Below are positions 1 through 64,000 of a stretch of DNA of 64,000 nt, piece by piece. Numbering within the stretch: the stretch's first letter is position 1; the number at the start of each line of letters is the position of its first letter. Origin of the DNA: a phage. The translations under genes and the position numbers were made by a program. The stretch lies in the NCBI GenBank assembly GCA_036611895.1, contig GCA_036611895.1_4766.1; one strand, 5' to 3'. The notes beneath the pieces were generated by a model. That model saw only the letters and a program-made list of their open reading frames with translations. It made no database searches and was not told the origin of the DNA.

Positions 1-98
1 CCTCATTAGAGGGGCTTGTTTTTTATTGGCTTTTTAAGCCTTACTACTTTGTCGGGTAGTTCAGTACCTTTCGGTAAAAACTACCTTACACCTTTGAA

Positions 99-491
99 TC
101 AGATTGTACAACCACCACCATCACAGGTATTGTTTTCTGCAAAGGAAGCCAGAGCCTTAGCAGTCTCCTCTTTCTCATGCAGTGCCTGACGTAGCAGGTA
201 ACCCTCTAATTCCCAAATCTTATTGAATGCATTTTCATACGCATACTGACGGCCCTTCTGCTCATCATAGATGGTTGGGTCTACACAGGCAGATACGCCT
301 TCAACTTTAAAGTTGTTTTCCAGGATGATAACACAATAGGTTACCAGACCCAGGTTAGCCAAATCATCTGCCGGGATTGCAGAGGGGTCAACGAATGCAG
401 ACTTCACTGCATCAGCACCATTGAAATAGTAGACGCTCTTAATCTTAGCTTCGATTGCTTCTTTACTTACTGTTGCCATTATTAGCCTCAT
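99..491 (-). CDS. hypothetical protein
   Basis: 130-aa ORF at the left edge of the minus-strand block; no recognisable motif. Confidence 0.4.
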   Translation of the reverse strand: MRLIMATVSKEAIEAKIKSVYYFNGADAVKSAFVDPSAIPADDLANLGLVTYCVIILENNFKVEGVSACVDPTIYDEQKGRQYAYENAFNKIWELEGYLLRQALHEKEETAKALASFAENNTCDGGGCTI

Positions 492-543
492 AGAGTGGTT
501 TGAATATGTACTTAAACATGGTTGCGTTTATTAGTACTCAAAT

Positions 544-568
544 AAAAAAGTCCCTCCGAAGAGGGACT
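544..568 (-). terminator. rho-independent terminator downstream of tRNA-like cluster
   Basis: Plus strand AAAAAAGTCCCTC-CGAA-GAGGGACT, so minus sense is an 8-bp GC-rich stem followed by a T6 run. Confidence 0.6.
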
Positions 569-688
569 TAGTAGCTTTAATGCAGATCACACCGATAGGT
601 ATGTTTACAATAACTAGAGTGCCGGACTGTCTCACCGGCATTGTCTTTAGAGTGCAATGCAATCAGGACTATGTTCTCTATTAATAAG

Positions 689-762
689 TACCCACTACTG
701 GATTTGAACCAGTGACCTTCCGATTATTTGTCGGTTGCTTTCCCCGTCTAAGCTAAGTGGGC
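689..762 (-). tRNA. tRNA-like gene, isotype undetermined
   Basis: Minus sense has a 7-bp acceptor stem (GCCCACT/AGTGGGT), D-stem GCTT/AAGC and T-arm ACTGG-TTCAAAT-CCAGT; anticodon arm has one A-A mismatch and loop CAAAUAA with A at position 33. Confidence 0.5.
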
Positions 763-770
763 ATAAATGG

Positions 771-843
771 TTACCCGGACAGGATTCGAACCTGTGTCCT
801 AGTTGGTTTACTAGTGGGGCTTTACCACTAAGCCTACCGGGTA
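771..843 (-). tRNA. tRNA-like gene, isotype undetermined
   Basis: Perfect 7-bp acceptor stem (TACCCGG/CCGGGTA), D-stem GGCT/AGCC and T-arm ACAGG-TTCGAAT-CCTGT; anticodon stem CTAGT/ACTAG encloses a 6-nt loop (or 4-bp stem with 8-nt loop). Confidence 0.5.
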
Positions 844-1232
844 TTAATGAGTGAGCCATGCCAGACTTTAACTGGCTCCTTCTTCGCAATCCTTACATAC
901 CCCTACATAATTATTGCGTTAAGCTTTTTTGTTTAAGTTTAAGTGAAGGCGTTCTTGCTGACTCATAATAGGTTGGGCGTTTGACGAATGACTAGTTCGT
1001 TACTACCCATTTGCCATAAGTACCTGGCGACTTTGGTTTGAGGTGGGAGTCCGAGTCCTGTACAGCCTTACCGTTCTCACATTGGCAGCGTATCTAGAAT
1101 ATCACTTCCGGCAACTGGATTTAACTGTTACACCTCAAATCTGGTAGGGGCGTCCAGAGGTCTCATCTGGTACTTACGCCGTCGTATGGTTACGACTTAC
1201 CCCCATATTTCTTACAATTCGAGAGAACTCTT

Positions 1233-1308
1233 ACCCTGGTTTAGGATTCGAACCTAATTGGGAAGTAGTTTTCCATGACATTTTTCACTTCTTTCTCGGT
1301 AACCAAGA
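1233..1308 (-). other. degenerate tRNA-like element (T-arm only)
   Basis: T-arm TTAGG-TTCGAAT-CCTAA and a G-U-containing acceptor pairing, but no foldable D or anticodon arm by eye. Confidence 0.25.
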
Positions 1309-1328
1309 TAAGAGTTCTCACGAATTGG

Positions 1329-1391
1329 TTCCGGCGTCTGGACTCGAACCAGAACACTCATGCCGTGCACGACACTAGTACCTACACCGGA
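1329..1391 (-). other. degenerate tRNA-like element (T-arm hairpin)
   Basis: T-arm-like TCTGG-TTCGAGT-CCAGA; the only acceptor pairing gives a 63-nt unit, too short for a cloverleaf. Confidence 0.2.
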
Positions 1392-1534
1392 ATTAATTGC
1401 CAGGGATTCCACCTGGCTCCATCTGTTTTTATAGTCACTCAGATATCGTCTGGACTCTTTACTGTGGTCCGTACCGGCTACTTAGAGTAACTACGGTAAA
1501 GATTATTCCACAGCTTACATTGATGGCACAACCC

Positions 1535-1618
1535 ATCAAAGAGTACACTAGCACTGGGCCACGCATAAGTGGGCATCGGCCTTCCTCCCACAGCTAATCT
1601 ACTAATGTACTCATTGAT
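1535..1618. repeat. inverted-repeat-flanked unit A
   Basis: ATCAAAGAGTACACTA at 1535-1550 and TAATGTACTCATTGAT at 1603-1618; arms are 12/13 complementary and enclose about 55 nt. Confidence 0.6.
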
Positions 1619-1791
1619 TGGCCCTCCGTTTCTAATACATGGACGGAGGAACTCCACGGTCGTTTGATAATCAGGACGACTCACTCCTGACTGACGCTTG
1701 GCTTATTAGGCTGCCATCAGAACAACATCATCGTTTGCATTTATCTTTGTGGTCAGTTTCTAAAAAGTCCGCAAAGTCGCTTACGAAAACT

Positions 1792-1892
1792 ATCAAAGAG
1801 TACACTAAGCACAGGTAGCTACCCTGCCGTCTTCTCCACCTACACCGGCTACAGTGTAAACCTCCGCACGTTAGCTTAATGTACTCATTGAT
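1792..1892. repeat. inverted-repeat-flanked unit B, second copy of unit A flanks
   Basis: Same 16-nt flank sequences repeated at 1792-1807 and 1877-1892 around a different approx. 70-nt interior. Confidence 0.6.
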
Positions 1893-1911
1893 AGGATGTC
1901 AGTAGGTCGGG

Positions 1912-1981
1912 GGCTGGATTCGAACCAGCGAAAGAAGTAGCGACCGTCTGCACATGCCTACGTGCTACCCCGACCATTATA
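1912..1981 (-). tRNA. tRNA-like gene, isotype undetermined
   Basis: Perfect 7-bp acceptor stem (GTCGGGG/CCCCGAC), D-stem GCAC/GTGC and T-arm GCTGG-TTCGAAT-CCAGC; anticodon arm is imperfect with a short variable region. Confidence 0.5.
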
Positions 1982-2394
1982 ATAGGGGAGGGAGGACGAG
2001 TCCCTCTTTACCCTATGATTTAGTTTGCATGTAAGACCTAACAATTCGATGCTGTAGGTAGCTATGCTATCCGACATTTAACCCAGCCCATATAGGGGCT
2101 TATGTGATTAAAATGCTCAACATTGAGCGGTTAGTTGATAAGGGATCTGAAGCCTTATCCCAAAGATACTAACCTTTGGGATATAGCCTAAGATTCAGAA
2201 ATGGCCCCTATAGGGAGAGGCCATTGATTAACCCGAATGTTGCTTTACATTTTCTGTGATAACCCATTCTTAAAATAGTCTACCTGACGGATGGGCATAA
2301 ACCCTAGCGTCAGTGCCATACGGCAAAGATTAAGTTAAGAAAGGTTATGATAGGAGTTCCTATCTCAAAGGATTCTAACAGAACCCTTCACGAT

Positions 2395-2566
2395 ATTAAC
2401 TACTCTTTTTTAATGCTTCTACTTCACCATCTTTATACCAAACATATGGTACTAAGATTTTGCAGCCTTCTGATTCAATGTGAAATGCTTTCTTTCCTTC
2501 AACGGGTTCTCCCCCCATGAAAGAACTAACCTTTCCATTGAACCAGTGAATAGTAAATTTGTTCAT
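2395..2566 (-). CDS. small hypothetical protein (56 aa)
   Basis: ATG-initiated ORF MNKFTIHWFNG... in an otherwise ORF-free stretch; weak RBS; below the track cutoff. Confidence 0.25.
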
Positions 2567-2800
2567 ATTAGTCTCAATTGAACCAATGGACTTCGGAGAG
2601 TATTAAAGTCCACTGGTTCGGTTGTTGTTGTTACTCTGGCGGCTTGTCACCACCGTGTTTACCACTGCATTTCCACAGGATAATGACAGTGATGATAAAA
2701 GCTATGTATGGAGCCGACACGTCTATAATCCTGACCAGTAGTAGCATCAGGACTATAAACACTACCACACCTAGCAGCAGATTCTGAGCCACCTACCAGA

Positions 2801-3238
2801 TTAACTACGTTTAAGGCCAGCGAACAGTGAAGGCTTAGTAGCAGGTTTCTCTGCTGGTTCTTCGGCCTTAACCTCTTCCTGCACAACTTCTTCTTGTGCT
2901 TCTGGTTCAGCTACTGCTTCTTCAGGATCCGGCGTAGAACTCTCGTTCTGACCACCAGTAGAGGTCTGGGTTTCTTCTACCTTTACCTCTTCAACAGCTT
3001 CTTCCGGCTCTGGTTCTACCGGACGGTGTTTAGCTTCTTGAGGATTCTTACGAGAACGGCGAGTTTTCTTCTCTACTCCCACGGGTGGAGTGTCTTCGTG
3101 AACCTCTTCGTTAATACCAACGGAGGCAGTACCATCTGCATTGATGACAATATTAATGTCACCAGCAAGATTGATTTGATCATCAACATAAGCCTGTACA
3201 GCAGCTTCTACTTCGGACTGGTTCAAAATGATTTGCAT
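2801..3238 (-). CDS. hypothetical acidic protein
   Basis: 145-aa ORF with a strongly acidic, Glu/Pro-rich C-terminal half; 1-nt gap to the next gene. Confidence 0.5.
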   Translation of the reverse strand: MQIILNQSEVEAAVQAYVDDQINLAGDINIVINADGTASVGINEEVHEDTPPVGVEKKTRRSRKNPQEAKHRPVEPEPEEAVEEVKVEETQTSTGGQNESSTPDPEEAVAEPEAQEEVVQEEVKAEEPAEKPATKPSLFAGLKRS

Positions 3239-3239
3239 A

Positions 3240-3794
3240 TTACGCCTTTAATAACTTAATAAGGTTCTGGAAAGCTGGTAGATTTACGCCAGCATGGATT
3301 GCACCGATTGCATCAGCTAAGTGCTCATTCTTATTCAGAAGTTTGCCCTTCTTATCGGTGAGCCAGTTGGCTTCAGGATAGATGGCATGAGCAGCACGAA
3401 TCATCGTGTCTTTGGATGCAGTTTTATCACCGACCAGTGCAAGTTTGTTTTCAATTGGGGATACTTCAAAGATTGGACAACCCAATGCACGAAATGCACC
3501 GATTAATCCTACGCATACACCATAGGATTTCATACCGTTAGCAGACTGAGAGCCTACTGGTACTTCTACGAATACTGCTTTAGCAGATCGTAACCATTCC
3601 TCACAACCAAGAAACAAATCGTAAGCGGCTTGTATATCTTTGGAGTTGGTTCGAACTTGTTTGTTGTGGTCAACTTCAGTTTGAACCAGTTTAAGTTCGA
3701 CCTGCTCGAAGACGCCGGACTCAATGTCCAGCATCCCACGAGCTAAACCCCAATTGCGGAGACTAATGTCTGCACCAACAATTGGGATTTTCAT
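3240..3794 (-). CDS. RuvC-like Holliday junction resolvase
   Basis: N-terminal IVGADIS, mid VFVEVP and C-terminal EHLADAIGAIHAG resemble the RuvC catalytic D, E and HxADA motifs. Confidence 0.55.
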   Translation of the reverse strand: MKIPIVGADISLRNWGLARGMLDIESGVFEQVELKLVQTEVDHNKQVRTNSKDIQAAYDLFLGCEEWLRSAKAVFVEVPVGSQSANGMKSYGVCVGLIGAFRALGCPIFEVSPIENKLALVGDKTASKDTMIRAAHAIYPEANWLTDKKGKLLNKNEHLADAIGAIHAGVNLPAFQNLIKLLKA

Positions 3795-4591
3795 TAACGT
3801 TTACCGAACAGAGATTTACCACCAGCAGGAGTAGTACCCGTACCAGCACCTGGTTTAGGAGGTAAGCCACCTTTACCATTACCACCAGCAGAACTCTTAG
3901 TCTTGTCACGAGTTTTGCCTTTGTTCTTTTCCAGCCATGCTGCATAGAATACAGCCAGTTCTGGGGTCAGCTCTTTTTCAGCCTTCTCTGCTTCCTGAGC
4001 CTCGACGACTGTGACCAGCAGTTCCGGGTGAAACACTTTCTGAATCTCGTTTACTTCACGGGTTTCACCGGAGTCAACGTAGCCGTTGTCACCTTTAACC
4101 TGCTTGGATTCCAGAACTTTTTCCAGAGCGAAGGTAACAGTTTGACCAACCAGTTCAACTGGAACCATGACAGATTTATTAACTTCTGCTTTAGCGTCGT
4201 AGTCATAAACTTTGACAATCTTCTCTTCGAAGTCTGCTTCAGGCAGTTCAGTACCGGTAGCCATCAGCATCATGTCGTTAATGACAGTGTAGCCAGGCAA
4301 GAAGTATTCTTTACCGTTCTTCTCGTAAGTCGGCTTGTTGCCTTTAGCATTACCAGAAGTGAAGTACACCTGAGCACGGAACTCACCGGCAGGTACGCCA
4401 TCAGAGTTTTTCAGGTCTTCAATGATTAACTGCATCCAGTCTGCACCAGAGTCAGCTTTACCTACGTAAGCTACTTTTACAGTACCGGTGTAGATATCGG
4501 ATTCTTTTGCACCGAAGCCACCACCACCAAGGGAGTCTTTTACAGCTTCAACGTTTTTGGTTTTTTCTTTCAGATTACTGAACAATGACAT
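3794..4591 (-). CDS. single-stranded DNA-binding protein-like (N4 SSB-like by size and position)
   Basis: 265-aa ORF with a Gly/Pro-rich flexible C-terminal tail, located downstream of the replication genes; assignment by synteny. Confidence 0.4.
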   Translation of the reverse strand: MSLFSNLKEKTKNVEAVKDSLGGGGFGAKESDIYTGTVKVAYVGKADSGADWMQLIIEDLKNSDGVPAGEFRAQVYFTSGNAKGNKPTYEKNGKEYFLPGYTVINDMMLMATGTELPEADFEEKIVKVYDYDAKAEVNKSVMVPVELVGQTVTFALEKVLESKQVKGDNGYVDSGETREVNEIQKVFHPELLVTVVEAQEAEKAEKELTPELAVFYAAWLEKNKGKTRDKTKSSAGGNGKGGLPPKPGAGTGTTPAGGKSLFGKR

Positions 4592-4630
4592 ATGATTTTC
4601 CTAATAAGTGATTAACAACCAGGCAAACGC

Positions 4631-5383
4631 TTAAGCGTAGTATTCAGCCAGATGGTCTAAGAGTTTCTGGGCATCGTTATCAATGTAAGTCTCGGACTTA
4701 TCGAACATACCCATTGGGGAACGAAGTCGTTTACCAACAGACTTCTTAGTAGGACGGGTCTGGAATACGTGCTTATATCCTAAGTCACGTTCTTCTTCCG
4801 TAATTTCTAACATCTTGTTCCCATACTTCTCTAGTTCTTTAATGTCTACACGTTCTGCGTAAACCACTGTAGAGAAGTAGGCTTCAAGCCCGTTATTCTT
4901 AAGAGAGCCTTTCACTGGGATGAATGTTTTCATCACACCAGCAGCTTCATCAAGTTCGTCTTTAGCGTGTGCAGTAATGATTACTGGCTTACCAAACTTA
5001 ACGACTTTCTGTTGCAGCAGTATCTTAAAGAACTGTGCAAAATCCCCCCATGCCTTTTGCGTATTTGCGGAAGGCAATACGTATTGGGATTCCAGCATAT
5101 CCATCATAAAGGTTGCTGAGTCAATGATGATACCATCAACATCATCTGCCATTTCTCCACCAGGAGATGCAACATCAAATGCTTCCCAAATCTGATATGG
5201 GTCTTCAATGTTGTAGGTATTGAACTTGTTACGGAAAGGCAGACGTTTACCTGCTTCAGTATTCAGATAGAGCCAGCGTTCCTGGTTCCTGATGTTACGC
5301 AGTGATGCTGATTTACCACTCGCTGAGAATCCTGCAATCAGGATTAGCTGAGTGTTCATATCATTGGGAATTACTTCGGACAT
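4631..5383 (-). CDS. RecA-like P-loop ATPase (AAA_24/Sak4-like)
   Basis: Walker A GFSASGKS near the N-terminus, hydrophobic strand plus D (IIIDSA) as Walker B; about 250 aa. Confidence 0.55.
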   Translation of the reverse strand: MSEVIPNDMNTQLILIAGFSASGKSASLRNIRNQERWLYLNTEAGKRLPFRNKFNTYNIEDPYQIWEAFDVASPGGEMADDVDGIIIDSATFMMDMLESQYVLPSANTQKAWGDFAQFFKILLQQKVVKFGKPVIITAHAKDELDEAAGVMKTFIPVKGSLKNNGLEAYFSTVVYAERVDIKELEKYGNKMLEITEEERDLGYKHVFQTRPTKKSVGKRLRSPMGMFDKSETYIDNDAQKLLDHLAEYYA

Positions 5384-5439
5384 TATTTTTCCTCATTTAA
5401 TTTAGGAGTCCTTCAAACCAAAGAAAGACTCCTGTTTGC

Positions 5440-7593
5440 TTACTTGCCAGCGAAGCGTTTAGCCACGGTGACCATTACGGTTGCATTCAACTCATCATCT
5501 GGTAATGGATTAGCCAGTTTCTTATTGAATGAGTGGACGGCTTGCTGTACTTGGGCAAAATCCCAACCGCTGTCAACCAATGCCAGTGCGTACTTAATCA
5601 TTTGATTATTACGATTACCGGTAGCAATACGACTAGCGAACCAACGCTCCAGATTATCCAACGACTGTACTTCCTTCATCTGGTTCTGGAACTGCTCGTT
5701 CTTACTAGTACGAGGAATAAAGTCACGCACGTCCAACAGATTTGCTTCAAGATTGTAATGATAAGAACCAGTCTCGCAGGACATCCACTTCTTGGCTCGC
5801 TGATTAGCAGACTCATCCGTTTCGAACGGTAGCCAAGACATAACGTTATTCATGAACTCTTTATATTCCTCGGTATCGAGGTGTAACTCATAGTTCATTG
5901 GAATAATCAGACGGAATCGGTTCTCTTCATCAGAATGACGTTTAGTGGTATAGGTCATGAACTTATATTCCTTCATCAGTTCATGGCACGTATGCAGTGG
6001 TACTCCACCATCACAGTCAATAACAATCATGTTAAATCCTGGAATAACGTTCTCTTCAGAACGATGCCCATTCTTCATGTGATGGTTTACCCAGTGCATA
6101 CCGGGAGCTTGGGTTAATACATGCAACTGGTCGAACGGTACACGTTCACCAATGTAGTCATAAGCAAAGCTATCACTATATGCCACTATCATCTCATTGA
6201 TGTCAGTTTCTTTCAGAGTTTCCCCACGGAAGAACTCAATACCTTCATTGAAGGTTTTCTTAATGATGATGTGCTGTTTGTAGCCCCATGCTGTAGCAAG
6301 GGTCATCATCTCATTACGAGCTGCATTGCCACTCTTATAGAACGGCAATGACTCTAGCAAGTCAGCATGAGTCACTTCTTTACCTACAGAAGCGATATAC
6401 TTAGCCAGCTTCACATAGGCTTTCTCACGATTGAGAATACCCTGGAATGCTGCTCCAGATTCCTCTACAAGCAGGATTGCTTGTTTAAGGTGGGACATCT
6501 CAATGAATGAACTCTGGTCAACAAACGCTAATGCACCTGCCAGTTTAAGTGCTTTGAAGTAACGGTGGGATATTTCGGCCTTACGAATTTCTTCGTGGTC
6601 AGCCATAGCTTCTGCCTGTTTCTCACAGTCAATTTTGTAAGTAATCAGAGCAATACCCACTGCATCTTCCACAACCATCTTAAAACCAAACAGGTTTGGG
6701 TCAGCCAGACTATGGAAATGGTTAGCCCACTTACCAAGAGACTGTACGTTATCCTGCTTAATCAGGTTACGGTATATTTCTTCTGGGGTCAGTGTTGCAT
6801 GTGCTCGTTTGTCTAAGTGACCAATGGCAAATAGACAGCGACGTGCATACCCTGTATCGAGGAAGTCATAGAACTGATCTTCAGTCTGACCACCATCCAG
6901 TAGTTTACTTGGTGTACCAAATAGCAACAGGTTAGCTGGAGTCTTACCATCCAGTTCTTCGCCACGAACACTTTCAGCAGTGTTTTTGGTTAGCTTCTGC
7001 TTAACCTTACCCTGGTCATATAACTCTAGGAACAGGGTTAATACATCTGTGTTAGCCAATAGGTTTGAACCAATCTCATCAATCTGAAGGTTGATTGAAC
7101 CACAGCCAGCCATTAACAGCTTATGACGTAGCTGTTTAACTGCCGGTGGAGTACCAGAGTCAAACGTAAACGGATATGCCCCGGCACGCTTATACTCTGC
7201 TTCAACTTTATCAAACTCATCATTCTGGTCTGTACCCTGACGAGCAGCACGTTCGTTAGCAATCTTCCATAAACGGTCATTTGCAATGACGGGCATGGTG
7301 TCTTCCATAAAACGTTTACGGAAGCCAGTCATGAACCCGTCTTCAATAATATTTACCGAGTGACCTTTACCGAAGCCAGACGTTGCTAATGCCATAGCGT
7401 AAATGTTGACTGGTAAGTCACCACGGTCTTTAGTGACAATGGTTGCACCCATGCAGGATGCCATTTTAGCCAGGAAGTAGGCTACTTCGACACGGAAGAA
7501 TCCTCTGTCGTTGTTTTGTGTCTTGTTACACAGCACATCTACAATTTCTTCAATTGCAGGGTGGTGACTTATGCCAGTAAGGTCAATACTCAT
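5440..7593 (-). CDS. DNA primase-like replication protein
   Basis: 717-aa ORF; C-terminal region has an hhhDxD-like motif (MIVIDCDGG) reminiscent of AEP primase-polymerases; position between ATPase and polymerase. Confidence 0.45.
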   Translation of the reverse strand: MSIDLTGISHHPAIEEIVDVLCNKTQNNDRGFFRVEVAYFLAKMASCMGATIVTKDRGDLPVNIYAMALATSGFGKGHSVNIIEDGFMTGFRKRFMEDTMPVIANDRLWKIANERAARQGTDQNDEFDKVEAEYKRAGAYPFTFDSGTPPAVKQLRHKLLMAGCGSINLQIDEIGSNLLANTDVLTLFLELYDQGKVKQKLTKNTAESVRGEELDGKTPANLLLFGTPSKLLDGGQTEDQFYDFLDTGYARRCLFAIGHLDKRAHATLTPEEIYRNLIKQDNVQSLGKWANHFHSLADPNLFGFKMVVEDAVGIALITYKIDCEKQAEAMADHEEIRKAEISHRYFKALKLAGALAFVDQSSFIEMSHLKQAILLVEESGAAFQGILNREKAYVKLAKYIASVGKEVTHADLLESLPFYKSGNAARNEMMTLATAWGYKQHIIIKKTFNEGIEFFRGETLKETDINEMIVAYSDSFAYDYIGERVPFDQLHVLTQAPGMHWVNHHMKNGHRSEENVIPGFNMIVIDCDGGVPLHTCHELMKEYKFMTYTTKRHSDEENRFRLIIPMNYELHLDTEEYKEFMNNVMSWLPFETDESANQRAKKWMSCETGSYHYNLEANLLDVRDFIPRTSKNEQFQNQMKEVQSLDNLERWFASRIATGNRNNQMIKYALALVDSGWDFAQVQQAVHSFNKKLANPLPDDELNATVMVTVAKRFAGK

Positions 7594-8105
7594 TTAAATA
7601 ATCCTAAGCTCATGTTAGTAACGGCAAATTCCCCAAAATGTGCTAATGCAGCTTGGTCATATACCTTAGCTGCCTCTACTGCATCTGGGAATACACCTAG
7701 AAAATGTGATTTGTGGTTTACCTTAATTGCTGCTTGGTATCCACTCCTGAATTTTGTAACACCCATAAAACCTGTAGTGTTGTTTTTATTCAGTCCACGG
7801 TTAGCTCCGTTAGTACTTTTATCGGCTTCTCTCAGATTGTCTATCCAGTTATGGGTTTTAATAGTGTCCTTATGGTCTAAAAGACCCTTTGGCCATACCC
7901 CATAAACATAGAACCAAGCTAATCTGTGAGCAGCTTCCCGTTTGGCATCAACAGTTATATAGATATAGCCGTCACTCTTGTTAACTGACCCAGCAATGCT
8001 ACCTACTGGTGTGCGATTACTGAGAGATATACGACGAGTGAAGATGCCAGTTTGAGCATCATAATGCAGTAATTCTTTCAGACGTTGCTGGGTCAGCTTA
8101 CTCAT
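7590..8105 (-). CDS. HNH homing endonuclease with AP2 DNA-binding domain
   Basis: HRLAW...G...DHKD...N motif followed by a C-terminal AP2-like domain (GVTKFRSGYQAAI...AAKVYDQAA); the likely start ATG at 8105 overlaps the upstream stop as ATGA. Confidence 0.8.
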   Translation of the reverse strand: MSKLTQQRLKELLHYDAQTGIFTRRISLSNRTPVGSIAGSVNKSDGYIYITVDAKREAAHRLAWFYVYGVWPKGLLDHKDTIKTHNWIDNLREADKSTNGANRGLNKNNTTGFMGVTKFRSGYQAAIKVNHKSHFLGVFPDAVEAAKVYDQAALAHFGEFAVTNMSLGLFK

Positions 8106-9082
8106 GATGGAAAATATCTCTCTCTTTGTTTGCAAATGGACGCGACAGGGCAGTACAGACAACGCTTAACCTGCCCCTCCACGACCTTGATAGCACCTTT
8201 GCCACCTTTTTCAGCCATGAAGATACGAGCAGATGCCATATCGTCAAAGTTTTTGGTACTTCTGGCTCCAGGTACATCTACCTTAGAAGCATCAGAGAAG
8301 TATTTGAACTGTGGCTCTGTTCGCCACAACTCCTCGTCAGTACATTCAGGAATTTCCTCTTCAGGTGCATTCCAGTAATTCTCAATGAGGTGAATCTTCT
8401 CTTCTACCCAACGTTCAGTCTTATCGACAGATAGCAACGGAATATCCTTATGCATAATACGATTAGCAGGATAGTTCGGATTGCTATTAGCCATGTGCTT
8501 CATGAAGTCAGTGAAGATGTAGTTAATACGAATTACATCCTCGGTAATGATGTCGTTGTGAATCCAACGATACAAGCTGCCTTGCATCTTGTGTTCATCA
8601 TCACGGGAACCAGCAACCCAGGAATAGGTTGAGGTAGACTTAAAGTCCTGCAACAGACCTTCTGTTACGATGTCGAACTTACCACCGATAGTCCAACCCT
8701 TAACTACCCTGGTTCCACGCTTTTCAATGTAGATTGGGATAAGGTCAGGGTTAGCATCAAAGTCTGCTTTGGTTGGGTTAATGACTACTGCATCAATTAC
8801 TCGCTGAGGATAACCCAGTTTTTTCAATGCAGTCTTATGACCCAGCTTCCAGGCTTTCTCGATAGAATCATGTAAGCCAGTACCCATTGATGTGGAGACG
8901 AAATCCATAACATCAATTGACTGGTCACTTAAATCTACACGATGTTTCATGACGATTTGCTTAATAGGCTTAAGCAATGTAGTAACAGACAGATACTTAG
9001 GATTGTCTACGTAATCATACTCGTCATGCAATAGCCATACAGCCAGAGCCAGTGAGACATCATGGTTGTTGGTTATTTTCAT
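8102..9082 (-). CDS. PD-(D/E)XK nuclease (RecB/Cas4-like exonuclease)
   Basis: GGKFDIVTEGLLQDFK core (D...E/Q-x-K) and a C-terminal Cys cluster CLYCPVASIC. Confidence 0.5.
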   Translation of the reverse strand: MKITNNHDVSLALAVWLLHDEYDYVDNPKYLSVTTLLKPIKQIVMKHRVDLSDQSIDVMDFVSTSMGTGLHDSIEKAWKLGHKTALKKLGYPQRVIDAVVINPTKADFDANPDLIPIYIEKRGTRVVKGWTIGGKFDIVTEGLLQDFKSTSTYSWVAGSRDDEHKMQGSLYRWIHNDIITEDVIRINYIFTDFMKHMANSNPNYPANRIMHKDIPLLSVDKTERWVEEKIHLIENYWNAPEEEIPECTDEELWRTEPQFKYFSDASKVDVPGARSTKNFDDMASARIFMAEKGGKGAIKVVEGQVKRCLYCPVASICKQRERYFPS

Positions 9083-9344
9083 TATATGCCTTTTTCAATA
9101 TACGGTTGGCATAGTGCACAATCTTCTCTGAGTCGTACACCGAAGAGTTTCCAGGTTTACCATTACCCATACGGGCAGCAGCATTTCGCCACAGAGCTTT
9201 AAAGGCACAACCTTCATCGAAGGTCATGCCTAGTGCTTGAATAATATCCTCACACTCTGCTTGGTATGGCTCTTGCTCTTTCCGTTGAGGGTGCTTAACT
9301 GGTACTACATACCAGTTATTCAATCCACCGGAGAGCTTAGCCAT
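9060..9344 (-). CDS. hypothetical protein
   Basis: 94-aa ORF packed between nuclease and polymerase genes. Confidence 0.4.
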   Translation of the reverse strand: MAKLSGGLNNWYVVPVKHPQRKEQEPYQAECEDIIQALGMTFDEGCAFKALWRNAAARMGNGKPGNSSVYDSEKIVHYANRILKKAYNENNQQP

Positions 9345-9649
9345 TATTTATCCTTAGGAATCATGTTTGCCTGGAACTCTGGTTCAGACATCAGACCCAG
9401 GTTGCTGAGAGACAGGTAAATGATGTCTTTCAAGTCAACCGAGGTATCGAAACGCTGGTCCAGACTAATCTTCAGGGAATGATTGGCACGGGCCAAATCT
9501 TTATAGGTCACATAAGGTTCATCAGTGAGCAACATTGTGTTCATGGTAAGCAGGGAACCATCATCCACTTTAGGAAGTTGGAAGACTACCTGTGCTGCTA
9601 CCATCCAATGATATTTTCTGACTACAGTTTCTTTAGTACTTTTGGTCAT
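9344..9649 (-). CDS. hypothetical protein
   Basis: 101-aa ORF; stop/start overlap with flanking genes. Confidence 0.4.
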   Translation of the reverse strand: MTKSTKETVVRKYHWMVAAQVVFQLPKVDDGSLLTMNTMLLTDEPYVTYKDLARANHSLKISLDQRFDTSVDLKDIIYLSLSNLGLMSEPEFQANMIPKDK

Positions 9650-12225
9650 GCGAATGCCTTTTGAATTATTTGATGAACTTCTTCTGGGGTAGCGTGATTT
9701 GGAATTTCAATCTCGTTAGCCCACGTTGGGTAAAACAAGGATAGTTCCCCACCCAAACCAACCTCTGGATGAGCAATATCAGGATGATCTTGCCAGTTAA
9801 CGGCTTCAACCAAATACTTGTTCGTGAACTGCAGGGTATCCATGTTGTCACGAATCATGAAGTACTGAGCATCATGAATATGAATACTAGGACGAATATC
9901 TAACCTGAACTCACTGGCTCTGACTTTACGCATAAACTCCGAACCAGCACGGTTATTCAGTAGACACCAGCTTTGCCCTAAAGCATTACCAGCAGTTCTG
10001 CCTTCTGCTTCTGCTTCATACGGAGTCTTACATGTCCCACGTAATACCTGAGCCAGTAAAGGAGTACGCACTCTCAATCCGAATGCGGCAGTAACATAAC
10101 CAGTTTTGGCAGCTTCGTCTAGCTTAGCCTGAACCCACATGTCACTAACTACGTAGAGATCGTGATAACGTTTCTCTGTAGTCTTAGCCTTTTCTTCAGA
10201 GAAGCCACAGTTTTTCATTAAGCCCATATACGTACCACCATAGGTAAGCAAGAAGGTTGGAGCCTTCGAGTCACTACGCAATGATTTGTACTTATGCTGA
10301 ATGGAGTTAATGGATTCTACCGTATCTTCTATGTCTGGCATCTGCTCGCCAAAGTAAGCATATGCACGGAGACTATGCCCATCGTAGCCATCGGTATATA
10401 CCTTAAGCTTCTGTGGGTCTTTAGTAGTCAGTGCAGAGATTCTGTCTTCCAGCGAGGCGAAATCCAAGCCGCAAAATATCCAGCCTGGAGGAGCTTCGAA
10501 GCATTTCTTAATCTTCTTGGCATATTTAGAGCCGGATGGAATTGTTTGTAGATTTGGCTCTGAAGCCGATAGCCTACCGGAGACTGTGCCTCCCAGATTG
10601 AGGTTACCGAATAGGTAGTGCCAGCCATCCGGTCCCGGTTGGGCATTCCTGAAAGCTGGTATAAAGCTAGTGATAATCTTATCCACGAGCTTATAGTCGA
10701 TAAGTGCATTGAGCAGTTCCTTAACATCTTCACTCTGCGTATGGGTACGCAGTGCTTTAATAGTGTCACCGTCAGTAGCAGGTTGCTTGCTCTTAGTAAG
10801 ACCAAGAACAGGTAAGCCAATATAGTCAAATAACAGCTTCTGTAACTGTGGACCAGAGTTAGGATTAAACTCGATATCACAGTCAGCAAGCGTTACCTGC
10901 TTCTTCTTCAACTTAGCATTCTTATCGTCTACCCATTCCTGACGAAGCATCAGGGTGAAATTCTTCATGAGCTTAGACTCACGAATAGTTTTCAGAGCCT
11001 GGTTCCTGTCAGTTTCCATCTCCTTAGCCACTTGGTTAACGGTATCCATATTCATGGGCATACCGGTTAACTGCATCTGGATGATGTCTTCGCAAGCTGG
11101 TTTAAAGATGTTGTTGTAAACATCTAGTTGGTCATCAGCAATGAGAGTATCCCAGTGCTTCTCATAGGTGTACCAAGTACACAAACCATCAATGAGGTTG
11201 TAACGTAACAGTTGCTCATTAGGAATAAGACGAATGTCTTTAATATCATCCTGAGCATAGTTACCAGCATACTCCTGAGCCTGATCTTTCAGACTAAGGT
11301 GATTACCAGCACAACTATTAGTAGCCAGGTAGGTGATTAACTTAGTACAGTCCCAGTTACGTAGCATGATATCCATGCCATGCAGTAAGCCTTCCGTATC
11401 AATCAGATTATCCATGAATAACTGATAGATAAGCACATACACGTCATAGCTAATGTTGTGATACATCTGACGTTGTGTGTACTTAATGAAGAACTCACGC
11501 AGAAGATTTCGAACAATATCGTTTCTGTTGATACGCCCATAAGGTGCTTCAGTAGCTCCAGGAATTGGCTCGTAGTCCACATTAAAGGCTATGCCTTGTG
11601 TCTTACTCCAACAGAATGTAATTGTCCCTATACCGGCGTTATAGTGCTTTAAACCGAATGCTTCAATGTCTATAGCCAGAGGCTTATTCATCTCAAGCAG
11701 TTGGTCTAGCCAGGCTTTAATCTTCTCTGGGGTATCCGGATAGGCTTCAAACTCAATGATTCCCTGACCTGGTTCAGCATACTGTCCACGTATGTGGTTA
11801 AGTAATGCATCCATACCCTGAGCAATCTTGGATTTTACTACAGGAGGATCATAAAAGACCTGCCTGTAGCTAGGTGCATAGATAACCTTCTGCTTACCCC
11901 ATACTGAGTCACAAACATAGCCGAGGTTAGCCTCTGCTTTAGCTTCTTTAGTCAGTATTTTGAAGTAATCAGAATCGGTACAGATAATGTATTGAGTCTC
12001 TGCATCATCCAGTACTTGTTGCAACTCCTGCTGTATGAACTCCTTAATCTCCCTTGCAGGAGTCTTCTTCTTGCCTGGGGCAGAATGAAGTTCAATGAAG
12101 ATGAAATCTTCCATACTAAGGTCATTAGGCAGCAGGTAGGTTTTAATCATCTCCTCCCTTCGGATTTGATGACCGAGGATAGCAATAGGATACTTACCCG
12201 TATCTTGAGAGGTGATGTAACGCAT
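9646..12225 (-). CDS. DNA polymerase, family A, with 3'-5' exonuclease domain
   Basis: Exo motif IDIEAFGL; Pol motif A LDFASLEDRISAL, motif B KAPTFLLTYGGTYMG, motif C HIHDAQ; 859 aa; RBS AAGGT upstream. Confidence 0.9.
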   Translation of the reverse strand: MRYITSQDTGKYPIAILGHQIRREEMIKTYLLPNDLSMEDFIFIELHSAPGKKKTPAREIKEFIQQELQQVLDDAETQYIICTDSDYFKILTKEAKAEANLGYVCDSVWGKQKVIYAPSYRQVFYDPPVVKSKIAQGMDALLNHIRGQYAEPGQGIIEFEAYPDTPEKIKAWLDQLLEMNKPLAIDIEAFGLKHYNAGIGTITFCWSKTQGIAFNVDYEPIPGATEAPYGRINRNDIVRNLLREFFIKYTQRQMYHNISYDVYVLIYQLFMDNLIDTEGLLHGMDIMLRNWDCTKLITYLATNSCAGNHLSLKDQAQEYAGNYAQDDIKDIRLIPNEQLLRYNLIDGLCTWYTYEKHWDTLIADDQLDVYNNIFKPACEDIIQMQLTGMPMNMDTVNQVAKEMETDRNQALKTIRESKLMKNFTLMLRQEWVDDKNAKLKKKQVTLADCDIEFNPNSGPQLQKLLFDYIGLPVLGLTKSKQPATDGDTIKALRTHTQSEDVKELLNALIDYKLVDKIITSFIPAFRNAQPGPDGWHYLFGNLNLGGTVSGRLSASEPNLQTIPSGSKYAKKIKKCFEAPPGWIFCGLDFASLEDRISALTTKDPQKLKVYTDGYDGHSLRAYAYFGEQMPDIEDTVESINSIQHKYKSLRSDSKAPTFLLTYGGTYMGLMKNCGFSEEKAKTTEKRYHDLYVVSDMWVQAKLDEAAKTGYVTAAFGLRVRTPLLAQVLRGTCKTPYEAEAEGRTAGNALGQSWCLLNNRAGSEFMRKVRASEFRLDIRPSIHIHDAQYFMIRDNMDTLQFTNKYLVEAVNWQDHPDIAHPEVGLGGELSLFYPTWANEIEIPNHATPEEVHQIIQKAFA

Positions 12226-12234
12226 AGCTTTACC

Positions 12235-12765
12235 TTAGAAAATCAGATGGGAAGCTGCATAGTACTCAATAGAGGGAAGAATCTTCTCATACTGCTTTAT
12301 TGCCATGGGATCACCAGCAAGTGTCCAGGCTGCTTCACGAGTACGGGGCAGTTCCTTGTACTTACCAGTCTGGTCTTGAGCTACCAGGCACTCAGGCAGA
12401 GCATCACGCACATCCTGATAGGACATACAACCACGAACCAGGCGATATACAGTCTGGTTCACAAGGTGTACTTCCATAATCAGACGACTGGAGGCTTTCA
12501 GATACTTGTCCATTGCAGGCCAAAGTTCTGGATTAAGTGTTAATCGTTCACCGTAGGTTGGAGGTCTCGCAGCATTAGAACGCTGATAGAACTCCCCTTG
12601 ATAAAGAAATCCAGCCGATACATCAATACCATTGATACGGTCATTCTTATCAATGATACCGTTTAACACACTATCAATACGAACCAGTTCTGCTAAGAAC
12701 AGGTGTTTGACTATATCGCTGCTATTGGCAACTTGACCAATAGTCGCTGAACCAATCTGAGGCAT
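12235..12765 (-). CDS. hypothetical protein
   Basis: 176-aa ORF between helicase and polymerase. Confidence 0.45.
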   Translation of the reverse strand: MPQIGSATIGQVANSSDIVKHLFLAELVRIDSVLNGIIDKNDRINGIDVSAGFLYQGEFYQRSNAARPPTYGERLTLNPELWPAMDKYLKASSRLIMEVHLVNQTVYRLVRGCMSYQDVRDALPECLVAQDQTGKYKELPRTREAAWTLAGDPMAIKQYEKILPSIEYYAASHLIF

Positions 12766-12775
12766 ATATCCTCCC

Positions 12776-14086
12776 TTAGAAAGTTAGACCACCATACTTA
12801 CTGGCAAGATTGCCATAGAACACTACTCGCTTACGTGCACGGGATACAGCGACGTAAAGCAGACGGGCAACCATATCAGGTTGGCGACAGCTTGAGAGGT
12901 CATCTGCATCAATAAAGATTGTGTCGTAAGTAGAGCCTTGTGATTTATGGACAGTACATGCATGAGTAGCACGCAGGTCTGGAATGGTTTCTTTAAGACG
13001 GAAGTAAGGTTCCCAGTTCTTCTCCTTACCCAACCACTTAACCAAACGGTTGAAGTATTCTGGGTCAGTAGGTACTGGAACTTCACTTACAATACCACCA
13101 TAACCAAGGTCCAGAGTACTATCACGAACTTCCAGTTCCAGGTCACCTGTAACTGGAATCATGCGAGTACTGCTATCCTGGTCAATGAGTTTTACGTCTT
13201 GCTCGATAGATAGACGGTCTTCCACACCTAAGCGAACAGCAGAGTTAGATACTAGTTGTTCACCAATGGAGTACTCACCCACGTAGCCATTAGCTTCACG
13301 AATGTAGTTATTGTAATTAATAACCTGGTCATTCGTATAAGCAACAATACGGCTATTGGTAGGTTGAGTGAAGTGACTGAGAACCAGTTTCTCCATCTCT
13401 TCCCCCTGTACCCAGTCAATAATGCCCGGAATACATTTAATAGGCAGGAAGCCTGTCTTACCTTCCACCGTATCACGTAATTGCTGGTGCAATGCTTTGA
13501 GTTCCGGTGCATCGGTACGCATCTGTTCAGTCAGATAGTGTGTTGGGATATTCCCTGCATACACTGGAGACTTATTCTCTTTAACAGGCAGAAGCTGAGA
13601 AGCATCCCCTACGAATACCAGCTTACACTGGTGAGTACCTTCACGAGCATACTTAAGTAACTGACGGTCAATCATGGATGCTTCGTCTACGAAGATGATT
13701 TTGTTCTTCTTAATATTGAATGATTTAGACGGTACGACATTAGCCTCACCAGTCTTAAAGTCATTCTTAACAATCAATCCCTGGAAGGAATGATAGGTAG
13801 ATGTTGGACGTCCAGTAGCCTGAGCCAGAACTTCGGCAGCCTTGTTCGTGGTCGCAGTCATAACAACTTCGTTATACAGGGGCTTGGTTCCCATAAGGGA
13901 GCAAGTTTCCATATATGCAGGCATTGTGTCATCAATGAGGTGCGACATCAGGAATGTCTTACCAGTACCACCTGGGCCTGAAATTCCAAATTCGGTAGCA
14001 TTAGGGTCGAGCAGGAAGTCGAAGAACTCCTTCGCAACCGCTTCTTGCCCCTTGTTCAGTGGGGCTTTGGTAGGTTTGGAAAACAT
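12776..14086 (-). CDS. SF1 DNA helicase (Dda/RecD-like)
   Basis: Walker A GPGGTGKT, Walker B IIFVDEASM, C-terminal VHKSQGSTYD motif. Confidence 0.85.
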   Translation of the reverse strand: MFSKPTKAPLNKGQEAVAKEFFDFLLDPNATEFGISGPGGTGKTFLMSHLIDDTMPAYMETCSLMGTKPLYNEVVMTATTNKAAEVLAQATGRPTSTYHSFQGLIVKNDFKTGEANVVPSKSFNIKKNKIIFVDEASMIDRQLLKYAREGTHQCKLVFVGDASQLLPVKENKSPVYAGNIPTHYLTEQMRTDAPELKALHQQLRDTVEGKTGFLPIKCIPGIIDWVQGEEMEKLVLSHFTQPTNSRIVAYTNDQVINYNNYIREANGYVGEYSIGEQLVSNSAVRLGVEDRLSIEQDVKLIDQDSSTRMIPVTGDLELEVRDSTLDLGYGGIVSEVPVPTDPEYFNRLVKWLGKEKNWEPYFRLKETIPDLRATHACTVHKSQGSTYDTIFIDADDLSSCRQPDMVARLLYVAVSRARKRVVFYGNLASKYGGLTF

Positions 14087-14100
14087 TAAAATCTCCAGTA

Positions 14101-14121
14101 AAAAACCCTCCGTAGAGGGTT
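14101..14121 (-). terminator. hairpin with T-run immediately upstream of helicase RBS (terminator/attenuator)
   Basis: Minus sense AACCCTC-TACG-GAGGGTT followed by TTTTT, then GGAG and the helicase ATG. Confidence 0.45.
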
Positions 14122-14575
14122 AGATGTAAGGGGTTAAATCTGGGGGAGTATAGTCTTTCCCTTTCATAACTTTCTTATTCTCATTGAAGACAGGTTCCCC
14201 ATCTTCAAACTTAGAATAGTTTGAGCGATTGACTTCAGCCAATGCTCCAGGGACATTCATCCCAAGGAAAGTACCGACGCCAGTTGCTGTAACAATCTGG
14301 TCTGCCAGTGAATCCAGCAGGTTGGTACTGGCGTCAATGCGATAAGCATCGTCATTACGTTTCATATGGTTTGCCAGATTTGTAATGGCATCTTGTGCAC
14401 GTTGTAGCAATTCTGCATCGTAGCTACCATTTGGATAAATGGTCTGAAGCATTTCTTCTACTTCTTCCAGATGACAACCAATCTGGGTACTAATGTTCTT
14501 ACTCGTCGGATTCGGTACGGCTTTTAGAAACCATTGCCGTGTGTTTTCCAGCGTACAAACGGATGAACTTGTCAT
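14120..14575 (-). CDS. hypothetical protein (possible MazG-like NTP pyrophosphohydrolase)
   Basis: LEEVEEM acidic motif reminiscent of the MazG EExxE pattern; N-terminus overlaps the upstream ORF by 77 nt, so the true start is probably internal. Confidence 0.3.
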   Translation of the reverse strand: MTSSSVCTLENTRQWFLKAVPNPTSKNISTQIGCHLEEVEEMLQTIYPNGSYDAELLQRAQDAITNLANHMKRNDDAYRIDASTNLLDSLADQIVTATGVGTFLGMNVPGALAEVNRSNYSKFEDGEPVFNENKKVMKGKDYTPPDLTPYI

Positions 14576-14894
14576 GCTCAGTCTCTTGGTTAAGGTGGCG
14601 ATTGTTATATGCCTCCAGAATCAAGTCTCTTACATATGAGCGAATCTCATAAGCAGGACCAACTTGTTCTGACAGCCAATCAGCCACATGGGTTGGTAAA
14701 GGACGTAATACGTTTTCCATGAACGTCCGACGTGTGTCGGCTGGTTCAATGTTTAGAGAACGCAATCGCAAAGTAACTGTAGTTGGGTGAACCCCCAACG
14801 TCTTAGCGATAGTTGCGAGGGACAGACCAACAGCATTCATACGAATGATGTCTTCATCGGTTGCTTTGCGATTACTTCTGAATACTTTAGACAT
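14499..14894 (-). CDS. helix-turn-helix DNA-binding protein
   Basis: GLSLATIAKTLGVHPTTVTLRLR looks like an HTH; RBS GAGGAAA upstream. Confidence 0.45.
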   Translation of the reverse strand: MSKVFRSNRKATDEDIIRMNAVGLSLATIAKTLGVHPTTVTLRLRSLNIEPADTRRTFMENVLRPLPTHVADWLSEQVGPAYEIRSYVRDLILEAYNNRHLNQETEHDKFIRLYAGKHTAMVSKSRTESDE

Positions 14895-15120
14895 AGCTTA
14901 TTTCCTCTTCAAAGATAGCCTCACTTTATTATAAGTGAGGCTATTTGAACAGGCTAGGACTGGTTCTTATACCATTCCCCGAACTCTTTCATTGCATCTT
15001 CTAAGGACAAGCCTTCAAAGAATTGACCAAAGTGTCCGTTGTACGTCACACAAATCCTTGTAACGGTTTACTTTAGGGGTGTGATTACTTCCCGTATAAC
15101 CACCTTATCAATGCTAATCA

Positions 15121-17181
15121 TTACTTAGTAGCCTTGATCAGCTTGGTAGCTAACTTAGTTTCTTCTTCAGTCAGTCCCATTGCAGTGAATGACTTCTTAG
15201 CATGACGCTTATAGTCTTGCAGAGCATGGCCTTTCTGATAGTCAGAGTACGTCGTATCGTTAAGGATGCTACGCAGATTATCAGCGTGTTTACCAGACGG
15301 AGCTACTTTAGTGGCAGCAGCAGAACGTGTAGGTTTAACTGTCTTATCCTGCTTAACAGCTTTAGGTTTACCAATAGGTTTAGCTGTATAGGTAGCACGT
15401 ACATCAGCAATCTTAGCTACTACATCACTACCTACACCGAATGCACCCCAAGGCTTTCTGGCTTTGGAACGCAGTTCTACCAGAAGGTCAGCAGCAGCTA
15501 ACTTATCTTCCGGTGTTGTTGCATTAAGGAACTCTTTGACTAGTTCCTGGATTTGTTCTTTCACAGTAGGAGCCTTCTTAATAGCAGGTTTAAGGTCAGT
15601 AGCTTTCACTGGTTCAGCAGCTACAGCTTCATTCAGCGACTCTTCCATGTTCAGCGCTTCTTTGCTAGCGACTGTACGGAATTGTTCTACAGAACCAGAT
15701 GTGAGATTAGTGTATTTGAGGTTAGTACCACGATGACCACCAACCATAATAAGTGTGGTAGGTGAACTATGGTTCCCAACGATGGCATCATTAAGCAGCT
15801 TCTTACCTACCTCTGTCTTAGACAGATAGATACCGCTGTTAACGTTAAGACGTTCCTCTTCCGGTAGTTCAGCAATAATATGATATGCAGATACACGCAT
15901 CTTATTGGTGCTGTACTCAGGAACAGCAAATACATCTTCAGGTGCTACTTTACCAAGGATAGTTACGTCACCACCGAAGCTACGGATATAGCTCATGGAT
16001 GCTACGTGCAGACCGTTAGAACAATCCTGACGACGGTCAGGGTCTACCAGGTCTTCACGTACCTGAACTTTACAGCCTACCCATTGACGAATTCTACCTG
16101 AGTGACAGTCAACGAATACACGTCTACCATTTTCTGCGTCTTTATACTTCAGACGCTTCAGGAACAGGATTGAACCATCATCAGCAATAGGTAGCTCAGC
16201 AGTTTCCATGAATTTCATCAGGTCTTCTACTGAGTGCAGACGGTCTTTAATAACCGGAGCCAGACGCTCAAGGAACTTAGTAAAGCCCTTGTAGTCTTTC
16301 AGCTGGGCAGACTGACGTAGATGACGATGCAGGTTTTCAACTCCGGGGATAACCCCATTATTGGTAACAGCAACAACCACTTCGTCTTCCTTCACTTCGG
16401 TGTGAAAGTTAGCATCATCAGTACTGATAGCACCTAATGCAGCCAGCTTCTCAGAAGCAGCAGCCAGCTTATCCTGGTTCGTAGTTTTAGCTATTTCTAC
16501 ATAAGGAGATGGCGTTACATCACGACTGGTAAATACAATGTGTACTCCTTTGATGTGCTGAGCTTGTTTAGCAAACTCACTCATTTCATCATCGGATACT
16601 GCACGAATTGCAATAGGCCATTCTCGTGCAAGGATACGATTGGTATGGTCATAACCCCAACTCAGTACGTCATTGATAAAACGAACCAGTGCAGGATGGT
16701 TATGGTCCTTATCCCAGCCAGTAACCCACATCAGGTTTTCACGTCTGTCGTAGAAACCATCAGATACAGTTACTTCTGGTTCATTAGCCTGTACAGCCAG
16801 GAAGGTATCCATAGCTTTAGATACTAACGTCTTAGTAGGATTGCCCAGCTTAATATCTGAGACGATATGTGCAGGAGGAACACCTGTACCATCCTGGAAG
16901 AACTCTTTAAGTTTAGCTTTAGCTACCTTGAAGAAACGGACGAATCCGTTGGTGTTCTTCTCTGCTTCTAGATACTCAGTACGTAATGCTACTTCTGGCG
17001 CAATGTTTACTTCTACCAGGTCTTTGGTGGTTCCCAGACCTTTGGTTTGTGCTTCAGATACAATGCGAGCAACCCGTGGGTCGTTCTGAGGATATACAAT
17101 TGTGGAGCCATCAGGCTTCCACAGTGTGAGGTTACGACTGTCAACTGCCAGTGCGATGATAGAAATCAGTTCGATTTTCAT
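15121..17181 (-). CDS. rIIB: rIIB-like protein
   Basis: 686-aa ORF immediately downstream of the rIIA-like gene; assignment mainly by pairing and size. Confidence 0.4.
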   Translation of the reverse strand: MKIELISIIALAVDSRNLTLWKPDGSTIVYPQNDPRVARIVSEAQTKGLGTTKDLVEVNIAPEVALRTEYLEAEKNTNGFVRFFKVAKAKLKEFFQDGTGVPPAHIVSDIKLGNPTKTLVSKAMDTFLAVQANEPEVTVSDGFYDRRENLMWVTGWDKDHNHPALVRFINDVLSWGYDHTNRILAREWPIAIRAVSDDEMSEFAKQAQHIKGVHIVFTSRDVTPSPYVEIAKTTNQDKLAAASEKLAALGAISTDDANFHTEVKEDEVVVAVTNNGVIPGVENLHRHLRQSAQLKDYKGFTKFLERLAPVIKDRLHSVEDLMKFMETAELPIADDGSILFLKRLKYKDAENGRRVFVDCHSGRIRQWVGCKVQVREDLVDPDRRQDCSNGLHVASMSYIRSFGGDVTILGKVAPEDVFAVPEYSTNKMRVSAYHIIAELPEEERLNVNSGIYLSKTEVGKKLLNDAIVGNHSSPTTLIMVGGHRGTNLKYTNLTSGSVEQFRTVASKEALNMEESLNEAVAAEPVKATDLKPAIKKAPTVKEQIQELVKEFLNATTPEDKLAAADLLVELRSKARKPWGAFGVGSDVVAKIADVRATYTAKPIGKPKAVKQDKTVKPTRSAAATKVAPSGKHADNLRSILNDTTYSDYQKGHALQDYKRHAKKSFTAMGLTEEETKLATKLIKATK

Positions 17182-17185
17182 CAGA

Positions 17186-19753
17186 TTAGTTACCTTTCAG
17201 TTTATTTAGACGATTACGGTAGATGGACTTAAACCCAGGAATATCCTCTGGATTATTCTTAAGGTGTTTGACCAAACTACCTAAGTCCAGCGTCTGTAGA
17301 ATGTCATTCTTATTCCAGTTATAACTGAATAATCCTTTGTAACCTTTCAGTATTTCAAAGTACTTATGGTTACGGGGGTTAACCATCATTGTATACGGTT
17401 CTAGGTCATCTACTGATTTAATACAGCCCATTTCAACAAGTTTTTCTTTGTTGTTATGTGGTCGATTTCGTAGAAAGTCATATGCCCATTCATACTCTGG
17501 TTTAAAAATCAGATTCTGTAATGGTTTGAAGGTTAGGCCCAGTATGTCTAGAATTTCCCAATACTCTCTGTCATCCAGTCCTACGTATTCCAGAATACCA
17601 ATACGGTGTTCAGTAACATATTTCTTGAAGCCTTTACTGGTAATAACTGGCATCAGCTCCATAAAGCGAACATCATCAATGTGGATAGCACCACGTCGTT
17701 TAGCCTTGTTAGCTTCGATTTGATTTCGGCAGACAACTGTCTCTGCTTTCATCTCATCGGATAACTCATACCATTTCCACATGGTTCCAATTCGAGCAGT
17801 TACTGGACTACCAGTACCAACCTGATTAGCCAGTACATAGTACTTAGGCTGTTCTACCTCAACGAAACCATATTTCTCATGGAAGCTCGGGTCAGCAAAA
17901 CCTTTGTCAATGTAAGGTTTAGAATCCCAATCACCACTTTTATTCCGTACAGAAGTAGTACCAAGAACTGCATTCAATGAAATCAGAGCATTGGTTTTAC
18001 CTCCTGCTTTGGTTTTATTGGCAGCTATTGTCTTAGCACGTTTCTCAGCAGCTATCTTAGCCTGTTCTCTACGGTAGTTAGTTGGTTTGTCCCACTCATT
18101 ATATTGAGTAAGGTCAATTACCCGATAACCCATAGCAGTGAACTTAGCTACAGCCTCTTCTGCTGCACCCTTCTTAGGACCAACGACGTGAACAAAAGCT
18201 GTACGCTCCAGATCACCTCGGTTGTATTCAGGGAAGTATGAGAAAGAGTCTGCACAATCAGATAAACGTCGGGTAACTACAACGTTCTTGGTAGTGAATA
18301 TGCCGATACCCTGATGGGAGGTATGGTACATCTTAAAGTAGTCTGTAAGTTTACCTTTCACCAAGTCTACAGAATTACCCTGGTTCATTATGTAACCAGA
18401 CCACTTAATACCAGAGATTTTTAAAGCAGCAATCTGAGGTAAGTGCAGATGGCGATATACTAATTCATGGAATGGGGAGTATGTACTTTCTTTACGAGTA
18501 TCCTTAAGAGCACGCATAGCCTTACCATACAGTTTTTTAAGACCTGCATATTCAGGACGAGCTAACAATGCTTTATTGGATAGATTACGCCAATGCTTGA
18601 TGTGATGCTTACGCTGCTTAGCCCACAAACTAGAGGACATATAGCGTTGAACAATTGGGTCTGTAACAGCAAGCAAGAAAGACGGATAGGTCCAGAAGCA
18701 GGTAGAGGATTTAGAAGCATATTCTTCAACCTGCTTAATAGCATCAGGAATTTTAGCCTTAATCTCTTTCTCCATACGGTCTACTAAATCTACGCATAGA
18801 GTAGTAATACCATCATCAGTTAACTTCTGGTTAGACAGCGTTTCCCGACTAGGAGCAATAGCTAGAGTATCCGGTGCAGCCTGAACTACTAAATTGTCAG
18901 CACCAATAATATTCATAAAGTTGAGGATAAGACCTACAGCTTCTTCACTAGCCGGGCTGGATACTATTGGGTACATTACGTTACCGTAGCGAACGTATAT
19001 GTTACTACTCCCCATATAGCCCTGATACCATTTATCAGACATATCATATGAACCAGGTTCAAATGACATACCTAACGTATCCAGTAAAGTGTAGTCGCCT
19101 TGCTGAATACTAATACCTGTTTCTGTTTTAACGAGTTTAGTAGTACTTAGTTCAGCCTTAATCTCTCCATTGAACACAATAGACTTGATGTAATGTACAA
19201 ATGTATTTACATCATGCTTACCCAGTTGGAATTTAACTTCCAGACCAGATTCCTCAGTGGGAATACCAGTAATAATAGGAACAATACCCGGTTTACCGTC
19301 ATTCTCAATTGCAGCCTTAGCTACGTTATATACAGACATCTTTCCCTGGTTCCATGAAGTAACCTGGAAGCTATCTGTATAAGCGAATGGGGATTTACAT
19401 CCCAGACCAAAGCCACCAGTAACACTACTGTTGGCCTTCTTAGTAGATGCACCATAGACACCATAAATGGAACCAATGAGTTCATCCGGGATTCCGTTAC
19501 CGTAGTCACGGAAGGTAATAAAGTTGTCTTTATCAATGGTAATACGAATAGGGGTATCAGTCTTACCTGCCTCAATATGAGCATCCCAACTGTTACAGAT
19601 AGTCTCACGGACTACTGCCAGAGTAGGATTGTTATACAAGGAAGTACTTAATACATGGAAGAATGCCGGGTCATCAGAGATGCCAAAGGCAATTGTTTCT
19701 TTACCACCCAGTGTCGCTGAGGTAGCTACTTCATTGGTATCTGCAACTAACAT
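17186..19753 (-). CDS. rIIA: rIIA-like protein with N-terminal GHKL (Bergerat-fold) ATPase domain
   Basis: N-terminal NSWDAH and DYGNGIP motifs match the GHKL N-box and G1-box pattern; 855 aa. Confidence 0.55.
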   Translation of the reverse strand: MLVADTNEVATSATLGGKETIAFGISDDPAFFHVLSTSLYNNPTLAVVRETICNSWDAHIEAGKTDTPIRITIDKDNFITFRDYGNGIPDELIGSIYGVYGASTKKANSSVTGGFGLGCKSPFAYTDSFQVTSWNQGKMSVYNVAKAAIENDGKPGIVPIITGIPTEESGLEVKFQLGKHDVNTFVHYIKSIVFNGEIKAELSTTKLVKTETGISIQQGDYTLLDTLGMSFEPGSYDMSDKWYQGYMGSSNIYVRYGNVMYPIVSSPASEEAVGLILNFMNIIGADNLVVQAAPDTLAIAPSRETLSNQKLTDDGITTLCVDLVDRMEKEIKAKIPDAIKQVEEYASKSSTCFWTYPSFLLAVTDPIVQRYMSSSLWAKQRKHHIKHWRNLSNKALLARPEYAGLKKLYGKAMRALKDTRKESTYSPFHELVYRHLHLPQIAALKISGIKWSGYIMNQGNSVDLVKGKLTDYFKMYHTSHQGIGIFTTKNVVVTRRLSDCADSFSYFPEYNRGDLERTAFVHVVGPKKGAAEEAVAKFTAMGYRVIDLTQYNEWDKPTNYRREQAKIAAEKRAKTIAANKTKAGGKTNALISLNAVLGTTSVRNKSGDWDSKPYIDKGFADPSFHEKYGFVEVEQPKYYVLANQVGTGSPVTARIGTMWKWYELSDEMKAETVVCRNQIEANKAKRRGAIHIDDVRFMELMPVITSKGFKKYVTEHRIGILEYVGLDDREYWEILDILGLTFKPLQNLIFKPEYEWAYDFLRNRPHNNKEKLVEMGCIKSVDDLEPYTMMVNPRNHKYFEILKGYKGLFSYNWNKNDILQTLDLGSLVKHLKNNPEDIPGFKSIYRNRLNKLKGN

Positions 19754-19780
19754 TTATTTACTCTCCAGATTAAATGTTGC

Positions 19781-20044
19781 TTACATTAGAACTTGTTTAC
19801 ACTTATCAAAAATAGCTTTACGAAGTTCAGCTTCTTCCCGTGGTTCATCATTAGGATGGTGACCCAGTGGACTGTTTTGAAAAGCATTCATTAGGAATAA
19901 GACCTGATACTCGGTTAAACCATTAATCTGAATGCTATACGTTTTCTCTGAGGCGATATTTACATTAGCCATTGCGTTTACCTGCCATTGCTTGAAGGAC
20001 AAATACAGCCAGATCTGCTGCTTGGTCATCACTAACTGGATCAT
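19781..20044 (-). CDS. hypothetical protein
   Basis: 87-aa ORF; overlaps the upstream ORF, so the real start is probably internal. Confidence 0.3.
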   Translation of the reverse strand: MIQLVMTKQQIWLYLSFKQWQVNAMANVNIASEKTYSIQINGLTEYQVLFLMNAFQNSPLGHHPNDEPREEAELRKAIFDKCKQVLM

Positions 20045-20342
20045 TACCGTGCCCTAATTGAATGTGACCTTCATCATCCCATTCATCAAGCATACGCTGT
20101 ACTTCGGACAAACCGGCTTGAATCATTTCCTTGCTTGGTTCTAACCATAACTTACGTTCCTCTGCCAGTGCAGCAATGCACATACATAGAGAAGCGATGT
20201 TAGCTGGACAAGCAGCAATATCACCAGTTACTGCAATCTCACTAAGTGGGACAGCTTTACCGGTTTTACTATGAATTACTTCGGGGTTAATCATGAATTT
20301 GCTCCAGGTTATGGGCAGGAATAGGGAAGCATGGATAGTCAC
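19965..20342 (-). CDS. hypothetical protein
   Basis: 125-aa ORF. Confidence 0.4.
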   Translation of the reverse strand: MTIHASLFLPITWSKFMINPEVIHSKTGKAVPLSEIAVTGDIAACPANIASLCMCIAALAEERKLWLEPSKEMIQAGLSEVQRMLDEWDDEGHIQLGHGNDPVSDDQAADLAVFVLQAMAGKRNG

Positions 20343-20499
20343 CGGTAGGGTCCAGTGTTACTGACACATGCAGTGTATTGGTCATTTGGGTTAACATTTG
20401 AGCAGCATTGAAATCATCCTGGATACAGGCATATACAATGTCACCCTTCTCACCCTCACACATTACAGGTGTGTCTTTGATACGGTATTTAGCAGGCAT
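20287..20499 (-). CDS. hypothetical protein
   Basis: 70-aa ORF; 56-nt overlap with the next gene. Confidence 0.3.
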   Translation of the reverse strand: MPAKYRIKDTPVMCEGEKGDIVYACIQDDFNAAQMLTQMTNTLHVSVTLDPTGDYPCFPIPAHNLEQIHD

Positions 20500-20508
20500 A
20501 TTGTTTCC

Positions 20509-20763
20509 TTATTTTTTACTGATAATGGGGTTTTTGTAATTCCAGGCTCTACTAAGTTTTTCCAACTTAAATCCTGCATACCCTGCTTCTTTAGACAGGA
20601 TTTCTTCCGCAGTGTCTATTGCGTTAATTTTGCATAAACGCCCATCTATACAGATATTTTTAAAACTGCCTGTGGATTCTCTGTATATTCCATTGGAATC
20701 TTTCTCCAACATAGTTGCATACCAACTTGCCATAAGTCCTCCTGGGACAGTAATTGAAACCAA
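20509..20763 (-). CDS. hypothetical protein
   Basis: 84-aa ORF just downstream of a terminator. Confidence 0.35.
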   Translation of the reverse strand: MVSITVPGGLMASWYATMLEKDSNGIYRESTGSFKNICIDGRLCKINAIDTAEEILSKEAGYAGFKLEKLSRAWNYKNPIISKK

Positions 20764-20787
20764 AAAAAGACCTCCCGGAGGAGGTCT
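20762..20787 (-). terminator. rho-independent terminator
   Basis: Plus strand AAAAAAAGACCTCC-CGGA-GGAGGTCT, so minus sense is an 8-bp stem followed by T7. Confidence 0.65.
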
Positions 20788-20792
20788 TAGGT

Positions 20793-21029
20793 TTACTTAC
20801 TATTTTCTTCAATGAAGCGTCTCATACGTTCTTTTGCTTCATCATGCTCTTTAATAGCTACATAGTCTCGTGCATAGTAATATGCACACCATAAGCCAAT
20901 ATCACATGCAGAGAAGCGAGCCGCTACGAAGAACATCTCTTCCAGGCTCTGAGCATTGTGTAATGAAAATACAAATTCCAGAACCAGGATGATACTTACA
21001 ATCATTGCTTGGATAGCTAGTTTTTTCAT
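20793..21029 (-). CDS. small membrane protein
   Basis: 78 aa with an N-terminal hydrophobic helix (LAIQAMIVSIILVLEFVF). Confidence 0.4.
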   Translation of the reverse strand: MKKLAIQAMIVSIILVLEFVFSLHNAQSLEEMFFVAARFSACDIGLWCAYYYARDYVAIKEHDEAKERMRRFIEENSK

Positions 21030-21970
21030 TCAGTAATAGTCTCACCTGGGATTAGCTTACGGAATTGGATAAAGTGAAGCAGGTTACCTGAGTACAGATT
21101 CCCCTCTTTATCCATGGAGGTAACACCTTGTTCCCAGGTAACTGGGTTCATATTATTCACGTACTTCTCACCAAGGTTCATAGGGGTAGCCTGATGTTCT
21201 GTTGGGGAAGCATGAATAGGTTGGTTTTCCACTAATTTAGCAAATAAGCCAAGGTCTTCTTCGATAGTAGAAGGTCGTCCTTCAAAATTGTTATAGGAAG
21301 CACGAGCACAACGTGCAGCACTTACTTTAAGAAGTAGTCCATGCACTTCTGCATCACTTGGTTCATCGCGTGTAATTCGATTACGTTTGCAGAAATTGTA
21401 AGCCCCAACACGGTCAATATGAGCAATGTACGGCATATGCCATTGTCCATATGGTAATGCTCTTGGTGTACTTTCTTCATGTGCCTTACGCATTGCTTGA
21501 GCCAGTTCACGAATTTCTGGTTGAGCATCTTTGTGGTCACGCAATCCATAGAAATTAGCCCAGCTTGTTGAAGTTACCACTACACGAATATGTGTGAATG
21601 GTTCCAGAATACGGTTAACAATCTGCTTATGTACTTGCCCACGACGTAGCTGTTCAGCATACACAGCAGCAGCAGATGCAGCGTTATCCCAGATAAATTT
21701 GGCATCCTCAATCTCCATAGGAGTGAGTTCTTCCTCTGCCTGCATACCTTTCTGGTTCTTGCCCCAGTGACTTGGCATCACTGGTTCATTACGAACCTGT
21801 TCGATGAACTTAGAGGTAGGAATAGCACGACTGCTTGAAGCATTGCGGTTAAATACACGGTGGGTCATAAACTCACTGTGAATGAATCGGGGATAAACCA
21901 ATTCAAAGGTTGTGATACGAGTTCCTGTTTCTGGATGAACGGAATCTGCAATTACTGATGCCTTAATCAT
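21026..21970 (-). CDS. thyX: flavin-dependent thymidylate synthase ThyX
   Basis: ThyX-type motif HRVFNRNASSSR (RHR-x7-S pattern) in a 314-aa ORF. Confidence 0.8.
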   Translation of the reverse strand: MIKASVIADSVHPETGTRITTFELVYPRFIHSEFMTHRVFNRNASSSRAIPTSKFIEQVRNEPVMPSHWGKNQKGMQAEEELTPMEIEDAKFIWDNAASAAAVYAEQLRRGQVHKQIVNRILEPFTHIRVVVTSTSWANFYGLRDHKDAQPEIRELAQAMRKAHEESTPRALPYGQWHMPYIAHIDRVGAYNFCKRNRITRDEPSDAEVHGLLLKVSAARCARASYNNFEGRPSTIEEDLGLFAKLVENQPIHASPTEHQATPMNLGEKYVNNMNPVTWEQGVTSMDKEGNLYSGNLLHFIQFRKLIPGETITE

Positions 21971-22413
21971 TAGAATGACCTTAGATAGTTGGTGATACCA
22001 CTTCTCGTCTCTGTGATTCTCTTAACCTGAACATATACCAGCTTAAACTCACTACGAGGTAGTTCTTGTAATACTGCTACACCTTCAGTAAGAGCCACAG
22101 AACACGCTACAGCGGTTTCTTCTTTAAAGGAGTACAAGTCTTCATACATGAGGGCTTCATACTCTTTACGTAGCATACAGAGAGCATTTCTTGCCTTATC
22201 ACTTACTTCTCGTGAACCAGCAGACATAGCTAAGCTGTATATGATAAAGACTTGTTCAAAAACAAAGTCCAGTAATCTATCAGGATTGTTAGTCCCCATG
22301 AATAATTTTGTTATGTAGGAACGAGCTTTACGGTTGAGTTCATACTCATCCTCTATGCCTTTATTATACAGAACAGGATTTCGTTCCCTTTTTCTTAAGA
22401 ATGGGATACGCAT
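21970..22413 (-). CDS. hypothetical protein
   Basis: 147-aa ORF; start overlaps the upstream stop. Confidence 0.4.
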   Translation of the reverse strand: MRIPFLRKRERNPVLYNKGIEDEYELNRKARSYITKLFMGTNNPDRLLDFVFEQVFIIYSLAMSAGSREVSDKARNALCMLRKEYEALMYEDLYSFKEETAVACSVALTEGVAVLQELPRSEFKLVYVQVKRITETRSGITNYLRSF

Positions 22414-22793
22414 TAGTATTTACTACCTCTTCTATACCAGGGGTAGTGATGGGTAGTACTTTTGCCTTTGAACACGTCCTTAGTACGGGGGTTCTTTTGT
22501 ATTTGAGCCAGATAAAGTTGTGTGTCATCCCCACATGGATTAAGCCAGAACTTATCTATGATTCGGTCTACCTTAGATTTCAGATGAGGTTCTGGGGGAA
22601 TATATGAAGGAAAAGGTCTGCTAGTAGTCCATCCTTTTTGAACAAGAACCTGCATTGTTGTGTAAAGATCTAATACATTTTCATTCTCCACTTGGTCATG
22701 GATAGTTTTACCCAAAGTGAGCATTGCAGTTTGTTCTAGCTTACTTAAGTCCAGCCCATACAAGATAGACTTACCATTTCGTCTGTTTGACAT
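22413..22793 (-). CDS. hypothetical protein
   Basis: 126-aa ORF. Confidence 0.4.
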   Translation of the reverse strand: MSNRRNGKSILYGLDLSKLEQTAMLTLGKTIHDQVENENVLDLYTTMQVLVQKGWTTSRPFPSYIPPEPHLKSKVDRIIDKFWLNPCGDDTQLYLAQIQKNPRTKDVFKGKSTTHHYPWYRRGSKY

Positions 22794-22809
22794 AAGAGTA
22801 CCTATAATT

Positions 22810-22835
22810 AAAAAAGCCCACGGGTTAGGTGGGCT
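22810..22835 (-). terminator. rho-independent terminator
   Basis: Plus strand AAAAAAGCCCAC-GGGTTAG-GTGGGCT; minus sense hairpin followed by a T-run. Confidence 0.55.
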
Positions 22836-22910
22836 TGGGTTAGGAGATGGATAAGCAATGAGCTGGAAGCAACTTCCACAAGCACCACTATATAATGATG
22901 CTTAGGTTAG

Positions 22911-23189
22911 TTACTCTGCTTTACTGCCACCATTGGTTTGAACAACAGTTACATTTGTAACCTGGTTCTGACCTTTGTTGGACAGTGCCCAAATCAGTGC
23001 TACTACCCAGAATACCAGTGACCAGCCTAATACGATATTAAGCACACCAATGCCCCACTTAGAGGCATGGCCTCGTGCAAAAGCAATGATAGTAGGGATA
23101 AGGTATACAGCTAATACAAATAACAGAACAAGGATTGCTGCTAAAGATTCCATGATGGTTCCTATGTGGGGTTGAGTTAGTTTCTTCAC
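22911..23189 (-). CDS. superinfection-immunity-like small membrane protein
   Basis: YLIPTIIAFARGH...NIVLGWSLVFWVVALIWAL matches the Imm-type pattern; two predicted TM helices. Confidence 0.6.
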   Translation of the reverse strand: MKKLTQPHIGTIMESLAAILVLLFVLAVYLIPTIIAFARGHASKWGIGVLNIVLGWSLVFWVVALIWALSNKGQNQVTNVTVVQTNGGSKAE

Positions 23190-23226
23190 AAATAGCCCAA
23201 CAGTGCTGGGCTATTTAGGCAGCTAC

Positions 23227-23436
23227 TTACTCAGCATCTTTGCTTGCAGGAGCAAGGGCTTTCTTCAGGTAATTACGTACTGAACGATAGGTTTCTTTGG
23301 TATCCAAAGTACCATCATTTACAAACGAAATACGCGCGCAATCAGACTGCGGAATCTGTTGCACTGCAATCACATTTGCAGCATTAATGGTTAAACGTAC
23401 ATCTGAGGTTGCATGGGTTACTTGAAATACTGACAT
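23227..23436 (-). CDS. hypothetical protein
   Basis: 69-aa ORF. Confidence 0.35.
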   Translation of the reverse strand: MSVFQVTHATSDVRLTINAANVIAVQQIPQSDCARISFVNDGTLDTKETYRSVRNYLKKALAPASKDAE

Positions 23437-23445
23437 GAGTTTTCC

Positions 23446-23952
23446 TTATTTGCTGCTTCTTGCAGCTACTGGTTTGTTTTCCTGGTTCTGATACTTACCA
23501 TTGTAATTAGCAGGTTCTTGAACCAGATGAAATAATACTTGAGCTATCCCAGCACCAGCCGGGATATGCAATTTCTTACGACCATGATAGACCAATTCAA
23601 GGGTGAGATACCCTTTCCATCCTGGTTCTATTACGGTATTGAACACTGATAATGCACGTCTTGCCCATGTAGACTTATCGTGAACTATAGCTACGCAGGA
23701 CGGGGACATGTTGAACTTCTCAATTGCTGAAGCCAATGTGAATTTACCGAAATGGCGTGATACTTGATTTCCATCAACAACCTTCACCATTGGAATCAAT
23801 CCAAATAAGCGATAGAAGGTAATATCTTGTTTGATACGAATATCATAACCAGCTTCACCCAATCCATAGCTTACACCGTGTTCAGATATCTTACGGTCTG
23901 GGACATCCAGCAACTGGGATGAACGATATAGAGAATTACCATTAACAACCAT
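23446..23952 (-). CDS. dcd: dCTP deaminase family protein
   Basis: NTVIEPGWKGYLTLEL and KSTWARRAL motifs typical of the dCTP deaminase/dUTPase fold. Confidence 0.75.
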   Translation of the reverse strand: MVVNGNSLYRSSQLLDVPDRKISEHGVSYGLGEAGYDIRIKQDITFYRLFGLIPMVKVVDGNQVSRHFGKFTLASAIEKFNMSPSCVAIVHDKSTWARRALSVFNTVIEPGWKGYLTLELVYHGRKKLHIPAGAGIAQVLFHLVQEPANYNGKYQNQENKPVAARSSK

Positions 23953-25127
23953 TATTTCATTCCTTTAGGGATATGAACTACCTCCCCAAAAGGTACGGTA
24001 GCATTGGGATTATTCAGAACACACCAGATGATTGGAATATCAAATGGCAATTCTTCCATTGGACGAACATACATATCGGAGAATATGATTGCAGCGGTTG
24101 GCTTATTCTTAATAATCCAATCTCGTACAGGCACAAGGCTTGTACCACCACGACCTGTAATCTTAATCTCTTCAAAAGTATCTTCTTCAGTGATGTCTAT
24201 CTCTTCTTGAATAATATCGTCGAAAGTAATTAAGGACATCTTCTTAGGGTTGAACTGGCTTTTAACGTAGGCAACCTCTGAGTTAAAACGCAGAGAGTCA
24301 GCACTACTAATAGAACCAGATACATCCTCAAAGTAGGCTAAGTGACGTAGGCGTCCTTCATCATCTTCCAGGGAAGGTAGATAAATATCAGTGTAACGAC
24401 GGTTAGGTCTGGCCCACGTATAGTGTGTGTCATCAATGTCGGTAAAGAAGTTCATGAGAACTTCCTGCCAAGGAACCACTGGTTTAAGGAATTGGGTAAT
24501 GACCTCTTCCATACGACCAGCACCCTTACCGGGCATCTGTCCACCAGCCATCTTCTGGCTCTGCATTGCACGTACTACGTTGTTGACTACAGCACCCTGG
24601 GACTGTCCCGAAGTGGGGGATTTCATGTCGCCAGCAAGACCTGCTCCAGCACCCCCTGACGGCTTCTGCCTTTTCTGAGGGTTCTTCATCAGGTCATCGT
24701 AGATGTCTTCTTCGACCCATCCTTTATATTGCGGGTCTTTGCAAATGCCTTCATCAATGCCAGTGAACTTGTAGCCATCTTCTTCTAACTGAAGGTTAAT
24801 GAAGTGGTCACAAGCCTGGTTCCATACTTCTGGGTCACGGCTTCCACGACGGATGTCATGTAGATATGCTACATGCCATAGTTCATGCATTAATACTGTT
24901 TCTCTTGCATCTGGACACATCCAGATAAAGAAATCAGGATTGAAATGGAGTTCTATCCCATCAGTACATGCAGTGGGACAATCCTCACGTTTCCATGAGA
25001 ATTTAAGACTACACAGTAATGAACCAAAGAACGCAGCAGACTTGCCCAGAAAGGCTTGGGCCTGAATACGGTCATACTCACGCATGAGTTGTTCATCACT
25101 AAGTGTGTGCTGAGGAAATTGGTTCAT
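23952..25127 (-). CDS. vWA-domain protein with zincin-like HExxH motif
   Basis: MHELWHVAYLH (HExxH) in the N-terminal half; partner of the adjacent MoxR-like ATPase. Confidence 0.5.
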   Translation of the reverse strand: MNQFPQHTLSDEQLMREYDRIQAQAFLGKSAAFFGSLLCSLKFSWKREDCPTACTDGIELHFNPDFFIWMCPDARETVLMHELWHVAYLHDIRRGSRDPEVWNQACDHFINLQLEEDGYKFTGIDEGICKDPQYKGWVEEDIYDDLMKNPQKRQKPSGGAGAGLAGDMKSPTSGQSQGAVVNNVVRAMQSQKMAGGQMPGKGAGRMEEVITQFLKPVVPWQEVLMNFFTDIDDTHYTWARPNRRYTDIYLPSLEDDEGRLRHLAYFEDVSGSISSADSLRFNSEVAYVKSQFNPKKMSLITFDDIIQEEIDITEEDTFEEIKITGRGGTSLVPVRDWIIKNKPTAAIIFSDMYVRPMEELPFDIPIIWCVLNNPNATVPFGEVVHIPKGMK

Positions 25128-25134
25128 GTTGTGA

Positions 25135-26187
25135 TTATCCGTGAATGTAACGAGAGATGTTAGCAGCAGCCTTACGCCATTCAGGGGTAGCCTGAAGTTC
25201 TGGTAATGCTCTGCCTACTGTACGGAAGTACAGAATCTTATGGGTGAACGTTTTAAAGCGTTCAATGTACTGAAGAACTTCAGCGAAATTCTCTTCAGTA
25301 GTTTTGTTAGCCAGATGGTTAACGGTAGCCCAGCACAGGTTGTTATCTTCCGGTAATGCACAGCCCAGTGGGTCTTTGACTACCTTCTCAATCGTAATGA
25401 TACGATTATATACCTGAGTAAACTGAACAAATTCTGTAGCTTTACCGGCAGTAACGTGTCCTGCATAGTAGATAGAATCTTCATCAGGCAGAGCACCTTC
25501 TGGTAGGTTCTTGAGGTCTTTATTAACAAAGTCCCAGGTACGTGGACAACAGAAAGTTTTGTTCTTATGTGCTGGGTCGAAGTCATGCAGGTAACCAGGG
25601 TTAGCATGTAAGAATGCAACCAGACGTTCATCCCATTGTTGGGGAATCATTACATCTTCAACAAAGATGTCGAAGTTAAGTTCCATCTCAAAGTGAACCA
25701 CACGAGACTGCATTGCAGTACCCAGAGGATTAACAATGGCACGGTCAGTAGCTTTGTTACCAGCACAGACAATCATCACATTAGGATGAAGTTTTTTCTG
25801 ACCAGTCATACGGTCTAGAATTAGTTTGTATGCAGCAGCTACCACTTCTTTCTTAGCTGAGTTGAACTCATCAAGGAACAGGAGCCAGCCATTATAACCT
25901 TCGGGTACTTCGTCTCCCTCAATGGGAAATAAGTCAGCGAATGGTATAAACTCTGCACGGTCACCATTACGGAATGGCAAACCAGACAGGTCTTCCGGGG
26001 CAGAAGTAGACAGACGATGGTCTATCAGTTTCATACCAAATTCTTCTGCAATAGAACGAATGATTGCAGATTTACCCATGCCTGGTGATGAAGTTAGGAA
26101 TGGTACGTTACCTGCTTTCAAAGCACGGATAATAAAGTTACGAGCTTGACGTGAATTACATACGGTCAAGGAGTCAATGCTTGCCAT
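25135..26187 (-). CDS. MoxR-like AAA+ ATPase
   Basis: Walker A SPGMGKS and Walker B LLFLDEFN. Confidence 0.7.
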   Translation of the reverse strand: MASIDSLTVCNSRQARNFIIRALKAGNVPFLTSSPGMGKSAIIRSIAEEFGMKLIDHRLSTSAPEDLSGLPFRNGDRAEFIPFADLFPIEGDEVPEGYNGWLLFLDEFNSAKKEVVAAAYKLILDRMTGQKKLHPNVMIVCAGNKATDRAIVNPLGTAMQSRVVHFEMELNFDIFVEDVMIPQQWDERLVAFLHANPGYLHDFDPAHKNKTFCCPRTWDFVNKDLKNLPEGALPDEDSIYYAGHVTAGKATEFVQFTQVYNRIITIEKVVKDPLGCALPEDNNLCWATVNHLANKTTEENFAEVLQYIERFKTFTHKILYFRTVGRALPELQATPEWRKAAANISRYIHG

Positions 26188-26221
26188 TTACTTACTCTCC
26201 TAAAGCTAATGGAATTACTAA

Positions 26222-26548
26222 TTAAGATTTAATACATGGGTATGCTGTATCAATCGCCAACAGAACCATGTCTGATGGCACTTTTATTGCATTAACCTTT
26301 CGGTCATACAGAATAATAGTGGCTACCTTGTCAAAGACATTTCCTAACTTCAAATGCTCTGGTACGCAGTTTTTTCCTGCTTCTACGCCCATAGTAACCA
26401 TGCCCATGAAATAACCCTGGTTCACAAAGTTTGCATTATTGGCTTTGTAGTCGGCAGCAGCATCCAACAAGGTTTCACGGCTAGATGCTTGGGCATTGAA
26501 TGACAGAACAGATAAAGCTACTACAGCAACAGCAATTAAAGTTTTCAT
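26222..26548 (-). CDS. secreted or periplasmic small protein
   Basis: N-terminal signal-peptide-like MKTLIAVAVVALSVLSFNAQA. Confidence 0.45.
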   Translation of the reverse strand: MKTLIAVAVVALSVLSFNAQASSRETLLDAAADYKANNANFVNQGYFMGMVTMGVEAGKNCVPEHLKLGNVFDKVATIILYDRKVNAIKVPSDMVLLAIDTAYPCIKS

Positions 26549-26734
26549 TTAGTTACCTTTTAATTGGTTTAGTTGAAGTACACCGATAGGGGTTAATGAC
26601 CACCCAAGACCAGCATTGAACTGTACTAAGCCCAGCTTCTTAAGAGACTGTGCGGTTTTGTTATTACGGTTGCTGGTGGCAGAACCACCTTGAACCATAC
26701 GAAGGAATATTGCTTGGGACTGGGTTAATTTCAC
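26549..26734 (-). CDS. hypothetical protein
   Basis: 61-aa ORF. Confidence 0.3.
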   Translation of the reverse strand: MKLTQSQAIFLRMVQGGSATSNRNNKTAQSLKKLGLVQFNAGLGWSLTPIGVLQLNQLKGN

Positions 26735-26991
26735 TCATCTTCTCCTTCATCTGGGAGTGGTGATAAATCTACACCTAAATGCTCAAAGCGTTTTTCTAAG
26801 ACAGCAATCCTCTTTTGATAAAATGACAGCAGTTCAGGAAGTATTCTTGTACGAGCTTGTGGTCCTAAATCCGTACCATTGAATGATACTTTCACCATAT
26901 GTGGTGACTTCTTCAAACTAGCTAATTGCTGTCGGTTGTCGTTGTATTCTTCATACAGTTTTTCAACCAAACGTAGATTATGAATATTCAT
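26731..26991 (-). CDS. hypothetical protein
   Basis: 86-aa ORF with stop/start overlap. Confidence 0.4.
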   Translation of the reverse strand: MNIHNLRLVEKLYEEYNDNRQQLASLKKSPHMVKVSFNGTDLGPQARTRILPELLSFYQKRIAVLEKRFEHLGVDLSPLPDEGEDE

Positions 26992-27209
26992 TTCTTCTCC
27001 GGTACGAACTGCATTACACAGTTTTGATTACGAGGGATATTAAGTTCACATTCATGTTTGAGGGTTTGTGTTACAGAGTTTGGAGTAGAACCAAAGTAGG
27101 TATTAGATATAGCTACAAATCCTGCACCTATTAAACCACCTAGCAAGAATGAGAAGAATGCAATCTCTTTATACATTTCCTGGCTCCAGATGTAGAAAAC
27201 CCCAGTCAA
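26988..27209 (-). CDS. small membrane protein
   Basis: 73 aa with a central hydrophobic helix. Confidence 0.35.
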   Translation of the reverse strand: MTGVFYIWSQEMYKEIAFFSFLLGGLIGAGFVAISNTYFGSTPNSVTQTLKHECELNIPRNQNCVMQFVPEKK

Positions 27210-27237
27210 TGCTGGGGTTTATCTATCAGTTTATACT

Positions 27238-27498
27238 TTATAGACCGTGTGGTCGGCATAGACTACCTGAACCAAAGGAACGATGTCCAAGTCGGCCCAG
27301 GATTAGGTTGCTTACTTCAGCAGCAGCACGACTGAATGCTTTAAAGTCAAAGACTACGATACCAAAGAGTGGGGCTGCGATAGCAGCTACCATGATTGGC
27401 GTCAGGTCAACCAGTGACATACCCAAGATTAAGTGAGCAGCGTAGGCAATAATACCCATTCCAACACCACAACCATATCCAATAGCAATTTTACGCAT
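27238..27498 (-). CDS. small membrane protein
   Basis: 86 aa, Gly/Ala-rich hydrophobic segments. Confidence 0.35.
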   Translation of the reverse strand: MRKIAIGYGCGVGMGIIAYAAHLILGMSLVDLTPIMVAAIAAPLFGIVVFDFKAFSRAAAEVSNLILGRLGHRSFGSGSLCRPHGL

Positions 27499-27555
27499 AG
27501 TTACCTTCTTAGTTAGTAGATTGATACATATTCATATAACAGACAAACAATAGTC

Positions 27556-27585
27556 AAAAAAAGACCTCCCTTCAATAGGGAGGTC
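27556..27585 (-). terminator. rho-independent terminator
   Basis: Plus strand AAAAAAAGACCTCCC-TTCAATA-GGGAGGTC; minus sense stem followed by T7. Confidence 0.6.
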
Positions 27586-27635
27586 AAGCTTGGGAGTTTT
27601 ATTTCAGGGTTTATAACCCCAAACAAAGGATACCC

Positions 27636-28469
27636 TTATTCTGCAACAGTAACAGGGATGGTTACATCGACAGTACCATTGGTAACTACTACAGAAGTAG
27701 CATCACCAGCAGCAACTGGTTTAACCGTCAGTACGTTACCAGCAATGGTAGCTGTAGCACGACCGGATTCTGGAGCAGTCTTGATAGACAAAGTACCGAC
27801 AGATGAGCCAACAGGCATAGCAACAATCGTTACGTTCTTACCATCAGTAGTATCAGCAGCAACAGACAGAGCCAGTGAAGCTGGAGTAGCTACCAATGAG
27901 CTTGCTTCGTAGTAGCCTACAGCCAGCAGCGACTCATCTTCTACAGTGGTTCCATTAGCATCGGTAACAATCACTTTGTAAGTACCAGCAGAAGCAGCTG
28001 TTACGCCATTAAGAGACAATGTTGCAGTAGCAGCGGATTCATTCTCACCTGAATCAATATCAGCGAATGCTGCACCAGCAGTATTAGTTTTGAATTGCCA
28101 TTTATAAGTAAATGGTGCTTTACCACCTGCTACATCAACATGCCAGTTAATATCCTCACCTTCGATAGCAGAGACTACACGAGGCAGTTTGGTAGCAATA
28201 GTCAGTCGTGGAGTAGCCTTCATCTCAATAGAGATAGCCTGCATATCCACGATGTTGTTAGGCCAGAAGCCTTCTTCAGCAGGGTTTTTGGCAGAGCGTT
28301 TATACAGCAGATCACGAACACCATGAAAGATAACTAAGCTATCTGGATAAGTGGCATCTGGATGTACAAAGGTTCCTACTTCTACGGAACCACCTGGGAT
28401 AGAGCCATTGGCATCCAGTACAGTTGCAACATTAGTGGTTTTGTTAAAACCTACTTTTAAAGTTGGCAT
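27636..28469 (-). CDS. Ig-like domain protein
   Basis: Thr/Ala/Val-rich beta-strand-like repeats (KVIVTDANGTTV, VTIPVTVAE); start moved to the ATG at 28469, which has a GAGGAAA RBS. Confidence 0.5.
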   Translation of the reverse strand: MPTLKVGFNKTTNVATVLDANGSIPGGSVEVGTFVHPDATYPDSLVIFHGVRDLLYKRSAKNPAEEGFWPNNIVDMQAISIEMKATPRLTIATKLPRVVSAIEGEDINWHVDVAGGKAPFTYKWQFKTNTAGAAFADIDSGENESAATATLSLNGVTAASAGTYKVIVTDANGTTVEDESLLAVGYYEASSLVATPASLALSVAADTTDGKNVTIVAMPVGSSVGTLSIKTAPESGRATATIAGNVLTVKPVAAGDATSVVVTNGTVDVTIPVTVAE

Positions 28470-28525
28470 ATCAATTTCCTCATAAGTAAATAGCAGAGTT
28501 AGTATACATGACAGATAAAAAAATA

Positions 28526-28545
28526 AACCCTCCGTTAAGAGGGTT
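28526..28545 (-). terminator. rho-independent terminator overlapping a stop codon
   Basis: Plus strand AAAAATAAACCCTC-CGTTAA-GAGGGTT. Confidence 0.5.
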
Positions 28546-28759
28546 AGTTGTTTACACAGTAGATAGCAAAAGCTATCCATCCTGCTATTACAAAGCAGCC
28601 TAGTGAGTATGCTCCATAGTAGTAATAAGCAAACTTAGACTTGTGGGCATGGACTATCGTAGACAGAACCAGTACAGATAAAACTATCAGTATTAGCTGA
28701 AAGATTACTTCAAAAGGGATTAGCATAGTTGTTACCTCCAAGCAAAAAATATGCCTCAC
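28544..28759 (-). CDS. small membrane protein
   Basis: 71 aa with two hydrophobic helices. Confidence 0.4.
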   Translation of the reverse strand: MRHIFCLEVTTMLIPFEVIFQLILIVLSVLVLSTIVHAHKSKFAYYYYGAYSLGCFVIAGWIAFAIYCVNN

Positions 28760-28783
28760 TCCCGAAGGAATGAGGCTAGTTTA

Positions 28784-30001
28784 TTAACTTAATGCATAGT
28801 CTGTTTCAAGAATGTCCTGCCAGAGGCTGTCATCCAGCTTACCAGCAGAGAACTCTTGTCCCAGTACCTGAGACAGGATGAAGCCTAGCAGGTCACTCTT
28901 AGCAATGTCAGACAGAATCTGATTGTACTGACGACGTAGGTCATTACCGTAGTTAGGATGGCAACGGAAGCAGTCATGTACAGTCATTACAGGGAATGGT
29001 TTCTTAGGCATAGTGTCAATCATATCTGCTACTACCTGATGGTCTACATAAGCAATAGTGCATGGGTCAAGATAATCCAGGATTGATACGGATAGGAAGC
29101 CAGATTTCTCATAATGGCTCCACAGCTCCTGTACTTTCTCCAGATTGCCTGCAATCTCCCCATATTCTGATGGACCATCCTCACAGAGTTCTCGCACAGC
29201 TTCCACTAAGTCACGGTCGAAGTTACAACGACGCAGCATCTCACGCACCACCATCCCATCAATAGAGTGGGTGATGTTAGCAGAGAGCATACGAGTCTTC
29301 TCTTCTGTGCCCTGAACCATACGAGTGATGTCGAATGGCTTACCTAAGAAGTTAACAGTCTGTACTTCAGGAATCATGACCTTAATGACAGCGTGGAAGT
29401 TGTCAGGCAGTACCCATACGTAACGGTTGGCATCTGGATTACCACATTGCAGTAAGAACTTGTTAAGTGCCCAAGGACCACTAGCAACAGTTTCCATTAC
29501 ATTCTCAAAAGTCTTGAGACGAATACCTTCACCGAATACTTCTTTAGGCTTGGCTTCTGAGCCGTAGAATGCAGTCATAACTGCCTGCTTAGTGTCACTA
29601 CGTTTAATACGAGATGCTTCACCAAGGATGTCCAGCATCTTGTGATAGATAACTGTATAGGCATCACGACGTAATGGCTTACCATTCTCTCCCATGTAGT
29701 TAACTACGTTACACAGTTCAGCAGCAGAACGGTCACCAGTCAGGCAAGCCAGTAACTGCAATCCGGATGATGTAGCATCCAGGGCTACGGCATAACCAAT
29801 AGGCTTACCTGCTTTCATATCTTTCCATGCATTTATACCTGCAAAGAACAGAGCAGAATCTTCAGCTTCATCTACCAGATTAAGCAGGTTAGCTTCGTTC
29901 TCATCGAACCAGGAGATACGCTCATCCCATGTCTTTTTATCTAAGCCATAGTTATTAGCAATATCTACTTTCAGGTATTCACGAGCGGTTAACAGTTGCA
30001 T
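28784..30001 (-). CDS. T7-like single-subunit RNA polymerase, catalytic subunit (N4 RNAPII large-subunit-like)
   Basis: LDATSSGLQ resembles T7 RNAP motif A (DGSCSG) and VHDCF resembles motif C (HDSF); only about 405 aa, so a split polymerase. Confidence 0.65.
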   Translation of the reverse strand: MQLLTAREYLKVDIANNYGLDKKTWDERISWFDENEANLLNLVDEAEDSALFFAGINAWKDMKAGKPIGYAVALDATSSGLQLLACLTGDRSAAELCNVVNYMGENGKPLRRDAYTVIYHKMLDILGEASRIKRSDTKQAVMTAFYGSEAKPKEVFGEGIRLKTFENVMETVASGPWALNKFLLQCGNPDANRYVWVLPDNFHAVIKVMIPEVQTVNFLGKPFDITRMVQGTEEKTRMLSANITHSIDGMVVREMLRRCNFDRDLVEAVRELCEDGPSEYGEIAGNLEKVQELWSHYEKSGFLSVSILDYLDPCTIAYVDHQVVADMIDTMPKKPFPVMTVHDCFRCHPNYGNDLRRQYNQILSDIAKSDLLGFILSQVLGQEFSAGKLDDSLWQDILETDYALS

Positions 30002-30058
30002 TTTATGTTCCTTTTGCTTCTTGGCTCTCCACTATGGAGAGCCTGCTTATTGGATTTA

Positions 30059-30172
30059 TTTACGTTTACGTTTACGTTTGGCCTCTGCCTCACGTTTGAG
30101 AGCTTCGTTAATACGCTTTAACACTAGTTCTCTGTGAGCATAGAAGTCAGCTACTGCACGATGATTAATCAT
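30059..30172 (-). CDS. Lys/Arg-rich micro-protein (37 aa)
   Basis: ATG with AAGGAG RBS about 10 nt upstream; ends ...EAEAKRKRKRK; contains (ACGTTT)x3; below the track cutoff. Confidence 0.35.
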
Positions 30173-30983
30173 TGTTTACTAGCTCCTTATCAGCGAACTC
30201 CAGTACAGCTTTGTTGTAGCTGGTTCCCTGATAGTTGATGTGGTAGCCGCAGGCATATGTACGCCCACGTTTGTCATACTTGTGAGCCAGTGAGAAGTTA
30301 TTACCTTCTTTGGTTACTAACTCCATTACTTCCTTAGCTGTACGGCTGTACTTCTCAAAGGCTTTAACACGTTTCTCATAGTCCTGACGGGTTTCACCCT
30401 CTTTGGGTTTATCCATGTTAGGACGAGAGTCTTTTACATAGTTAGCAACGTCCCAGTTAATACAGAGACGTTGGTTATTCATACGGTTGATGTGGTCAAG
30501 ACAGACATCCATCTCATGATGGTTCTTCTTGAGGATGATGCTACCTCTGCTTTCATAGTAACCAGTATCACGATTACACAGAACAGGCTTAGGAGCACTT
30601 ACGATAGGCAATGGATACTGGAATGCTTCCAGTTCCATCTGAACATCTTCACTAATCTCATAGATAACACCGAACTTGTCGATGGTAGGGTCATAGTTGA
30701 AGCAGTCATTCTCTGCCATCTTATATAGGCAGTCAGCGATGTACTGAGCATCATCTGAGTGACTCATGAGAGAGCCAATCATAGTTTGGATGTCAGCACG
30801 TTTATGTAAGGCAATCTGCACCATTGCATCAATGAGCAGCTTATAATCAATTTCTAAATAGGCAGCGAATGCCTTAAAGTCAATTTCTTCGGAGTCCTCG
30901 AATTCCTTCCTCATGCGAGGGAGTAATTGATTCTTGTTGAAAAGGATTTCAAGTCGCTTCTGATGTTCAATAGATGAGTACAT
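30165..30983 (-). CDS. RNAPII small-subunit-like (N-terminal part of split T7-like RNAP)
   Basis: 272-aa ORF directly upstream of the catalytic subunit; assignment by synteny and size. Confidence 0.45.
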   Translation of the reverse strand: MYSSIEHQKRLEILFNKNQLLPRMRKEFEDSEEIDFKAFAAYLEIDYKLLIDAMVQIALHKRADIQTMIGSLMSHSDDAQYIADCLYKMAENDCFNYDPTIDKFGVIYEISEDVQMELEAFQYPLPIVSAPKPVLCNRDTGYYESRGSIILKKNHHEMDVCLDHINRMNNQRLCINWDVANYVKDSRPNMDKPKEGETRQDYEKRVKAFEKYSRTAKEVMELVTKEGNNFSLAHKYDKRGRTYACGYHINYQGTSYNKAVLEFADKELVNND

Positions 30984-31036
30984 CGCTTATTCTCCTAAAT
31001 ATGATTAATAACCAAAAGCTGCGGAGCAGCTATTAC

Positions 31037-31297
31037 CTAACGCTTAGTCCAAAAGGTAATACGAATACTGTTTTCATTACCGATGTAGTCGATGCGTACA
31101 TGCAGACCATTACCATTAAACTCATTACTTTTCTTCTGATAAGGCCAGACTAGGCTAGTCATAGGTATTTTGATGAAACCAGATATGTGGCCTAGCTTAG
31201 TACGACTCTTTAATTCATTTTGTAATGCACAATAGATGTCGTGCCGTGTGAGTGCTCTGGCTCTGACTTGAGCAGACCATAATTCTTCATATGTCAT
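31037..31297 (-). CDS. hypothetical protein
   Basis: 86-aa ORF. Confidence 0.4.
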   Translation of the reverse strand: MTYEELWSAQVRARALTRHDIYCALQNELKSRTKLGHISGFIKIPMTSLVWPYQKKSNEFNGNGLHVRIDYIGNENSIRITFWTKR

Positions 31298-31677
31298 GAG
31301 AAGGTTCCCCAGTAGATATAATCATCTCCCAGAATGGGCTTCCAGGCTTCGTCAAACATGACATTGCCAGTAGCATTGGCAAACATAGGAGCGATTTCTT
31401 CATCCTTATAGCCAGCTAATCCACAACCAATACGTGTTACTTTAAAGTCCCACTCTGGATGTGCTGCTGCATACAGGATAAATGCTTCAACGAATGTTTT
31501 AATGTCTTCTAAGGACATAGTCTTTATTGACTGGTCTTTGGTTGGAATTGCATAGCTGCAACCATAATGGCCTACGCCCATACCCCAACGAGCACCATGC
31601 TTTTTATATGCAACTTTCGCTGCACCAGCACCGTGACGACCTGCTAAATTACTTCCGAATACAAAGACTTCTTTCAC
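31294..31677 (-). CDS. Rossmann-like (SLOG/DprA-like) small protein
   Basis: FVFGSNLAGRHGAGAAKVA glycine-rich loop. Confidence 0.35.
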   Translation of the reverse strand: MKEVFVFGSNLAGRHGAGAAKVAYKKHGARWGMGVGHYGCSYAIPTKDQSIKTMSLEDIKTFVEAFILYAAAHPEWDFKVTRIGCGLAGYKDEEIAPMFANATGNVMFDEAWKPILGDDYIYWGTFS

Positions 31678-31871
31678 ACTAACCCCCTTACTTCTTTATA
31701 GAATTTAACAGCGTCTTCCTGAGTTTCAGGCTTAACTTCATAAACATAGTCAAGAGCTTGTTCGTGGTCTTTCTGTTCCTTCTTGGTTCTACAATGACCA
31801 CATTTACCATCCCATTGGGATACATGGCCTTTACCACATTTGCATTGTTTATTCATTAGGATTCTCCACAA
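31674..31871 (-). CDS. zinc-ribbon micro-protein
   Basis: CKCGKGH...CGHC; 65 aa. Confidence 0.4.
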   Translation of the reverse strand: MWRILMNKQCKCGKGHVSQWDGKCGHCRTKKEQKDHEQALDYVYEVKPETQEDAVKFYKEVRGLV

Positions 31872-32229
31872 AATAGTTATATATAGCCTTTACTAGCTTC
31901 TCTTTAATAACCTCACCATGACAAGGTTTTGGATAACAGAAGCACTGTAAGGCCAATCCTTTCTCGTCAATGGCTTTATTACCAAGACGATTAAGTTCAT
32001 CCAGTACAACTGGATTCTTTCTCATGATTTGTTCATTAAGCCATACTCGATACTTGGCTATAACCTGTTCTCTCGAACCGTCTTTACCAATGACAAATGG
32101 ATTGCCTAATGGTGAGCCACGCCCAATATACTCACCGGATTTACTGTGATGTTTATTAACAATAGTAATTGATCGTGCAGTTACACCCATTAGAGTATCT
32201 GTGTTATTACCTATTGAAATAGTCTTCAT
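31849..32229 (-). CDS. DUF4326-like protein
   Basis: GRGSPLGNPF and CFCYPKPCHG motifs as recalled for this family. Confidence 0.4.
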   Translation of the reverse strand: MKTISIGNNTDTLMGVTARSITIVNKHHSKSGEYIGRGSPLGNPFVIGKDGSREQVIAKYRVWLNEQIMRKNPVVLDELNRLGNKAIDEKGLALQCFCYPKPCHGEVIKEKLVKAIYNYFVENPNE

Positions 32230-32540
32230 GGTTTAAGTACCTGGAATGGGAACACAGGACGTTTACTACGCCACTGGTTCATAGCTAATTCACTGGTTTC
32301 AGAACCATCATGTAAGTCATAGATAAATGAGATTACATAGTCTGGTTCTTCCGGGAAGTTCTCTGTAGAGAATGGTAGCCCAGATTCCTTAAGGATAGGA
32401 ACCAGTGGTGATTCAGCATTACAATAGAGGGTAAACTCTTCATTAAATGCCTGGCTTGTCTGAGATACATAATCAATATTACGCATCATCTTATCTACAT
32501 CAGTAAATGTAGAATCATGAACTACTAGAATAGTTTTCAT
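32226..32540 (-). CDS. hypothetical protein
   Basis: 104-aa ORF. Confidence 0.4.
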   Translation of the reverse strand: MKTILVVHDSTFTDVDKMMRNIDYVSQTSQAFNEEFTLYCNAESPLVPILKESGLPFSTENFPEEPDYVISFIYDLHDGSETSELAMNQWRSKRPVFPFQVLKP

Positions 32541-32791
32541 ACCTTTCTTAATGTCCCATAGATGTTATTATCGACAATATTCAAATCACAAAAACCAATC
32601 TCTTCTTGTCTCCCAGAGGATACCCAGATATTGTTTTCTGTTAGCTTAGGCTTTTTAGAGAATCCTATTAGTGAGGTATTAGCACTCTTATATTGACGAG
32701 GTAGTAATGCTATATACTTAACCCAGTGAGGCACTTGAATAGTATGCTTCATATATTCCACAGTCTTGCCTGTAGGATATGTAATAATCAT
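32537..32791 (-). CDS. hypothetical protein
   Basis: 84-aa ORF. Confidence 0.4.
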   Translation of the reverse strand: MIITYPTGKTVEYMKHTIQVPHWVKYIALLPRQYKSANTSLIGFSKKPKLTENNIWVSSGRQEEIGFCDLNIVDNNIYGTLRKV

Positions 32792-33148
32792 TTAGTACCT
32801 TACAACATATACGGGTTTATTAAGCCTATTCATGATATCAATCATGTGCTTGGTTCCTTTGGAATTACCATCCCAGAAGCACACAGCAGCATCTGCAAAT
32901 TCACCCATTTCTTTATTCCTACGGAATCCAGCAGATTTGCCATAGGTATCCCATTCAGCAGGGAATACATGTATCTGCATATTTGCAGATTTCCATAGAT
33001 GGAAAGCTAATATATCTGCTCCACGAGCCATACCACATACCAATTCTGGGCATTCCGGTATATTCCCTGAATTTACTAACTTCTGTAATTCCTCAATCAT
33101 ACGATTGGTATTTACGAAGTCTCTCCCACCAGCTACAATCAGTCTCAT
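32792..33148 (-). CDS. SLOG/DprA-like Rossmann-fold protein
   Basis: VAGGRDF...GMARGADILAFHLW...DGNSKGTKHMI resembles the DprA/SLOG nucleotide-binding pattern. Confidence 0.45.
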   Translation of the reverse strand: MRLIVAGGRDFVNTNRMIEELQKLVNSGNIPECPELVCGMARGADILAFHLWKSANMQIHVFPAEWDTYGKSAGFRRNKEMGEFADAAVCFWDGNSKGTKHMIDIMNRLNKPVYVVRY

Positions 33149-33366
33149 TTCTGATACCCCTGTATATAGTTAATACGGCGAATACGTTGAGTAGATGCCT
33201 TAACAGCTATCTGTTGATTCTCTTCTTTATGCTGATTATTCAGGATCTTATCCCATTCCTTCTGGTTCCGTTGTTTCTGTAGAATACGACTACACTTCTT
33301 ATGATTAGCAACTCCTCTTCCTTTATTGCAAATCGGGCAAATACCATAATTAGTGCTGAACAACAT
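33145..33366 (-). CDS. zinc-ribbon micro-protein
   Basis: CPICNKGRGVANHKKC; 73 aa. Confidence 0.4.
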   Translation of the reverse strand: MLFSTNYGICPICNKGRGVANHKKCSRILQKQRNQKEWDKILNNQHKEENQQIAVKASTQRIRRINYIQGYQK

Positions 33367-33378
33367 TTTGTTTATTCC

Positions 33379-33612
33379 TTAGTAAGTATATTCAAGAGAG
33401 GTTTTACCATCTGTATGACATACAGATACTTTACTATCTATGAAGTACATCTTGTTATTAATACGTACTTCATCAATAGAGAAATTGCTAAAAGGTTTAG
33501 AGTACACCTTACGAACAATAGTTCTGTTAGTACCCTTTAGTTTAATTCGGGCATAACCTTTTCGGTCAACGAATATCTCATTACCTACAATTACATCACT
33601 GAGGTTGTTCAC
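33379..33612 (-). CDS. hypothetical protein
   Basis: 77-aa ORF. Confidence 0.4.
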   Translation of the reverse strand: MNNLSDVIVGNEIFVDRKGYARIKLKGTNRTIVRKVYSKPFSNFSIDEVRINNKMYFIDSKVSVCHTDGKTSLEYTY

Positions 33613-33913
33613 TTAGTGCCTCCAGTAGTATTTTACGAATAACATTTACATCAGATTCAGTACCAATTAAACCAACAGGTTTACCTGTACTATCTGTTAC
33701 AAAGGATGCAATCCTTTCCATCTCTGCTGTAATTAACTTGTCACCACTAATAAGACGATTACGAAGGTAAGCTTCATAAGCTACCTCTACATCTTCTACC
33801 GTGGTTCTTTCATTACGAGTGAATGGATTACTTAATGGGAAAGGTAAGTGGATACGTATATTCCGGTCAGCTATCTTAGCTGAATGGGGAAGTATACAAA
33901 CAATTTCATTCAA
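33596..33913 (-). CDS. hypothetical protein
   Basis: 105-aa ORF. Confidence 0.4.
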   Translation of the reverse strand: MNEIVCILPHSAKIADRNIRIHLPFPLSNPFTRNERTTVEDVEVAYEAYLRNRLISGDKLITAEMERIASFVTDSTGKPVGLIGTESDVNVIRKILLEALSEQPQ

Positions 33914-34047
33914 GGTTATTTCTCCTATTTAAATACATATCTAACTATTCAAGAATAAAAAATAGAAGCCCTCCTAATGGAGGACTCCCAGTTCTACTAA
34001 TGCACCATAGGTTAATAGTGCAAACATGGTTATTGAGATAAGCCAGT

Positions 34048-34179
34048 TCATTTGAACGCATCCGGGTGATTGAAGGTAACAATCTTACGTACTGGTTCAG
34101 ATGTCTTTTTCTTAGCAGCCAGACGCTCTTTCATCTTCTGTACGTCTTCTTTGGTTCCCATGATTAATGACTTACGCAT
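34048..34179 (-). CDS. Lys-rich micro-protein (43 aa)
   Basis: ATG with GGAG RBS 9 nt upstream; below the track cutoff. Confidence 0.35.
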   Translation of the reverse strand: MRKSLIMGTKEDVQKMKERLAAKKKTSEPVRKIVTFNHPDAFK

Positions 34180-34346
34180 GATTTAGTACTCCACATAAAG
34201 TTAAAAGGTTTACTGTTACGTACAATTCTTACAACCATTTGATAGCCATTGAGTTGTACAACACCATAGTGTCGTTTCTGTACACCAGTGTGATACCTAC
34301 GAAAGATACACTCTTCAATGGCATCTTCTATGTTAGTGAATATCAC
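34164..34346 (-). CDS. hypothetical protein
   Basis: 60-aa ORF. Confidence 0.3.
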   Translation of the reverse strand: MIFTNIEDAIEECIFRRYHTGVQKRHYGVVQLNGYQMVVRIVRNSKPFNFMWSTKSCVSH

Positions 34347-34561
34347 TGGTTCCTCTTTGCAAACTCTTCGGCTTCCTTAGCCCAGAGTTGCTTACGATCT
34401 TCTTTAGCTACGATGGAAGCAAACAGGCATTTAACGAATACAACTGGTAACTTACAAATAAGTACCAGCTTAGTAATTACCCACTTGGCTCCATTGAGAA
34501 TGTAACCACGTAGGTGATAAAGCACATAACAGAGTATTACAAACGCAATGAAGTCCAACAT
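34343..34561 (-). CDS. small membrane protein
   Basis: 72 aa with an N-terminal TM helix. Confidence 0.4.
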   Translation of the reverse strand: MLDFIAFVILCYVLYHLRGYILNGAKWVITKLVLICKLPVVFVKCLFASIVAKEDRKQLWAKEAEEFAKRNQ

Positions 34562-34563
34562 AG

Positions 34564-34863
34564 TTAGTCCTTACAGTTAATGAATTGAGAATGTAATTCA
34601 CCATTACAGATATTCATACCATCTTCATAGTATGGCTCACCTAGTTCTTCATAGTAGGCTTTGTCATCAGGATGTGGTCTAACCACCAGGTCAAATGCAG
34701 GTAATTGACTGCCACCATCAATCACGTTGAGTAAGCTGAATATAGCTCCCTCAATACGTTCAGTAGTATCTCCTCCATCTGGAGTATTTGCCCAGTAATG
34801 TACAATTTCTTTAGCATTAAGTAGGAATTTATTCCTTACTTCTTCCTCAGTAAGTGCTCTCAT
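34564..34863 (-). CDS. hypothetical protein
   Basis: 99-aa ORF. Confidence 0.4.
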   Translation of the reverse strand: MRALTEEEVRNKFLLNAKEIVHYWANTPDGGDTTERIEGAIFSLLNVIDGGSQLPAFDLVVRPHPDDKAYYEELGEPYYEDGMNICNGELHSQFINCKD

Positions 34864-34967
34864 TTAGTACATATCCTCTTCTAATATAAATCTATATCTA
34901 TCTGGTTACTGTTTCAGTACCCTTCGTCTAAAGATACTCAAAAAGTAGAAATAGCTTATCGTCTAGT

Positions 34968-34996
34968 TAAAAATAAAAGACTCCCCGAAGGGAGTC
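34968..34996 (-). terminator. rho-independent terminator
   Basis: Plus strand AAAAATAAAAGACTCCC-CGAA-GGGAGTCT. Confidence 0.6.
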
Positions 34997-35006
34997 TATT
35001 GGTTGA

Positions 35007-35480
35007 TTAGAAAGTCAGTTTACGAGCATATTTATTCTCGTCTGCTGGGATGTCAGCAGCCTCTGCTTTCACACGACGAAGTTGAACTTGCAGGTTAATG
35101 ATACCTTCTTCACCTGGTTCCAGGTTCTGAGCATATGCGATTAACTGTTCCAGCAAGTCGTTCTGTGCACAACGCATAGCACGGAAGTCAGCATTGCTGC
35201 TATTGGTAGGCAGCGGTTCCTGAGTATCCAGTGGAATACCAGTAGGCAGTGAGATGAATTTCTCATCATCAGAGCCTTCATTAGCCACATAACCAATGTT
35301 CAGCCAGAACTGAGCTTTTGGTTTGTCAGTTTTAGCAGTAGAAGCAGTATCGTTAGACTGACCGAAAGTGAATTTTTGAATAGACATTTTGTACTCTCCA
35401 GATTTATGTGATTTACGGGTGAACTCGTCGGTGAGAACACCCAAACAAAAGGATAAAAGTTCAATGATTAGTGGATGCAT
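35007..35480 (-). CDS. hypothetical protein
   Basis: 157-aa ORF; real start probably the internal Met of MSIQKFTF. Confidence 0.4.
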
Positions 35481-35519
35481 TTACATCATCCATAAGACGC
35501 GGAGCGTCTTGGTTTTGGC

Positions 35520-35789
35520 TTACCAATACATAGCTGCTGTGCCTTCTTCGGCAAAGAACTCATCTAAGCTGTTTTGATTTTCTTTACGGAACTGACGACG
35601 CAGCTTACGGATTTGTTTCTTGGTAGGTTTAGCAGGGAAACTGTAGTCAACAACCAGAGGCATTCTGGTTTCTTCACATACTTCAGAGAACCATAACTGC
35701 CACTCTGCTGCAGCAGGGATGTGTTGCTGCTTACCAAAAACCGGTTGCTTAGTACCACCAACATAGAACAGGTCAGTATTAAATTGCAT
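35520..35789 (-). CDS. hypothetical protein
   Basis: 89-aa ORF with a basic C-terminal stretch. Confidence 0.4.
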   Translation of the reverse strand: MQFNTDLFYVGGTKQPVFGKQQHIPAAAEWQLWFSEVCEETRMPLVVDYSFPAKPTKKQIRKLRRQFRKENQNSLDEFFAEEGTAAMYW

Positions 35790-35842
35790 GAGTAAACTCC
35801 TGAATTAAAATGATATCCAATAGAAGCGGAGCTTCTTGGTTT

Positions 35843-36214
35843 TTAAGGAATGTAGGACAACCAGGTTAATAGTTCTGCTTTAGCTTTCTGATACTTACTG
35901 TCTACAGTTTCATCTGAGATATCTATGTCTGATTCTCCGTAATGATGGATGTCAGACTGATATTGCTCTTGCTGGCGAATGGCTTCCTCGAATCTATTTA
36001 ATGCTTCAATAGGTTCTTGTTTTTGCCATACCCATAAAGCACCTGCAAGAGGTAGATTGTCATCTTTGTACCAACGTGGTCCTATTCCAGATACACACTT
36101 TAATTTACTATCTTCAGTAAGAATGAATCTTCCTGGTGAGTGAAATTTTCCTACTAGTTCTGTTCCTACAGGAACATCTTTAGTTAATGATTTTACGCAA
36201 ATGTACTTAGCCAT
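35843..36214 (-). CDS. hypothetical protein
   Basis: 123-aa ORF. Confidence 0.4.
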   Translation of the reverse strand: MAKYICVKSLTKDVPVGTELVGKFHSPGRFILTEDSKLKCVSGIGPRWYKDDNLPLAGALWVWQKQEPIEALNRFEEAIRQQEQYQSDIHHYGESDIDISDETVDSKYQKAKAELLTWLSYIP

Positions 36215-36265
36215 TATCTATCTCCAAAGTAGATAGTTATCTACTTTTGACTATCTATCTAATGT

Positions 36266-36295
36266 TCAAAACAGGAGACTCCGAAGAGTCTCCTT
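36266..36295 (-). terminator. rho-independent terminator
   Basis: Plus strand CAAAACAGGAGACTC-CGAA-GAGTCTCCT; 9-bp stem then a T-rich tail in minus sense. Confidence 0.5.
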
Positions 36296-36301
36296 GATGA
36301 C

Positions 36302-36625
36302 TTAGTCTTTAGTCAGGATGTCAATTACTTTGGAATATTCTGCGTTATAGATCCGAGCGTTCTCTGAATCCTTGCAGAATTCCTCGATACTTTTCTTACG
36401 CAGAGTCTCAGTCATAGCTGTTTCCTCTGCCAGTTTATTAACAAAGGTATGCATTTCTAATTTAGTACGAATGGCTTGTTTCTCTGCCATAGTACTAACA
36501 TATGAATTAAGCATACCTACTGCTTTAGTTGCTGTGCTGAATGTATCTGCAACAGTAGTAGCAGCTGAGTTAACAGTACCAAGTAAAGTTCCTGCGGTCA
36601 TACGTACAGTAGCTTGAGTAGTCAT
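36302..36625 (-). CDS. hypothetical protein
   Basis: 107-aa ORF with GGAG RBS. Confidence 0.45.
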   Translation of the reverse strand: MTTQATVRMTAGTLLGTVNSAATTVADTFSTATKAVGMLNSYVSTMAEKQAIRTKLEMHTFVNKLAEETAMTETLRKKSIEEFCKDSENARIYNAEYSKVIDILTKD

Positions 36626-36859
36626 GATGATAGCTCCAATAGTTGATGATAGGACGACATGTCCATAACATGCGGAGCATGTGTAACGTGTAAGGTGGGG
36701 TAGGGTAGTGGCTACACCGTCAACATACCGGGGGGGCTAGTTGAGTGTAAGGGTGTAGCCCCAGCCACACCACTATGGCTGTACATAGCTATCACAATTT
36801 TGACATGCAAAAATATTATAGGCACTATCTCTATAAGCAGATAACTTTGAGGTACTAAC

Positions 36860-36985
36860 ATGAAAGATGGATGGGGTAACTACAATCCTACAGACCCTGA
36901 GAACTGGCTTCACTTTATTGCATGGGCTTGCGCTGTAGGATTCATAAGTATTGTGCTCTTATCACTGGTTCTATCTTATCTGTAA
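36860..36985 (+). CDS. plus-strand micro-ORF encoding a single-TM peptide (41 aa)
   Basis: GAGG RBS 7 nt before the ATG; MKDGWGNYNPTDPENWLHFIAWACAVGFISIVLLSLVLSYL; TTGACA at 36798-36803 upstream; lies antisense within the minus-strand early block. Confidence 0.3.
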   Translation: MKDGWGNYNPTDPENWLHFIAWACAVGFISIVLLSLVLSYL

Positions 36986-37012
36986 ATACTATGGGGGATA
37001 GCTATTTATCCC

Positions 37013-37147
37013 CTATTCATCATAGCGTTTAATACCTAAAACCTTGTATAGCTTACCCTTTACAAGCAATGGTCCACCTACTTCTACGAAAGCTAGGCTG
37101 TGTACTATCACTGGTTCAAGTAAGCCTTTTACTGTTATATACCACAT
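37013..37147 (-). CDS. micro-protein (44 aa)
   Basis: ATG with AAGGA RBS; below the track cutoff. Confidence 0.3.
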   Translation of the reverse strand: MWYITVKGLLEPVIVHSLAFVEVGGPLLVKGKLYKVLGIKRYDE

Positions 37148-37183
37148 ATTAATCCTTATAAGCAGTTAAATAGGAGGAAGTGG

Positions 37184-37588
37184 TTAGTAGCTATCTGTGA
37201 TACCAAAGGACATATGATAACCACCTGTGTTTACATCCCAGGGTTGCGACAAATTAATATCCCAAGGAAGTGTCTTTCCAGATTCAAGTATTCTTATAGA
37301 CCTGAAGGAGTTACCCTCTTTTATCATACTGGTTTTTACTGTTACCGGTAGGAAGATATGGAAGTAATCCCCTTCTGGTGCAAGGTAAGTATCTCCTTCA
37401 TTGAGGGTAACTATCTTTGCTTTGCTGTTAGTGAGAAGTCTATGCCCCTGTGCAAAATCTGCTAACTCTCCTGGTTCCATTATTAGTGTAGAACTCCCAT
37501 AGGTCATAATATGGATGATTGCTTTTTCTGGTTCAGAGGAATAGTGCAGTAAATCTGTACCATTCATCCCTAAGAGTTTAACGTTCAT
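37184..37588 (-). CDS. early paralog-family protein, divergent member
   Basis: Weak match to the family core (IIHIMTYGSSTLIMEPGELADFAQGHRLL). Confidence 0.4.
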   Translation of the reverse strand: MNVKLLGMNGTDLLHYSSEPEKAIIHIMTYGSSTLIMEPGELADFAQGHRLLTNSKAKIVTLNEGDTYLAPEGDYFHIFLPVTVKTSMIKEGNSFRSIRILESGKTLPWDINLSQPWDVNTGGYHMSFGITDSY

Positions 37589-37591
37589 ACT

Positions 37592-37876
37592 TCAGTACCT
37601 TTCCTTATAGATGGGGGTGCTATCATCGAATGATAGGATGTACTTGTCTGTATTAAGATGCCAAGGACTAAAGCTACCCTGCCAGGACATAGGTGTTTCT
37701 GGTTCAAGTAGATGTACTACCGAATTCTTATTGTATAGGAAGAGTAATCCTTGTATCTCATGTAGAGACTGTTCATCTGGAACCAAGATAAGTACATCAG
37801 CATTCAGGTCAGCTATTTCTTTATGGTGGATGTAATTTTCCCCATTAGGCTCTGGATAAATTTTACTGATAACCAT
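37592..37876 (-). CDS. early paralog-family protein
   Basis: Core ILVPDEQSLHEIQGLLFL...HLLEP. Confidence 0.5.
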   Translation of the reverse strand: MVISKIYPEPNGENYIHHKEIADLNADVLILVPDEQSLHEIQGLLFLYNKNSVVHLLEPETPMSWQGSFSPWHLNTDKYILSFDDSTPIYKERY

Positions 37877-38196
37877 TAGAGACTCTCGTCGCTAGATAAA
37901 TATGAGGTAGAAGGGTAGAGGGTAATAAGTCTACCGGTAAGGGTAGTAACTACCGTAGGTTCAGCAGTTGATAAGATATATACTCGTGCAAACTCAGATA
38001 TCTCAACTGATGTATCTATCTTAGTGAATGTAATGGGTATGCCTAACATTAGACATGTACCTATGAACTCATCTGCTTCTTCATTTGGTTCATATAGGAT
38101 AGTAGTTCCATCCATCTTACCATTTAAACAATCTTGTTTAGTTACTTTGCTGCGATAGCAACTTGTACTTAGAGCAACTAATGAGTAGAAGTGCAT
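37876..38196 (-). CDS. early paralog-family protein, divergent member
   Basis: Core TILYEPNEEADEFIGTCLML. Confidence 0.4.
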   Translation of the reverse strand: MHFYSLVALSTSCYRSKVTKQDCLNGKMDGTTILYEPNEEADEFIGTCLMLGIPITFTKIDTSVEISEFARVYILSTAEPTVVTTLTGRLITLYPSTSYLSSDESL

Positions 38197-38199
38197 GGC

Positions 38200-38589
38200 T
38201 TACTTCCTTACATAGTAATAATGGTATTCCTCATTCTCATGACTACTATCCCATTGGTAATCATCAGATACCAACATGAAAGGCAGGGCGTCATATGCAC
38301 TGCTATCGGCATAGACGGAAGGAGGAATGATACATACAACCTTACGATCATTACCTGCTAAGAATAGTTGACCTCTTACTTCATGGTAGTCCTCTAGAGT
38401 AGGAACCAGGATTACATGCTGAGGATTGCTATCTATCACTTCTTCTAAAGTGAAGTCTGTTGTGTACAAGGATTCCCCTTTAATAAAACTGGGGGCGGTC
38501 AGTATGAATTTCATGATGGATTTTCCTTCCTTTAGGAATAGGTCTGAAGTAAACGGAAAGTGTTTTATTAAAGAGGTTATGTTCAACAA
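38200..38589 (-). CDS. early paralog-family protein
   Basis: Core ILVPTLEDYHEVRGQLFL...CIIPP; likely true start is the Met of MKFILTAPSF at 38514. Confidence 0.5.
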   Translation of the reverse strand: MLNITSLIKHFPFTSDLFLKEGKSIMKFILTAPSFIKGESLYTTDFTLEEVIDSNPQHVILVPTLEDYHEVRGQLFLAGNDRKVVCIIPPSVYADSSAYDALPFMLVSDDYQWDSSHENEEYHYYYVRK

Positions 38590-38875
38590 TCATTTCCCAG
38601 CCTGGTACTTTATAGAACCTGACTCCTGGGAAGAATGTTTCGAAGTCTGCATACTCAGTAAGGTCATACACAACTGGTTCAGTAAGTATACGCGTATTGA
38701 TTTGCAGATTACTTAAGAAAAATGAACCAACTATCTCGTGGGATTCTTCGCAGTCTGGTAGGAAGACTATTTGTTTGGATAGGAACTTACTAACTATCTC
38801 TGGTTCCCCTAGGTAGTATGGTTCCTGCTTACGTAGTACACCAGTAATATCAATATCAAAAGCGTAGATGCTCAT
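38480..38875 (-). CDS. early paralog-family protein
   Basis: Core VFLPDCEESHEIVGSFFL...ILTEP. Confidence 0.5.
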   Translation of the reverse strand: MSIYAFDIDITGVLRKQEPYYLGEPEIVSKFLSKQIVFLPDCEESHEIVGSFFLSNLQINTRILTEPVVYDLTEYADFETFFPGVRFYKVPGWEMIVEHNLFNKTLSVYFRPIPKGRKIHHEIHTDRPQFY

Positions 38876-39075
38876 ATTTGCATACCTCCTGAAAAAGAAA
38901 TGGGGTAGAGCCTCTCGACTCTACCCCTTACCGTTTTCTATCACGGGTCAGTTCATCACCCTAGATACATGTGTATCGTTAGCCTACTAGGTAGGAAAGG
39001 AGCCGGGCAACCCTGACTGTAGAAGTTATTAACTCTTTACGAGTACCGCCACTGTCTACTAGGCGGCATGACTAA

Positions 39076-39366
39076 TCACATCGTCACCGTCATCCGAACA
39101 CTGTCTTTGCTTCGCCTGACGGAGACACTATGAGGTAATTTTGTGAAGAACACAAGAGCTGATGGCCCCTTTTCTAAAGAGTAAGTTTCTCTTGGTTCTA
39201 AGATTTTAATGCCCGGACGATTCTCTAAAAGCATCATCCCAGCTAATTCATGGTAGGTATCTTCATTATGGGTAATAATGATATCACCTGAAAGAAAACC
39301 AGCCTTAGTGTGGTCTAGCTCCCTGTATTCATCTTTAGAGCCTGAGACTTTCATATAGATTCTCAA
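39076..39366 (-). CDS. early paralog-family protein
   Basis: Core IIITHNEDTYHELAGMMLL...KILEP; first gene of the minus-strand block. Confidence 0.5.
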   Translation of the reverse strand: MRIYMKVSGSKDEYRELDHTKAGFLSGDIIITHNEDTYHELAGMMLLENRPGIKILEPRETYSLEKGPSALVFFTKLPHSVSVRRSKDSVRMTVTM

Positions 39367-39537
39367 AGGTTACTCCTTTTGGGAATAGGGTCATCGGAAC
39401 AATACATACTATTTAGTATCATGAACTTTTTCTATATCATGACTAAAGTGTAACTGTATGGTATCGTTTCTTCAAGGGGTATCTCACCCCAAGAAAAGAA
39501 TCTTCTTTAATAGACATAACTTTGTAGCGAGATAAGT

Positions 39538-40227
39538 ATGAGTGAACTAACTAAGCAGCAGATTATTAATGCCTTACCTGCTAACTTCAAAAACAGTGTT
39601 ACCCAGGAGTTGGTAGACACGATTAACAACATAACCCAAGACCAACTGGTTGCTGAGTCCTTTCGTGAAAACTTTATCTCCTACTCTGGTGTAATGAAGG
39701 AAGGTAAGTTTAAGACACAGGACTACATGAATGCAGTTCAGTATGTGACTTACAAACATATGGGCTACTCAAATAAGGAAGCCTACTTTAAGACGTTCCC
39801 TAATCGACAAGCAGAACTTGTTGCACGAGGAACCAGTGAGAAAGATATTAGTGCTTATGTATCTGCCTACCACAGGGGTAAGTTAGTTAACCTCATCATG
39901 GAACAAAGTTTGGTTCCAGTGTGGATTGTGAACCAAGACAATTATCAGAAGGCTATCAACGTTCAGGTTGAACTGATGACTACAGCAGCAAGTGAGAAGG
40001 TAAGATGTGATGCAGCTAACTCTATCCTTACTCACTTAGCTAAACCAAAAGATCAGGTAACAAATATCAATCTGGACTTAAGAGAGAACTCCGGATTAAC
40101 TGACCTCAAGGCAACACTTGCTGCATTAGCTGAACAGCAGATTAATGCAATCAATAGTGGTGTACCTACCAAAGAGGTTGCTGGTTCTAAACTAGTACGT
40201 GCAGATGAGGACATTACAGATGTCTGA
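39538..40227 (+). CDS. hypothetical protein (possible small terminase subunit)
   Basis: 229-aa ORF immediately upstream of and overlapping the large terminase. Confidence 0.35.
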   Translation: MSELTKQQIINALPANFKNSVTQELVDTINNITQDQLVAESFRENFISYSGVMKEGKFKTQDYMNAVQYVTYKHMGYSNKEAYFKTFPNRQAELVARGTSEKDISAYVSAYHRGKLVNLIMEQSLVPVWIVNQDNYQKAINVQVELMTTAASEKVRCDAANSILTHLAKPKDQVTNINLDLRENSGLTDLKATLAALAEQQINAINSGVPTKEVAGSKLVRADEDITDV

Positions 40228-41809
40228 GTTAATTAAACAGGAACTGGATGAGTGGCTAGACCAGGTGGATTACTCCCACCTTAATTCTTCTAACTACGTT
40301 CCTAGTCAGTTTGCTCTTACCTTTGCCAACTTTATTAAGTTGGTTAATGGCAAAGAGGGTGAGTCCAACAAAACACCTCCAGTTCACTTGAAGATGCTGG
40401 ATAAGATGATTAGTCCTAACCAGTATGTAGTTAACCTGTGCTTCCGTGGTGCAGGTAAGACTGCTGTGTTCATGGAATACTTTACTTTATTCCTGGCAGT
40501 GTTTGGTCACTTACCAAGCCTGGGTAAAGTAGAAGGAATGATTTACGTATCAGACTCAATGGATAACGGTGCTAAGTCTGCACGTAAGAACATTGAGTTT
40601 CGCTACAAGAATAGTGAGTTCCTTCAGCAATGGATACCTGAAGCTACCTTTACGGATAACCTATTAGAGTTTCGTAATGTAGAAGGGCATCGACTTGGTG
40701 TTAAGTTGTTTGGTGCTAAGACAGGTCTTCGTGGTACGAAGATATATGGTAAACGTCCAACACTTTGTGTACTGGATGACTTGATTAGTGATGGTGATGC
40801 TAACTCCAAGACTAGCATGGAAGCTATTAAGGATACCGTCTATAAAGGTGTGAACCATGCACTTGACCCAACCCGTCGTAAAGTAATCTTCAATGGTACT
40901 CCCTTTAATAAGGAAGATATTATCATTGAAGCTGTTGAGTCTGGTGCATGGGATGTCAACGTATGGCCTGTATGTGAGAAGTTCCCCTGTAGTAGGGAAG
41001 AATTTCAGGGTGCATGGGATGATCGTTTCTCTTACGATTACATTAAAGCCCAATATGACATGGCAGTTAAGACTGGTAAGTTGGCTGGCTTCTATCAGGA
41101 ACTTATGCTCCGTATTAGCTCCGAAGATGAGAGACTGGTTCAGGATAGTGAAATAAGGTGGTATAGCAGACAACAACTGTTAAGGATGAAGTCCTGCTAC
41201 AACTATTATATTACAACCGACTTTGCTACTTCGGAGAAACAGACCAGTGACTACAGTGTCATATCAGTTTGGGCTTATAGTTCTAATGGAGATTGGTTCT
41301 GGGTTGATGGTGTGGCTAATCGTCAGCTTATGGATAAAAACTTTGATGACCTGTTCCGTCTGGTTCAAGAATACCAACCCCAAAATGTTGGAGTCGAAAT
41401 CACAGGACAGCAGGGTGGATTCATCTCACTCCTTCAGAAAGAAATGATTAACCGTAATGTCTTCTTTAACTTTGCATCCTCTGAGGGTGGTAAGCCAGGC
41501 ATACGTCCTGTAACCTCTAAGCTGTCACGCTTTAACCTGGTAGTTCCATGGTTCAAAGCTGGTAAGATGTACTTCCCAGAAGAGTTGAGAGATTCAACTA
41601 TTATGGGTCTGTTCATGGGTCAGATTAAACTAGCTACCATTAATGGAATCAAAGGTAAGGATGACTGTATTGATACTATCTCTATGCTGGGTTATCTCAA
41701 TCCTTGGAAACCACAAGCAGGTATGACTATGGTGGATAACAAGGGCGACCCAATGTGGGATGATGAAGAAGAAGATAGTGTTAACCCATTACGTTCGTAC
41801 ATTGTGTGA
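40220..41809 (+). CDS. terL: terminase large subunit
   Basis: Walker A FRGAGKTAV; C-terminal nuclease-like acidic motifs; track ORF starts at a GTG at 40199, but the ATG at 40220 has a GAGGA RBS. Confidence 0.8.
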   Translation: MSELIKQELDEWLDQVDYSHLNSSNYVPSQFALTFANFIKLVNGKEGESNKTPPVHLKMLDKMISPNQYVVNLCFRGAGKTAVFMEYFTLFLAVFGHLPSLGKVEGMIYVSDSMDNGAKSARKNIEFRYKNSEFLQQWIPEATFTDNLLEFRNVEGHRLGVKLFGAKTGLRGTKIYGKRPTLCVLDDLISDGDANSKTSMEAIKDTVYKGVNHALDPTRRKVIFNGTPFNKEDIIIEAVESGAWDVNVWPVCEKFPCSREEFQGAWDDRFSYDYIKAQYDMAVKTGKLAGFYQELMLRISSEDERLVQDSEIRWYSRQQLLRMKSCYNYYITTDFATSEKQTSDYSVISVWAYSSNGDWFWVDGVANRQLMDKNFDDLFRLVQEYQPQNVGVEITGQQGGFISLLQKEMINRNVFFNFASSEGGKPGIRPVTSKLSRFNLVVPWFKAGKMYFPEELRDSTIMGLFMGQIKLATINGIKGKDDCIDTISMLGYLNPWKPQAGMTMVDNKGDPMWDDEEEDSVNPLRSYIV

Positions 41810-41815
41810 GGAACC

Positions 41816-42526
41816 ATGCAAAAATTATCGGAAGTATATCGAGGCTTGGCACTAAGTACCTTAAAAGGTACTGGTGCAGTCACTGATGACAGATTAGATA
41901 TTGAACCAGATAGTAAGCCTGAAATATTGGCTGCTATTAATGAAGGACTGGTACGACTGCATAGTCGTTTCCCTCTTAGAACTAATAGCTGCATTGTAGA
42001 GATGAAGGAAGGTCGGACTGATTATCCTCTACAATCTAAGTATGCTTACTCCAGATTTACTAAGTCTACGCTTGAGATTCAATATCCATATATCATGGAT
42101 GGGTTCATGAAACCTTTCCAAGATGATGTTATTAAAATCTTAAATGTGTTTGATAACTCAGGGAATCGCCGTAGACTGAACGATGATTCAGACCCTCATG
42201 CAATTTTCACCCCTCGGCCTGATACTATTCAGTGTATGCGTCCTCGACACTTCGAGGCACTTAACGTAACTTATCAAGCTAAGCACCCAGTACTTACGGG
42301 TGATGAAGAACAGGAAGTTGATTTAGCTGATACGCTAATGACGGCACTTCATAACTGGGTGGGTTATCGTTACCACACTGGTTTGAATACTCCGGAAGCT
42401 AATGCTAAGGCAGCAGAGTATCTGCAAACATACGAAAGCATCTGTGGTGAGGTTGTTGATTACGACCTGGCTAATGGAAGTATTTCAATTACCGAAACTA
42501 AATTTGAACAACGAGGATGGCGATGA
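41816..42526 (+). CDS. virion structural protein
   Basis: 236-aa ORF between terminase and tail spike. Confidence 0.4.
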   Translation: MQKLSEVYRGLALSTLKGTGAVTDDRLDIEPDSKPEILAAINEGLVRLHSRFPLRTNSCIVEMKEGRTDYPLQSKYAYSRFTKSTLEIQYPYIMDGFMKPFQDDVIKILNVFDNSGNRRRLNDDSDPHAIFTPRPDTIQCMRPRHFEALNVTYQAKHPVLTGDEEQEVDLADTLMTALHNWVGYRYHTGLNTPEANAKAAEYLQTYESICGEVVDYDLANGSISITETKFEQRGWR

Positions 42527-45210
42527 ACGCACACAACCCTTTTGATGCAAAACAGGATTGGACTAATCCTTACTGCCAGAATAGTTCCAATGACCCAATG
42601 GTGGATGCACTACTTGGTAATGCTTACCATGTGGTTCGTACTGTGTACTGCAACCTGGGTAATCTTAAACTCCTGTATGATTTCCTGAACCAGTATGGAA
42701 TGGTACTTGGTGTACAGTCTGAGGCAGAACTTAAGGCTCTAACCACTGATGCTAAATATGCACGTATCTATGGCTTCTCTCGTGCAGGTGATCGTCAGGT
42801 TACTGACTACCTGTATGTGGAAGGCGACCGTACCGGTATTATTCCAGATGACCCAGAAGCAACTGGTTCGTGGATTACTGTTGCTACTACTGGTTCCAAT
42901 GGGGGTGGTACTTCCTCCAGTGAGGGTGCTTATATCCCTTGGGTATACAGCAATGGTTCTGCTACTGGTGGGGAAACTTCCATTAACGTACCGGATGGGA
43001 CAGTAGGTGTACCCTTTATTATTGTTAATGGTGATATGCAGTATGTAGGGCGAGGTTTTGAGTTTAACGCAGATAACCTTTCCGTAACTCTGGCTCAGCC
43101 TTTGGAAGAAGGTGATGAAGTAGTATTCCTTCTGACTGGAGTTCCTGCTGTACCGGACAATCCCAATGTTAATGACTGGGTTCAGATTAACTGGTTATAC
43201 AACAATGGTGCTGCTGTAGGTGGTGAGCAGGTTATTGCTGTTCCTTATACCTTCCAGTCTATTCCAGCCGTGTATAAGAATGGGCTTCGTTTGTATAAAG
43301 GTTTAGCTTCTGAATCTTATACTGCTGACCCAGATAACCAACGTATTCTTCTTACTGAACCACTGGCAACCAATGACCGATTAATTGTACAGATTGGTGG
43401 TGAAGCACAGGTACTGGAAACATCAGACCATACTCTTCAGGAAGTTGCTCGTGCTACTAACGTTAAGGATAGTGAGGTAATTCTTAGCACTGACACAACT
43501 CAATTCCTAAATGGTAAGAAGATTGTTTACTCTGTTAGTGAGCAGAAGTCCTATAGATTACCTACATTACCTACTAACGTATTTATTTCTTCCGTTAATG
43601 GTAACCAACTAACATACAATCCTGGTGGGATTGTTGTTGACCTGCTCCCTGCACCTAATGATGTAATTCCAGTGGAGAATGAGTTGCAGGCATATAAAAC
43701 GGCTATGGTTACTGATGGAGGAACATTAGTAAATTCTGGCTTATCTGGTGTTTCTTCTGCAATTAAGCGAACCATTGATAGCCATTTTAAAGACTACTAT
43801 AACGTTAAAGATTTTGGTGCTGTTGGAGACGGTGTAACTGATGATACTGAGGCTATTCAATTAGCGGTATCATTCCTTGGAGATTTAACTACTAAAACTA
43901 TGTTTAGTAGACCATCTGTACTGTTTTTCCCTGAGGGTGATTACTTAACCAGTAAGCCCATTATCTTGTGGGATGGTGTTACTTTACGTGGGGCATCTCA
44001 ATCTTCTACAAGGATTCAGATGACTTCTTCTACTAATACTACGGAAGTCACTACTAATTCCCCTGTTAGGAATCTTCCACGTAATGTTAACTGTATTCTT
44101 GCGGTGTTCTCTTCTGGAACAGGTTACCCATATAGAACTACTATCTCTGATATTCAATTGTATGGTATAGCCGGTACAGCTGGAGTAACTACAGGCAAAG
44201 TAGCCTATGCAATCTATGCACCGGAAGCAGCATTTCTAACCGTGGAAAGGGTACGCACTTGGTATACAAACTATGGCATTATGTCATATAACCTGTGGAT
44301 GAGTACTTTTCGAGACTTAGATTTACGCGAACATGCTGAGTGGAGCTTCTTACTATCTAACGATAGTACTGGTAGAGGAGGTTCTACATCTATTTCCCTA
44401 GAACGGGTATATGGTCATACGAGTGAAGGTGGAATTAAACTATATGGGGCCAATTATTCTACATTGTCTTCCTGTGGAGTAGATGCAGCAGGTTCGTCTA
44501 ATCCCTCCGCAGCGGATGCGGCATCTAAAGCCCCATATGTATTTGAAAGTTGCCAGGGTCTTGTAGCCAATTCTTTAGGCGCAGAATCTATTTATACAAG
44601 TCGTTGTATCATTGTTATTGGCGGGCATGTAACCCTTAATGAGCCTGATTTATACGCTTGGCGTGGTGATGTCACTGGGCGGCGTATGTATGGAGTACAT
44701 GTAACGGTAAATGGCAACCTAGTACTTAATGGTGGTAGGTTATATGGAATTCAGTTCAGAGCAACTGATGCTACCGAATGCTTTGCAGTAGTACAGTCGG
44801 ATGGTGTTAATGGGTCTGTTCAATGCAATGGGTCATTAATTTCTGATGCTTCTGTTGACTCTGAAGGTACAGCGATTGGTAATATTTTCTTTGGTTCCCG
44901 TACTTATAGAGGCAGGACTATTCAGCAAGAAGCAGGGATATCTAGATACCAGACTAATACCTTAACCCTTATTGCAAGTGTTACTACTGGTGATTTATTC
45001 TCATCTGGCTTAGATACTACAAGGTATACTGTAATAGATGCTGTAGCTCAAATTCATAGTAATTCCCCTACACTAGACCAGGCAAAGCTAAAAGTGCAGG
45101 TTATGAATGTCAGTGCAAATAGTGCTAGAATTTGGATTATTAATCCAGATGGTACTGCTAACTTCACTGCCCAAACCTTACGTGTAACATTCACATATAG
45201 AGTAAATTAA
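42517..45210 (+). CDS. tail spike with pectate-lyase-like beta-helix domain
   Basis: NVKDFGAVGDGVTDDTEAIQLAV matches the pectate_lyase_3/tailspike signature; 897 aa. Confidence 0.75.
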   Translation: MAMNAHNPFDAKQDWTNPYCQNSSNDPMVDALLGNAYHVVRTVYCNLGNLKLLYDFLNQYGMVLGVQSEAELKALTTDAKYARIYGFSRAGDRQVTDYLYVEGDRTGIIPDDPEATGSWITVATTGSNGGGTSSSEGAYIPWVYSNGSATGGETSINVPDGTVGVPFIIVNGDMQYVGRGFEFNADNLSVTLAQPLEEGDEVVFLLTGVPAVPDNPNVNDWVQINWLYNNGAAVGGEQVIAVPYTFQSIPAVYKNGLRLYKGLASESYTADPDNQRILLTEPLATNDRLIVQIGGEAQVLETSDHTLQEVARATNVKDSEVILSTDTTQFLNGKKIVYSVSEQKSYRLPTLPTNVFISSVNGNQLTYNPGGIVVDLLPAPNDVIPVENELQAYKTAMVTDGGTLVNSGLSGVSSAIKRTIDSHFKDYYNVKDFGAVGDGVTDDTEAIQLAVSFLGDLTTKTMFSRPSVLFFPEGDYLTSKPIILWDGVTLRGASQSSTRIQMTSSTNTTEVTTNSPVRNLPRNVNCILAVFSSGTGYPYRTTISDIQLYGIAGTAGVTTGKVAYAIYAPEAAFLTVERVRTWYTNYGIMSYNLWMSTFRDLDLREHAEWSFLLSNDSTGRGGSTSISLERVYGHTSEGGIKLYGANYSTLSSCGVDAAGSSNPSAADAASKAPYVFESCQGLVANSLGAESIYTSRCIIVIGGHVTLNEPDLYAWRGDVTGRRMYGVHVTVNGNLVLNGGRLYGIQFRATDATECFAVVQSDGVNGSVQCNGSLISDASVDSEGTAIGNIFFGSRTYRGRTIQQEAGISRYQTNTLTLIASVTTGDLFSSGLDTTRYTVIDAVAQIHSNSPTLDQAKLKVQVMNVSANSARIWIINPDGTANFTAQTLRVTFTYRVN

Positions 45211-45216
45211 ACTTTA

Positions 45217-45240
45217 CCCCCCTCTTCGGAGGGGGTTTTA
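45217..45240 (+). terminator. rho-independent terminator
   Basis: CCCCCTC-TTCG-GAGGGGG followed by TTTTA. Confidence 0.6.
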
Positions 45241-45262
45241 CTAGAAAAACAAAGAGGTCGTT

Positions 45263-47320
45263 ATGAACGAGTTATTCTCACAAGGTGGTAAAGGCTCTAC
45301 TGGTATTCTTACCAATAAACAAGCCATTGCTCGTAAGTTCGGTGTTAAGCATAATGAAGTAGTCTACTTTGCTGTAGGTGTAGACTTGGGTGGTTATAAA
45401 GTCATCTATGACAAGTCTACTCAGCGTGCTTATTCTTTACCTGCACTACCGGTAGGAACCACTGCTGTAAGTCTCAATGTACATGCAGTTCTGGTTCATT
45501 CAGCAGGTACAGTTGATTTGGGTGAACTGGCTGCTACACGTAGGGAGTTCGTAAACCTATCCGACTCGTTTGCTACCGGTTTAATCGTGAATACTAGAAA
45601 TGAATTACTATTCCATAATGGTATAGGTTACACCTACTTAGGCACTCTACCTGTAACAATTACCGCAGGAATTAATCCAGTTGGCAACCCCGATTGGAAA
45701 CCTCAGACAGACCCGAATTTTGGGCGGGATGAAGTTAATGATGACATTCGTGCTTACGTTAGAGACGGCGATCCCATCGCCCCAGACTATACTCAAGCAT
45801 TAAAGCGAGCTATAGCAAGTGGTCGTGGTCGTGTTTACATTAATGTACCTGTTGAGATTAAAGAGGATTTGACAATCCCACGTCTTTTCCGGGTAGATGT
45901 AGATAAAAACGGGTATATATACTCAACGACAAATAAAGTTCGTATTGAGGGTTTTATTAACTCAATAGGTGGTGGTGATCCGTATCGCAACTATATCAAA
46001 CAATACGGGGTCAATTCCTCTACCGTCCCGGGCGTGTACATGGCTAACGTAGTGGTCAATATCCCGGAAGACTTCCCTACGATGCAGGCCGCTATAGATG
46101 CCGTACCGGATAACTACTGGCAGTTTATTACCTTGCAGATATCTGATGGAATCTACGACGAAGATTTGGTTATTCGTAATAAGAAGGGTTGCTGCCCTAC
46201 GTTCCCACCAGCTTCTGGTCAGCAGGCAATTCTGGTTATCACTAGTAAGTCTAAAGACAGGTCTAAAGTGAGCTTCCGCTCAGCTCAGGTATTTTCTTGC
46301 GGTGGTACTCCATTCTCTCCTAATCTGGAGAACCTTAACTTCACTAACCGTACGCACAGTGATGAGGATTGTTCTGTAGAATTCTACGGCTGCACTAGTG
46401 GAGCAGTTAATAAGTGCAGCTTTAATGGTGTAGGCGTAGACAAGTGCATCGAAGCATACAACAGCATAATTATCGTAGAAGCGTGCCACTTCGGGGATAA
46501 TATCAACGATAAAGGAATGGTAGTTAAGCATGGCGGTACTATCTTGTCTGCCTCTACTCAGATTGGTGGTATACTGCAACCTATTACTGGAACCTTAAAG
46601 TCCTGGGTAGCAGTAGGTATTGGTGGCACTATCATAGCTAACGACCTCAGTTCTTGTATTGGCAAGGTAGCACAGTCTCGCGTAGATGGCGTGCAGTCAG
46701 GGGTAATAGTTGAAACCGTAAGTAAGAGCATTAACGGAGTAACTAACTTCTTCAGACTAGCTACCACTCGCCACCATACGCAATTCCAGGATTATGACAA
46801 GTTCACTAATACTGTAACTGGTTCGGGTTCCAGTCTTAATTACTACCCTGAAGGGGGGTTAGTGGTTAATGCGGGTACTGCCGGAGGTACTGCCCTGCTT
46901 CGCTATAAAAGAGAACGTCGCCTAGTTCGTCAGCATGAAACCTCTAACTATTTAGGCTTTGCTGTAGCCTGCACAGTCCCCAGTGGAGTGACCGCACTTA
47001 ACTGTCATTTAGTATGTGGCTCAGTGGAAAGTGGCAACTACTTCGGTATCCGTTATATCAATAATGTCGCTCATGGCGTCATCTGCCGGGGAGGAGTAGA
47101 AACTACTACTCCATTAGCTTATAGCACTGAAACTATATGTACATGGACGTGTAAGTATTTAGGTAAGGGTGATGGTCAAGTATTGTTTATGTATGATGAT
47201 GTATATGCTGGGCATATTAATGGCATTAAGCTTGCTTCTTACGATGGCACGTATTTCGAAGCTAACGTAACCAACGCTCGCACGCAACTGTACGAACTTG
47301 AGTTCGTAAGCAGTATGTAA
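45263..47320 (+). CDS. tail fibre/spike protein
   Basis: 685-aa ORF after the first tail spike; Gly/Thr/Asn-rich beta-rich composition. Confidence 0.45.
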   Translation: MNELFSQGGKGSTGILTNKQAIARKFGVKHNEVVYFAVGVDLGGYKVIYDKSTQRAYSLPALPVGTTAVSLNVHAVLVHSAGTVDLGELAATRREFVNLSDSFATGLIVNTRNELLFHNGIGYTYLGTLPVTITAGINPVGNPDWKPQTDPNFGRDEVNDDIRAYVRDGDPIAPDYTQALKRAIASGRGRVYINVPVEIKEDLTIPRLFRVDVDKNGYIYSTTNKVRIEGFINSIGGGDPYRNYIKQYGVNSSTVPGVYMANVVVNIPEDFPTMQAAIDAVPDNYWQFITLQISDGIYDEDLVIRNKKGCCPTFPPASGQQAILVITSKSKDRSKVSFRSAQVFSCGGTPFSPNLENLNFTNRTHSDEDCSVEFYGCTSGAVNKCSFNGVGVDKCIEAYNSIIIVEACHFGDNINDKGMVVKHGGTILSASTQIGGILQPITGTLKSWVAVGIGGTIIANDLSSCIGKVAQSRVDGVQSGVIVETVSKSINGVTNFFRLATTRHHTQFQDYDKFTNTVTGSGSSLNYYPEGGLVVNAGTAGGTALLRYKRERRLVRQHETSNYLGFAVACTVPSGVTALNCHLVCGSVESGNYFGIRYINNVAHGVICRGGVETTTPLAYSTETICTWTCKYLGKGDGQVLFMYDDVYAGHINGIKLASYDGTYFEANVTNARTQLYELEFVSSM

Positions 47321-47328
47321 ATAAAACT

Positions 47329-47356
47329 AAGCCCCCTTAACTGGGGGCTTTTCTTA
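47329..47356 (+). terminator. rho-independent terminator
   Basis: AAGCCCCC-TTAACT-GGGGGCTT followed by TTCTT. Confidence 0.65.
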
Positions 47357-47569
47357 TATAGAGTCTACTGTTTGCATTACCCTAATGGATACTGATGTTA
47401 AGATTATTACTTGCCCAGATATATTAAACATACCCAACTGAATACCATCCACCATGAGTTGATACCAGATACTACGTCTGGATGTATTTCATCATACTAA
47501 GTATTATCTAAGAGTCATCTTATGATATGACCCTATTGGGGATTCTAACTACACAACTACGGTAATATT

Positions 47570-47899
47570 ATGAATGAATCGGGTGAACTACTCCTAGTCA
47601 GACTGGAGGAACGATTGAAGACTCTGTTTGAGAACCAGACAAGGGAAAGGCAGGACCGTGAGAAACTGGAGGAAACTCTGGTAGAACTACGGGATTCAAT
47701 CAATGACATAGGCAATAGGCTGAAAAATGTGGAGGATAGCTTAGCTAAGAATGAACCTACTATTGAAGAGTTCATTACCATTAAGCATAAAGTTGTTGGT
47801 GCTGGGATTTTCGGTAAGTGGGTATGGGCTGGGGCAGGTGCAATTATTGGTGTATTGGCTGCTGCAAGACGGGAGATTTTCACATGGTTCGCAGGCTAA
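47570..47899 (+). CDS. membrane protein with coiled-coil (possible holin/antiholin)
   Basis: N-terminal charged coiled-coil region and C-terminal TM helix (VVGAGIFGKWVWAGAGAIIGVLAAA); sits at the head of the lysis cassette. Confidence 0.35.
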   Translation: MNESGELLLVRLEERLKTLFENQTRERQDREKLEETLVELRDSINDIGNRLKNVEDSLAKNEPTIEEFITIKHKVVGAGIFGKWVWAGAGAIIGVLAAARREIFTWFAG

Positions 47900-48144
47900 A
47901 GAGAAAGATTGAGTTAGTACCCAATTGGAAAAGGTGCTGGAAGTGGGCATCTATTCAGATTAGTACATTTGGATTAATTATGTTTTCTGCCATAGATATC
48001 ATTCAACCAATGTTGACAGGACTACCCCGTCATATCCTGGAAGATATTCCCCATGGTTCCAATATTGCAATCGCACTGTTTGCCTTAAACATTGTAGGCA
48101 GATTAATACGATTCCGACCAAAGGAAAATTCACATGAAAGCTAA
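47884..48144 (+). CDS. holin-like protein (two TM helices)
   Basis: Starts MVRRLKRK; two hydrophobic helices; directly upstream of the endolysin. Confidence 0.45.
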   Translation: MVRRLKRKIELVPNWKRCWKWASIQISTFGLIMFSAIDIIQPMLTGLPRHILEDIPHGSNIAIALFALNIVGRLIRFRPKENSHES

Positions 48145-48769
48145 ACAGAAACTTGCTGCGAAAGGAGGTGCAGTGGGAGGAGTTGTCGCTGCTATCCTGG
48201 GGGCAGTGTTCTATATGGAAGGGGGATATGTAAACAATCCTCGTGACCCAGGTGGGGAAACTAATCATGGAATTACCCAATCTGTAGCTAAATCTCATAA
48301 AGAAGTCCTGGCTACTGAGTATGGTTGGGATGGTTCTATGAAAGGTTTATCAAAAGAGATGGCTGCTGAGATATACATTGATGACTATGTACTTAAGCCT
48401 AACTTCGTAGCCTTCGCTGATATATCTCCTGCTGTAACACACAAGCTGGTAGATGCTGGTGTTAACACTGGTGTAACCCGTCCTGCTAAGTGGTTGCAGT
48501 TATCTCTTAATGAAATGTCCCGTAATGGCAAAGACTACCCTAAAATACAGGTTGATGGTAAAGTCGGTACAAGTACTGTTAATGCATATAAAGCATTACA
48601 GAAAAAACGAGGCAAAGTTGCAGCATGTCAGGTAATGATTAAGTTACTTGACGCCAAACAACTGAACCACTACACCTCATTAAACATGCCAGACTTTACG
48701 TATGGTTGGGTAGCTAACCGAATAGGCAATGTGCCACTGGAGGCATGTAATGAAGATGCTAATCTCTAA
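48134..48769 (+). CDS. endolysin, GH108-type N-acetylmuramidase with peptidoglycan-binding domain
   Basis: EGGYVNNPRDPGGETNHGIT signature; AAGGAAA RBS; Gly/Ala-rich N-terminal hydrophobic segment (possible SAR). Confidence 0.75.
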   Translation: MKAKQKLAAKGGAVGGVVAAILGAVFYMEGGYVNNPRDPGGETNHGITQSVAKSHKEVLATEYGWDGSMKGLSKEMAAEIYIDDYVLKPNFVAFADISPAVTHKLVDAGVNTGVTRPAKWLQLSLNEMSRNGKDYPKIQVDGKVGTSTVNAYKALQKKRGKVAACQVMIKLLDAKQLNHYTSLNMPDFTYGWVANRIGNVPLEACNEDANL

Positions 48770-49256
48770 AGGTTGGCCTTATCTTCTGGTGGTGGTCCTT
48801 GGGGCCACCATTTACTTTTGGGGTAATTCCAATGGGCAGTCTACTGTTCAAAAGAAATGGGATGCTCAAAAGGTTGAAGACCAAAAGGCAACACAAAAAT
48901 TACAGGACAAATACAATGCTCTCCAAAGAAACCATAGTTATGAAGTCGGGTTACTCACTTCCCGGTTGCAGACGGCTGAGAGTAATTACGCAAGCGAGCT
49001 TGCTCGCGTTAGCAGTGATTACGACAGCCGGATGCAACAGTCTGAAAGACGAGCATCGGTATATAAACGTCAAGCCGAAGCCGGAGCCTTTGAGTGCAGA
49101 AGTCTTGCAAGCCATGCAGCCAGACTCGACAACAGTCTTGAAGAAGGCAGACGTTTGGTTGAAGAACTCCGGGCAACTGTTAGACTCCGTGACAGCCAAC
49201 TAATTGAGTTGGGTAAACAGATTCAGGCTGACCGTAAACTTTTTGAACAGGAATAA
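48750..49256 (+). CDS. i-spanin (Rz-like)
   Basis: N-terminal TM ([17 protein letters not shown]) followed by a coiled-coil region; GGAGG RBS 7 nt upstream. Confidence 0.6.
48940..49203 (+). CDS. o-spanin (Rz1-like lipoprotein), embedded in +1 frame of the i-spanin
   Basis: Signal peptide ending in lipobox-like TAGC, followed by a Pro-rich mature part of about 56 aa. Confidence 0.55.
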   Translation: MKSGYSLPGCRRLRVITQASLLALAVITTAGCNSLKDEHRYINVKPKPEPLSAEVLQAMQPDSTTVLKKADVWLKNSGQLLDSVTAN

Positions 49257-49258
49257 CT

Positions 49259-51529
49259 ATGGAACACCAAGACACTTTTAAGCCTTTACCAGACCCGGCT
49301 CAATCAGAGAAGTTAACGGACTGGAAGAAGGAACCAAGTATCCAATTACTGAAAGGTGATTTGGAATCAGCTAAACCTGCTCACGATGCAATCATGGCAC
49401 AGATTCGTGAGTGGAATGACCTGATGGAAGTTAAGGGTAAGGCTAAACCCCCAAAGGTTAAAGGACGATCCCAAGTCCAACCTAGACTGGTTCGCCGTCA
49501 GGCAGAGTGGCGTTATGCTCCATTGTCTGAACCATTCCTCTCATCCAATAAACTTTTCAAGGTAACCCCTGTAACTTTTGAAGATGAGTTAGCTGCACGT
49601 CAGAATGAATTAGTTCTTAACTACCAATTCCGTACTCAGCTTAATAAAGTAAAACTGGTAGATGATTATGTTCACAGTATCGTAGATGACGGTACTGGTA
49701 TTGCTCGCATTGGTTGGGAACGTAAGACTGTTAAGATTAAAACAGAAACTCCAGTCTTCCAGTTGTATCCGATTGAGAACCAAGAACAAGCAGATATTCT
49801 TCAGCAGGCTTTACAGCTTCAGGCAGAAAATCCTCGTGAGTATGATGAAACAATGCCCGAAGATATTAAGGAAGCTGTTAACTACTTCAATGAAACTGGA
49901 GAAGCTACCTATGCAATCCAGACTGGTGTTACTGAGGTAGAGGTAGAGAAAGCACTGGTTAACAGACCGACTGTTGAAATGCTTAACCCCAATAACGTAG
50001 TTATTGACCCAAGCTGTAATGGGGACTTGGACAAAGCTTTGTATGCAGTTATCTCGTTTGAGACATGCAAAGCAGACCTCATGAAGAACAAGGACCGTTA
50101 CCACAATCTGGATAAGATTGACTGGGAAAGTTCTAGTCCTATGACTGACCCAGACCATGAAAGTAAAACTCCTAGTGACTTTCAGTTTAAAGATGCACTA
50201 CGTAAGAAAGTAGTTGCTTATGAATACTGGGGATTCTACGACATCAATGATGATGGTTCGCTGGAACCAATTGTTGCTACCTGGATTGGTTCTACTCTTA
50301 TCCGTATGGAGAAGAACCCATTCCCGGATGGTAAGTTACCGTTGGTAGTTGTTCCTTACATGCCACGTAAACGTGAACTCTATGGTGAAGCTGATGCTGA
50401 ATTGTTAGGTGATAATCAAGCAATTCTTGGTGCAACTATGCGTGGGATGATTGACCTGTTGGGTCGAAGTGCAAATGGACAACGTGGTTATCCTAAAGGG
50501 ATGTTAGATACCCTTAACCGTCGTCGTTATGATGATGGACAAGACTATGAATACAACCCAATGCAGGGTAACCCTAGTCAGGCCATTATGGAACATAAGT
50601 TCCCTGAGTTACCTCAGTCGGCAATAGTAATGACTCAGATGCAGAACCAGGAAGCAGAAGCACTAACAGGTGTTAAAGCATTCTCTGGTGGCGTAACTGG
50701 TGAAGCTTACGGTGATGTTGCTGCTGGTATTCGTGGTGTACTCGATGCAGCATCCAAACGTGAGATGGCAATCCTTCGTCGATTAGCTAAGGGTATGGCA
50801 GACATTGGTACTAAGATTTGTGCAATGAATGCTGTGTTCTTATCTGAGAAGGAAGTGGTACGTATTACTAATGAGCAGTATGTAGAAATTAACCGTGAAG
50901 ACCTTAAAGGTAACTTCGATATTGAAGTTGATATTAATACTGCTGAGATTGATAACCAGAAATCTCAAGACCTGAGCTTCATGGTTCAAACGTTAGGTAA
51001 TACAGTGGACCAGACTATTACGTTATCTCTTGTAGCTAAGATTGCAGAACTTAAACGTATGCCTGACCTTGCTCATGAGTTACGTACCTGGCGACCACAA
51101 CCAGACCCTATGGAAGAACAGCTTAAGCAATTGGCAATTCAGAAAGCACAGCTTGAGAATGAAGAGTTGAAAAGTAAGATTGCACTCAATAATGCTAAAG
51201 CGAAAGAAGCTATTTCTAGTGGTGACCTTAAAGACCTGGATTATCTGGAACAGGAATCTGGTACTAAACATGCTCGTGATATGGAGAAACAAAAAGCACA
51301 ATCTCAAGGAAACCAGAACCTTCAGATAACTAAGGCGTTGACAACACCTACTAAAGAAGGTGAAACTACCCCCAACATATCTGCTGCTGTCGGATATAAC
51401 GCTTTGACTAACGGGAACTCTTTACAGGAACGTGACTTAGCTGCACAGCAAGACCCGACTTATTCACTTAGTTCCCAGTATTATGACCCTAGCCAAGACC
51501 CAGCATCGGCTCTTGGTATGAACTTATAA
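49259..51529 (+). CDS. portal protein
   Basis: 756-aa ORF upstream of scaffold-like and capsid genes; assignment by size and synteny. Confidence 0.5.
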
Positions 51530-51542
51530 GGCAGACCTTCAC

Positions 51543-51887
51543 ATGAGTAAAGAATCAACAATCGCAGGACTGGAACATCGACTGGAAGCTGCTAAAGGTG
51601 CAGTTGCACATGCAGAAGATGTACGTAAACTTCTGGAGAATCCACTGTTCCGTAAAGTAATCCTTCGCCAATTCTGTGTGGAAGATTGTGCACGTTACGT
51701 ACAAGAGTCTGGTGATCCACTGCTTGAATCGAATAACCGTGCAGATGCACTGAACATGGCTCAAGCTGCTGGTCACTTACGTCGTTGGCTCGACCTCGCT
51801 ATTCGTATGGGTGAAAATGAAGCTGACGTTATTCTTCAGGTAGAAGAAGAACTCGACGCAGTTCGTGCTGAACCTGAAGACGAATAA
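51543..51887 (+). CDS. hypothetical protein
   Basis: 114-aa ORF. Confidence 0.4.
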   Translation: MSKESTIAGLEHRLEAAKGAVAHAEDVRKLLENPLFRKVILRQFCVEDCARYVQESGDPLLESNNRADALNMAQAAGHLRRWLDLAIRMGENEADVILQVEEELDAVRAEPEDE

Positions 51888-51906
51888 TTAACCGGAGATA
51901 TTTCCT

Positions 51907-53127
51907 ATGACTACGGAAGCTGCAACCACAGCTTCCGACATTCTCGCAATGTCGGATGATGAGATTCTGAATATGGAAGCCCCAGCAATTATTGCTGAGG
52001 AAGATACTTCCACTCAGAACAACCCAGAAACCAACGGCGTACAGACTCCTGATGAAGAAGTTGACCCCTCTGCTGTTGAAGACCTACCAACCGAAGAAAC
52101 CTCCCCTGAAACTGAGCCAGTTGAAGATGATTCAGCAAATTCTTTAACTTCTGATAAAGTTGATGATAAAGTTGTTGACACAGAAGTTGATAGTAACGGT
52201 GAGCCGATTACTAAAGCTGAACCTTCTACTACTGAACCAGGCCAGGAACAGAAAGAAGAAGGCAAACAGTCTGAAGGTCTGCCTGCTGACTTCAACTATA
52301 AGGAAGGTTATGAAAAGTTGATGGCTCCTTTTAAAGCTAACGGCAAAATGATTACTCCCCGTTCTCCGGAGGAGGCCATTAGCCTGATGCAGATGGGTGC
52401 TAACTATACTCGTAAGATGCAAGAACTTCAGCCGTACCGTAAGGTAATGCTGATGTTACAGAACAACGGTTTAATGGATGAGGAAAAACTTTCTTTCCTG
52501 ATTGACCTGGATAAAAAGAATCCTGAAGCCATTAAAAAGTTGTTGAAAGACTCTGGTACAGATCCTCTGGACTTTAATCCAGAGGAGGAAATTAACTACC
52601 AGGGTGGCAAACACCGTGTTACAGACACCGAAGCAGATTTTGCAACCGAAATTGACGACTTAAAGTCTACTCAAGAAGGACAAGCTACATTAGGTGTTAT
52701 TAGTTCGACATGGGATGCTGCCAGTAAAGATGCTCTTTATCAGAATCGTGGCTTACTCCACACCATTCACGAACAGCGTGAGAATGGTATTTATGACACC
52801 ATTGCTAATGAAGTGAATCGTCTTCAGGTGTTAGGTCAGATTCCGGTAGGTACTCCGTTTATTCAGGCTTATAACTACGTTGGTAACCTCCTTGCACAAC
52901 AGGGAGCATTTAACCAAGTAGCTAAGCCTGAACCGGTACAAGCAGTTAAACCAGCAGTTCAGCCGGTAGTGCGTGTAGCACAACCTAAGCAGACTCTGGC
53001 TAACAGTGAGCAAGCTAAAGCAGCTTCCCTTAATCGGGCTGCTACACGTAAAGCAACACCTATTGTGAACCCACTCGCTATGAGTGATGAAGATTTCGCT
53101 AAACTCCCAGTACCGGGTAGTCTTTAA
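51907..53127 (+). CDS. scaffolding-like acidic protein
   Basis: Highly acidic Glu/Asp/Thr-rich N-terminal region; directly upstream of the capsid gene. Confidence 0.4.
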   Translation: MTTEAATTASDILAMSDDEILNMEAPAIIAEEDTSTQNNPETNGVQTPDEEVDPSAVEDLPTEETSPETEPVEDDSANSLTSDKVDDKVVDTEVDSNGEPITKAEPSTTEPGQEQKEEGKQSEGLPADFNYKEGYEKLMAPFKANGKMITPRSPEEAISLMQMGANYTRKMQELQPYRKVMLMLQNNGLMDEEKLSFLIDLDKKNPEAIKKLLKDSGTDPLDFNPEEEINYQGGKHRVTDTEADFATEIDDLKSTQEGQATLGVISSTWDAASKDALYQNRGLLHTIHEQRENGIYDTIANEVNRLQVLGQIPVGTPFIQAYNYVGNLLAQQGAFNQVAKPEPVQAVKPAVQPVVRVAQPKQTLANSEQAKAASLNRAATRKATPIVNPLAMSDEDFAKLPVPGSL

Positions 53128-53143
53128 ACAGGAATGAGATGAT

Positions 53144-54346
53144 ATGTTAAACTATAACGCTCCAATTGACGGTCAGAAATCTAGCATTGATGGTGCTGGT
53201 TCCGACCAGATGAATACCTATTACTGGCTGAAGAAGGCTATTATTCAGTCCCGTAAAGACCAATATTTTATGCCTCTGGCTAACACCGTTAACATGCCGA
53301 AGAACTACGGTAAGACTGTTAAGGTGTATGAGTACGTTCCTCTGCTCGACGACAAGAACATTAACGACCAGGGTATTGATGCCAATGGTGCTACCATTGT
53401 TAATGGTAACCTGTACGGTTCTTCCAAAGACGTTGGTAACATCACTTCTAAACTGCCTCTGCTGTCAGAGAATGGTGGTCGTGTTAACCGTGTAGGCTTT
53501 ACCCGTCTGGCTCGTGAAGGTTCCATTCATAAGTTCGGCTTCTTCTATGAATTTACCCAAGAGTCTCTGGACTTTGATTCTGATGACCAACTGAAAGAAC
53601 ACCTGTCTCGTGAACTGATGAACGGTGCTGTACAGTTGACTGAAGCTGTTCTTCAGAAAGACCTGCTGGCTGCTGCTGGTACTGTATTGTATGCAGGTGC
53701 TGCTGTCTCTGATGCTACCATCACTGGTGAAGGTTCTACCCCGTCTGTAGTTTCTTATAAGAACCTGATGCGTCTTGACCAGATTCTTACTGAGAACCGT
53801 ACCCCGACTCAGACTACTATCATCACTGGCTCTAAGCTGACAGATACTAAAGTACTTGGTGGTACTCGTGTAATGTACGTTGGTTCTGAACTGGTTCCAG
53901 AACTGAAAGCGATGAAAGACCTGTTTGGTAATAAAGCATTCATCGAAGTTCAGCACTATGCTGATGCTGGTACTCTGATGAATGGTGAAATCGGTTGTAT
54001 TGATAAGTTCCGTATCATCCAGGTTCCAGAGATGCTGCATTGGGCAGGTGCTGGTGCTCAGGTTACTACTAACCCGGGTTACCGTACCTCTATGGTATCT
54101 GGTCAGGAGCACTACGACGTATTCCCGATGCTGGTAGTTGGTGATGACTCCTTCTCTACCATTGGCTTCCAGACTGATGGTAAGTCTGTTAAGTTCACCA
54201 TCATGACTAAGATGCCTGGTAAAGAAACTGCTGACCGTAATGACCCGTATGGTGAAACTGGCTTCAGTTCTATCAAGTGGTACTATGGTATCCTGGTTAA
54301 ACGCCCAGAACGTCTGGCTCTGATTAAGACTGTTGCTCCTCTGTAA
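53144..54346 (+). CDS. major capsid protein
   Basis: 400-aa ORF after the scaffold-like gene, followed by a hairpin; assignment by size and synteny. Confidence 0.55.
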
Positions 54347-54364
54347 TAGTCCGAAATAAAACAA

Positions 54365-54390
54365 GGGGGACATTAGTCCCCCTCTTAATA
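54365..54390 (+). terminator. hairpin terminator after capsid gene
   Basis: GGGGGAC-ATTA-GTCCCCC followed by TCTTAATAAAA; weak T-run. Confidence 0.45.
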
Positions 54391-54413
54391 AAACTAAATG
54401 AACCACAGGAAAT

Positions 54414-55052
54414 ATGAACATGAGCATTAACGATAAACCGACCACTGACGTAGAAGTGAACGTACAGGGCAACGAAGATACCGTTAACGATATTGCAATG
54501 CCTAGCGAACTTGAAGTTCTTAAGCAACGTGCAACGTTGATGAATATCAAGTTCTCTAACAACATTTCCGTTGAAAAGCTTCGTGAGAAGATTGAAGCTG
54601 CACAAGTAAAAGATGAACCAGTAGTAGAAGCTTCTGTTAACCCACTTGGTGCTAATCAAGAAGCTGGCGTTAAGAAGATGACCCTGGGTCAGAAGATTCG
54701 TGCAGAACAGACTCGACTGATTCGTGTACGCATCCAGAACCTCGATCCTAAGAAGAAAGACCTGCCTGGTGAGATTATCACCGTAGCTAACGAATATATG
54801 GGTACTGTACGTAAGTTTGTTCCGTTCGGTGAAGTGACCGATAATGGCTATCATATTCCGTATTGTATCTACGAGTTCCTTAAAGAACGCAAGTTCATCA
54901 ACATTACGACTCGTAAAGGTAAGAATGGCTTACCGGACATCCGTGCAACAGAAGCACGTGAGTTCTCTATTGAAGTACTGCCTCCGTTGACTGAAGCAGA
55001 ATTAGCTCAACTGGCTCAAGCACAGATTGCTGCTGGTAGCCTTAACGATTAA
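54414..55052 (+). CDS. virion protein
   Basis: 212-aa ORF in the late structural block. Confidence 0.4.
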   Translation: MNMSINDKPTTDVEVNVQGNEDTVNDIAMPSELEVLKQRATLMNIKFSNNISVEKLREKIEAAQVKDEPVVEASVNPLGANQEAGVKKMTLGQKIRAEQTRLIRVRIQNLDPKKKDLPGEIITVANEYMGTVRKFVPFGEVTDNGYHIPYCIYEFLKERKFINITTRKGKNGLPDIRATEAREFSIEVLPPLTEAELAQLAQAQIAAGSLND

Positions 55053-55072
55053 CGTATAAGCTACAGTTCAAC

Positions 55073-55110
55073 ACGGCTCACTGGGGTAACTCCGTGGGCC
55101 GTTTCTTTTT
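55073..55110 (+). terminator. rho-independent terminator
   Basis: ACGGCTCAC-12 nt-GTGGGCCGT followed by TTCTTTTT. Confidence 0.5.
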
Positions 55111-55122
55111 GAACCAAGAGGA

Positions 55123-55965
55123 ATGATTATGTCTTGTTCTGCTGAGGTAGAAGCTAACCGACTCCTAGAAGAGTTAACTAAGGGTGATGACTTTACCCTT
55201 CCTGATATTGATATGTCCGGTCCTGAATGGGATATACCTGGTGGAGATGATTCCCCAATCTTTGGGGCCATTACTAAAGTAACAAATGAATCTCTTACTA
55301 CTCGTGAAGTAGGTGGTAGTGGTACGTTTGATGCATTAATGGAATCCGCACACAATCACCTTAAAGCTGAGTTTAAGGCTAACCGTATTACAGGTGGTGA
55401 ATATACCAAAGCATATATTGCTATGATGGAATCATGCATGAGTAATGCTGTTCAGTTCTTACTTGGTCGTGACCAGGCATACTGGGCTGCTGCATTGGCA
55501 CAGATTCAGGCAGTTACTGCTCGTGTTACATTGGCTACTTCTAAAGCTCAGTATGTACTGGCTAAGATACAAGCATTGTCTACTAAGGGTGAATACGCTC
55601 TTACTAAGATGAAGATTGCTACTGAGTCTGAAACATACTGTGCTGCATTATTTAATGTACAAAAAATTCTTCCTGCACAGGAGCGTTTGATACAGGAACA
55701 ATATGAAGTACAACGTGCACAGACTCAGGAAATGCGCTCTGATGCATTACCTATTCTTGGTTCTATTGGTAAACAGAAAGAGTTGTATTCTCAGCAGATT
55801 ACTTCGTATCAACGAGATGCAGAAGTTAAAGCAGCTAAGCTGTTTACTGATGCATGGATTACTCAGAAGACTATTGATGAAGGCTTGAATCCACCTAATG
55901 GCTTTACTAACGCAAGTATTGATACCATTCTAACCAAGCTGAAGTCTAACAACGGGCTGAACTAA
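55123..55965 (+). CDS. virion protein
   Basis: 280-aa ORF. Confidence 0.4.
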
Positions 55966-55966
55966 T

Positions 55967-58621
55967 ATGGGCTTATTCAGTGGGAAGACCAAAGTATACG
56001 TAGCATCCTCTGTCTATAACATGGCAGGGGATATTCACAAACGTCCTAACTATATGAAGACTGTAGTCATTGGTAACATTATTTCCAATACAGGATTCAC
56101 TATGGCAGACACTATCTCTGATAGTTATCTGAATGGACCCGGTATTCGTATGCGACTGTTCTCCAGCTGGAGTAAGAACCACTATGATTCAGAAGTTGGT
56201 ATGGCTGGTTCTTCATTAGGTGTACTGGCTAAGATTGACCCTACTGTAATAGAGGGTCAAATTACACCTCCTGCTGGGGAGTCTGTTTATGTTCAGGCAG
56301 CAGAGATTGGCTTTGCTGATTTTGAGCAATGGTGTGACCAGTACCTTTATGAGAATGCTCCAAGTCGAATCATGGAACGATTCGACGTAGACATTGATGA
56401 GGATACCAATGAAATTACTATGACCTCCCTGGATGGAGGTTCTACTATTAAATTCACACCTACCAACTTTGAACCAGGTGCTTTGTATCTCTATGCTGAT
56501 TACACGTCCTATAAGTCCCCTACTACTAATCCACCTGTAGTAGGACCGACTACTGTCTATGATGATGAGGATGACTTACCCTCTACTTTGTTATGGACTA
56601 CCATCTCAAGTGATACTACGGCCAATTCAACTAACCTTACCAAAACTATACATACTCATTCTGTTTACTCTGATGGCAGACCTGATGAAGACAGTACTGT
56701 CATTGAACCAAGCATAGATAATTGGAACTCTTACGTTAAGGTTTATCGTAGAGGATTCACTGAGAAACCTGATGATGTGACTGTAGTTGTATCTGACAGG
56801 GTAATGACCCATAGAAAGTTCGGTGAGATTCAGTCCAGTACTGCTGTAACTACCAATGTAGTAGATATTGGTGGGGGTGTTACTCGCACAGACACAATCA
56901 CTACAACCACAGAGACACTGGTTCGTAAGTACTCATCTCAGACTACTCGTACTGACACAGAGATGACTGCTGTTGGTACACCTAAGATGCTTATCTATAA
57001 ACAGAACTCTGGTAATGTTGCACTGGATTCTCTGTTTGAGACTGAGGCTACTGATAACCGATTCTACCCGTTCATTCCAATCAGGAATGATAAACGATGG
57101 GTAGAAAATGACCCAATCTACCCACACTGTAAGAAAGCTCTTTATAAAGCTACTGGTGGAAAAATTGATAAAGTAGTCACGGAGCTTAAGAAGAATGATG
57201 ACATAGGTGATATTCAGTACATTTATGGCACATTTGGTGTATCTCTTAATACCCCAGAAGATGCTGCTAAGGAATACATCTACCGTTTCTTTCAGATGGC
57301 TACTGAAGCATTCCCACCTGACCCAACCTACCCGACTTTGGAAGCAGTAATTGCAGGTTATCAGGCAGCTAATGATGCAGTTGATGCATATGTAGAATGG
57401 TGGAACAGGACTGAAGGGCATACTATTGGAACTCCTCCACCACTGCCAGAATACCCTGTAATACCTAAACGAGAGTTTAGAGTGCATAGTAATAAGCATT
57501 ATAAATACGACATGACCATTGGTTGGAACTATGTGTCTGAAACTACACATTCAGGGCAAGCATGGGCTGGGGCTAAGCAGGGACAACTACGAGCCAGATA
57601 TGCAGGAGATATAACCCTTACTCGCAAGAACATAAGGACAGCTTCTAACTCCGGTTCTGCTAAGAAACTTGAGGTAACATATACATTCTATTCAATGCAG
57701 GAGTATGAGTTACTTTGGCAGGATGGTAATAACACTTACCGTAAACTCAGAGTATTGGGCCTAAACCACAATAACAGGGTATATAAGAATAAGTCAGTGC
57801 ACATTGATGTTGCTGAAGCAATGGGTGATGCAGAAGAAAGTGGATTCATTATTCCACTGCACACTAACATTTACCGTTCAATGTCACTGGTTCGAAGTAC
57901 TCAGCTATCTACTGCCTGTTCCTACTTAGTGATGAACTCATATAAGAAGGTTAAGCAGAAATGGTATCAGACCGGGGCATTTAAGATTGTTGTTGTAGTG
58001 GTTGCTGTGGTTATTTCTGTATTTACAGCCGGTGCTGGTGGTGCAGGCATACTTGGTGCATATGGTGCAGTTGGTGCTTCACTTGGTTTTGTTGGATTAG
58101 CTGCTGTGATAGTTGGTGCTGTAGCAAATGCTATTGCTGGAATGATTCTGGTATCCATTATCACTAAAGTATCCACATCACTGTTCGGTGATAAATTGGG
58201 CTTTATTATTGCAGCTATTGCCTCAATGGTAGCTATGAATGTTGGTACTGCCCTGTCTACCGGTACATCTCTGTCCACTCTGGCAAGTGAAATGATGAAT
58301 GCCCAAAACATCATGCAGCTTACCAGTTCAGTAGGTAATGGTATTAGCCAGTATATTAATGCATCTACGGCTGCTACTATTCAGAAAGCAGAGAAAGTAA
58401 TGCAGCAGTACAATACTGATATGATGGCAATCAATAAGCAGTATGAAGAAATGTTTGGTACTGCTGGACAGGGTGTAATTGACCCTATGCAATTCGTGTC
58501 AATGGAGTCACTGGATTCATTCTTATCACGTACTCTTATGACTGGTTCAGATATAGCCGACATGTCTTTAGACATGATAGGTAACTACTCTGACATGACC
58601 CTTAATACTGACCTAGTTTAA
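55967..58621 (+). CDS. large virion protein with C-terminal multi-TM region
   Basis: 884 aa; residues encoded around 57970-58320 form consecutive Gly/Ala/Val-rich hydrophobic helices. Confidence 0.45.
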   Translation: MGLFSGKTKVYVASSVYNMAGDIHKRPNYMKTVVIGNIISNTGFTMADTISDSYLNGPGIRMRLFSSWSKNHYDSEVGMAGSSLGVLAKIDPTVIEGQITPPAGESVYVQAAEIGFADFEQWCDQYLYENAPSRIMERFDVDIDEDTNEITMTSLDGGSTIKFTPTNFEPGALYLYADYTSYKSPTTNPPVVGPTTVYDDEDDLPSTLLWTTISSDTTANSTNLTKTIHTHSVYSDGRPDEDSTVIEPSIDNWNSYVKVYRRGFTEKPDDVTVVVSDRVMTHRKFGEIQSSTAVTTNVVDIGGGVTRTDTITTTTETLVRKYSSQTTRTDTEMTAVGTPKMLIYKQNSGNVALDSLFETEATDNRFYPFIPIRNDKRWVENDPIYPHCKKALYKATGGKIDKVVTELKKNDDIGDIQYIYGTFGVSLNTPEDAAKEYIYRFFQMATEAFPPDPTYPTLEAVIAGYQAANDAVDAYVEWWNRTEGHTIGTPPPLPEYPVIPKREFRVHSNKHYKYDMTIGWNYVSETTHSGQAWAGAKQGQLRARYAGDITLTRKNIRTASNSGSAKKLEVTYTFYSMQEYELLWQDGNNTYRKLRVLGLNHNNRVYKNKSVHIDVAEAMGDAEESGFIIPLHTNIYRSMSLVRSTQLSTACSYLVMNSYKKVKQKWYQTGAFKIVVVVVAVVISVFTAGAGGAGILGAYGAVGASLGFVGLAAVIVGAVANAIAGMILVSIITKVSTSLFGDKLGFIIAAIASMVAMNVGTALSTGTSLSTLASEMMNAQNIMQLTSSVGNGISQYINASTAATIQKAEKVMQQYNTDMMAINKQYEEMFGTAGQGVIDPMQFVSMESLDSFLSRTLMTGSDIADMSLDMIGNYSDMTLNTDLV

Positions 58622-58634
58622 CAGGAGAATCCCT

Positions 58635-59078
58635 ATGGATTTGTCATTCTTAACAGGCAACCAAACCCCACAGCCAGCTGCTATGTCTTGGATGTCTAAT
58701 AACAATCAGAACTTTAATACCCCGGCTATGAACTATAACCCTGGTGCTGCTATCGGTATGGGTACAAATTTGGGGGCAACTTCCCCTACTTCTTTCATGT
58801 CGGGTTCAGCTAATCAGTTGGGCCTGAATGTACCCACCTTCCAGTTAGGACTGGGTGCACTTGGTTCATTAGCTAATATCTATAGTGGTTTCCAGGCCAA
58901 TAAGTTAGCCAAAGACCAGTTGAACTTTACTAAGAGTGTTACTAACACTAACCTGAATAACCAGATTAAGTCTTATAACACTGCACTGGAAGACCGTGCT
59001 CGTAGCCGTGCTGTTGCAGAAAACCGTGACCAGTCTTCAGCTGATGCTTACATTGCAGCTAATAAATTAACCCGTTAA
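58635..59078 (+). CDS. virion protein
   Basis: 147-aa Asn/Gly/Ala-rich ORF. Confidence 0.4.
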   Translation: MDLSFLTGNQTPQPAAMSWMSNNNQNFNTPAMNYNPGAAIGMGTNLGATSPTSFMSGSANQLGLNVPTFQLGLGALGSLANIYSGFQANKLAKDQLNFTKSVTNTNLNNQIKSYNTALEDRARSRAVAENRDQSSADAYIAANKLTR

Positions 59079-59090
59079 TAGGAAACCATC

Positions 59091-61037
59091 ATGGCTCAAA
59101 TTACATGGCGTAATGTTGATGCACCTAACTTCTCTGGAGTTGGTGACAGCATTCGCACATTTGGTAGCATGATTGGTAACGCCACCTCCGGCTTAAGTGA
59201 TGCACTGGGTAATTTCCAGAACGCTGCCAAGCAGGAGGCTGGCAATGCCGTCATGATGAATGCTATGCAGTATCAAGACCCTACTGAGTATCGTAATGCT
59301 TTGGCATCCGGTGCATTGTTCCAGGGGGTTGACCCTTCACTCGTAAACCAACATACCCTGCAGAATCTGGATGAGCGAGCAGGTACTCTGTTGACCCAAC
59401 AAGGTCAGCAGGGAATTAATGACTACAATGTTTATCGTTTTGGTCGTTTACAGGATAATGACTCTGCATTAGATAATGCATCTCCAGCTATTCGTTTACT
59501 GTCTGAGGCTTATCAGTCTGGCGACCAGAATCGTATTAATGCAGCATTGAGTCAGACTCGTGATGCACTGTCTGCACTTCCTGCTGACCAACAACTGGAT
59601 ATGCTGAGCCGTCTTCAAGGTCAGGGTGGTCAGGCTATTAACCAAGCACAGAACCGCTTTGATTTGGGTGTGGCTCAACGCAATGATGCGGATTCACAAG
59701 CTGCATCCGGTATATTGACGGACATTTTCCGCAGTGCTTCTACACCTATGGATGCTCTTACACTGGCAGAGTCTGCTATGAAGAATGCTTCTCCTGGTGT
59801 ACGTGCTGCAATCATGCGAGGTGTGAACCAGAGGTTCCCGGGTACTTATGCTGCATCCCCTTCTGGCTCTTCTCCAGGAACTGCTGGTACTCGTTCTGGT
59901 TCCCCTTACGATGCAACCTATACCTTTGCAGCTACTGATAAGCCTATTACTGAGATGACCCTTGGTGAGGTTACTAACCATCAGCAAACTATGATTAATA
60001 ACCCATCACAAGGTCATTCTCCTGTAGGTGCATTCCAGATTAATAAAGCTACCCTGGAAGACTATGCTCCTAAGGTGCTTGGTTCAAATTGGCGTAATCA
60101 GCAAATGACTCCTGAAGTGCAGGACAAAATAGCTGAAGCAATCTTCAATGACCGTAAGAATGGTAACCTTTCTAAGACTTGGGCTGCATTGCCTGACCTT
60201 GGTGTGGGTGGTTATAAGGACATGCCTTGGAGTGAAGCACGTCAGTTAATTGCACAGGCAGAGGTAGGTGCATCTCTTGAGCAGTTACAGACCCAACAAG
60301 TAGTTTCAAACATGGCAGGCAATACAGTTGCTGCACGTCAGTCTGAAGATAATACTGGAACCATTACTGCTAACTATGCTCGTGCATTACGTGATAACTC
60401 TACCATTGGTGAAGTAGCAGACCGTCTTCTTAAGGATGCTTTTAAAGGTTCTGAGAAAGGATGGATGATAGCTCGACTGAATGATGTTATGCAGGAATCC
60501 GGACAGTCTCCTGCTGTAGCTGCTGAGATTCTTAAGCAGTCTACTACCAACGTACCGGAAGGTATGATTAGTCGAGCACTCGATGCACTTAACCCATTTA
60601 TCTCCAATGAAGGTGGTGGTGGTATTCGCATTGATGATACCGTTGCCAGAGAACTGGCACGTTCAGTACGTCGTGGGGAAGGTATTGAAGCTACTGCTCG
60701 TGATAGTGTTCTTACTCAGGTGCAAGGTAATATTGCAAATGCCCAGAACCAGGTAACGCAAGCAGAAGCCTTACTTGCTGATACTCGCCGTCGTGTAGCT
60801 GCTGGACAAAGTGGGCTTGCTGCTACTATTCCTGCTCGTGAGGCTGAGTTAGTAAGAGCACGGGCTGCACTGGATGCTGCTGTCAATACTGTGGTAGCTA
60901 ACCAAGGAAACCTGGTTCCACAGAACTTCCGTTCTAATGCTTCAGTAGAACGTGAGCGTAGTCGTGAAGATGAAGAACGAGCTAGACGTTATCGAAAATT
61001 AGCAGAGGGTTTACCTCCCTATATGCAACCTCGATAA
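59091..61037 (+). CDS. large virion protein (possible peptidoglycan-hydrolase-like motif)
   Basis: 648 aa; SPVGAFQINKATLEDY loosely resembles the lytic-transglycosylase GxxQ motif. Confidence 0.35.
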   Translation: MAQITWRNVDAPNFSGVGDSIRTFGSMIGNATSGLSDALGNFQNAAKQEAGNAVMMNAMQYQDPTEYRNALASGALFQGVDPSLVNQHTLQNLDERAGTLLTQQGQQGINDYNVYRFGRLQDNDSALDNASPAIRLLSEAYQSGDQNRINAALSQTRDALSALPADQQLDMLSRLQGQGGQAINQAQNRFDLGVAQRNDADSQAASGILTDIFRSASTPMDALTLAESAMKNASPGVRAAIMRGVNQRFPGTYAASPSGSSPGTAGTRSGSPYDATYTFAATDKPITEMTLGEVTNHQQTMINNPSQGHSPVGAFQINKATLEDYAPKVLGSNWRNQQMTPEVQDKIAEAIFNDRKNGNLSKTWAALPDLGVGGYKDMPWSEARQLIAQAEVGASLEQLQTQQVVSNMAGNTVAARQSEDNTGTITANYARALRDNSTIGEVADRLLKDAFKGSEKGWMIARLNDVMQESGQSPAVAAEILKQSTTNVPEGMISRALDALNPFISNEGGGGIRIDDTVARELARSVRRGEGIEATARDSVLTQVQGNIANAQNQVTQAEALLADTRRRVAAGQSGLAATIPAREAELVRARAALDAAVNTVVANQGNLVPQNFRSNASVERERSREDEERARRYRKLAEGLPPYMQPR

Positions 61038-61054
61038 AATCTTACATACTAATA

Positions 61055-61079
61055 AAGCCCCATCCGGGGCTTTTCTCTT
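61055..61079 (+). terminator. rho-independent terminator
   Basis: AAGCCCC-ATCC-GGGGCTT followed by TTTCTCTT. Confidence 0.6.
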
Positions 61080-61140
61080 ACATTCACTTACTGTACAGTG
61101 AATCTTCTTATACGATATAAGTTTGAACAGGAATCATGCT

Positions 61141-64000
61141 ATGTCAACATTTGACCGTCTGGCAGGTTTCGCAGACAGCATCACTACTGCTAAGCAAGTC
61201 GATGTCTCTACTGCAACCTCTCGGAAACAAGCTGAACAAGGGCAAAGCCCTTTCCAATTAACTCCTCAGAATGCCTACCAATTACAGGCAGGACGTGCCG
61301 GTGACTTAGGTGCTGGTGCATTTGAACCAGGTTCTATTCAGGCAGATTTTACTAATGCCTCCCCCCTTGAAATCGTAAACAAGTATGGCAATGAGCAAGG
61401 AATGGACATTCTCAATGCTCGTGTCAATGCAGCTAATTCTGTTCGTCGTGATTTAACTAAGAGTCGTACTTATGGTGAAGCACTTGGTGATACCCTTTCT
61501 GGTGTTGGTCTTGGTGTTGCTAATACCCTTGGGGGCATTGCTGCTCTTGGCACAGGTTTGGTCAATGATAATGCCGGGGCAACCATTGCTTCCAGTCTTG
61601 ACTGGTTGAATAAAGGTGTACACAACCTACAGTCTGATGCACTGAATGCTCGCCGTAATGTAGTACAGAACCAGAACGTAATATCTGCACAGGAAAATGA
61701 GAAACAGTATAAGCAGGATATTGCTGAAGGAGAAAGTGAACTCGTTGCTTCCTTGTCTCGCATTGGTCGTGATGCTTACGATTCTGTCGCTAACACTTTG
61801 TCTAATGGCATGGCTGCTACAGATGGTCTGGCTGAGGGTGTTGGTTCACTGTTTACTGGTGGTCCACTTATCCGTGGTGTATCTGCACTAGGTAAGGTAA
61901 TGGTAGGTGGTGATAAAGCTGTTAAGGGCATTACCTTAGCTGCTGAATTAGGTTCACGTCCTGCACGAATTGCACAGTCTGCTGGTCGTGTTGCTGCACC
62001 TGCTATAGCAATTGGTGGTATGGAAGCTGGTGGTGCATACCAACAGACTGCTAATGAAATTATGGAAATGCCATTCAGTGAACTGGCTGCTAAATCTCCT
62101 GTATACCAACAGCATATTAAAGACGGTTTATCTACTGAAGAAGCACGACGTCAGACTGCATCTGAAACAGGTATCACTGCTGCTGGTTTAACTGCTCCAG
62201 TTGCTGCTCTTACTGCTCCACTGGTATCCAAGTTTGAACTTAATCCACTTAAGGTAGGTTCACTGGCTGGTGCTGGTTCTAACATGCTGCGAGAGACTGT
62301 AGAAGAAGGTATTCAGTCTGGTACAAGTCAGTTTGCACAGAACAAGGCAATCCAAGGTAATGTTGATGCATCTCGTGACATCCTCAAAGGTGTAGGCGAA
62401 CAAACTGGTCTTGGTGCATTGTATGGCTTTGGTTCTGCTGGAGTTGCTCAAGCTCCTGGTGCAACTGTTAAGGCTGCTGGTGCTGCCGTTGGTCCTGCTG
62501 TACGTACTACCCTGGCTGGTGCTTCTCTGGCTGGTAAGGCATTAGCAAAAGTAGCTTCTCCTATTACTAACATCCTGGTTCAACGTGGGGAAGAAGTTGC
62601 TAAGCGTAATGAACAAGCATCCCCTGTATCTGATGCTACGGTTAACGCTGCTGCACAGGAAGCTACTGCTCAGGCAGAACAAGCACAAGCAACTGTACAG
62701 GAAGCAGTAGATGCAATGGATATTTCTCCAGAAGAGAAAGCTGCTGCTACTCAGTATGCTGCTGACTTAACTCAGGTAATGAAGTTTGATCCAGTAGAAC
62801 TGGAACAAGCTAGTCCAGTAGTCCGTGAAGCTGTTTCTGGTTCCACTAACCGTGTTGAAGCTATTCAGAAGATGGCTGACCTGGTTAATACTGCTGAAGA
62901 CCCTAACGTTCAAATGGAAGCTGCAATCCAGATGTATGACAACATTATGTCTATGGATAGCTTCATTAACCGTGATCCAGGTGCATTAGCTAATCTGGAA
63001 CAGGGTTCTCCTGCTGCTAATATTGTTGATCAGTTCTCCGGTCTGATGGCTAATGTACAGAATACACCGAAGGTACTCCGTGCATTCCGTGCCATTCATT
63101 CCATGATTCAGGAACAGGCAGAAGCAGGTAAACTGAAAGCTACTGAAGAAGCTAACCAAGCCCAAGCAAACAACATTGCTATGGCTGCTGATATGTCTCC
63201 AGAAGTGCTGGACGCAGATTCAGTGAACATGGTTCTGAAACATGCAAGTGAAGGTAAGATTACATTGGGGAATCGTCAGCGTGCTGCCCTGCAATCTGCT
63301 GCTGCTCTATTGCAAGGAGCACGGGAATTTGACGCTAAAGCAGAAGAACTAGGCTTACGTCCTCAAGACATTGTTAGTAAACAGATTAAAACCGACGAAT
63401 CTCGTTCTAATGAAGGTCAGTACTCTGCGTTGCAACATGCTAAACGCATTCGTTCTGCGTACAACTCTGGTAACTTCGATTTGGCTTCCGCTTATCTCGA
63501 CGACTTTATGAAGTTCGCCCAGCACATGCAGAATAAGGTCGGAGCGTTGAATGAGCATCTGATTTCTGGGAATGCGGATAAGAATAAGTCTGTCCATTAT
63601 CAGGCTCTTACTCCCTCGCGTGAATGGGTACGTAGTCGTACTGGCCTCGGTGTCAATCCGTATGATACCAAGTCTGTTAAGTTTGCCCAACAAGTAGGAC
63701 TGGAAGCCAAGACCGTAGCTGATATTGCTAACGCACTTGCTACGGCTTACCCGGAGCTTAATGTTTCTCATGTGAAAGTTACCCCATTGGATTCACGTCT
63801 GGACAAGCCTGCTGCCCAGGTAGTTAAAGAGTTCCGTCAGGGCAATCTTGATGCTGCTCAATCCCAACAGACCAATGAACCAGTGAATCAGGTTGATGAA
63901 ACTCCTGTTACAAAACAGGAACCAGTTACCCCTACTGTACAGACTAAACCCTCTGTTAGTGAAGCTGTTAAAACAGAACCCACTATTAAAGAGTCTAAAC
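61141..64000 (+). CDS. giant virion protein, 5' part only (candidate virion RNA polymerase)
   Basis: Frame opening at ATG 61141 stays open by manual translation through the window end (more than 950 codons); Ala/Gly/Gln-rich; N4-like position after the internal virion proteins. Confidence 0.45.
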   Translation, partial: MSTFDRLAGFADSITTAKQVDVSTATSRKQAEQGQSPFQLTPQNAYQLQAGRAGDLGAGAFEPGSIQADFTNASPLEIVNKYGNEQGMDILNARVNAANSVRRDLTKSRTYGEALGDTLSGVGLGVANTLGGIAALGTGLVNDNAGATIASSLDWLNKGVHNLQSDALNARRNVVQNQNVISAQENEKQYKQDIAEGESELVASLSRIGRDAYDSVANTLSNGMAATDGLAEGVGSLFTGGPLIRGVSALGKVMVGGDKAVKGITLAAELGSRPARIAQSAGRVAAPAIAIGGMEAGGAYQQTANEIMEMPFSELAAKSPVYQQHIKDGLSTEEARRQTASETGITAAGLTAPVAALTAPLVSKFELNPLKVGSLAGAGSNMLRETVEEGIQSGTSQFAQNKAIQGNVDASRDILKGVGEQTGLGALYGFGSAGVAQAPGATVKAAGAAVGPAVRTTLAGASLAGKALAKVASPITNILVQRGEEVAKRNEQASPVSDATVNAAAQEATAQAEQAQATVQEAVDAMDISPEEKAAATQYAADLTQVMKFDPVELEQASPVVREAVSGSTNRVEAIQKMADLVNTAEDPNVQMEAAIQMYDNIMSMDSFINRDPGALANLEQGSPAANIVDQFSGLMANVQNTPKVLRAFRAIHSMIQEQAEAGKLKATEEANQAQANNIAMAADMSPEVLDADSVNMVLKHASEGKITLGNRQRAALQSAAALLQGAREFDAKAEELGLRPQDIVSKQIKTDESRSNEGQYSALQHAKRIRSAYNSGNFDLASAYLDDFMKFAQHMQNKVGALNEHLISGNADKNKSVHYQALTPSREWVRSRTGLGVNPYDTKSVKFAQQVGLEAKTVADIANALATAYPELNVSHVKVTPLDSRLDKPAAQVVKEFRQGNLDAAQSQQTNEPVNQVDETPVTKQEPVTPTVQTKPSVSEAVKTEPTIKESK

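Follow-up and report, generated by a model that had tools for sequence, protein, structure and literature searches.

In the genome of an N4-like coliphage, six small genes lying side by side encode diverged members of a single uncharacterised protein family, to which N4 gp70 and gp71 belong. The stretch of DNA that was analysed (64,000 nucleotides, referred to below as the window) is a Gamaleyavirus genome (G7C-like, N4-like coliphage), and the array, whose genes are here called A to F (Table 1), is a tandem, anciently diverged expansion of the gp70/gp71 family in this genus. This identity and the anatomy of the array can be stated with high confidence. Six PHROGs annotated as hypothetical and the long-orphan N4 proteins gp70 and gp71 are thus joined into one family, the fold of which is apparently new. 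The family spans several genera and two subfamilies of Schitoviridae, with hosts among Escherichia, Shigella, Klebsiella, Achromobacter, and Pseudomonas, and the right-end compartment in which it resides is the main site of gene turnover in the otherwise conserved, therapy-relevant Gamaleyavirus genomes.

Table 1. Features of the array and its surroundings (positions in the window)
Feature	Position	Strand	Remarks
vRNAP promoter hairpin 4	31017-31031		N4-type, template strand
vRNAP promoter hairpin 3	35494-35510		N4-type, template strand
vRNAP promoter hairpin 2	35822-35836		N4-type, template strand
N4 gp1 orthologue	36302-36625	minus	66% identity; true first early gene
Direct terminal repeat of virion DNA	36367-36768	.	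single copy in the circularised assembly; physical left end at 36768, reading to lower coordinates
vRNAP promoter hairpin 1	36668-36682	plus	N4 P1 orthologue; template strand; ~94 nt from left end
Terminator-like hairpin	36994-37013	minus	after the gp72-like ORF
gp72-like ORF	37013-37147	minus	44 aa; N4 gp72 orthologue; outside the family; last in operon
A	37184-37588	minus	134 aa; chimeric, with aa 1-~101 from an A-type domain (phrog_12606) and aa ~93-129 from the C-terminal part of a B2-type member (phrog_16338)
B	37592-37876	minus	94 aa; family member; start overlaps C stop
C	37876-38196	minus	106 aa; divergent family member, G7C gp71.2; motif YEPNEEADEFIGTCLML
D	38200-38514	minus	104 aa; family member, G7C gp71.1; most widespread subtype
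E	38480-38875	minus	131 aa; orthologue of N4 gp71; phrog_9160
F-E spacer	38876-39075	minus	conserved, structured, non-coding
Intrinsic-terminator-like hairpin and T-run	38902-38927	minus	end of F-E spacer, just before E RBS
F	39076-39366	minus	96 aa; orthologue of N4 gp70; phrog_7213
Inverted-repeat element TTCTTGGGGTgagatACCCCTTGAAGAA	39468-39495	minus	divergent gp69/gp70 intergenic region; conserved as far as N4
gp69-like late gene	39538-40227	plus	divergent from array
Large terminase, gp68-like, late gene	40199-41809	plus	divergent from array

Relationship among the six proteins

The preliminary description of this DNA had reported six minus-strand ORFs (94-134 aa, 37184-39366) sharing a core, clear in four of them and divergent in two, and had read them as a tandem array of diverged paralogues belonging to no named family. 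All six ORFs are present as described, the quoted motifs were found, and the similarity goes far beyond chance according to BLASTP, PHROG, profile-profile, and HMM comparisons; the divergent pair is A and C. Genes E-D-C-B-A-gp72 form a tightly packed operon (the final 35 nt of E cover the start of D) that is separated by 245 bp from the right terminal repeat. F (gp70) stands apart, downstream of a conserved intergenic element common to the divergent terminase operon. An ATG at 38514 is the more likely start of D, over a TTG that would give 129 aa (38200-38589), and F starts at a TTG, which is supported by AGGAG spacing and by the N-terminus of N4 gp70 (MRLFY vs. MRIYM). The proteins are small, soluble, and mostly acidic, most of them moderately so (net charge -5 to -10), with F neutral to basic.

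On sequence grounds, the kinship of B, D, E, and F is clear. When the six proteins were compared pairwise by BLASTP, E-values reached down to 6e-7 (B-D), followed by 6e-5 (B-F), 5e-4 (D-E), and 5e-3 (E-F). Every member matches its own PHROG strongly and those of its paralogues weakly, as when D and F match phrog_16338 (8e-4 and 6e-3, respectively), and profile-profile comparison of orthologue alignments gave probabilities of 90% for B-D, 85% for B-F, and 57% for D-E. B and D are thereby tied to E and F by BLAST, PHROG, and hhalign. Moreover, an HMM built from B/D/E/F-type sequences detects N4 gp71 (1.5e-8) and gp70 (6.5e-5), neither of which was in the training set, and iterative profile recruitment, through which A enters, was clean, without spurious ORFs. 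The proposed superfamily unites PHROGs 7213, 9160, 11661, 16338, 12606, and 12099, to none of which a function has been assigned. It is narrow: among 1.84 billion proteins it has just 20 clusters at the 50% identity level. A profile search of the 90%-clustered database returned close orthologues only and was less informative than the search of 50% representatives. No nucleotide-level repeats linking the paralogues were found, which implies that the duplications are old.

None of the members gave a hit above threshold in Pfam, NCBIfam, or PADLOC. The only Pfam match, A to Cupin_3 (PF05899), was rejected because its score, 11.9 bits (E = 0.18), falls below the gathering threshold of 23.5; the only sub-threshold NCBIfam match was that of F to a helicase model (0.09); PADLOC returned zero hits; and a sequence-profile search of the PDB gave noise only, with nothing at E < 0.3.

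C is the weakest member, which formal recruitment never reached and which is linked to the family only transitively. It nevertheless aligns in register with the family profile at 14.6 bits, compared with a maximum of 6.6 bits in 2000 shuffles, and a C-type HMM in turn matches, at 2e-8, an undoubted member of the family from a distant relative. The other top matches of this HMM are all A2-type, A-type, or other small array proteins, or family sequences that came from the representative search. The C-type protein gp5 of Moo19 retains HEFIG and scores 19 bits. A, judging from its sequence, is in this phage a recombinant chimera of A-type and B2-type parts.

The core motif consists of a hydrophobic strand, P/H, x2-3, E, x2, [HND]-E, hydrophobic, x, G, x2, hydrophobic, L, and, approximately ten residues further on, hydrophobic, L, [EP]-P. 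Its H, E, and G are invariant in the B/D/E/F set and relaxed in A (D-F...G) and C (D-E...G). Because H-E is replaced by N-E, D-F, or D-E in some members, the motif argues against catalysis. The AlphaFold model of D is confident (pLDDT 87); among BFVD models, those for B-, B2-, and gp71-type proteins match it at TM 0.6-0.8. The model of B is mediocre (pLDDT 71) and has the same order of secondary structures. The models predict a compact alpha/beta fold comprising an N-terminal beta-hairpin, a strand, a long helix with H-E-x-x-G, a strand with E/P-P, and a C-terminal beta-sheet. This predicted fold appears to be new and without a solved structural relative: the D model matched no solved structure, its matches being confined to proteins from other Schitoviridae that are uncharacterised, with a single genome often contributing several, and Foldseek with the B model returned nothing at E < 0.5.

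Relatives and turnover at the right end

N4 gp70, gp71, and gp72 are orthologues of F (32% identity over 102 aa), E (27% over 116 aa), and the 44-aa ORF (68%), respectively, and they share with them order, orientation, and place between gp69 and the right terminal repeat. Rightward genes at this site are the syntenic setting of the family, and the array of this phage occupies it; Moo19, Achromobacter phage JWAlpha, and a distant relative from a metagenome have the same right-end layout. The number of family members varies, in line with the proposal that copy number be compared among related phages: N4 has two (its array is gp70-gp71-gp72 only), G7C four, this phage six, one of them a chimera, and other phages up to seven. 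F, E, and D were found in every relative examined, and the distal gene sets differ among phages. Duplication and divergence inserted D and C, both fixed throughout the genus, together with a distal set that varies (A, A2, B, B2, and others) and has been reshuffled by deletion and recombination; the A::B2 chimera is one product of this process. The rapid divergence that had been suggested is borne out by an orthologue dN/dS of 0.15-0.27, as against 0.026 for the neighbouring gp69. These values were computed between orthologues rather than paralogues because synonymous sites are saturated among paralogues at 20-30% amino-acid identity.

Two non-coding elements accompany the genes. The F-E spacer, recognisable in N4 and L014, has a structure with z = -3.75, in which 11 of the 54 pairs carry compensatory changes. 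No Rfam family corresponds to it (a scan of 36300-39700 gave only a chance miRNA match). The inverted-repeat element upstream of F occurs only once in the window.

Part of this picture has precedents. The G7C GenBank record already notes the similarity of its gp70 and gp71 to the N4 proteins, and the KP8 paper describes a right-end group of short ORFs, variable in number, as a general feature of N4-like phages. The ten right-end short ORFs of KP8 are transcribed rightward and lie in the same genomic compartment as the array; at least four proteins from somewhere in the KP8 genome resemble the D model in structure. The paralogy of gp70, gp71, and gp71.1/gp71.2 was not found stated in the literature and database records searched, and PHROGs keeps six families. 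Thus, prior literature on the right-end short ORFs concerns their existence only, whereas the present analysis adds paralogy with a common predicted fold, a spacer RNA that is conserved, and turnover driven by recombination.

Genome ends and time of expression

The array had been placed at the head of the early block and at the first-transcribed end of the genome, and neither placement stands. The terminus at 36768 was positioned by homology to experimentally mapped ends (IME11, Mimir124/G7C, and N4): terminal reads of IME11 (PMC3896407) match positions 36768 and 36367, and the Mimir124 terminal repeat, 403 bp long, corresponds to 36768-36366. The repeat thus sits between the array (right end) and the early block (left end) and divides the array from gp1, which puts the array at the right end of virion DNA, the last to enter the cell. 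It lies beside the early block on the map only because the assembly is circularised. In circularised assemblies of phages with terminal repeats, neighbours of the early block may therefore represent the last-injected end, and timing based on adjacency can mislead.

Promoters point in the same direction. N4 vRNAP promoters have a 5-7 bp stem, a 3-nt purine-centred loop, and -10G/-9C/-8G, and they are confined to the left end, which enters first; entry is complete only after middle transcription (PMC4496689). When the template strand was scanned for the pattern xxxGC-GGA-GCxxx followed by T[T/A]TGG, as in N4 P1/P2, four hairpins were found, all of them downstream of the array (31.0-36.7 kb), and none lies on the template strand between 36683 and 39700. 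The array therefore has neither the upstream hairpin promoter nor the left-end location that mark early genes of the N4 type. The lack of vRNAP promoters and the position on last-entering DNA indicate that the array is likely expressed in the middle or late phase and not in the first wave. As for promoter class, the N4-conserved TWCACTTTAG upstream of F is not enriched elsewhere in the window. A single sigma-70-like match upstream of F (39590-39562) falls inside the gp69 coding sequence, which makes its conservation uninformative.

Possible roles of the array proteins

On balance, the best explanation as a whole is that the array is an expansion of N4 gp70/gp71 that provides accessory binders in the middle or late phase. 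The array proteins would form a non-structural, individually dispensable accessory set, in which each paralogue would present, on a conserved scaffold, a fast-changing surface to a different host or competing-phage target; expression in the middle or late phase would rely on N4 RNAPII or host RNA polymerase. The array proteins are not among the entries of the Moo19 virion-protein table, and dispensability and flux are suggested by the presence of only four genes in G7C, by the degradation of C to a pseudogene in L006, and by the variable distal sets. Nonetheless, the proximal members F, E, and D are ubiquitous among the relatives and may have a conserved, non-accessory role, and the constant site beside the terminase genes and the terminus suits a packaging or end-related role equally well.

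A binder or counter-defence role in particular can be proposed only tentatively, and the evidence speaks neither for nor against the host-takeover or anti-defence functions that had been suggested. Accessory and counter-defence clusters of lytic phages (the T7 0.3/Ocr region; Silas et al., bioRxiv 10.1101/2023.04.06.535777) resemble the array in that they are small, mostly acidic, dispensable, fast-diverging, variable in copy number, and located at a genome end. However, the array lies on the last-entering rather than the first-entering DNA, and its proteins show no similarity to known anti-defence or DNA-mimic proteins (Ocr, Ard, Acr, Tad, Gad, and others) in Pfam, NCBIfam, PADLOC, the PDB profile search, or Foldseek with the B model. 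The screen of Silas et al. (bioRxiv 10.1101/2023.04.06.535777) makes no mention of N4-like phages, and no statement on the array genes was found in the literature on N4 gp70/71/72, on transcriptomes of N4-like coliphages, or on Schitoviridae in anti-defence screens. A broader proposal, rather doubtful at present, is that the gp70/gp71 superfamily constitutes Schitoviridae-wide, diversifying effectors of the middle/late phase with an apparently new fold, the dose of which the conserved structured F-E RNA and its terminator would control. Such effectors might, for instance, neutralise sensors of abortive infection that respond to terminase, portal, or capsid proteins, or they might keep competing phages out. 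If the array proteins are indeed late-acting counter-defence or competition factors, they would represent a new class of such factors, and the variable distal genes would help explain differences in host range among near-identical phages.

Alternatively, the family might act late as accessory factors of the adjacent terminase (gp68/gp69) in packaging, concatemer-end processing, or handling of the terminal repeat. N4, G7C-like phages, and JWAlpha all keep the family genes between the gp69/gp68 operon and the right terminal repeat (for Moo19 and the contig of L014 this is probable, the sequence not being seen across the gp69 end or the mapped terminus), the array and the terminase operon have in common a promoter region with a conserved hairpin element, and the constancy of F, E, and D fits as well. 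Yet a genome has anywhere from 2 to 7 copies, pseudogenes and chimeras occur, dN/dS is 6-10 times the gp69 value, and the mostly acidic proteins bear no similarity to known packaging proteins or DNA-binding folds, which renders this role unlikely.

A modulating role in the phage life cycle or in phage transcription, with the proteins acting for instance as co- or anti-factors to host RNA polymerase, N4 RNAPII, or N4SSB and the F-E spacer serving as a dose-setting attenuator, is improbable. Some N4 transcription factors still await assignment, such as 'protein X' at middle promoters (PMC4496689), and the conserved, terminator-bearing spacer with its covariation does precede E. However, a factor for middle transcription needs to be synthesised early, whereas the array genes arrive last; core regulators also rarely vary in copy number, and no DNA- or RNA-binding signature was found.

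Host proteins are the targets of some early proteins of N4, gp8 among them. N4 early genes (gp1, gp2, and others, with vRNAP hairpin promoters) are small and, in the circular map, co-oriented with the array, which lies directly upstream of them and whose proteins are likewise small, fast-evolving, and variable in copy number. The array might accordingly be viewed as the first-transcribed early block, made by the injected vRNAP and encoding immediate host-takeover or anti-defence proteins. This is very improbable, given that the array, unlike the N4 early genes, has no hairpin promoter upstream or within, lies across the physical terminus from gp1 and from all four hairpins, and shows no homology to any early protein; in addition, the array ends in a terminator, and an ORF on the other strand lies between it and the repeat.

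Finally, a coincidental motif in ORFs that are unrelated or partly not genes, to which the low pairwise identities and the failure of C and the N-terminal part of A in simple pairwise tests could point, has a negligible probability and is ruled out by the independent detection of N4 gp70/71 with the family HMM, the clean recruitment, the shuffle control with the reciprocal C-type match, the structural matches of the D model, and the purifying selection acting on every member.

Relationships among the array proteins

Nucleotide comparison places the region at ~85% identity with about 59 genomes of Gamaleyavirus (G7C-like), which are N4-like members of the Schitoviridae. All six ORFs of the array (A-F) are present with the sizes given in the preliminary description, and all lie on the minus strand (table); the start of D is more likely the ATG at 38514, which yields a protein as long (104 aa) as its orthologues and G7C gp71.1.

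The core that these ORFs were said to share is borne out by four lines of evidence, according to which B, D, E, and F are related to one another. Pairwise BLASTP among the six array proteins gives significant values for B-D (6e-7), B-F (6e-5), D-E (5e-4), and E-F (5e-3), and every array protein founds its own PHROG (function not assigned) yet cross-matches the PHROGs of its paralogues. Profile-profile comparison of orthologue alignments, built from ten related loci, gives probabilities of 90% for B-D, 85% for B-F, and 57% for D-E. Finally, a B/D/E/F-type HMM retrieves N4 gp71 at 1.5e-8 and gp70 at 6.5e-5, neither of which was used in building it. The motif residues H, E, and G are invariant across the B/D/E/F alignment.

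The divergent members A and C also belong to the family. A local profile search, iterated at a database size of 1e5, recruited A and the related A2 types, as well as N4 gp70 and further genes of a distant relative, and none of the ~550 spurious ORFs in its database; C was not recruited by this search. Aligned in register, C scores 14.6 bits (vs. a maximum of 6.6 bits in 2000 self-shuffles), and its Moo19 orthologue, gp5, retains the canonical HEFIG and scores 19 bits. Moreover, a C-type HMM matches a clear family member of a distant contig (L014) at 2e-8, and its next matches are all A2-type, A-type, or other small array proteins, or family sequences from the representative search. The A protein of the window is itself a recombinant: residues 1-~101 align to the A-type proteins of U1G and PhAPEC7, and the tail, LESGKTLPWDINLSQPWDVNTGGYHMSFGI, corresponds to the C-terminal portion of the B2 type (108 aa). 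Most simply, it would have arisen by a deletion joining an A gene to a downstream B2 gene in a PhAPEC7-like gene order.

The AlphaFold model of D, for which a 25-sequence alignment was used, is confident (pLDDT 87, pTM 0.81). In it, a beta-hairpin and a short helix precede a strand (ILV) and a long helix with EDYHEVRGQLFL; a further strand (VVC), then PP, and a C-terminal sheet complete the model. Among predicted viral structures, 24 match it with a probability of 0.7 or higher, and all of these belong to uncharacterised Schitoviridae proteins or nameless entries; the named ones come from phages of Escherichia, Klebsiella (four in KP8), Achromobacter, and Pseudomonas (four in Zuri). When 1.84 billion representative proteins were searched exhaustively, only 20 family clusters emerged.

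Features of the array and its surroundings in the window
Feature	Position	Strand	Remarks
vRNAP early-promoter hairpin 4	31017-31031	plus	GCGGAGC type
vRNAP early-promoter hairpin 3	35494-35510	plus	GCGGAGC type
vRNAP early-promoter hairpin 2	35822-35836	plus	same hairpin (GAAGC-GGA-GCTTC) as N4 P2
N4 gp1 orthologue	36302-36625		beyond the array; 66% identity
Direct terminal repeat	36367-36768		402 bp, single copy; holds P1 and first ~two thirds of gp1
vRNAP early-promoter hairpin 1	36668-36682	plus	N4 P1 counterpart, flanks nearly the same
Second terminator-like hairpin	36994-37013		closes the array set
A	37184-37588	minus	
B	37592-37876	minus	
C	37876-38196	minus	
D	38200-38589	minus	TTG start
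E	38480-38875	minus	
F-E spacer	38876-39075	minus-strand sense	non-coding, 200 nt
F	39076-39366	minus	
Inverted repeat TTCTTGGGGTgagatACCCCTTGAAGAA	39468-39495		divergent gp69/gp70 intergenic region; single occurrence in window
gp69-like gene, then large terminase	from 39538	plus	

Position relative to the genome terminus

The early promoters of N4 are hairpins on the template strand, with -10G/-9C/-8G, whose stem is 5-7 bp long and whose 3-nt loop is purine-centred (PMC4496689). The GCGGAGC heptamer occurs exactly four times in the window, each time on the plus strand (the template for minus-strand genes), and each copy forms an N4-type hairpin (xxxGC-GGA-GCxxx) with T[T/A]TGG after it, like N4 P1 and P2. 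No hairpin of the GCGGAGC type occurs between 36683 and 39700. High-frequency reads from the termini of IME11 (PMC3896407) match window positions 36768 (minus) and 36367 (plus). The 403-bp terminal repeat of Mimir124 maps onto the same 402 bp, with a left end consistent with the Sanger-verified end of G7C (PMC11640937), and N4 position 1 aligns there as well.

As judged from these alignments, the physical terminus falls between the array and the early promoters, and in the virion the array is therefore located at the right end, after gp69. The order runs from the left end through P1, gp1, early/middle genes, late genes, gp69, F-E-D-C-B-A-gp72, and the terminal repeat to the right end. Because the window holds only one repeat copy, it derives from a circularised assembly running across the physical genome ends, which creates a false adjacency between the array and the early block. 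Thus, the array does not lie at the head of that block, or at a first-transcribed end, as had been proposed. In N4, the left end enters the cell first, and entry is completed only once the machinery for middle transcription exists; the array is therefore on the last-arriving DNA.

A comparable arrangement is known in related phages. The right end of N4 carries three rightward genes, of which gp70 is the orthologue of F, gp71 of E, and gp72 of a 44-aa ORF (37013-37147), and the G7C GenBank record already lists gp70, gp71, gp71.1 (D), and gp71.2 (C), with the note 'contains terminal repeat' after them. Moo19, a metagenomic relative (seven genes), and Achromobacter phage JWAlpha, from another subfamily, share the layout, in which a gp70-like gene and a spacer (bearing an annotated terminator in JWAlpha) precede several small genes.

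Non-coding elements of the locus

The intergenic region upstream of F is common to the divergent terminase operon, and its inverted repeat, kept almost base for base in N4 despite diverged surroundings, has a possible regulatory or packaging-related role. The F-E spacer is nearly invariant among aligned Gamaleyavirus loci, whereas the flanking proteins are ~80% identical, and it is recognisable in N4 and one distant relative. It folds stably (z = -3.75), with compensatory changes at 11 of 54 predicted pairs, has no Rfam family, and ends in an intrinsic terminator (hairpin and T-run) directly before the E RBS; it may act as a small RNA or as an attenuator. The genes E, D, C, B, A, and gp72 are tightly packed (overlaps or gaps of 3 to ~36 nt).

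A 41-aa plus-strand ORF (36860-36985), antisense to the array, has a GAGG RBS and one predicted membrane helix; it lies in the gap separating the gp72-like gene from the terminal repeat and is 77-88% conserved in two related loci (L002 and L006). Mimir124 is without the whole segment, gp72 included. Within 34000-40000, sigma-70-like matches are depleted (4 vs. 15.9 +/- 4.9 expected from shuffles) and terminator-like hairpins enriched (10 vs. 3.4 expected).

Gene-content variation and possible function

Copy number was compared across related phages: F-E-D-C is fixed among the Gamaleyavirus loci examined, whereas the distal part comprises B-A, A2-B2, A2-A, or nothing (G7C); some relatives have an extra HExxH protein there, together with an '81-type' member. 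The paralogues have no nucleotide similarity, so the duplications are old. The dN/dS values of array orthologues (0.15-0.27 vs. 0.026 for gp69) indicate that the genes are real and under selection, and at the protein level they evolve 6-10 times faster than their structural neighbour gp69.

No signal peptide or membrane segment was seen in the array proteins by inspection; A to E have pI values of 4.5-5.5, and F has one of 8.0. The H-E pair is unlikely to be catalytic, since several members carry N-E, N-Q, D-F, or D-E instead. No array protein appears in the Moo19 virion protein table, and neither the function nor the expression of N4 gp70-72 is addressed in the literature searched. This evidence best fits non-structural accessory proteins of a lineage-specific family: a conserved scaffold might present diversifying surfaces that bind different targets, which may belong to host defence, to other host functions, or to competing phages, and the proteins would be produced during the middle or late phase. 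The main rival is a role in packaging or end processing, for which the constant proximity of the array to the terminase and the terminus speaks, but which accords poorly with copy-number flux and fast evolution. The earlier interpretation of the array is thus partly supported: the family stands, whereas its position and timing do not. Variable accessory gene clusters at phage genome ends are already known, and what is new is the family-level grouping.

In U1G (locus L021, 97-411) and PhAPEC7 (L022, 597-911), the extra HExxH protein (104 aa, LIHEVNHF) lies between C and A; it is outside the family and missing from the window. Two split genes, C in L006 (5319-5645; 52 + 45 aa) and gp1 in the pSb-1 record (L009, 6650-6972; 55 + 50 aa), are pseudogenes or sequencing errors. 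The array region of Klebsiella phage vB_Kpl_K57alpha1.2 (OY979416.1, 33624-36013) is annotated as 'DNA primase' and 'exonuclease', labels that are without supporting homology and look mis-annotated.

What the first reader, a model, noticed from the sequence alone, without database searches (positions are those of the whole stretch)
42517..47320. Two large tail proteins, one with a pectate-lyase-type beta-helix signature
The motif NVKDFGAVGDGVTDDTEAIQLAV in the 897-aa protein is the hallmark N-terminal strand of pectate_lyase_3-type tailspike depolymerases. This implies the receptor is a surface polysaccharide (capsule, EPS or O-antigen). The second 685-aa protein may provide a second specificity.
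Basis: partly seen in the sequence, partly recalled or inferred. Interest (0 to 1): 0.4.

Follow-up and report, generated by a model that had tools for sequence, protein, structure and literature searches.

The report
G7C-type two-tailspike host-recognition module
These two genes encode the ordinary, already well-described branched pair of tailspikes of an N4-like (G7C-type) E. coli phage; each carries its own sugar-binding beta-helix domain swapped in from unrelated phages, and which host sugars they recognise is still unknown.

Summary
ORFs 42517-45210 (897 aa) and 45263-47320 (685 aa) exist as stated, and the quoted motif lies at aa 429-451 of the first.

The window is a Gamaleyavirus-like (N4/G7C-type, Schitoviridae) phage. 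Gene order is terminase, adaptor, RBP1, RBP2, lysis genes, portal.

- **RBP1 (897 aa):** a virion anchor, then tandem T4 gp10-like XD2/XD3 domains, a head domain, a PF12708 beta-helix (E 6.5e-20, predicted fold agrees) and a C-terminal beta-sandwich.
- **RBP2 (685 aa):** a G7C gp63.1 / CBA120 TSP1-type docking head, a second shorter beta-helix and a lectin-like C-terminal domain.

Each receptor-binding domain is a separate mosaic cassette that ends at a terminator hairpin.
- The RBP1 cassette (about 43560-45235) is 85-100% identical in DNA to TSP2 of Salmonella Kuttervirus myophages.
- The RBP2 cassette (about 45720-47344) is rare. Relatives occur in Ackermannviridae, a Phapecoctavirus-like phage and P22-like prophages.

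No characterised relative reveals either receptor, and enzyme activity was not tested. Verdict: a new member of a known kind, of low interest.

The parts
41816..42526 (+). 236-aa tail adaptor (N4 gp67-like, SU10-adaptor-like). This is the ring to which the N-terminus of RBP1 attaches.
   Evidence: PF24175 SU10_adaptor E=3.6e-6; phrog_2125 E=4e-92. In Moo19 and B2 the 234-aa adaptor is modelled together with tailspike residues 10-74 (PMC11654681).
42517..45210 (+). RBP1, 897-aa primary tailspike (G7C gp66 / Moo19 gp82 / B2 gp49 counterpart). Its start overlaps the end of the adaptor gene by 10 nt.
   Evidence: phrog_12242, E=1.9e-280; 9d80 E=5e-158; 9d83 E=1e-137.
42517..42921 (+). RBP1 virion-anchor domain, about aa 1-135.
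   Evidence: Aligns to Moo19 gp82 from residue 1. Residues 10-74 of gp82 and gp49 are seen bound to the tail in cryo-EM. The domain boundary is approximate.
42934..43140 (+). RBP1 XD2 domain (T4 gp10-like beta-jellyroll), aa 140-208.
   Evidence: Matches CBA120 TSP4-N (7rej) residues 225-335 and TSP2 (6w4q). Internal repeat with aa 224-295: 33% identity, E=2e-12.
43186..43401 (+). RBP1 XD3 domain, aa 224-295, the inferred docking platform for RBP2.
   Evidence: In G7C, binding of gp63.1 requires gp66 XD3 (PMC8825819).
43438..43635 (+). RBP1 head (D1/TD1-like) domain, aa 308-373. It contains the left recombination junction of cassette 1, at about 43555-43590.
   Evidence: 33% identical to RBP2 aa 20-84, E=3e-6. 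The identity profile switches here from ZQ2-like to SenALZ1-like.
43560..45235 (+). Cassette 1: the RBP1 receptor-binding domain plus its terminator. DNA is 85-100% identical to TSP2 of Salmonella Kuttervirus phages (SenALZ1, Se-F, Se-G, SeTs-2, selz, bering). It is absent from the Gamaleyavirus relative ZQ2.
   Evidence: Protein is 91% identical to bering gp7.
43801..43869 (+). The quoted motif NVKDFGAVGDGVTDDTEAIQLAV (aa 429-451), the N-terminal cap of the beta-helix.
43798..44955 (+). RBP1 right-handed parallel beta-helix, about aa 428-813 (PF12708 type).
   Evidence: AF2 model md3ae82583d35; Foldseek PDB matches. aa 777-813 are modelled with low confidence.
44956..45207 (+). RBP1 C-terminal beta-sandwich domain, about aa 814-897.
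   Evidence: AF2 model residues 436-518, pLDDT 74-84.
45218..45235 (+). Terminator-like hairpin CCCCCTC-TTCG-GAGGGGG followed by TTTT, 8 nt after the RBP1 stop. Right boundary of cassette 1.
   Evidence: Corresponds to 'motif three' of Pas et al. 2023 (PMC10408124).
45263..47320 (+). RBP2, 685-aa secondary tailspike (G7C gp63.1 / CBA120 TSP1 / B2 gp48 counterpart). RBS AAAGAGG lies upstream.
45263..45719 (+). RBP2 docking head (D1-D2 / TD domains) and neck, about aa 1-152. Gamaleyavirus-type sequence, 77-92% nt identity to ZQ2.
45720..47344 (+). Cassette 2: the RBP2 receptor-binding domain. It has no DNA match in ZQ2 or SenALZ1 and is rare in databases.
46025..46762 (+). RBP2 short right-handed beta-helix, about aa 255-500, with a pectinesterase-like N-terminal cap.
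46763..47317 (+). RBP2 C-terminal lectin / jelly-roll-like beta-sandwich, about aa 501-685.
47329..47350 (.). Bidirectional terminator-like hairpin AAGCCCCC-TTAACT-GGGGGCTT, 9 nt after the RBP2 stop. Right boundary of cassette 2; backbone similarity resumes at 47344.

Best explanation
The two genes encode the branched host-adsorption apparatus of a G7C-like (Gamaleyavirus-type, N4-like) podophage. RBP1 (897 aa) trimerises and plugs its N-terminal anchor into the adaptor ring on the tail. Its tandem gp10-like XD2/XD3 domains act as a branching hub. Its own distal part is a PF12708 beta-helix that binds, and most likely cleaves, a surface polysaccharide. RBP2 (685 aa) trimerises and docks its N-terminal head on XD3 of RBP1. 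It presents a second, unrelated beta-helix plus a lectin-like domain for a second glycan. Each tail position therefore carries two different glycan-specific spikes. The most likely receptors are enterobacterial O-antigens. Both receptor-binding domains are exchangeable cassettes. Each is bounded upstream by a conserved head-domain sequence and downstream by a conserved terminator hairpin, and both were acquired by recombination with unrelated phages. Shown here: the homologies, the domain order, the predicted folds and the mosaic boundaries. Inferred: physical docking, enzymatic activity and receptor class.
For: Context: gene order is terminase, adaptor, RBP1, RBP2, holin, GH108 endolysin, Rz, portal. 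The backbone is 91-93% identical to Gamaleyavirus-type phages HK2, PGN829.1 and pSb-1, and the gene order matches ZQ2.
RBP1: aa 1-391 match Moo19 gp82 (E=5e-158) and B2 gp49 (E=1e-137). aa 139-390 match full-length CBA120 TSP2, and aa 99-210 match TSP4-N. The XD2/XD3 tandem repeat is confirmed.
RBP2: aa 1-143 match G7C gp63.1, CBA120 TSP1/3/4 and B2 gp48. The solved B2 gp48/gp49 complex (9d84) contains homologues of both partners.
Literature: gp66 and gp63.1 form a stable two-branched complex, and gp63.1 needs gp66 XD3 (PMC8825819). [quoted passage not shown] Tailspike residues 10-74 bind the tail (PMC11654681).
Folds: RBP1 has PF12708 and an AF2 beta-helix with tailspike and depolymerase matches. 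RBP2 has a beta-helix plus a lectin-like domain.
Mosaicism: with terminator hairpins. The RBP2 receptor-binding domain is found behind three different anchor types: PF18668, the PF09008 P22 head-binding domain, and none. It occurs in an Ackermannviridae phage, a Phapecoctavirus-like phage and a P22-like prophage.
Against: No experiment and no complex prediction was run, so RBP1-RBP2 docking rests on homology. No close homologue of either receptor-binding domain has a known receptor; Sorensen et al. 2021 assign no host to the SenALZ1/bering TSP2 type. O-antigen rather than capsule is therefore unproven. Catalytic residues were not identified. The AF2 models are monomers of moderate confidence (pLDDT 77 and 80) with some low-confidence loops. 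G7C gp63.1, Moo19 gp82 and B2 gp48/49 are esterases, not depolymerases, so a glycan-cleaving activity cannot be assumed from position in the complex.
Confidence: 0.82

Rival explanations
1. One or both spikes are glycan-modifying esterases (deacetylases) rather than depolymerases, as in G7C gp63.1, Moo19 gp82 and B2 gp48/49. For RBP2 this would be a CE8 (pectinesterase)-like beta-helix esterase.
Confidence: 0.12
2. The receptors are capsular (K-antigen), colanic acid or EPS polysaccharides rather than O-antigens.
For: PF12708 beta-helix spikes include many capsule depolymerases from Acinetobacter and Klebsiella phages among the fold matches. A weak PHROG hit is to a colanic-acid-degrading spike (phrog_8280). 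Some RBP subtypes of Gamaleyaviruses do not follow O-serogroup (PMC10408124).
Against: Characterised Kuttervirus and Gamaleyavirus spikes of E. coli and Salmonella phages almost all target O-antigens. The RBP2 receptor-binding domain is shared with P22-like prophage tailspikes; to my knowledge the characterised members of that class (P22, Sf6, HK620) are O-antigen-specific.
Confidence: 0.2
3. Only one of the two spikes is used on the natural host. The other is a passenger that merely widens potential host range, or is a non-functional relic of recombination.
For: In G7C only gp63.1 is needed on E. coli 4s, and the role of the gp66 distal domain is only hypothesised. The RBP1 receptor-binding domain comes from Salmonella phages, whereas the backbone is from coliphages.
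Against: Both ORFs are intact, with conserved cap motifs and well-predicted folds. This view is compatible with the main explanation rather than exclusive of it.
Confidence: 0.35

Closest known systems
Escherichia phage G7C gp66 / gp63.1 branched tailspike complex (Prokhorov et al. 2017; PDB 4QNL)
   Same: Same backbone type, same gene position and same two-protein logic. RBP1 has an anchor plus XD2/XD3. RBP2 has a head nearly identical to gp63.1 over aa 1-143 (E=2e-51).
   Different: Both distal domains differ. gp63.1 carries an SGNH esterase, while RBP2 here carries a short beta-helix and a lectin-like domain. The RBP1 distal domain here is a Kuttervirus-type PF12708 helix. Receptor specificity is unknown here, whereas G7C targets the E. 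coli 4s O-antigen.
Shigella phages Moo19 gp82 and B2 gp49/gp48 (PDB 9D80-9D84; PMC11654681)
   Same: RBP1 aa 1-391 align with gp82 (E=5e-158) and with gp49 (E=1e-137). RBP2 aa 1-142 align with gp48 (E=8e-49). The gp48/gp49 complex is a direct structural template for docking.
   Different: B2 gp49 is only the anchor and branching module with no receptor-binding domain, whereas RBP1 here keeps a full beta-helix. The Moo19 and B2 spikes are esterases.
Kuttervirus CBA120 TSP1-4 branched complex (Plattner 2019; Chao 2022, PMC8825819)
   Same: XD2/XD3 gp10-like hubs and D1-D2 heads. RBP1 resembles TSP2 and TSP4-N, and RBP2 resembles the TSP1/TSP3 head.
   Different: That is a myophage baseplate with four spikes, against a podophage adaptor ring with two. 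The anchor domains are not homologous.
TSP2 of Salmonella Kuttervirus phages SenALZ1, Se-F, Se-G, SeTs-2, selz and bering (767 aa)
   Same: The receptor-binding domain is 91% identical in protein and 85-100% in DNA, including the downstream terminator.
   Different: The N-terminal part differs, and a divergent patch lies at window 44700-44820 (63-72% nt). No receptor is assigned to this TSP2 type in the papers checked.
P22-like (head-binding domain, PF09008) prophage tailspikes of E. coli and Citrobacter
   Same: 53-69% identical to the RBP2 receptor-binding domain over 96-97% of its length.
   Different: A different N-terminal anchor (P22 head-binding domain) and a temperate podophage context. 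Identity is too low to transfer specificity.

Membership tests
G7C-type (Gamaleyavirus) two-tailspike branched adsorption module | The primary spike has an N-terminal anchor homologous to gp66-class proteins. | tested here: met
   aa 1-391 against Moo19 gp82 (9d80), E=5e-158; phrog_12242 E=1.9e-280. About 90% nt identity to the same gene of Gamaleyavirus ZQ2 up to position 43587.
G7C-type (Gamaleyavirus) two-tailspike branched adsorption module | Tandem T4 gp10-like XD2 and XD3 domains in the primary spike. | tested here: met
   Sequence matches to CBA120 TSP4-N and TSP2. Internal repeat aa 140-208 / 224-295, E=2e-12. The fold of this part was not modelled here.
G7C-type (Gamaleyavirus) two-tailspike branched adsorption module | The secondary spike has a gp63.1/TSP1-type D1-D2 head. 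| tested here: met
G7C-type (Gamaleyavirus) two-tailspike branched adsorption module | Gene order adaptor, RBP1, RBP2, lysis cassette in an N4-like genome. | tested here: met
G7C-type (Gamaleyavirus) two-tailspike branched adsorption module | A physical RBP1-RBP2 complex on the virion. | not testable with these tools
   Inferred from the solved B2 gp48/gp49 complex and from G7C deletion data.
Pfam PF12708 (Pectate_lyase_3 / Pect-lyase_RHGA_epim) beta-helix, for RBP1 | Profile score above the gathering threshold. | tested here: met
   72.3 bits against 27, E=6.5e-20, aa 428-518.
Pfam PF12708 (Pectate_lyase_3 / Pect-lyase_RHGA_epim) beta-helix, for RBP1 | Right-handed parallel beta-helix fold. 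| tested here: met
   AF2 model with pLDDT mostly above 90 across the helix. Foldseek probability 1.0 to tailspikes and AlgE4. This is a prediction, not a solved structure.
Pfam PF12708 (Pectate_lyase_3 / Pect-lyase_RHGA_epim) beta-helix, for RBP1 | Polysaccharide-cleaving activity. | not testable with these tools
   Conserved acidic residues among close homologues (E570, D600, D616, D656, E690, E709, E754, D781) are candidates only.
CE8 pectinesterase (PF01095), for RBP2 | Profile score above the gathering threshold. | tested here: not met
   20.5 bits against 27. Only one relative reaches 27.7 bits.
CE8 pectinesterase (PF01095), for RBP2 | Catalytic Gln-Asp / Asp motifs aligned. | tested here: not met
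   Alignments cover only profile positions 10-126 of 298 and carrot PME residues 13-95, which is the cap region.
SGNH esterase tailspike (catalytic part of G7C gp63.1), for RBP2 | An SGNH hydrolase domain after the head. | tested here: not met
   Similarity to 4qnl ends at aa 143. There is no SGNH Pfam hit. The model shows a beta-helix instead.

The most novel reading that the evidence does not exclude
The RBP2 distal module combines a short beta-helix with a pectinesterase-type cap and a C-terminal lectin-like jelly-roll. It has about 25 relatives among 5.8 billion proteins and none is characterised. It could be a new class of tailspike enzyme, for example a beta-helix esterase or a lyase for an unusual O-antigen, that moves between four phage lineages: a Gamaleyavirus-like phage, Ackermannviridae, a Phapecoctavirus-like phage and P22-like prophages.
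Probability: 0.1. Interest if true: 0.45.

Novelty: new member of a known kind. Interest (0 to 1): 0.2.

Why it matters
It matters mainly for annotation and host-range prediction. The module shows cleanly how G7C-type phages retarget themselves. Whole receptor-binding cassettes are swapped between a conserved head-domain sequence and a terminator hairpin. Here one cassette is shared with Salmonella myophages of another family, and the other with myophages and P22-like prophages. If the receptors were determined, two more RBD-to-glycan assignments would carry over to the Kuttervirus, Phapecoctavirus-like and prophage carriers of the same cassettes. There is no new mechanism or principle.

Tried and rejected
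1. Predicting the receptor of RBP1 from the Kuttervirus phages that share its receptor-binding domain. Sorensen et al. 2021 and the 2024 review list receptors for TSP1-3 (O18A) and TSP3-1 (O4/O9) of these phages but none for their TSP2 type.
2. Predicting serogroups from E. coli prophages. Among 5,426 complete E. coli genomes, the RBP2 receptor-binding domain has one weak match (65% nt over 47%). The RBP1 domain has only a 54-bp motif match. This is too little to infer specificity.
3. Pas et al. 2023 main text and supplements do not include SenALZ1, bering or CBA6.
4. Filing RBP2 as a CE8 pectinesterase-type esterase. Rejected as membership: the match is sub-threshold and covers only the cap.
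5. A single ~2.07-kb Kuttervirus block covering the RBP1 receptor-binding domain plus the RBP2 N-terminus, as the megablast suggested. The bin-wise identity profile rejects it. Downstream of 45240 the sequence is closer to Gamaleyavirus ZQ2 than to SenALZ1, so only the RBP1 domain and its terminator are Kuttervirus-like.
6. Looking up the source contig by the exact RBP2 protein found no gene record. The cluster look-up gave only the NCBI accession MEF6482073.1 on a 72,516-bp contig.
7. The global TM-scores for the RBP2 model are low (about 0.2), apparently because the domains of this monomer model are not in a native relative arrangement. Only the domain-level matches were used.
Full report
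**Observation.** The ORF listing gives two + strand ORFs at exactly the stated coordinates: 42517..45210 (897 aa) and 45263..47320 (685 aa). The quoted motif NVKDFGAVGDGVTDDTEAIQLAV is at aa 429-451 of the first, window 43801-43869. It opens a Pfam PF12708 match (the family formerly named Pectate_lyase_3) at aa 428-518, with E=6.5e-20 and 72.3 bits against a cut-off of 27.

**Genomic context.** The neighbours, in order, are:
- a gp69-like protein (39538..40227);
- the large terminase (40199..41809);
- a 236-aa SU10/N4-gp67-type adaptor (41816..42526);
- the two large proteins;
- a 109-aa membrane protein, a holin, a GH108 endolysin and an Rz spanin;
- an SU10/N4-type portal (49259..51529), followed by scaffold-like, major capsid and virion proteins.

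The upstream 22.5 kb is 91-93% identical to Escherichia phages HK2 and PGN829.1 and Shigella phage pSb-1. The gene order is that of Gamaleyavirus ZQ2. The 685-aa protein is identical to NCBI MEF6482073.1 on a 72,516-bp contig filed under an E. coli assembly. The window is therefore most of a G7C-like (Schitoviridae, Enquatrovirinae) phage genome.

**RBP1 (897 aa).**
- aa 1-391 align end to end with the solved Moo19 tailspike gp82 (9d80, E=5e-158) and with B2 gp49 (9d83, E=1e-137).
- aa 139-390 align with full-length CBA120 TSP2 (6w4q), and aa 99-210 with the TSP4 N-terminal fragment (7rej).
- aa 140-208 and 224-295 are a tandem repeat (33% identity, E=2e-12). These are the XD2 and XD3 T4 gp10-like jelly-rolls described for G7C gp66 and CBA120 TSP2/TSP4 (PMC8825819).
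- aa 308-373 resemble aa 20-84 of RBP2 (E=3e-6), which makes them a D1-type head domain.
- An AlphaFold2 model of aa 379-897, built on 23 homologues, has mean pLDDT 77, with most of the helix above 90. It shows a neck helix, a long right-handed beta-helix and a C-terminal beta-sandwich.
- Foldseek against the PDB returns phage tailspikes and depolymerases (AS12 gp42, Belisarius gp86, CBA120 TSP2, Sf6, Klebsiella K2 spikes) and AlgE4/6 epimerases, all at probability 1.0.
- The motif residues F433, G434, G437, D438, G439 and D442 are invariant across the alignment. The motif is a structural cap of the helix, not a demonstrated catalytic site.

**RBP2 (685 aa).**
- aa 1-143 match G7C gp63.1 (4qnl, E=2e-51), CBA120 TSP1 (E=1e-50), B2 gp48 (E=8e-49) and TSP3/TSP4.
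- The AF2 model (pLDDT 80) has the D1-D2 head, a short beta-helix (about aa 255-500) and a C-terminal beta-sandwich (about aa 501-685).
- A weak pectinesterase (PF01095) signal recurs in 17 of 23 family members. It is sub-threshold for RBP2 and covers only the cap of the helix, not the CE8 catalytic motifs.
- RBP2 is therefore a second beta-helix spike, not an SGNH esterase like gp63.1. Its chemistry is open.

**How it most likely works.**
- *From published structures and deletion work:* the first ~75 residues of the primary spike bind the tail next to the adaptor ring (PMC11654681). gp63.1 binds G7C gp66 through XD3 (PMC8825819). B2 gp48/gp49 is a solved complex of homologues of both partners. 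Gamaleyaviruses are described as carrying two O-antigen-specific RBPs whose N-termini parallel Kuttervirus TSP2 and TSP1/3/4 (PMC10408124).
- *Transferred here by strong homology:* RBP1 is both the tail-attached hub and a spike, and RBP2 hangs from XD3. Each branch then offers two glycan specificities.
- *Inferred only:* enzymatic activity and the class of receptor (most likely O-antigen).

**Mosaic structure.** A 60-nt identity profile (following) shows the following segments.

| Window region | Closest sequence | Identity |
|---|---|---|
| up to ~43555 | ZQ2 (Gamaleyavirus backbone) | ~88-95% |
| ~43560 to ~45235 | TSP2 of Kuttervirus SenALZ1 (also Se-F, Se-G, SeTs-2, selz, bering) | 85-100%; no match in ZQ2 |
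| 45240-45720 | ZQ2 again, closer than SenALZ1 | 77-92% against 65-80% |
| 45720-47344 | neither | no match |
| from 47344 | ZQ2 backbone | 89% |

- The Kuttervirus-like segment has one divergent patch at 44700-44820.
- Each cassette starts inside or just after a conserved head domain. Each ends at a GC-rich hairpin with a T-run just after the stop codon: 45218-45235 and 47329-47350.
- These boundaries match the recombination hot-spot motifs proposed by Pas et al..
- The RBP1 receptor-binding domain is 91% identical to bering gp7 and has few other relatives.
- The RBP2 receptor-binding domain has only 25 relatives in the large protein collection. They sit behind three anchor types (PF18668, the P22 head-binding domain PF09008, or none).
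- Carriers are an Ackermannviridae TSP cluster (L004), a Phapecoctavirus-like 144-kb myophage (L003) and a P22-like prophage beside its integrase (L006).
- In the phage collection its best match is phage CBA6 at 52%, then Vibrio phages at ~30%.

**Receptor identity.** I could not determine it. The papers checked assign no host to the SenALZ1/bering TSP2 type. Complete E. coli genomes hold almost no copy of either receptor-binding domain.

**Comparison and verdict.** Every sequence-testable defining feature of the G7C-type branched two-tailspike module is met; only physical complex formation could not be tested. PF12708 membership of RBP1 is met. CE8 and SGNH membership of RBP2 are not met. The architecture, its homology to Kuttervirus TSP complexes and cross-genus exchange of receptor-binding domains are all published. 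What is specific here is the particular pair of cassettes. No phage record covers 80% or more of the 4.8-kb region. The RBP2 distal module is also uncharacterised. This is a new member of a known kind and of low interest. There is a small chance that the RBP2 module hides an unusual enzymatic activity.

Noticed in passing
window 47570-49256: Lysis cassette downstream of the spikes. It holds a 109-aa protein with a C-terminal hydrophobic segment (phrog_5211, function unknown; its ZQ2 homologue is labelled 'tail length tape-measure protein', apparently a misnomer), a holin (phrog_1356), a GH108 plus PG_binding_3 endolysin, and Rz. An embedded +1-frame ORF (48799-49203) contains a lipobox-like ...TTAGC and is probably Rz1.
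   Followed up: partly
window 44700-44820: Within the otherwise 85-100% identical Kuttervirus-like receptor-binding domain of RBP1, two 60-nt bins drop to 63-72% identity (aa ~728-768). This may be a specificity-determining surface patch or a second small recombination tract.
   Followed up: no
window 688-843 and 1904-1975 (- strand): ARAGORN calls three tRNA-like genes: tRNA-Ile (anticodon aat), an adjacent tRNA with an undetermined two-base anticodon, and tRNA-Ala (cgc). They were not examined further.
   Followed up: no
window ~32000-39500: GC content dips to 0.37-0.40. The coding strand and the GC skew switch sign near 39.4 kb, which is the boundary between the leftward genes and the rightward late module. 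Many small overlapping ORFs lie on the - strand at 37.8-39.4 kb.
   Followed up: no
whole window / NCBI MEF6482073.1: The phage genome is deposited as a 72,516-bp contig inside an 'Escherichia coli' assembly (locus tag U9527_21155), with the spike annotated as hypothetical. This suggests a phage co-sequenced with its host or carried by it. The exact 897-aa RBP1 sequence is not in the protein collection, so its start may have been called differently there.
   Followed up: partly
L003 8001-18100 (Phapecoctavirus-like contig, SRR13871286): This 144-kb myophage carries at least three proteins with the PF18668 Tail_spike_N head. One of them has the RBP2-type receptor-binding domain (84% identity). 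The same docking head is therefore used in a third myophage lineage.
   Followed up: partly
window 47351-47569: About 220 bp of non-coding spacer lies between the RBP2 terminator and the next gene. It contains a weak sigma-70-like site (47398-47425) and a small hairpin (47465-47481), and is conserved with ZQ2 (89%).
   Followed up: no

Follow-up and report, generated by a model that had tools for sequence, protein, structure and literature searches.

Does the region at 47570-49256 of this phage genome encode a complete lysis cassette, with a signal-arrest-release (SAR) endolysin and an o-spanin gene fully embedded in another gene, and how does it relate to lysis systems that have already been described? 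We addressed this question in a window of 64,000 nucleotides, the whole stretch of DNA that was analyzed (GenBank assembly GCA_036611895.1, contig GCA_036611895.1_4766.1), for which an earlier reading of the letters alone (the original prediction) was available. All of the ORFs and features named in that reading were found where it had placed them, on the + strand. By its sequence, the phage is a Gamaleyavirus (G7C-like, N4-like Schitoviridae), a podophage of E. coli. Five + strand genes that overlap translationally are flanked by the tail spike gene and the portal gene (table 1), and Gamaleyavirus relatives show the same arrangement of tail spike, cassette, and portal. We consider it highly probable that the region is an ordinary five-gene lysis module of the N4 type, comprising a pinholin, a holin, a SAR endolysin, an i-spanin, and a nested o-spanin.

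In particular, the region is the predicted late-expressed multigene lysis cassette that corresponds, gene for gene, to gp63-gp62-gp61-gp60/gp60a of N4. The gene order, the overlaps, and the placement between tail-fibre and portal genes were the same in N4; the five orthologues were 57-79% identical; and the Pfam and PHROG domain matches of the cassette were far above chance. N4 gp61 was reportedly recognized as a muramidase by Stojkovic and Rothman-Denes in 2007. The functional data on N4 come from a preprint by Awuah et al., in which gp63, gp62, gp61, and gp60/gp60a were described as a pinholin, a late holin, a SAR endolysin, and functional embedded spanins, respectively (bioRxiv 10.1101/2025.11.12.688109). 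The SAR, pinholin, holin, and spanin activities were demonstrated for the N4 proteins only, and the window proteins would share them by orthology; our own observations concern gene order and overlaps, domain content, the composition of the SAR segment, the lipobox, orthology with N4, and dual-coding selection on the o-spanin.

The lysis system is already known, having been dissected experimentally in N4 and annotated in near-identical phages. The DNA of the cassette region was approximately 95% identical to that of many GenBank phages; the closest record showed 95.4% identity, and none was identical. Cassettes of Gamaleyavirus have been annotated or compared in St11Ph5 (gp63-gp60.1), G7C, Bp4, pSb-1, ECBP1, and UE-M6, and the proteins of the St11Ph5, pSb-1, and ECBP1 type were 94-99% identical to those of the window. 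The annotations in related Gamaleyavirus records include holin, N-acetylmuramidase, and Rz/Rz1 spanins, with the embedded gene among them; the latter was annotated in St11Ph5 (gp60.1) and in AlfredRasser (o-spanin). An Rfam scan of 46800-49800 returned just two sub-threshold chance matches, and a sigma-70 promoter scan gave a site count not above the shuffled expectation. Three antisense ORFs (47557-47883, 47999-48298, and 48951-49199) had no family match and were taken as non-coding.

Table 1. Predicted genes and the SAR-type segment of the cassette, with family matches and identity to the N4 orthologues. Pfam cut-offs for the endolysin are gathering scores.
Feature	Position	Strand	Description	Family or structure match	N4 orthologue
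Pinholin (gp63-like)	47570..47899	+	109 aa	phrog_5211, 1.3e-49	gp63, 67% identical over 107 residues, E 3e-53
Holin (gp62-like)	47884..48144	+	86 aa, two predicted transmembrane domains	DUF7940 (PF25612), 52.1 bits (cut-off 27); phrog_1356 'holin', 8.7e-30	gp62, 62% identical
Endolysin (gp61-like)	48134..48769	+	211 aa; N-terminal SAR-type segment, GH108, PG_binding_3	Glyco_hydro_108 (PF05838), 71.9 bits (cut-off 21.2), E 6.3e-20; PG_binding_3 (PF09374), 31.9 bits (cut-off 24.6), E 1.5e-07; PDB 6v3z, E 5e-27	gp61, 70% identical, E 6e-111
SAR-type segment	48164..48217	+	Endolysin residues G11-M28, GGAVGGVVAAILGAVFYM		
i-Spanin (gp60-like)	48750..49256	+	168 aa	phrog_6197 'Rz-like spanin', 4.8e-78	gp60, 57% identical
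o-Spanin (gp60a-like)	48916..49203	+	95-aa precursor, embedded in the +1 frame of the i-spanin gene		gp60a, mature part 79% identical, 56 aa in both

The N-terminal segment of the endolysin

The original prediction had assigned a weakly hydrophobic N-terminus of the SAR type to the endolysin, and the string that it quoted, AAKGGAVGGVVAAILGAVF, corresponds to residues 8-26. The core of the segment, as delimited in table 1, spans 18 residues, none of them charged; Gly and Ala make up 50% of it, and its Kyte-Doolittle mean is 1.87. The preceding MKAKQKLAAK places K2, K4, K6, and K10 on the N-terminal side, and E29-G-G-Y (48218-48229) follows directly, with E29 on the C-terminal side. The remaining transmembrane domains (TMDs) of the cassette contain 12-28% Gly+Ala, with the exception of the pinholin TMD (52%). 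The segment aligns residue for residue with the SAR domain of N4 gp61, which likewise has 50% Gly+Ala, and the alignment includes the Gly whose mutation gives rapid lysis in N4 (G12, equivalent to G15 in the window). Gly/Ala-rich N-terminal segments were also observed in the orthologues of Erwinia, Xanthomonas, and Achromobacter phages; the segment of the Pseudomonas ZC08 orthologue is hydrophobic and not Gly/Ala-rich. Compared with N4 gp61, the window endolysin has an ATG start and a longer, more basic n-region. Thus, the call of a SAR-type endolysin was borne out by the Gly/Ala-rich core and by its aligned counterpart in a SAR endolysin, and from orthology and composition we infer that the window protein would be exported by Sec, tethered, and released. 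A summed 'biological hydrophobicity' over 19-residue windows did not separate the segment from ordinary TMDs because the flanking charges fell inside the windows; this measure was replaced by the Gly/Ala content of uncharged cores.

In N4, gp61 complemented endolysin defects both in lambda and in the pinholin-only hy21 background, gp61 alone caused cells to round slowly, and Gly-to-Glu changes in its SAR domain, such as G12E, resulted in rapid lysis (bioRxiv 10.1101/2025.11.12.688109). These results bear on two other readings of the segment. The first is a cleavable Sec signal peptide, by which the enzyme would be secreted and would be neither tethered nor releasable. In its n-region and h-region, the segment is indeed laid out like a signal peptide, and the N4 sequence VFA/V before EGGY fits the -3/-1 rule. 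However, when cleavage was judged by eye, the window was found to carry VFY/M at this place, with a bulky Tyr at -1, and no polar c-region was observed, as the hydrophobic core meets the conserved E29-G-G-Y directly. Moreover, the Pfam GH108 match starts at residue 24, so that cleavage would cut the domain, the N4 rapid-lysis mutants with Glu in the segment behave as if the tether were lost, and N4 gp61 has been reported to be membrane-associated. We thus regard a cleaved signal as exceedingly unlikely.

The second reading is a stable type II anchor, which would leave the enzyme either permanently tethered or cytoplasmic and dependent on the gp62-like large-hole holin. It is favored by the hydrophobicity of the core, which is no lower than that of the remaining cassette TMDs, and by the presence of a canonical holin gene. 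However, the Gly/Ala content equals that of the proven N4 SAR domain, N4 gp62 is dispensable, and N4 gp61 works with the pinholin alone; in addition, the catalytic motif stands one residue past an 18-residue TMD, and murein would probably be out of its reach as long as the enzyme was tethered. A stable anchor is therefore very unlikely, and the SAR reading is preferred.

The window and the 12 distinct orthologue N-termini that were recovered in full all have EGGY where the catalytic domain starts, four loci without a recovered N-terminus being left out of this count. We take the Glu of this motif to be catalytic in GH108. Because no spacer separates the SAR helix from the proposed catalytic Glu29, GH108 SAR endolysins might be inactive through membrane proximity or active-site burial. 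In the close relative UE-M6 (95% identical), the holin and the endolysin were expressed and active, and the N-terminal segment lay outside that study (PMC12661215).

The putative pinholin and holin

The two membrane proteins upstream of the endolysin had been put forward as holin or antiholin candidates. The holin part of this proposal stood, with a pinholin in addition, but an antiholin was not supported, since the N4 orthologues gp63 and gp62 are a pinholin and a late holin. Complementation by N4 gp63 was obtained for the S21 pinholin and not for lambda S, and gp62 acts as a late-triggering canonical holin (bioRxiv 10.1101/2025.11.12.688109). By homology with gp63, the 109-aa protein is the predicted lysis-timing pinholin. 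Its N-terminal half is a cytoplasmic coiled coil; residues 63-74 form a conserved 'LIN' stretch (PTIEEFITIKHK), and a Gly/Ala-rich TMD lies at the C-terminus (approximately residues 75-98). The LIN and TMD parts of gp63-like proteins are kept across Schitoviridae genera, and PTIEEFITIKHKVVGAG and the TMD are nearly invariant.

The LIN stretch PTIEEFITIKHK is identical in N4 and the window, and differences were observed elsewhere in the protein. The internal Met13 and Met17 of N4 gp63 are Leu in the window, and for this reason the alternative start is absent here; the N4 LIN-domain residue S62 is Asn in the window pinholin. The Asn occupies the position at which S62F abolishes lysis inhibition in N4. 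The window allele of gp63 belongs to the pSb-1/St11Ph5 type, and its N-terminal half (approximately 60 codons), together with the upstream intergenic region, showed no DNA similarity to the G7C-type allele, whereas the remainder of the cassette was 85-99% identical.

The holin gene overlaps the pinholin gene by 16 nt. For the UE-M6 holin (94-96% identical), DeepTMHMM placed TM helices at 22-37 and 61-71, with a cytoplasmic N-terminus (PMC12661215), and the window holin is likewise modeled with two TMDs and cytoplasmic N- and C-termini. N4 gp62 has been described as dual-start. A putative long form of the window protein (108 aa) would start at GTG 47818 and overlap the TMD codons of the pinholin; its frame was open in most relatives and closed in L012, and synonymous-site conservation of the overlapped pinholin codons was not consistently raised.

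The o-spanin gene embedded in the i-spanin gene

The i-spanin frame has its longest ORF from 48729, and the ATG at 48750 is preceded by a GGAGG Shine-Dalgarno sequence 6 nt upstream. The predicted protein contains an N-terminal TMD (residues 8-25; 48771-48824) and, after it, a domain of approximately 143 periplasmic residues with a single Cys, C115, which is kept in N4, where it is also the only one; the rule on periplasmic Cys and intermolecular disulfides in spanins was taken from PMC6139136. The o-spanin ORF lies wholly inside this gene with a frame offset of 1. Its start codon has an AGGA Shine-Dalgarno sequence 8 nt upstream, and the Met at 48916 was kept in relatives that have no second Met; if the alternative start at 48940 were used, the precursor would be 87 aa long. 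The h-region is followed by the lipobox TAGC (49024-49035, with the Cys codon at 49033-49035), which leaves a mature protein of 56 aa (49033-49200) with Asn at +2 and no Cys beyond the one predicted to be lipidated. With the conserved start, this Cys is at position 40, and the signal peptide would be unusually long; it is longer than that of N4 and unrelated to it in sequence. The original prediction had described such an embedded ORF, and its frame, signal, and lipobox were all recovered; 'Pro-rich' was a generous description, with 4 Pro in the 56 mature residues, clustered as KPKPEP.

The lipobox was judged by the consensus [LVI][ASTVI][GAS]C and by the exclusion of Asp at +2 in o-spanins. 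Although its Thr at -3 is off this consensus, TAGC was conserved throughout the clade; N4 has IVGC, and LAGC, LLGC, IVGC, and similar sequences were found in other genera. A PROSITE-like lipoprotein pattern matched 13 of 14 o-spanin entries, the window included (12 phages, with window and N4 each entered with two alternative starts), and the sole non-match was the o-spanin of Erwinia phage Tellus, whose LAGC lipobox is canonical. The +2 residue was never Asp among the o-spanins examined.

An open +1 frame may also arise by chance, in which case there would be no gene here. When gp60 codons were permuted synonymously, the +1 frame was open over 95 codons or more in 32% of the permutations, which means that a protein of this amino-acid composition will often have such an open frame; the observed 146 codons were reached in 2%. 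ORF length (p = 0.32 at the 95-codon threshold, 0.02 at 146 codons) was therefore dropped as evidence for the embedded gene; as it was too weak, patterns of conservation and substitution were used instead. PHROGs and Pfam searches with the o-spanin also gave no match, which would fit a chance frame but is explained by the absence of embedded spanins from those libraries.

By contrast, the peptide was widely conserved. It was found by tblastn in 27 of 27 related loci, and the tblastn-aligned part of the mature peptide showed 43-67% identity in Stenotrophomonas, Achromobacter, Erwinia, Pseudomonas, and Xanthomonas phages. Conservation of the two frames over the same 168 nt was much alike, at 41-64% for the o-spanin and 48-64% for the i-spanin. 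In every distinct o-spanin examined, a signal sequence and the lipobox Cys were kept, the Cys also in seven loci of other genera, and the mature part was 54-59 residues long. Among close relatives, nucleotide divergence was 7.7% where gp60 is not overlapped and dropped to 3.1% in the mature-o-spanin stretch, and substitutions at positions 1/2/3 of the i-spanin codons changed from 31/27/95 to 31/16/16, the peak shifting to the third codon position of the o-spanin. Between the window and N4, DNA identity was 83% in the dual-coding stretch and 61-68% for most of the cassette. This substitution pattern shows dual coding, with the embedded gene under selection. In addition, N4 gp60/gp60a complement lambda Rz/Rz1 amber mutants (bioRxiv 10.1101/2025.11.12.688109). 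We regard the conservation of the ORF as decisive for its being a gene, judged from the compared sequences, and there is next to no chance that the frame is fortuitously open.

Predicted lysis pathway and its variation

By orthology with N4, we propose the following course of lysis. The endolysin would be exported by Sec and held inactive at the inner membrane by its weakly hydrophobic, Gly/Ala-rich SAR helix, probably with its basic N-terminus cytoplasmic and its GH108 domain periplasmic. The C-terminally anchored 109-aa pinholin would accumulate, trigger, and depolarize the membrane, upon which all of the SAR endolysin would be freed at once, and the freed muramidase would refold and degrade the murein around the whole cell. 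The two-TMD holin may act as an accessory, later-triggering large-hole former. Once the murein is gone, a spanin complex of the type II i-spanin and the 56-residue outer-membrane lipoprotein, their C-termini joined across the periplasm, would disrupt the outer membrane, probably via membrane fusion.

The same logic, a Sec-exported tethered endolysin freed by depolarization, is known from S21/R21 of phage 21 and from P1 Lyz, although these proteins are unrelated to those of the window in sequence and fold. The window endolysin is a GH108 muramidase rather than a T4-lysozyme-like enzyme, and the window pinholin combines a single C-terminal TMD with a cytoplasmic coiled coil, against two TMDs in S21; N4 gp61 and gp63 functionally replace R21 and S21 (bioRxiv 10.1101/2025.11.12.688109). 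Lambda Rz/Rz1 shows the same nesting, with the whole o-spanin gene inside the i-spanin gene in its +1 frame. In units of the i-spanin gene length (L), the window o-spanin extends from approximately 0.33 L to 0.89 L, near the 0.4-0.5 L to 0.9-1 L that is typical of the embedded arrangement (PMC6139136). The window i-spanin showed no detectable sequence similarity to lambda Rz and only a weak match to PHROG Rz-like families. Unlike lambda Rz1, which has 10 Pro in 40 residues (PMC6139136), the window o-spanin lacks a penta-proline stretch.

This cassette carries little weight for discovery, being a textbook-style system with characterized N4 orthologues and annotated close relatives, and its value is practical, for the annotation of Gamaleyavirus records. 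In most of these records, the gp63-like pinholin is a 'hypothetical protein' and the endolysin is labeled a plain muramidase with no mention of a SAR domain; the embedded o-spanin was omitted from several. For antibacterial use of such endolysins, it matters that a membrane-targeting segment is part of the full-length protein.

The regulation of lysis in the window phage may differ from that in N4, since G7C, of the same genus as the window, was reported to lack N4 lysis inhibition. From the difference between gp63 alleles, the Asn at the S62 position, and the absence of internal starts, we suggest that gp63 alleles could decide whether an N4-like phage shows lysis inhibition. The joint proposal that a swappable N-terminal module of the pinholin sets lysis timing in the genus, and/or that membrane proximity inactivates GH108 SAR endolysins, is a speculative one that we rate as rather improbable. 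If true, membrane-proximity inactivation would add a third mode of regulation to those of P1 Lyz (disulfide caging) and R21 (refolding), and the natural allelic variation in the cytoplasmic half of the pinholin may offer material for studying how lysis inhibition of the N4 type is controlled.

Organization of the lysis cassette

Five densely packed genes lie on the + strand, flanked by those for the tail spike (45263-47320) and the portal (49259-51529), and the lysis cassette of the original prediction was confirmed. In family searches, the 211-aa protein exceeded the Pfam cut-offs for Glyco_hydro_108 (71.9 bits against 21.2) and PG_binding_3 (31.9 bits against 24.6) and also matched phrog_315 ("endolysin") and a solved structure of GH108 type, 6v3z (E 5e-27); the 86-aa protein matched DUF7940 and phrog_1356 ("holin"), and the 168-aa protein matched phrog_6197 ("Rz-like spanin", 4.8e-78). 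The sole match of the 109-aa protein in Pfam and PHROG searches was the uncharacterised phrog_5211, and family searches gave no match for the antisense ORFs or the embedded ORF. An Rfam scan of the cassette region returned no family at or above threshold. A GGAGG Shine-Dalgarno sequence was located 6 nt 5' of ATG 48750 of the 168-aa gene; the 48729 start of a longer ORF differs from the start annotated in relatives.

Genes of the lysis cassette and pairwise BLASTP comparison with N4 orthologues
Gene	Position	Strand	Overlap or frame	N4 orthologue	Identity	E
109-aa protein (pinholin)	47570-47899	+		gp63	67%	3e-53
86-aa protein (holin)	47884-48144	+	16 nt with 109-aa gene	gp62	62%	3e-43
211-aa protein (endolysin)	48134-48769	+	11 nt with 86-aa gene	gp61	70%	6e-111
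168-aa protein (i-spanin)	48750-49256	+	20 nt with 211-aa gene	gp60	57%	3e-59
Nested ORF (o-spanin)	48916-49203	+	+1 frame of 168-aa gene	gp60a		

About 55 Gamaleyavirus phages of Escherichia and Shigella (a genus within Schitoviridae, Enquatrovirinae), such as PD205, ECBP1, St11Ph5, Bp4, pSb-1, and UE-M6, shared 94-97% DNA identity with the cassette region. St11Ph5 is annotated with gp63 (hypothetical), gp62 (putative holin), gp61 (N-acetylmuramidase), and gp60.2 and gp60.1 (Rz/Rz1 spanins), and its embedded spanin gene corresponds to the nested ORF. The same arrangement adjoins the portal gene of N4, whose cassette was dissected in a Ramsey laboratory preprint (bioRxiv 10.1101/2025.11.12.688109). 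The pairwise identities to the N4 proteins indicated that the window cassette is an orthologue of this system, which is already known both from the N4 experiments and from annotated Gamaleyavirus genomes that are near-identical. Thus, the original interpretation is supported, with SAR (signal-arrest-release) behaviour and lipidation remaining predicted for the Gamaleyavirus proteins.

Just 3' of the tail-spike gene, a bidirectional terminator-like hairpin was observed at 47329-47350 (AAGCCCCC-TTAACT-GGGGGCTT, then a T-run). In phage nithesis, the intergenic region downstream of the equivalent hairpin holds an additional minus-strand ORF of 208 aa that lacks a Pfam match; therefore, this spot tolerates insertions. 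The tail-spike protein (685 aa) has only its first ~140 residues in common with PHROG tail-spike/tail-fibre families, and its central part hit Pectinesterase below threshold (20.5 bits, cut-off 27), which suggests a beta-helix. Such a layout is typical of a conserved adaptor fused to a swapped receptor-binding or enzymatic domain.

The embedded o-spanin gene

The computed offset of the o-spanin ORF relative to the i-spanin gene was +1, as predicted. Its length alone is insufficient as evidence for a gene: in synonymous-codon permutations of gp60, the +1 frame stayed open for at least 95 codons in 32% of trials and for at least 146 codons, the observed value, in 2%. Conservation is decisive for the gene being real. 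By tblastn, the mature peptide was found in 27 of 27 related loci, its identity being 43-67% where the phage host belonged to one of five other genera, and each distinct sequence examined had a signal sequence and a lipobox Cys, with 54-59 residues in the mature part. Among close relatives, which are not phylogenetically independent, the non-overlapped part of gp60 diverged by 7.7%, with 31/27/95 substitutions at codon positions 1/2/3, and the mature-o-spanin-coding stretch by 3.1%, with 31/16/16 at the i-frame positions. In the overlap, the excess shifts to position 1 of the i-frame codons, equivalent to position 3 of the o-spanin codons, and this direction is a prediction of dual coding. DNA identity to N4 was 83% in the mature-o-spanin-coding stretch and 61-68% in most of the cassette. 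The mature o-spanin, with 56 residues as in N4 gp60a (bioRxiv 10.1101/2025.11.12.688109), was 79% identical to it, whereas the signal peptides are unrelated in sequence. Together, N4 gp60 and the fully embedded gp60a complement lambda Rz/Rz1 (bioRxiv 10.1101/2025.11.12.688109).

Translation from ATG 48916, preceded by an AGGA Shine-Dalgarno sequence 8 nt 5', places the lipobox Cys at position 40; a second Met (48940) would place it at position 32. The latter is replaced by Thr in ECBP1 and missing from one related locus (L011), and the 48916 Met is retained; therefore, 48916 is the conserved start in this clade. The predicted lipoprotein signal was recovered, with the TAGC site present and a PROSITE-like lipoprotein pattern matched. 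TAGC deviates from the consensus [LVI][ASTVI][GAS]C at -3, and further deviant spanin lipoboxes, one of them validated, were recorded by Kongari et al. (PMC6139136). Asn at +2 is consistent with outer-membrane sorting. The mature domain, described as Pro-rich, is only modestly so, because it has 4 Pro in 56 residues (KPKPEP). It has no cysteine beyond the lipobox Cys, and the i-spanin has one periplasmic Cys. An 11-bp hairpin at 48788-48812 (GGTGGTGGTCC-TTG-GGGCCACCATT), 38 nt 3' of the i-spanin start, lies within the i-spanin TMD codons; it may simply result from the codons for LVVVLGATI, or it may influence translation.

The endolysin and its SAR-type segment

The Gly/Ala-rich string noted in the original prediction corresponds to endolysin residues 8-26, and composition and N4 alignment both supported a SAR-type segment. 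Its uncharged core, G11-M28 (GGAVGGVVAAILGAVFYM), has 18 residues with 50% Gly+Ala, equal to the N4 gp61 SAR core, compared with 22% in the i-spanin TMD and 12-28% in the holin TMDs. Four Lys precede the core, and Glu29 of the conserved EGGY motif directly follows it. The alignment with the N4 SAR domain is gap-free, with G15 equivalent to N4 G12. A Gly/Ala-rich segment before EGGY is kept in orthologues of Erwinia, Xanthomonas, and Achromobacter phages; its Pseudomonas ZC08 counterpart (SAILAIILSILAV) is hydrophobic with little Gly and Ala, and the Stenotrophomonas phage C121 record carries the annotation "SAR endolysin N-acetylmuramidase".

In N4, gp61 is an N-acetylmuramidase associated with the membrane, and its SAR domain is Gly/Ala-rich and flanked by Lys. 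The enzyme complements defects in the endolysins of lambda and of a hy21 lysogen that has only a pinholin; by itself it makes cells round up slowly, and Gly-to-Glu changes in the SAR domain, such as G12E, cause rapid lysis (bioRxiv 10.1101/2025.11.12.688109). Judged from the sequence, it is unlikely that the window segment is instead a cleaved signal peptide, since it lacks a polar c-region, has VFY where N4 has a VFA motif, and already contains the beginning of the Pfam GH108 match, at residue 24. By analogy with N4, the window endolysin would show SAR behaviour proper (export, tethering, and release). An in-frame ATG at 48215-48217 (Met28), directly 5' of EGGY, is kept in Gamaleyavirus and is Val in N4. 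A start there would yield a SAR-less cytoplasmic enzyme; it is probably not used, because no convincing Shine-Dalgarno sequence lies at the right distance.

The predicted pinholin and holin and their variation

The two upstream membrane proteins had been proposed as holin or antiholin candidates. Orthology upheld the holin assignment for the 86-aa protein, as an accessory holin, but pointed to a pinholin rather than an antiholin for the 109-aa protein. In architecture, the latter matches N4 gp63: its N-terminal half is coiled-coil-like, the PTIEEFITIKHKVVGAG stretch is invariant, and the C-terminal TMD is rich in Gly and Ala. Two TMDs are present in the 86-aa protein, and both termini of its UE-M6 orthologue are predicted to be cytoplasmic (DeepTMHMM; PMC12661215). 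In N4, gp63 (110 aa, C-terminal TMD) can stand in for the S21 pinholin but not for lambda S, its rapid-lysis mutations cluster in a "LIN domain" (S62, T65, I70, T71, and I72), and gp62 is a late-triggering, non-essential canonical holin (bioRxiv 10.1101/2025.11.12.688109).

The holin frame is also open for 22 codons 5' of its ATG (47818-47883), from GTG 47818 right after a stop, overlapping the pinholin TMD codons. This extension is present in N4 and most relatives and closed in one (L012); for N4, a gp62 of 109 aa with two starts is described (bioRxiv 10.1101/2025.11.12.688109). Synonymous-site conservation of the overlapped pinholin codons was inconsistent as support for a translated extension.

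The differences from N4 and the gp63 mosaicism within the genus are leads rather than findings. The window gp63, which shares 96% identity with its counterpart in Shigella phage pSb-1, has Leu at residues 12 and 16 where N4 has Met13 and Met17, its proposed alternative start, and so has no internal start. The LIN residue S62, for which S62F causes rapid lysis in N4 (bioRxiv 10.1101/2025.11.12.688109), is Asn in the window (N61, 47750-47752) and Ser in G7C-type alleles. G7C was reported without lysis inhibition, and Shigella N4-like phages may show it (bioRxiv 10.1101/2025.11.12.688109). The stretch 47321-47749, covering the intergenic region and the first ~60 gp63-like codons, is mosaic within the genus: it showed 87-97% identity to the St11Ph5, pSb-1, ECBP1, and nithesis type, and DNA similarity was essentially absent in comparisons with G7C and several IMG/VR relatives, in which the cassette downstream is 85-99% identical. 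Given this mosaicism, the cytoplasmic half of the pinholin looks like an exchangeable allele.
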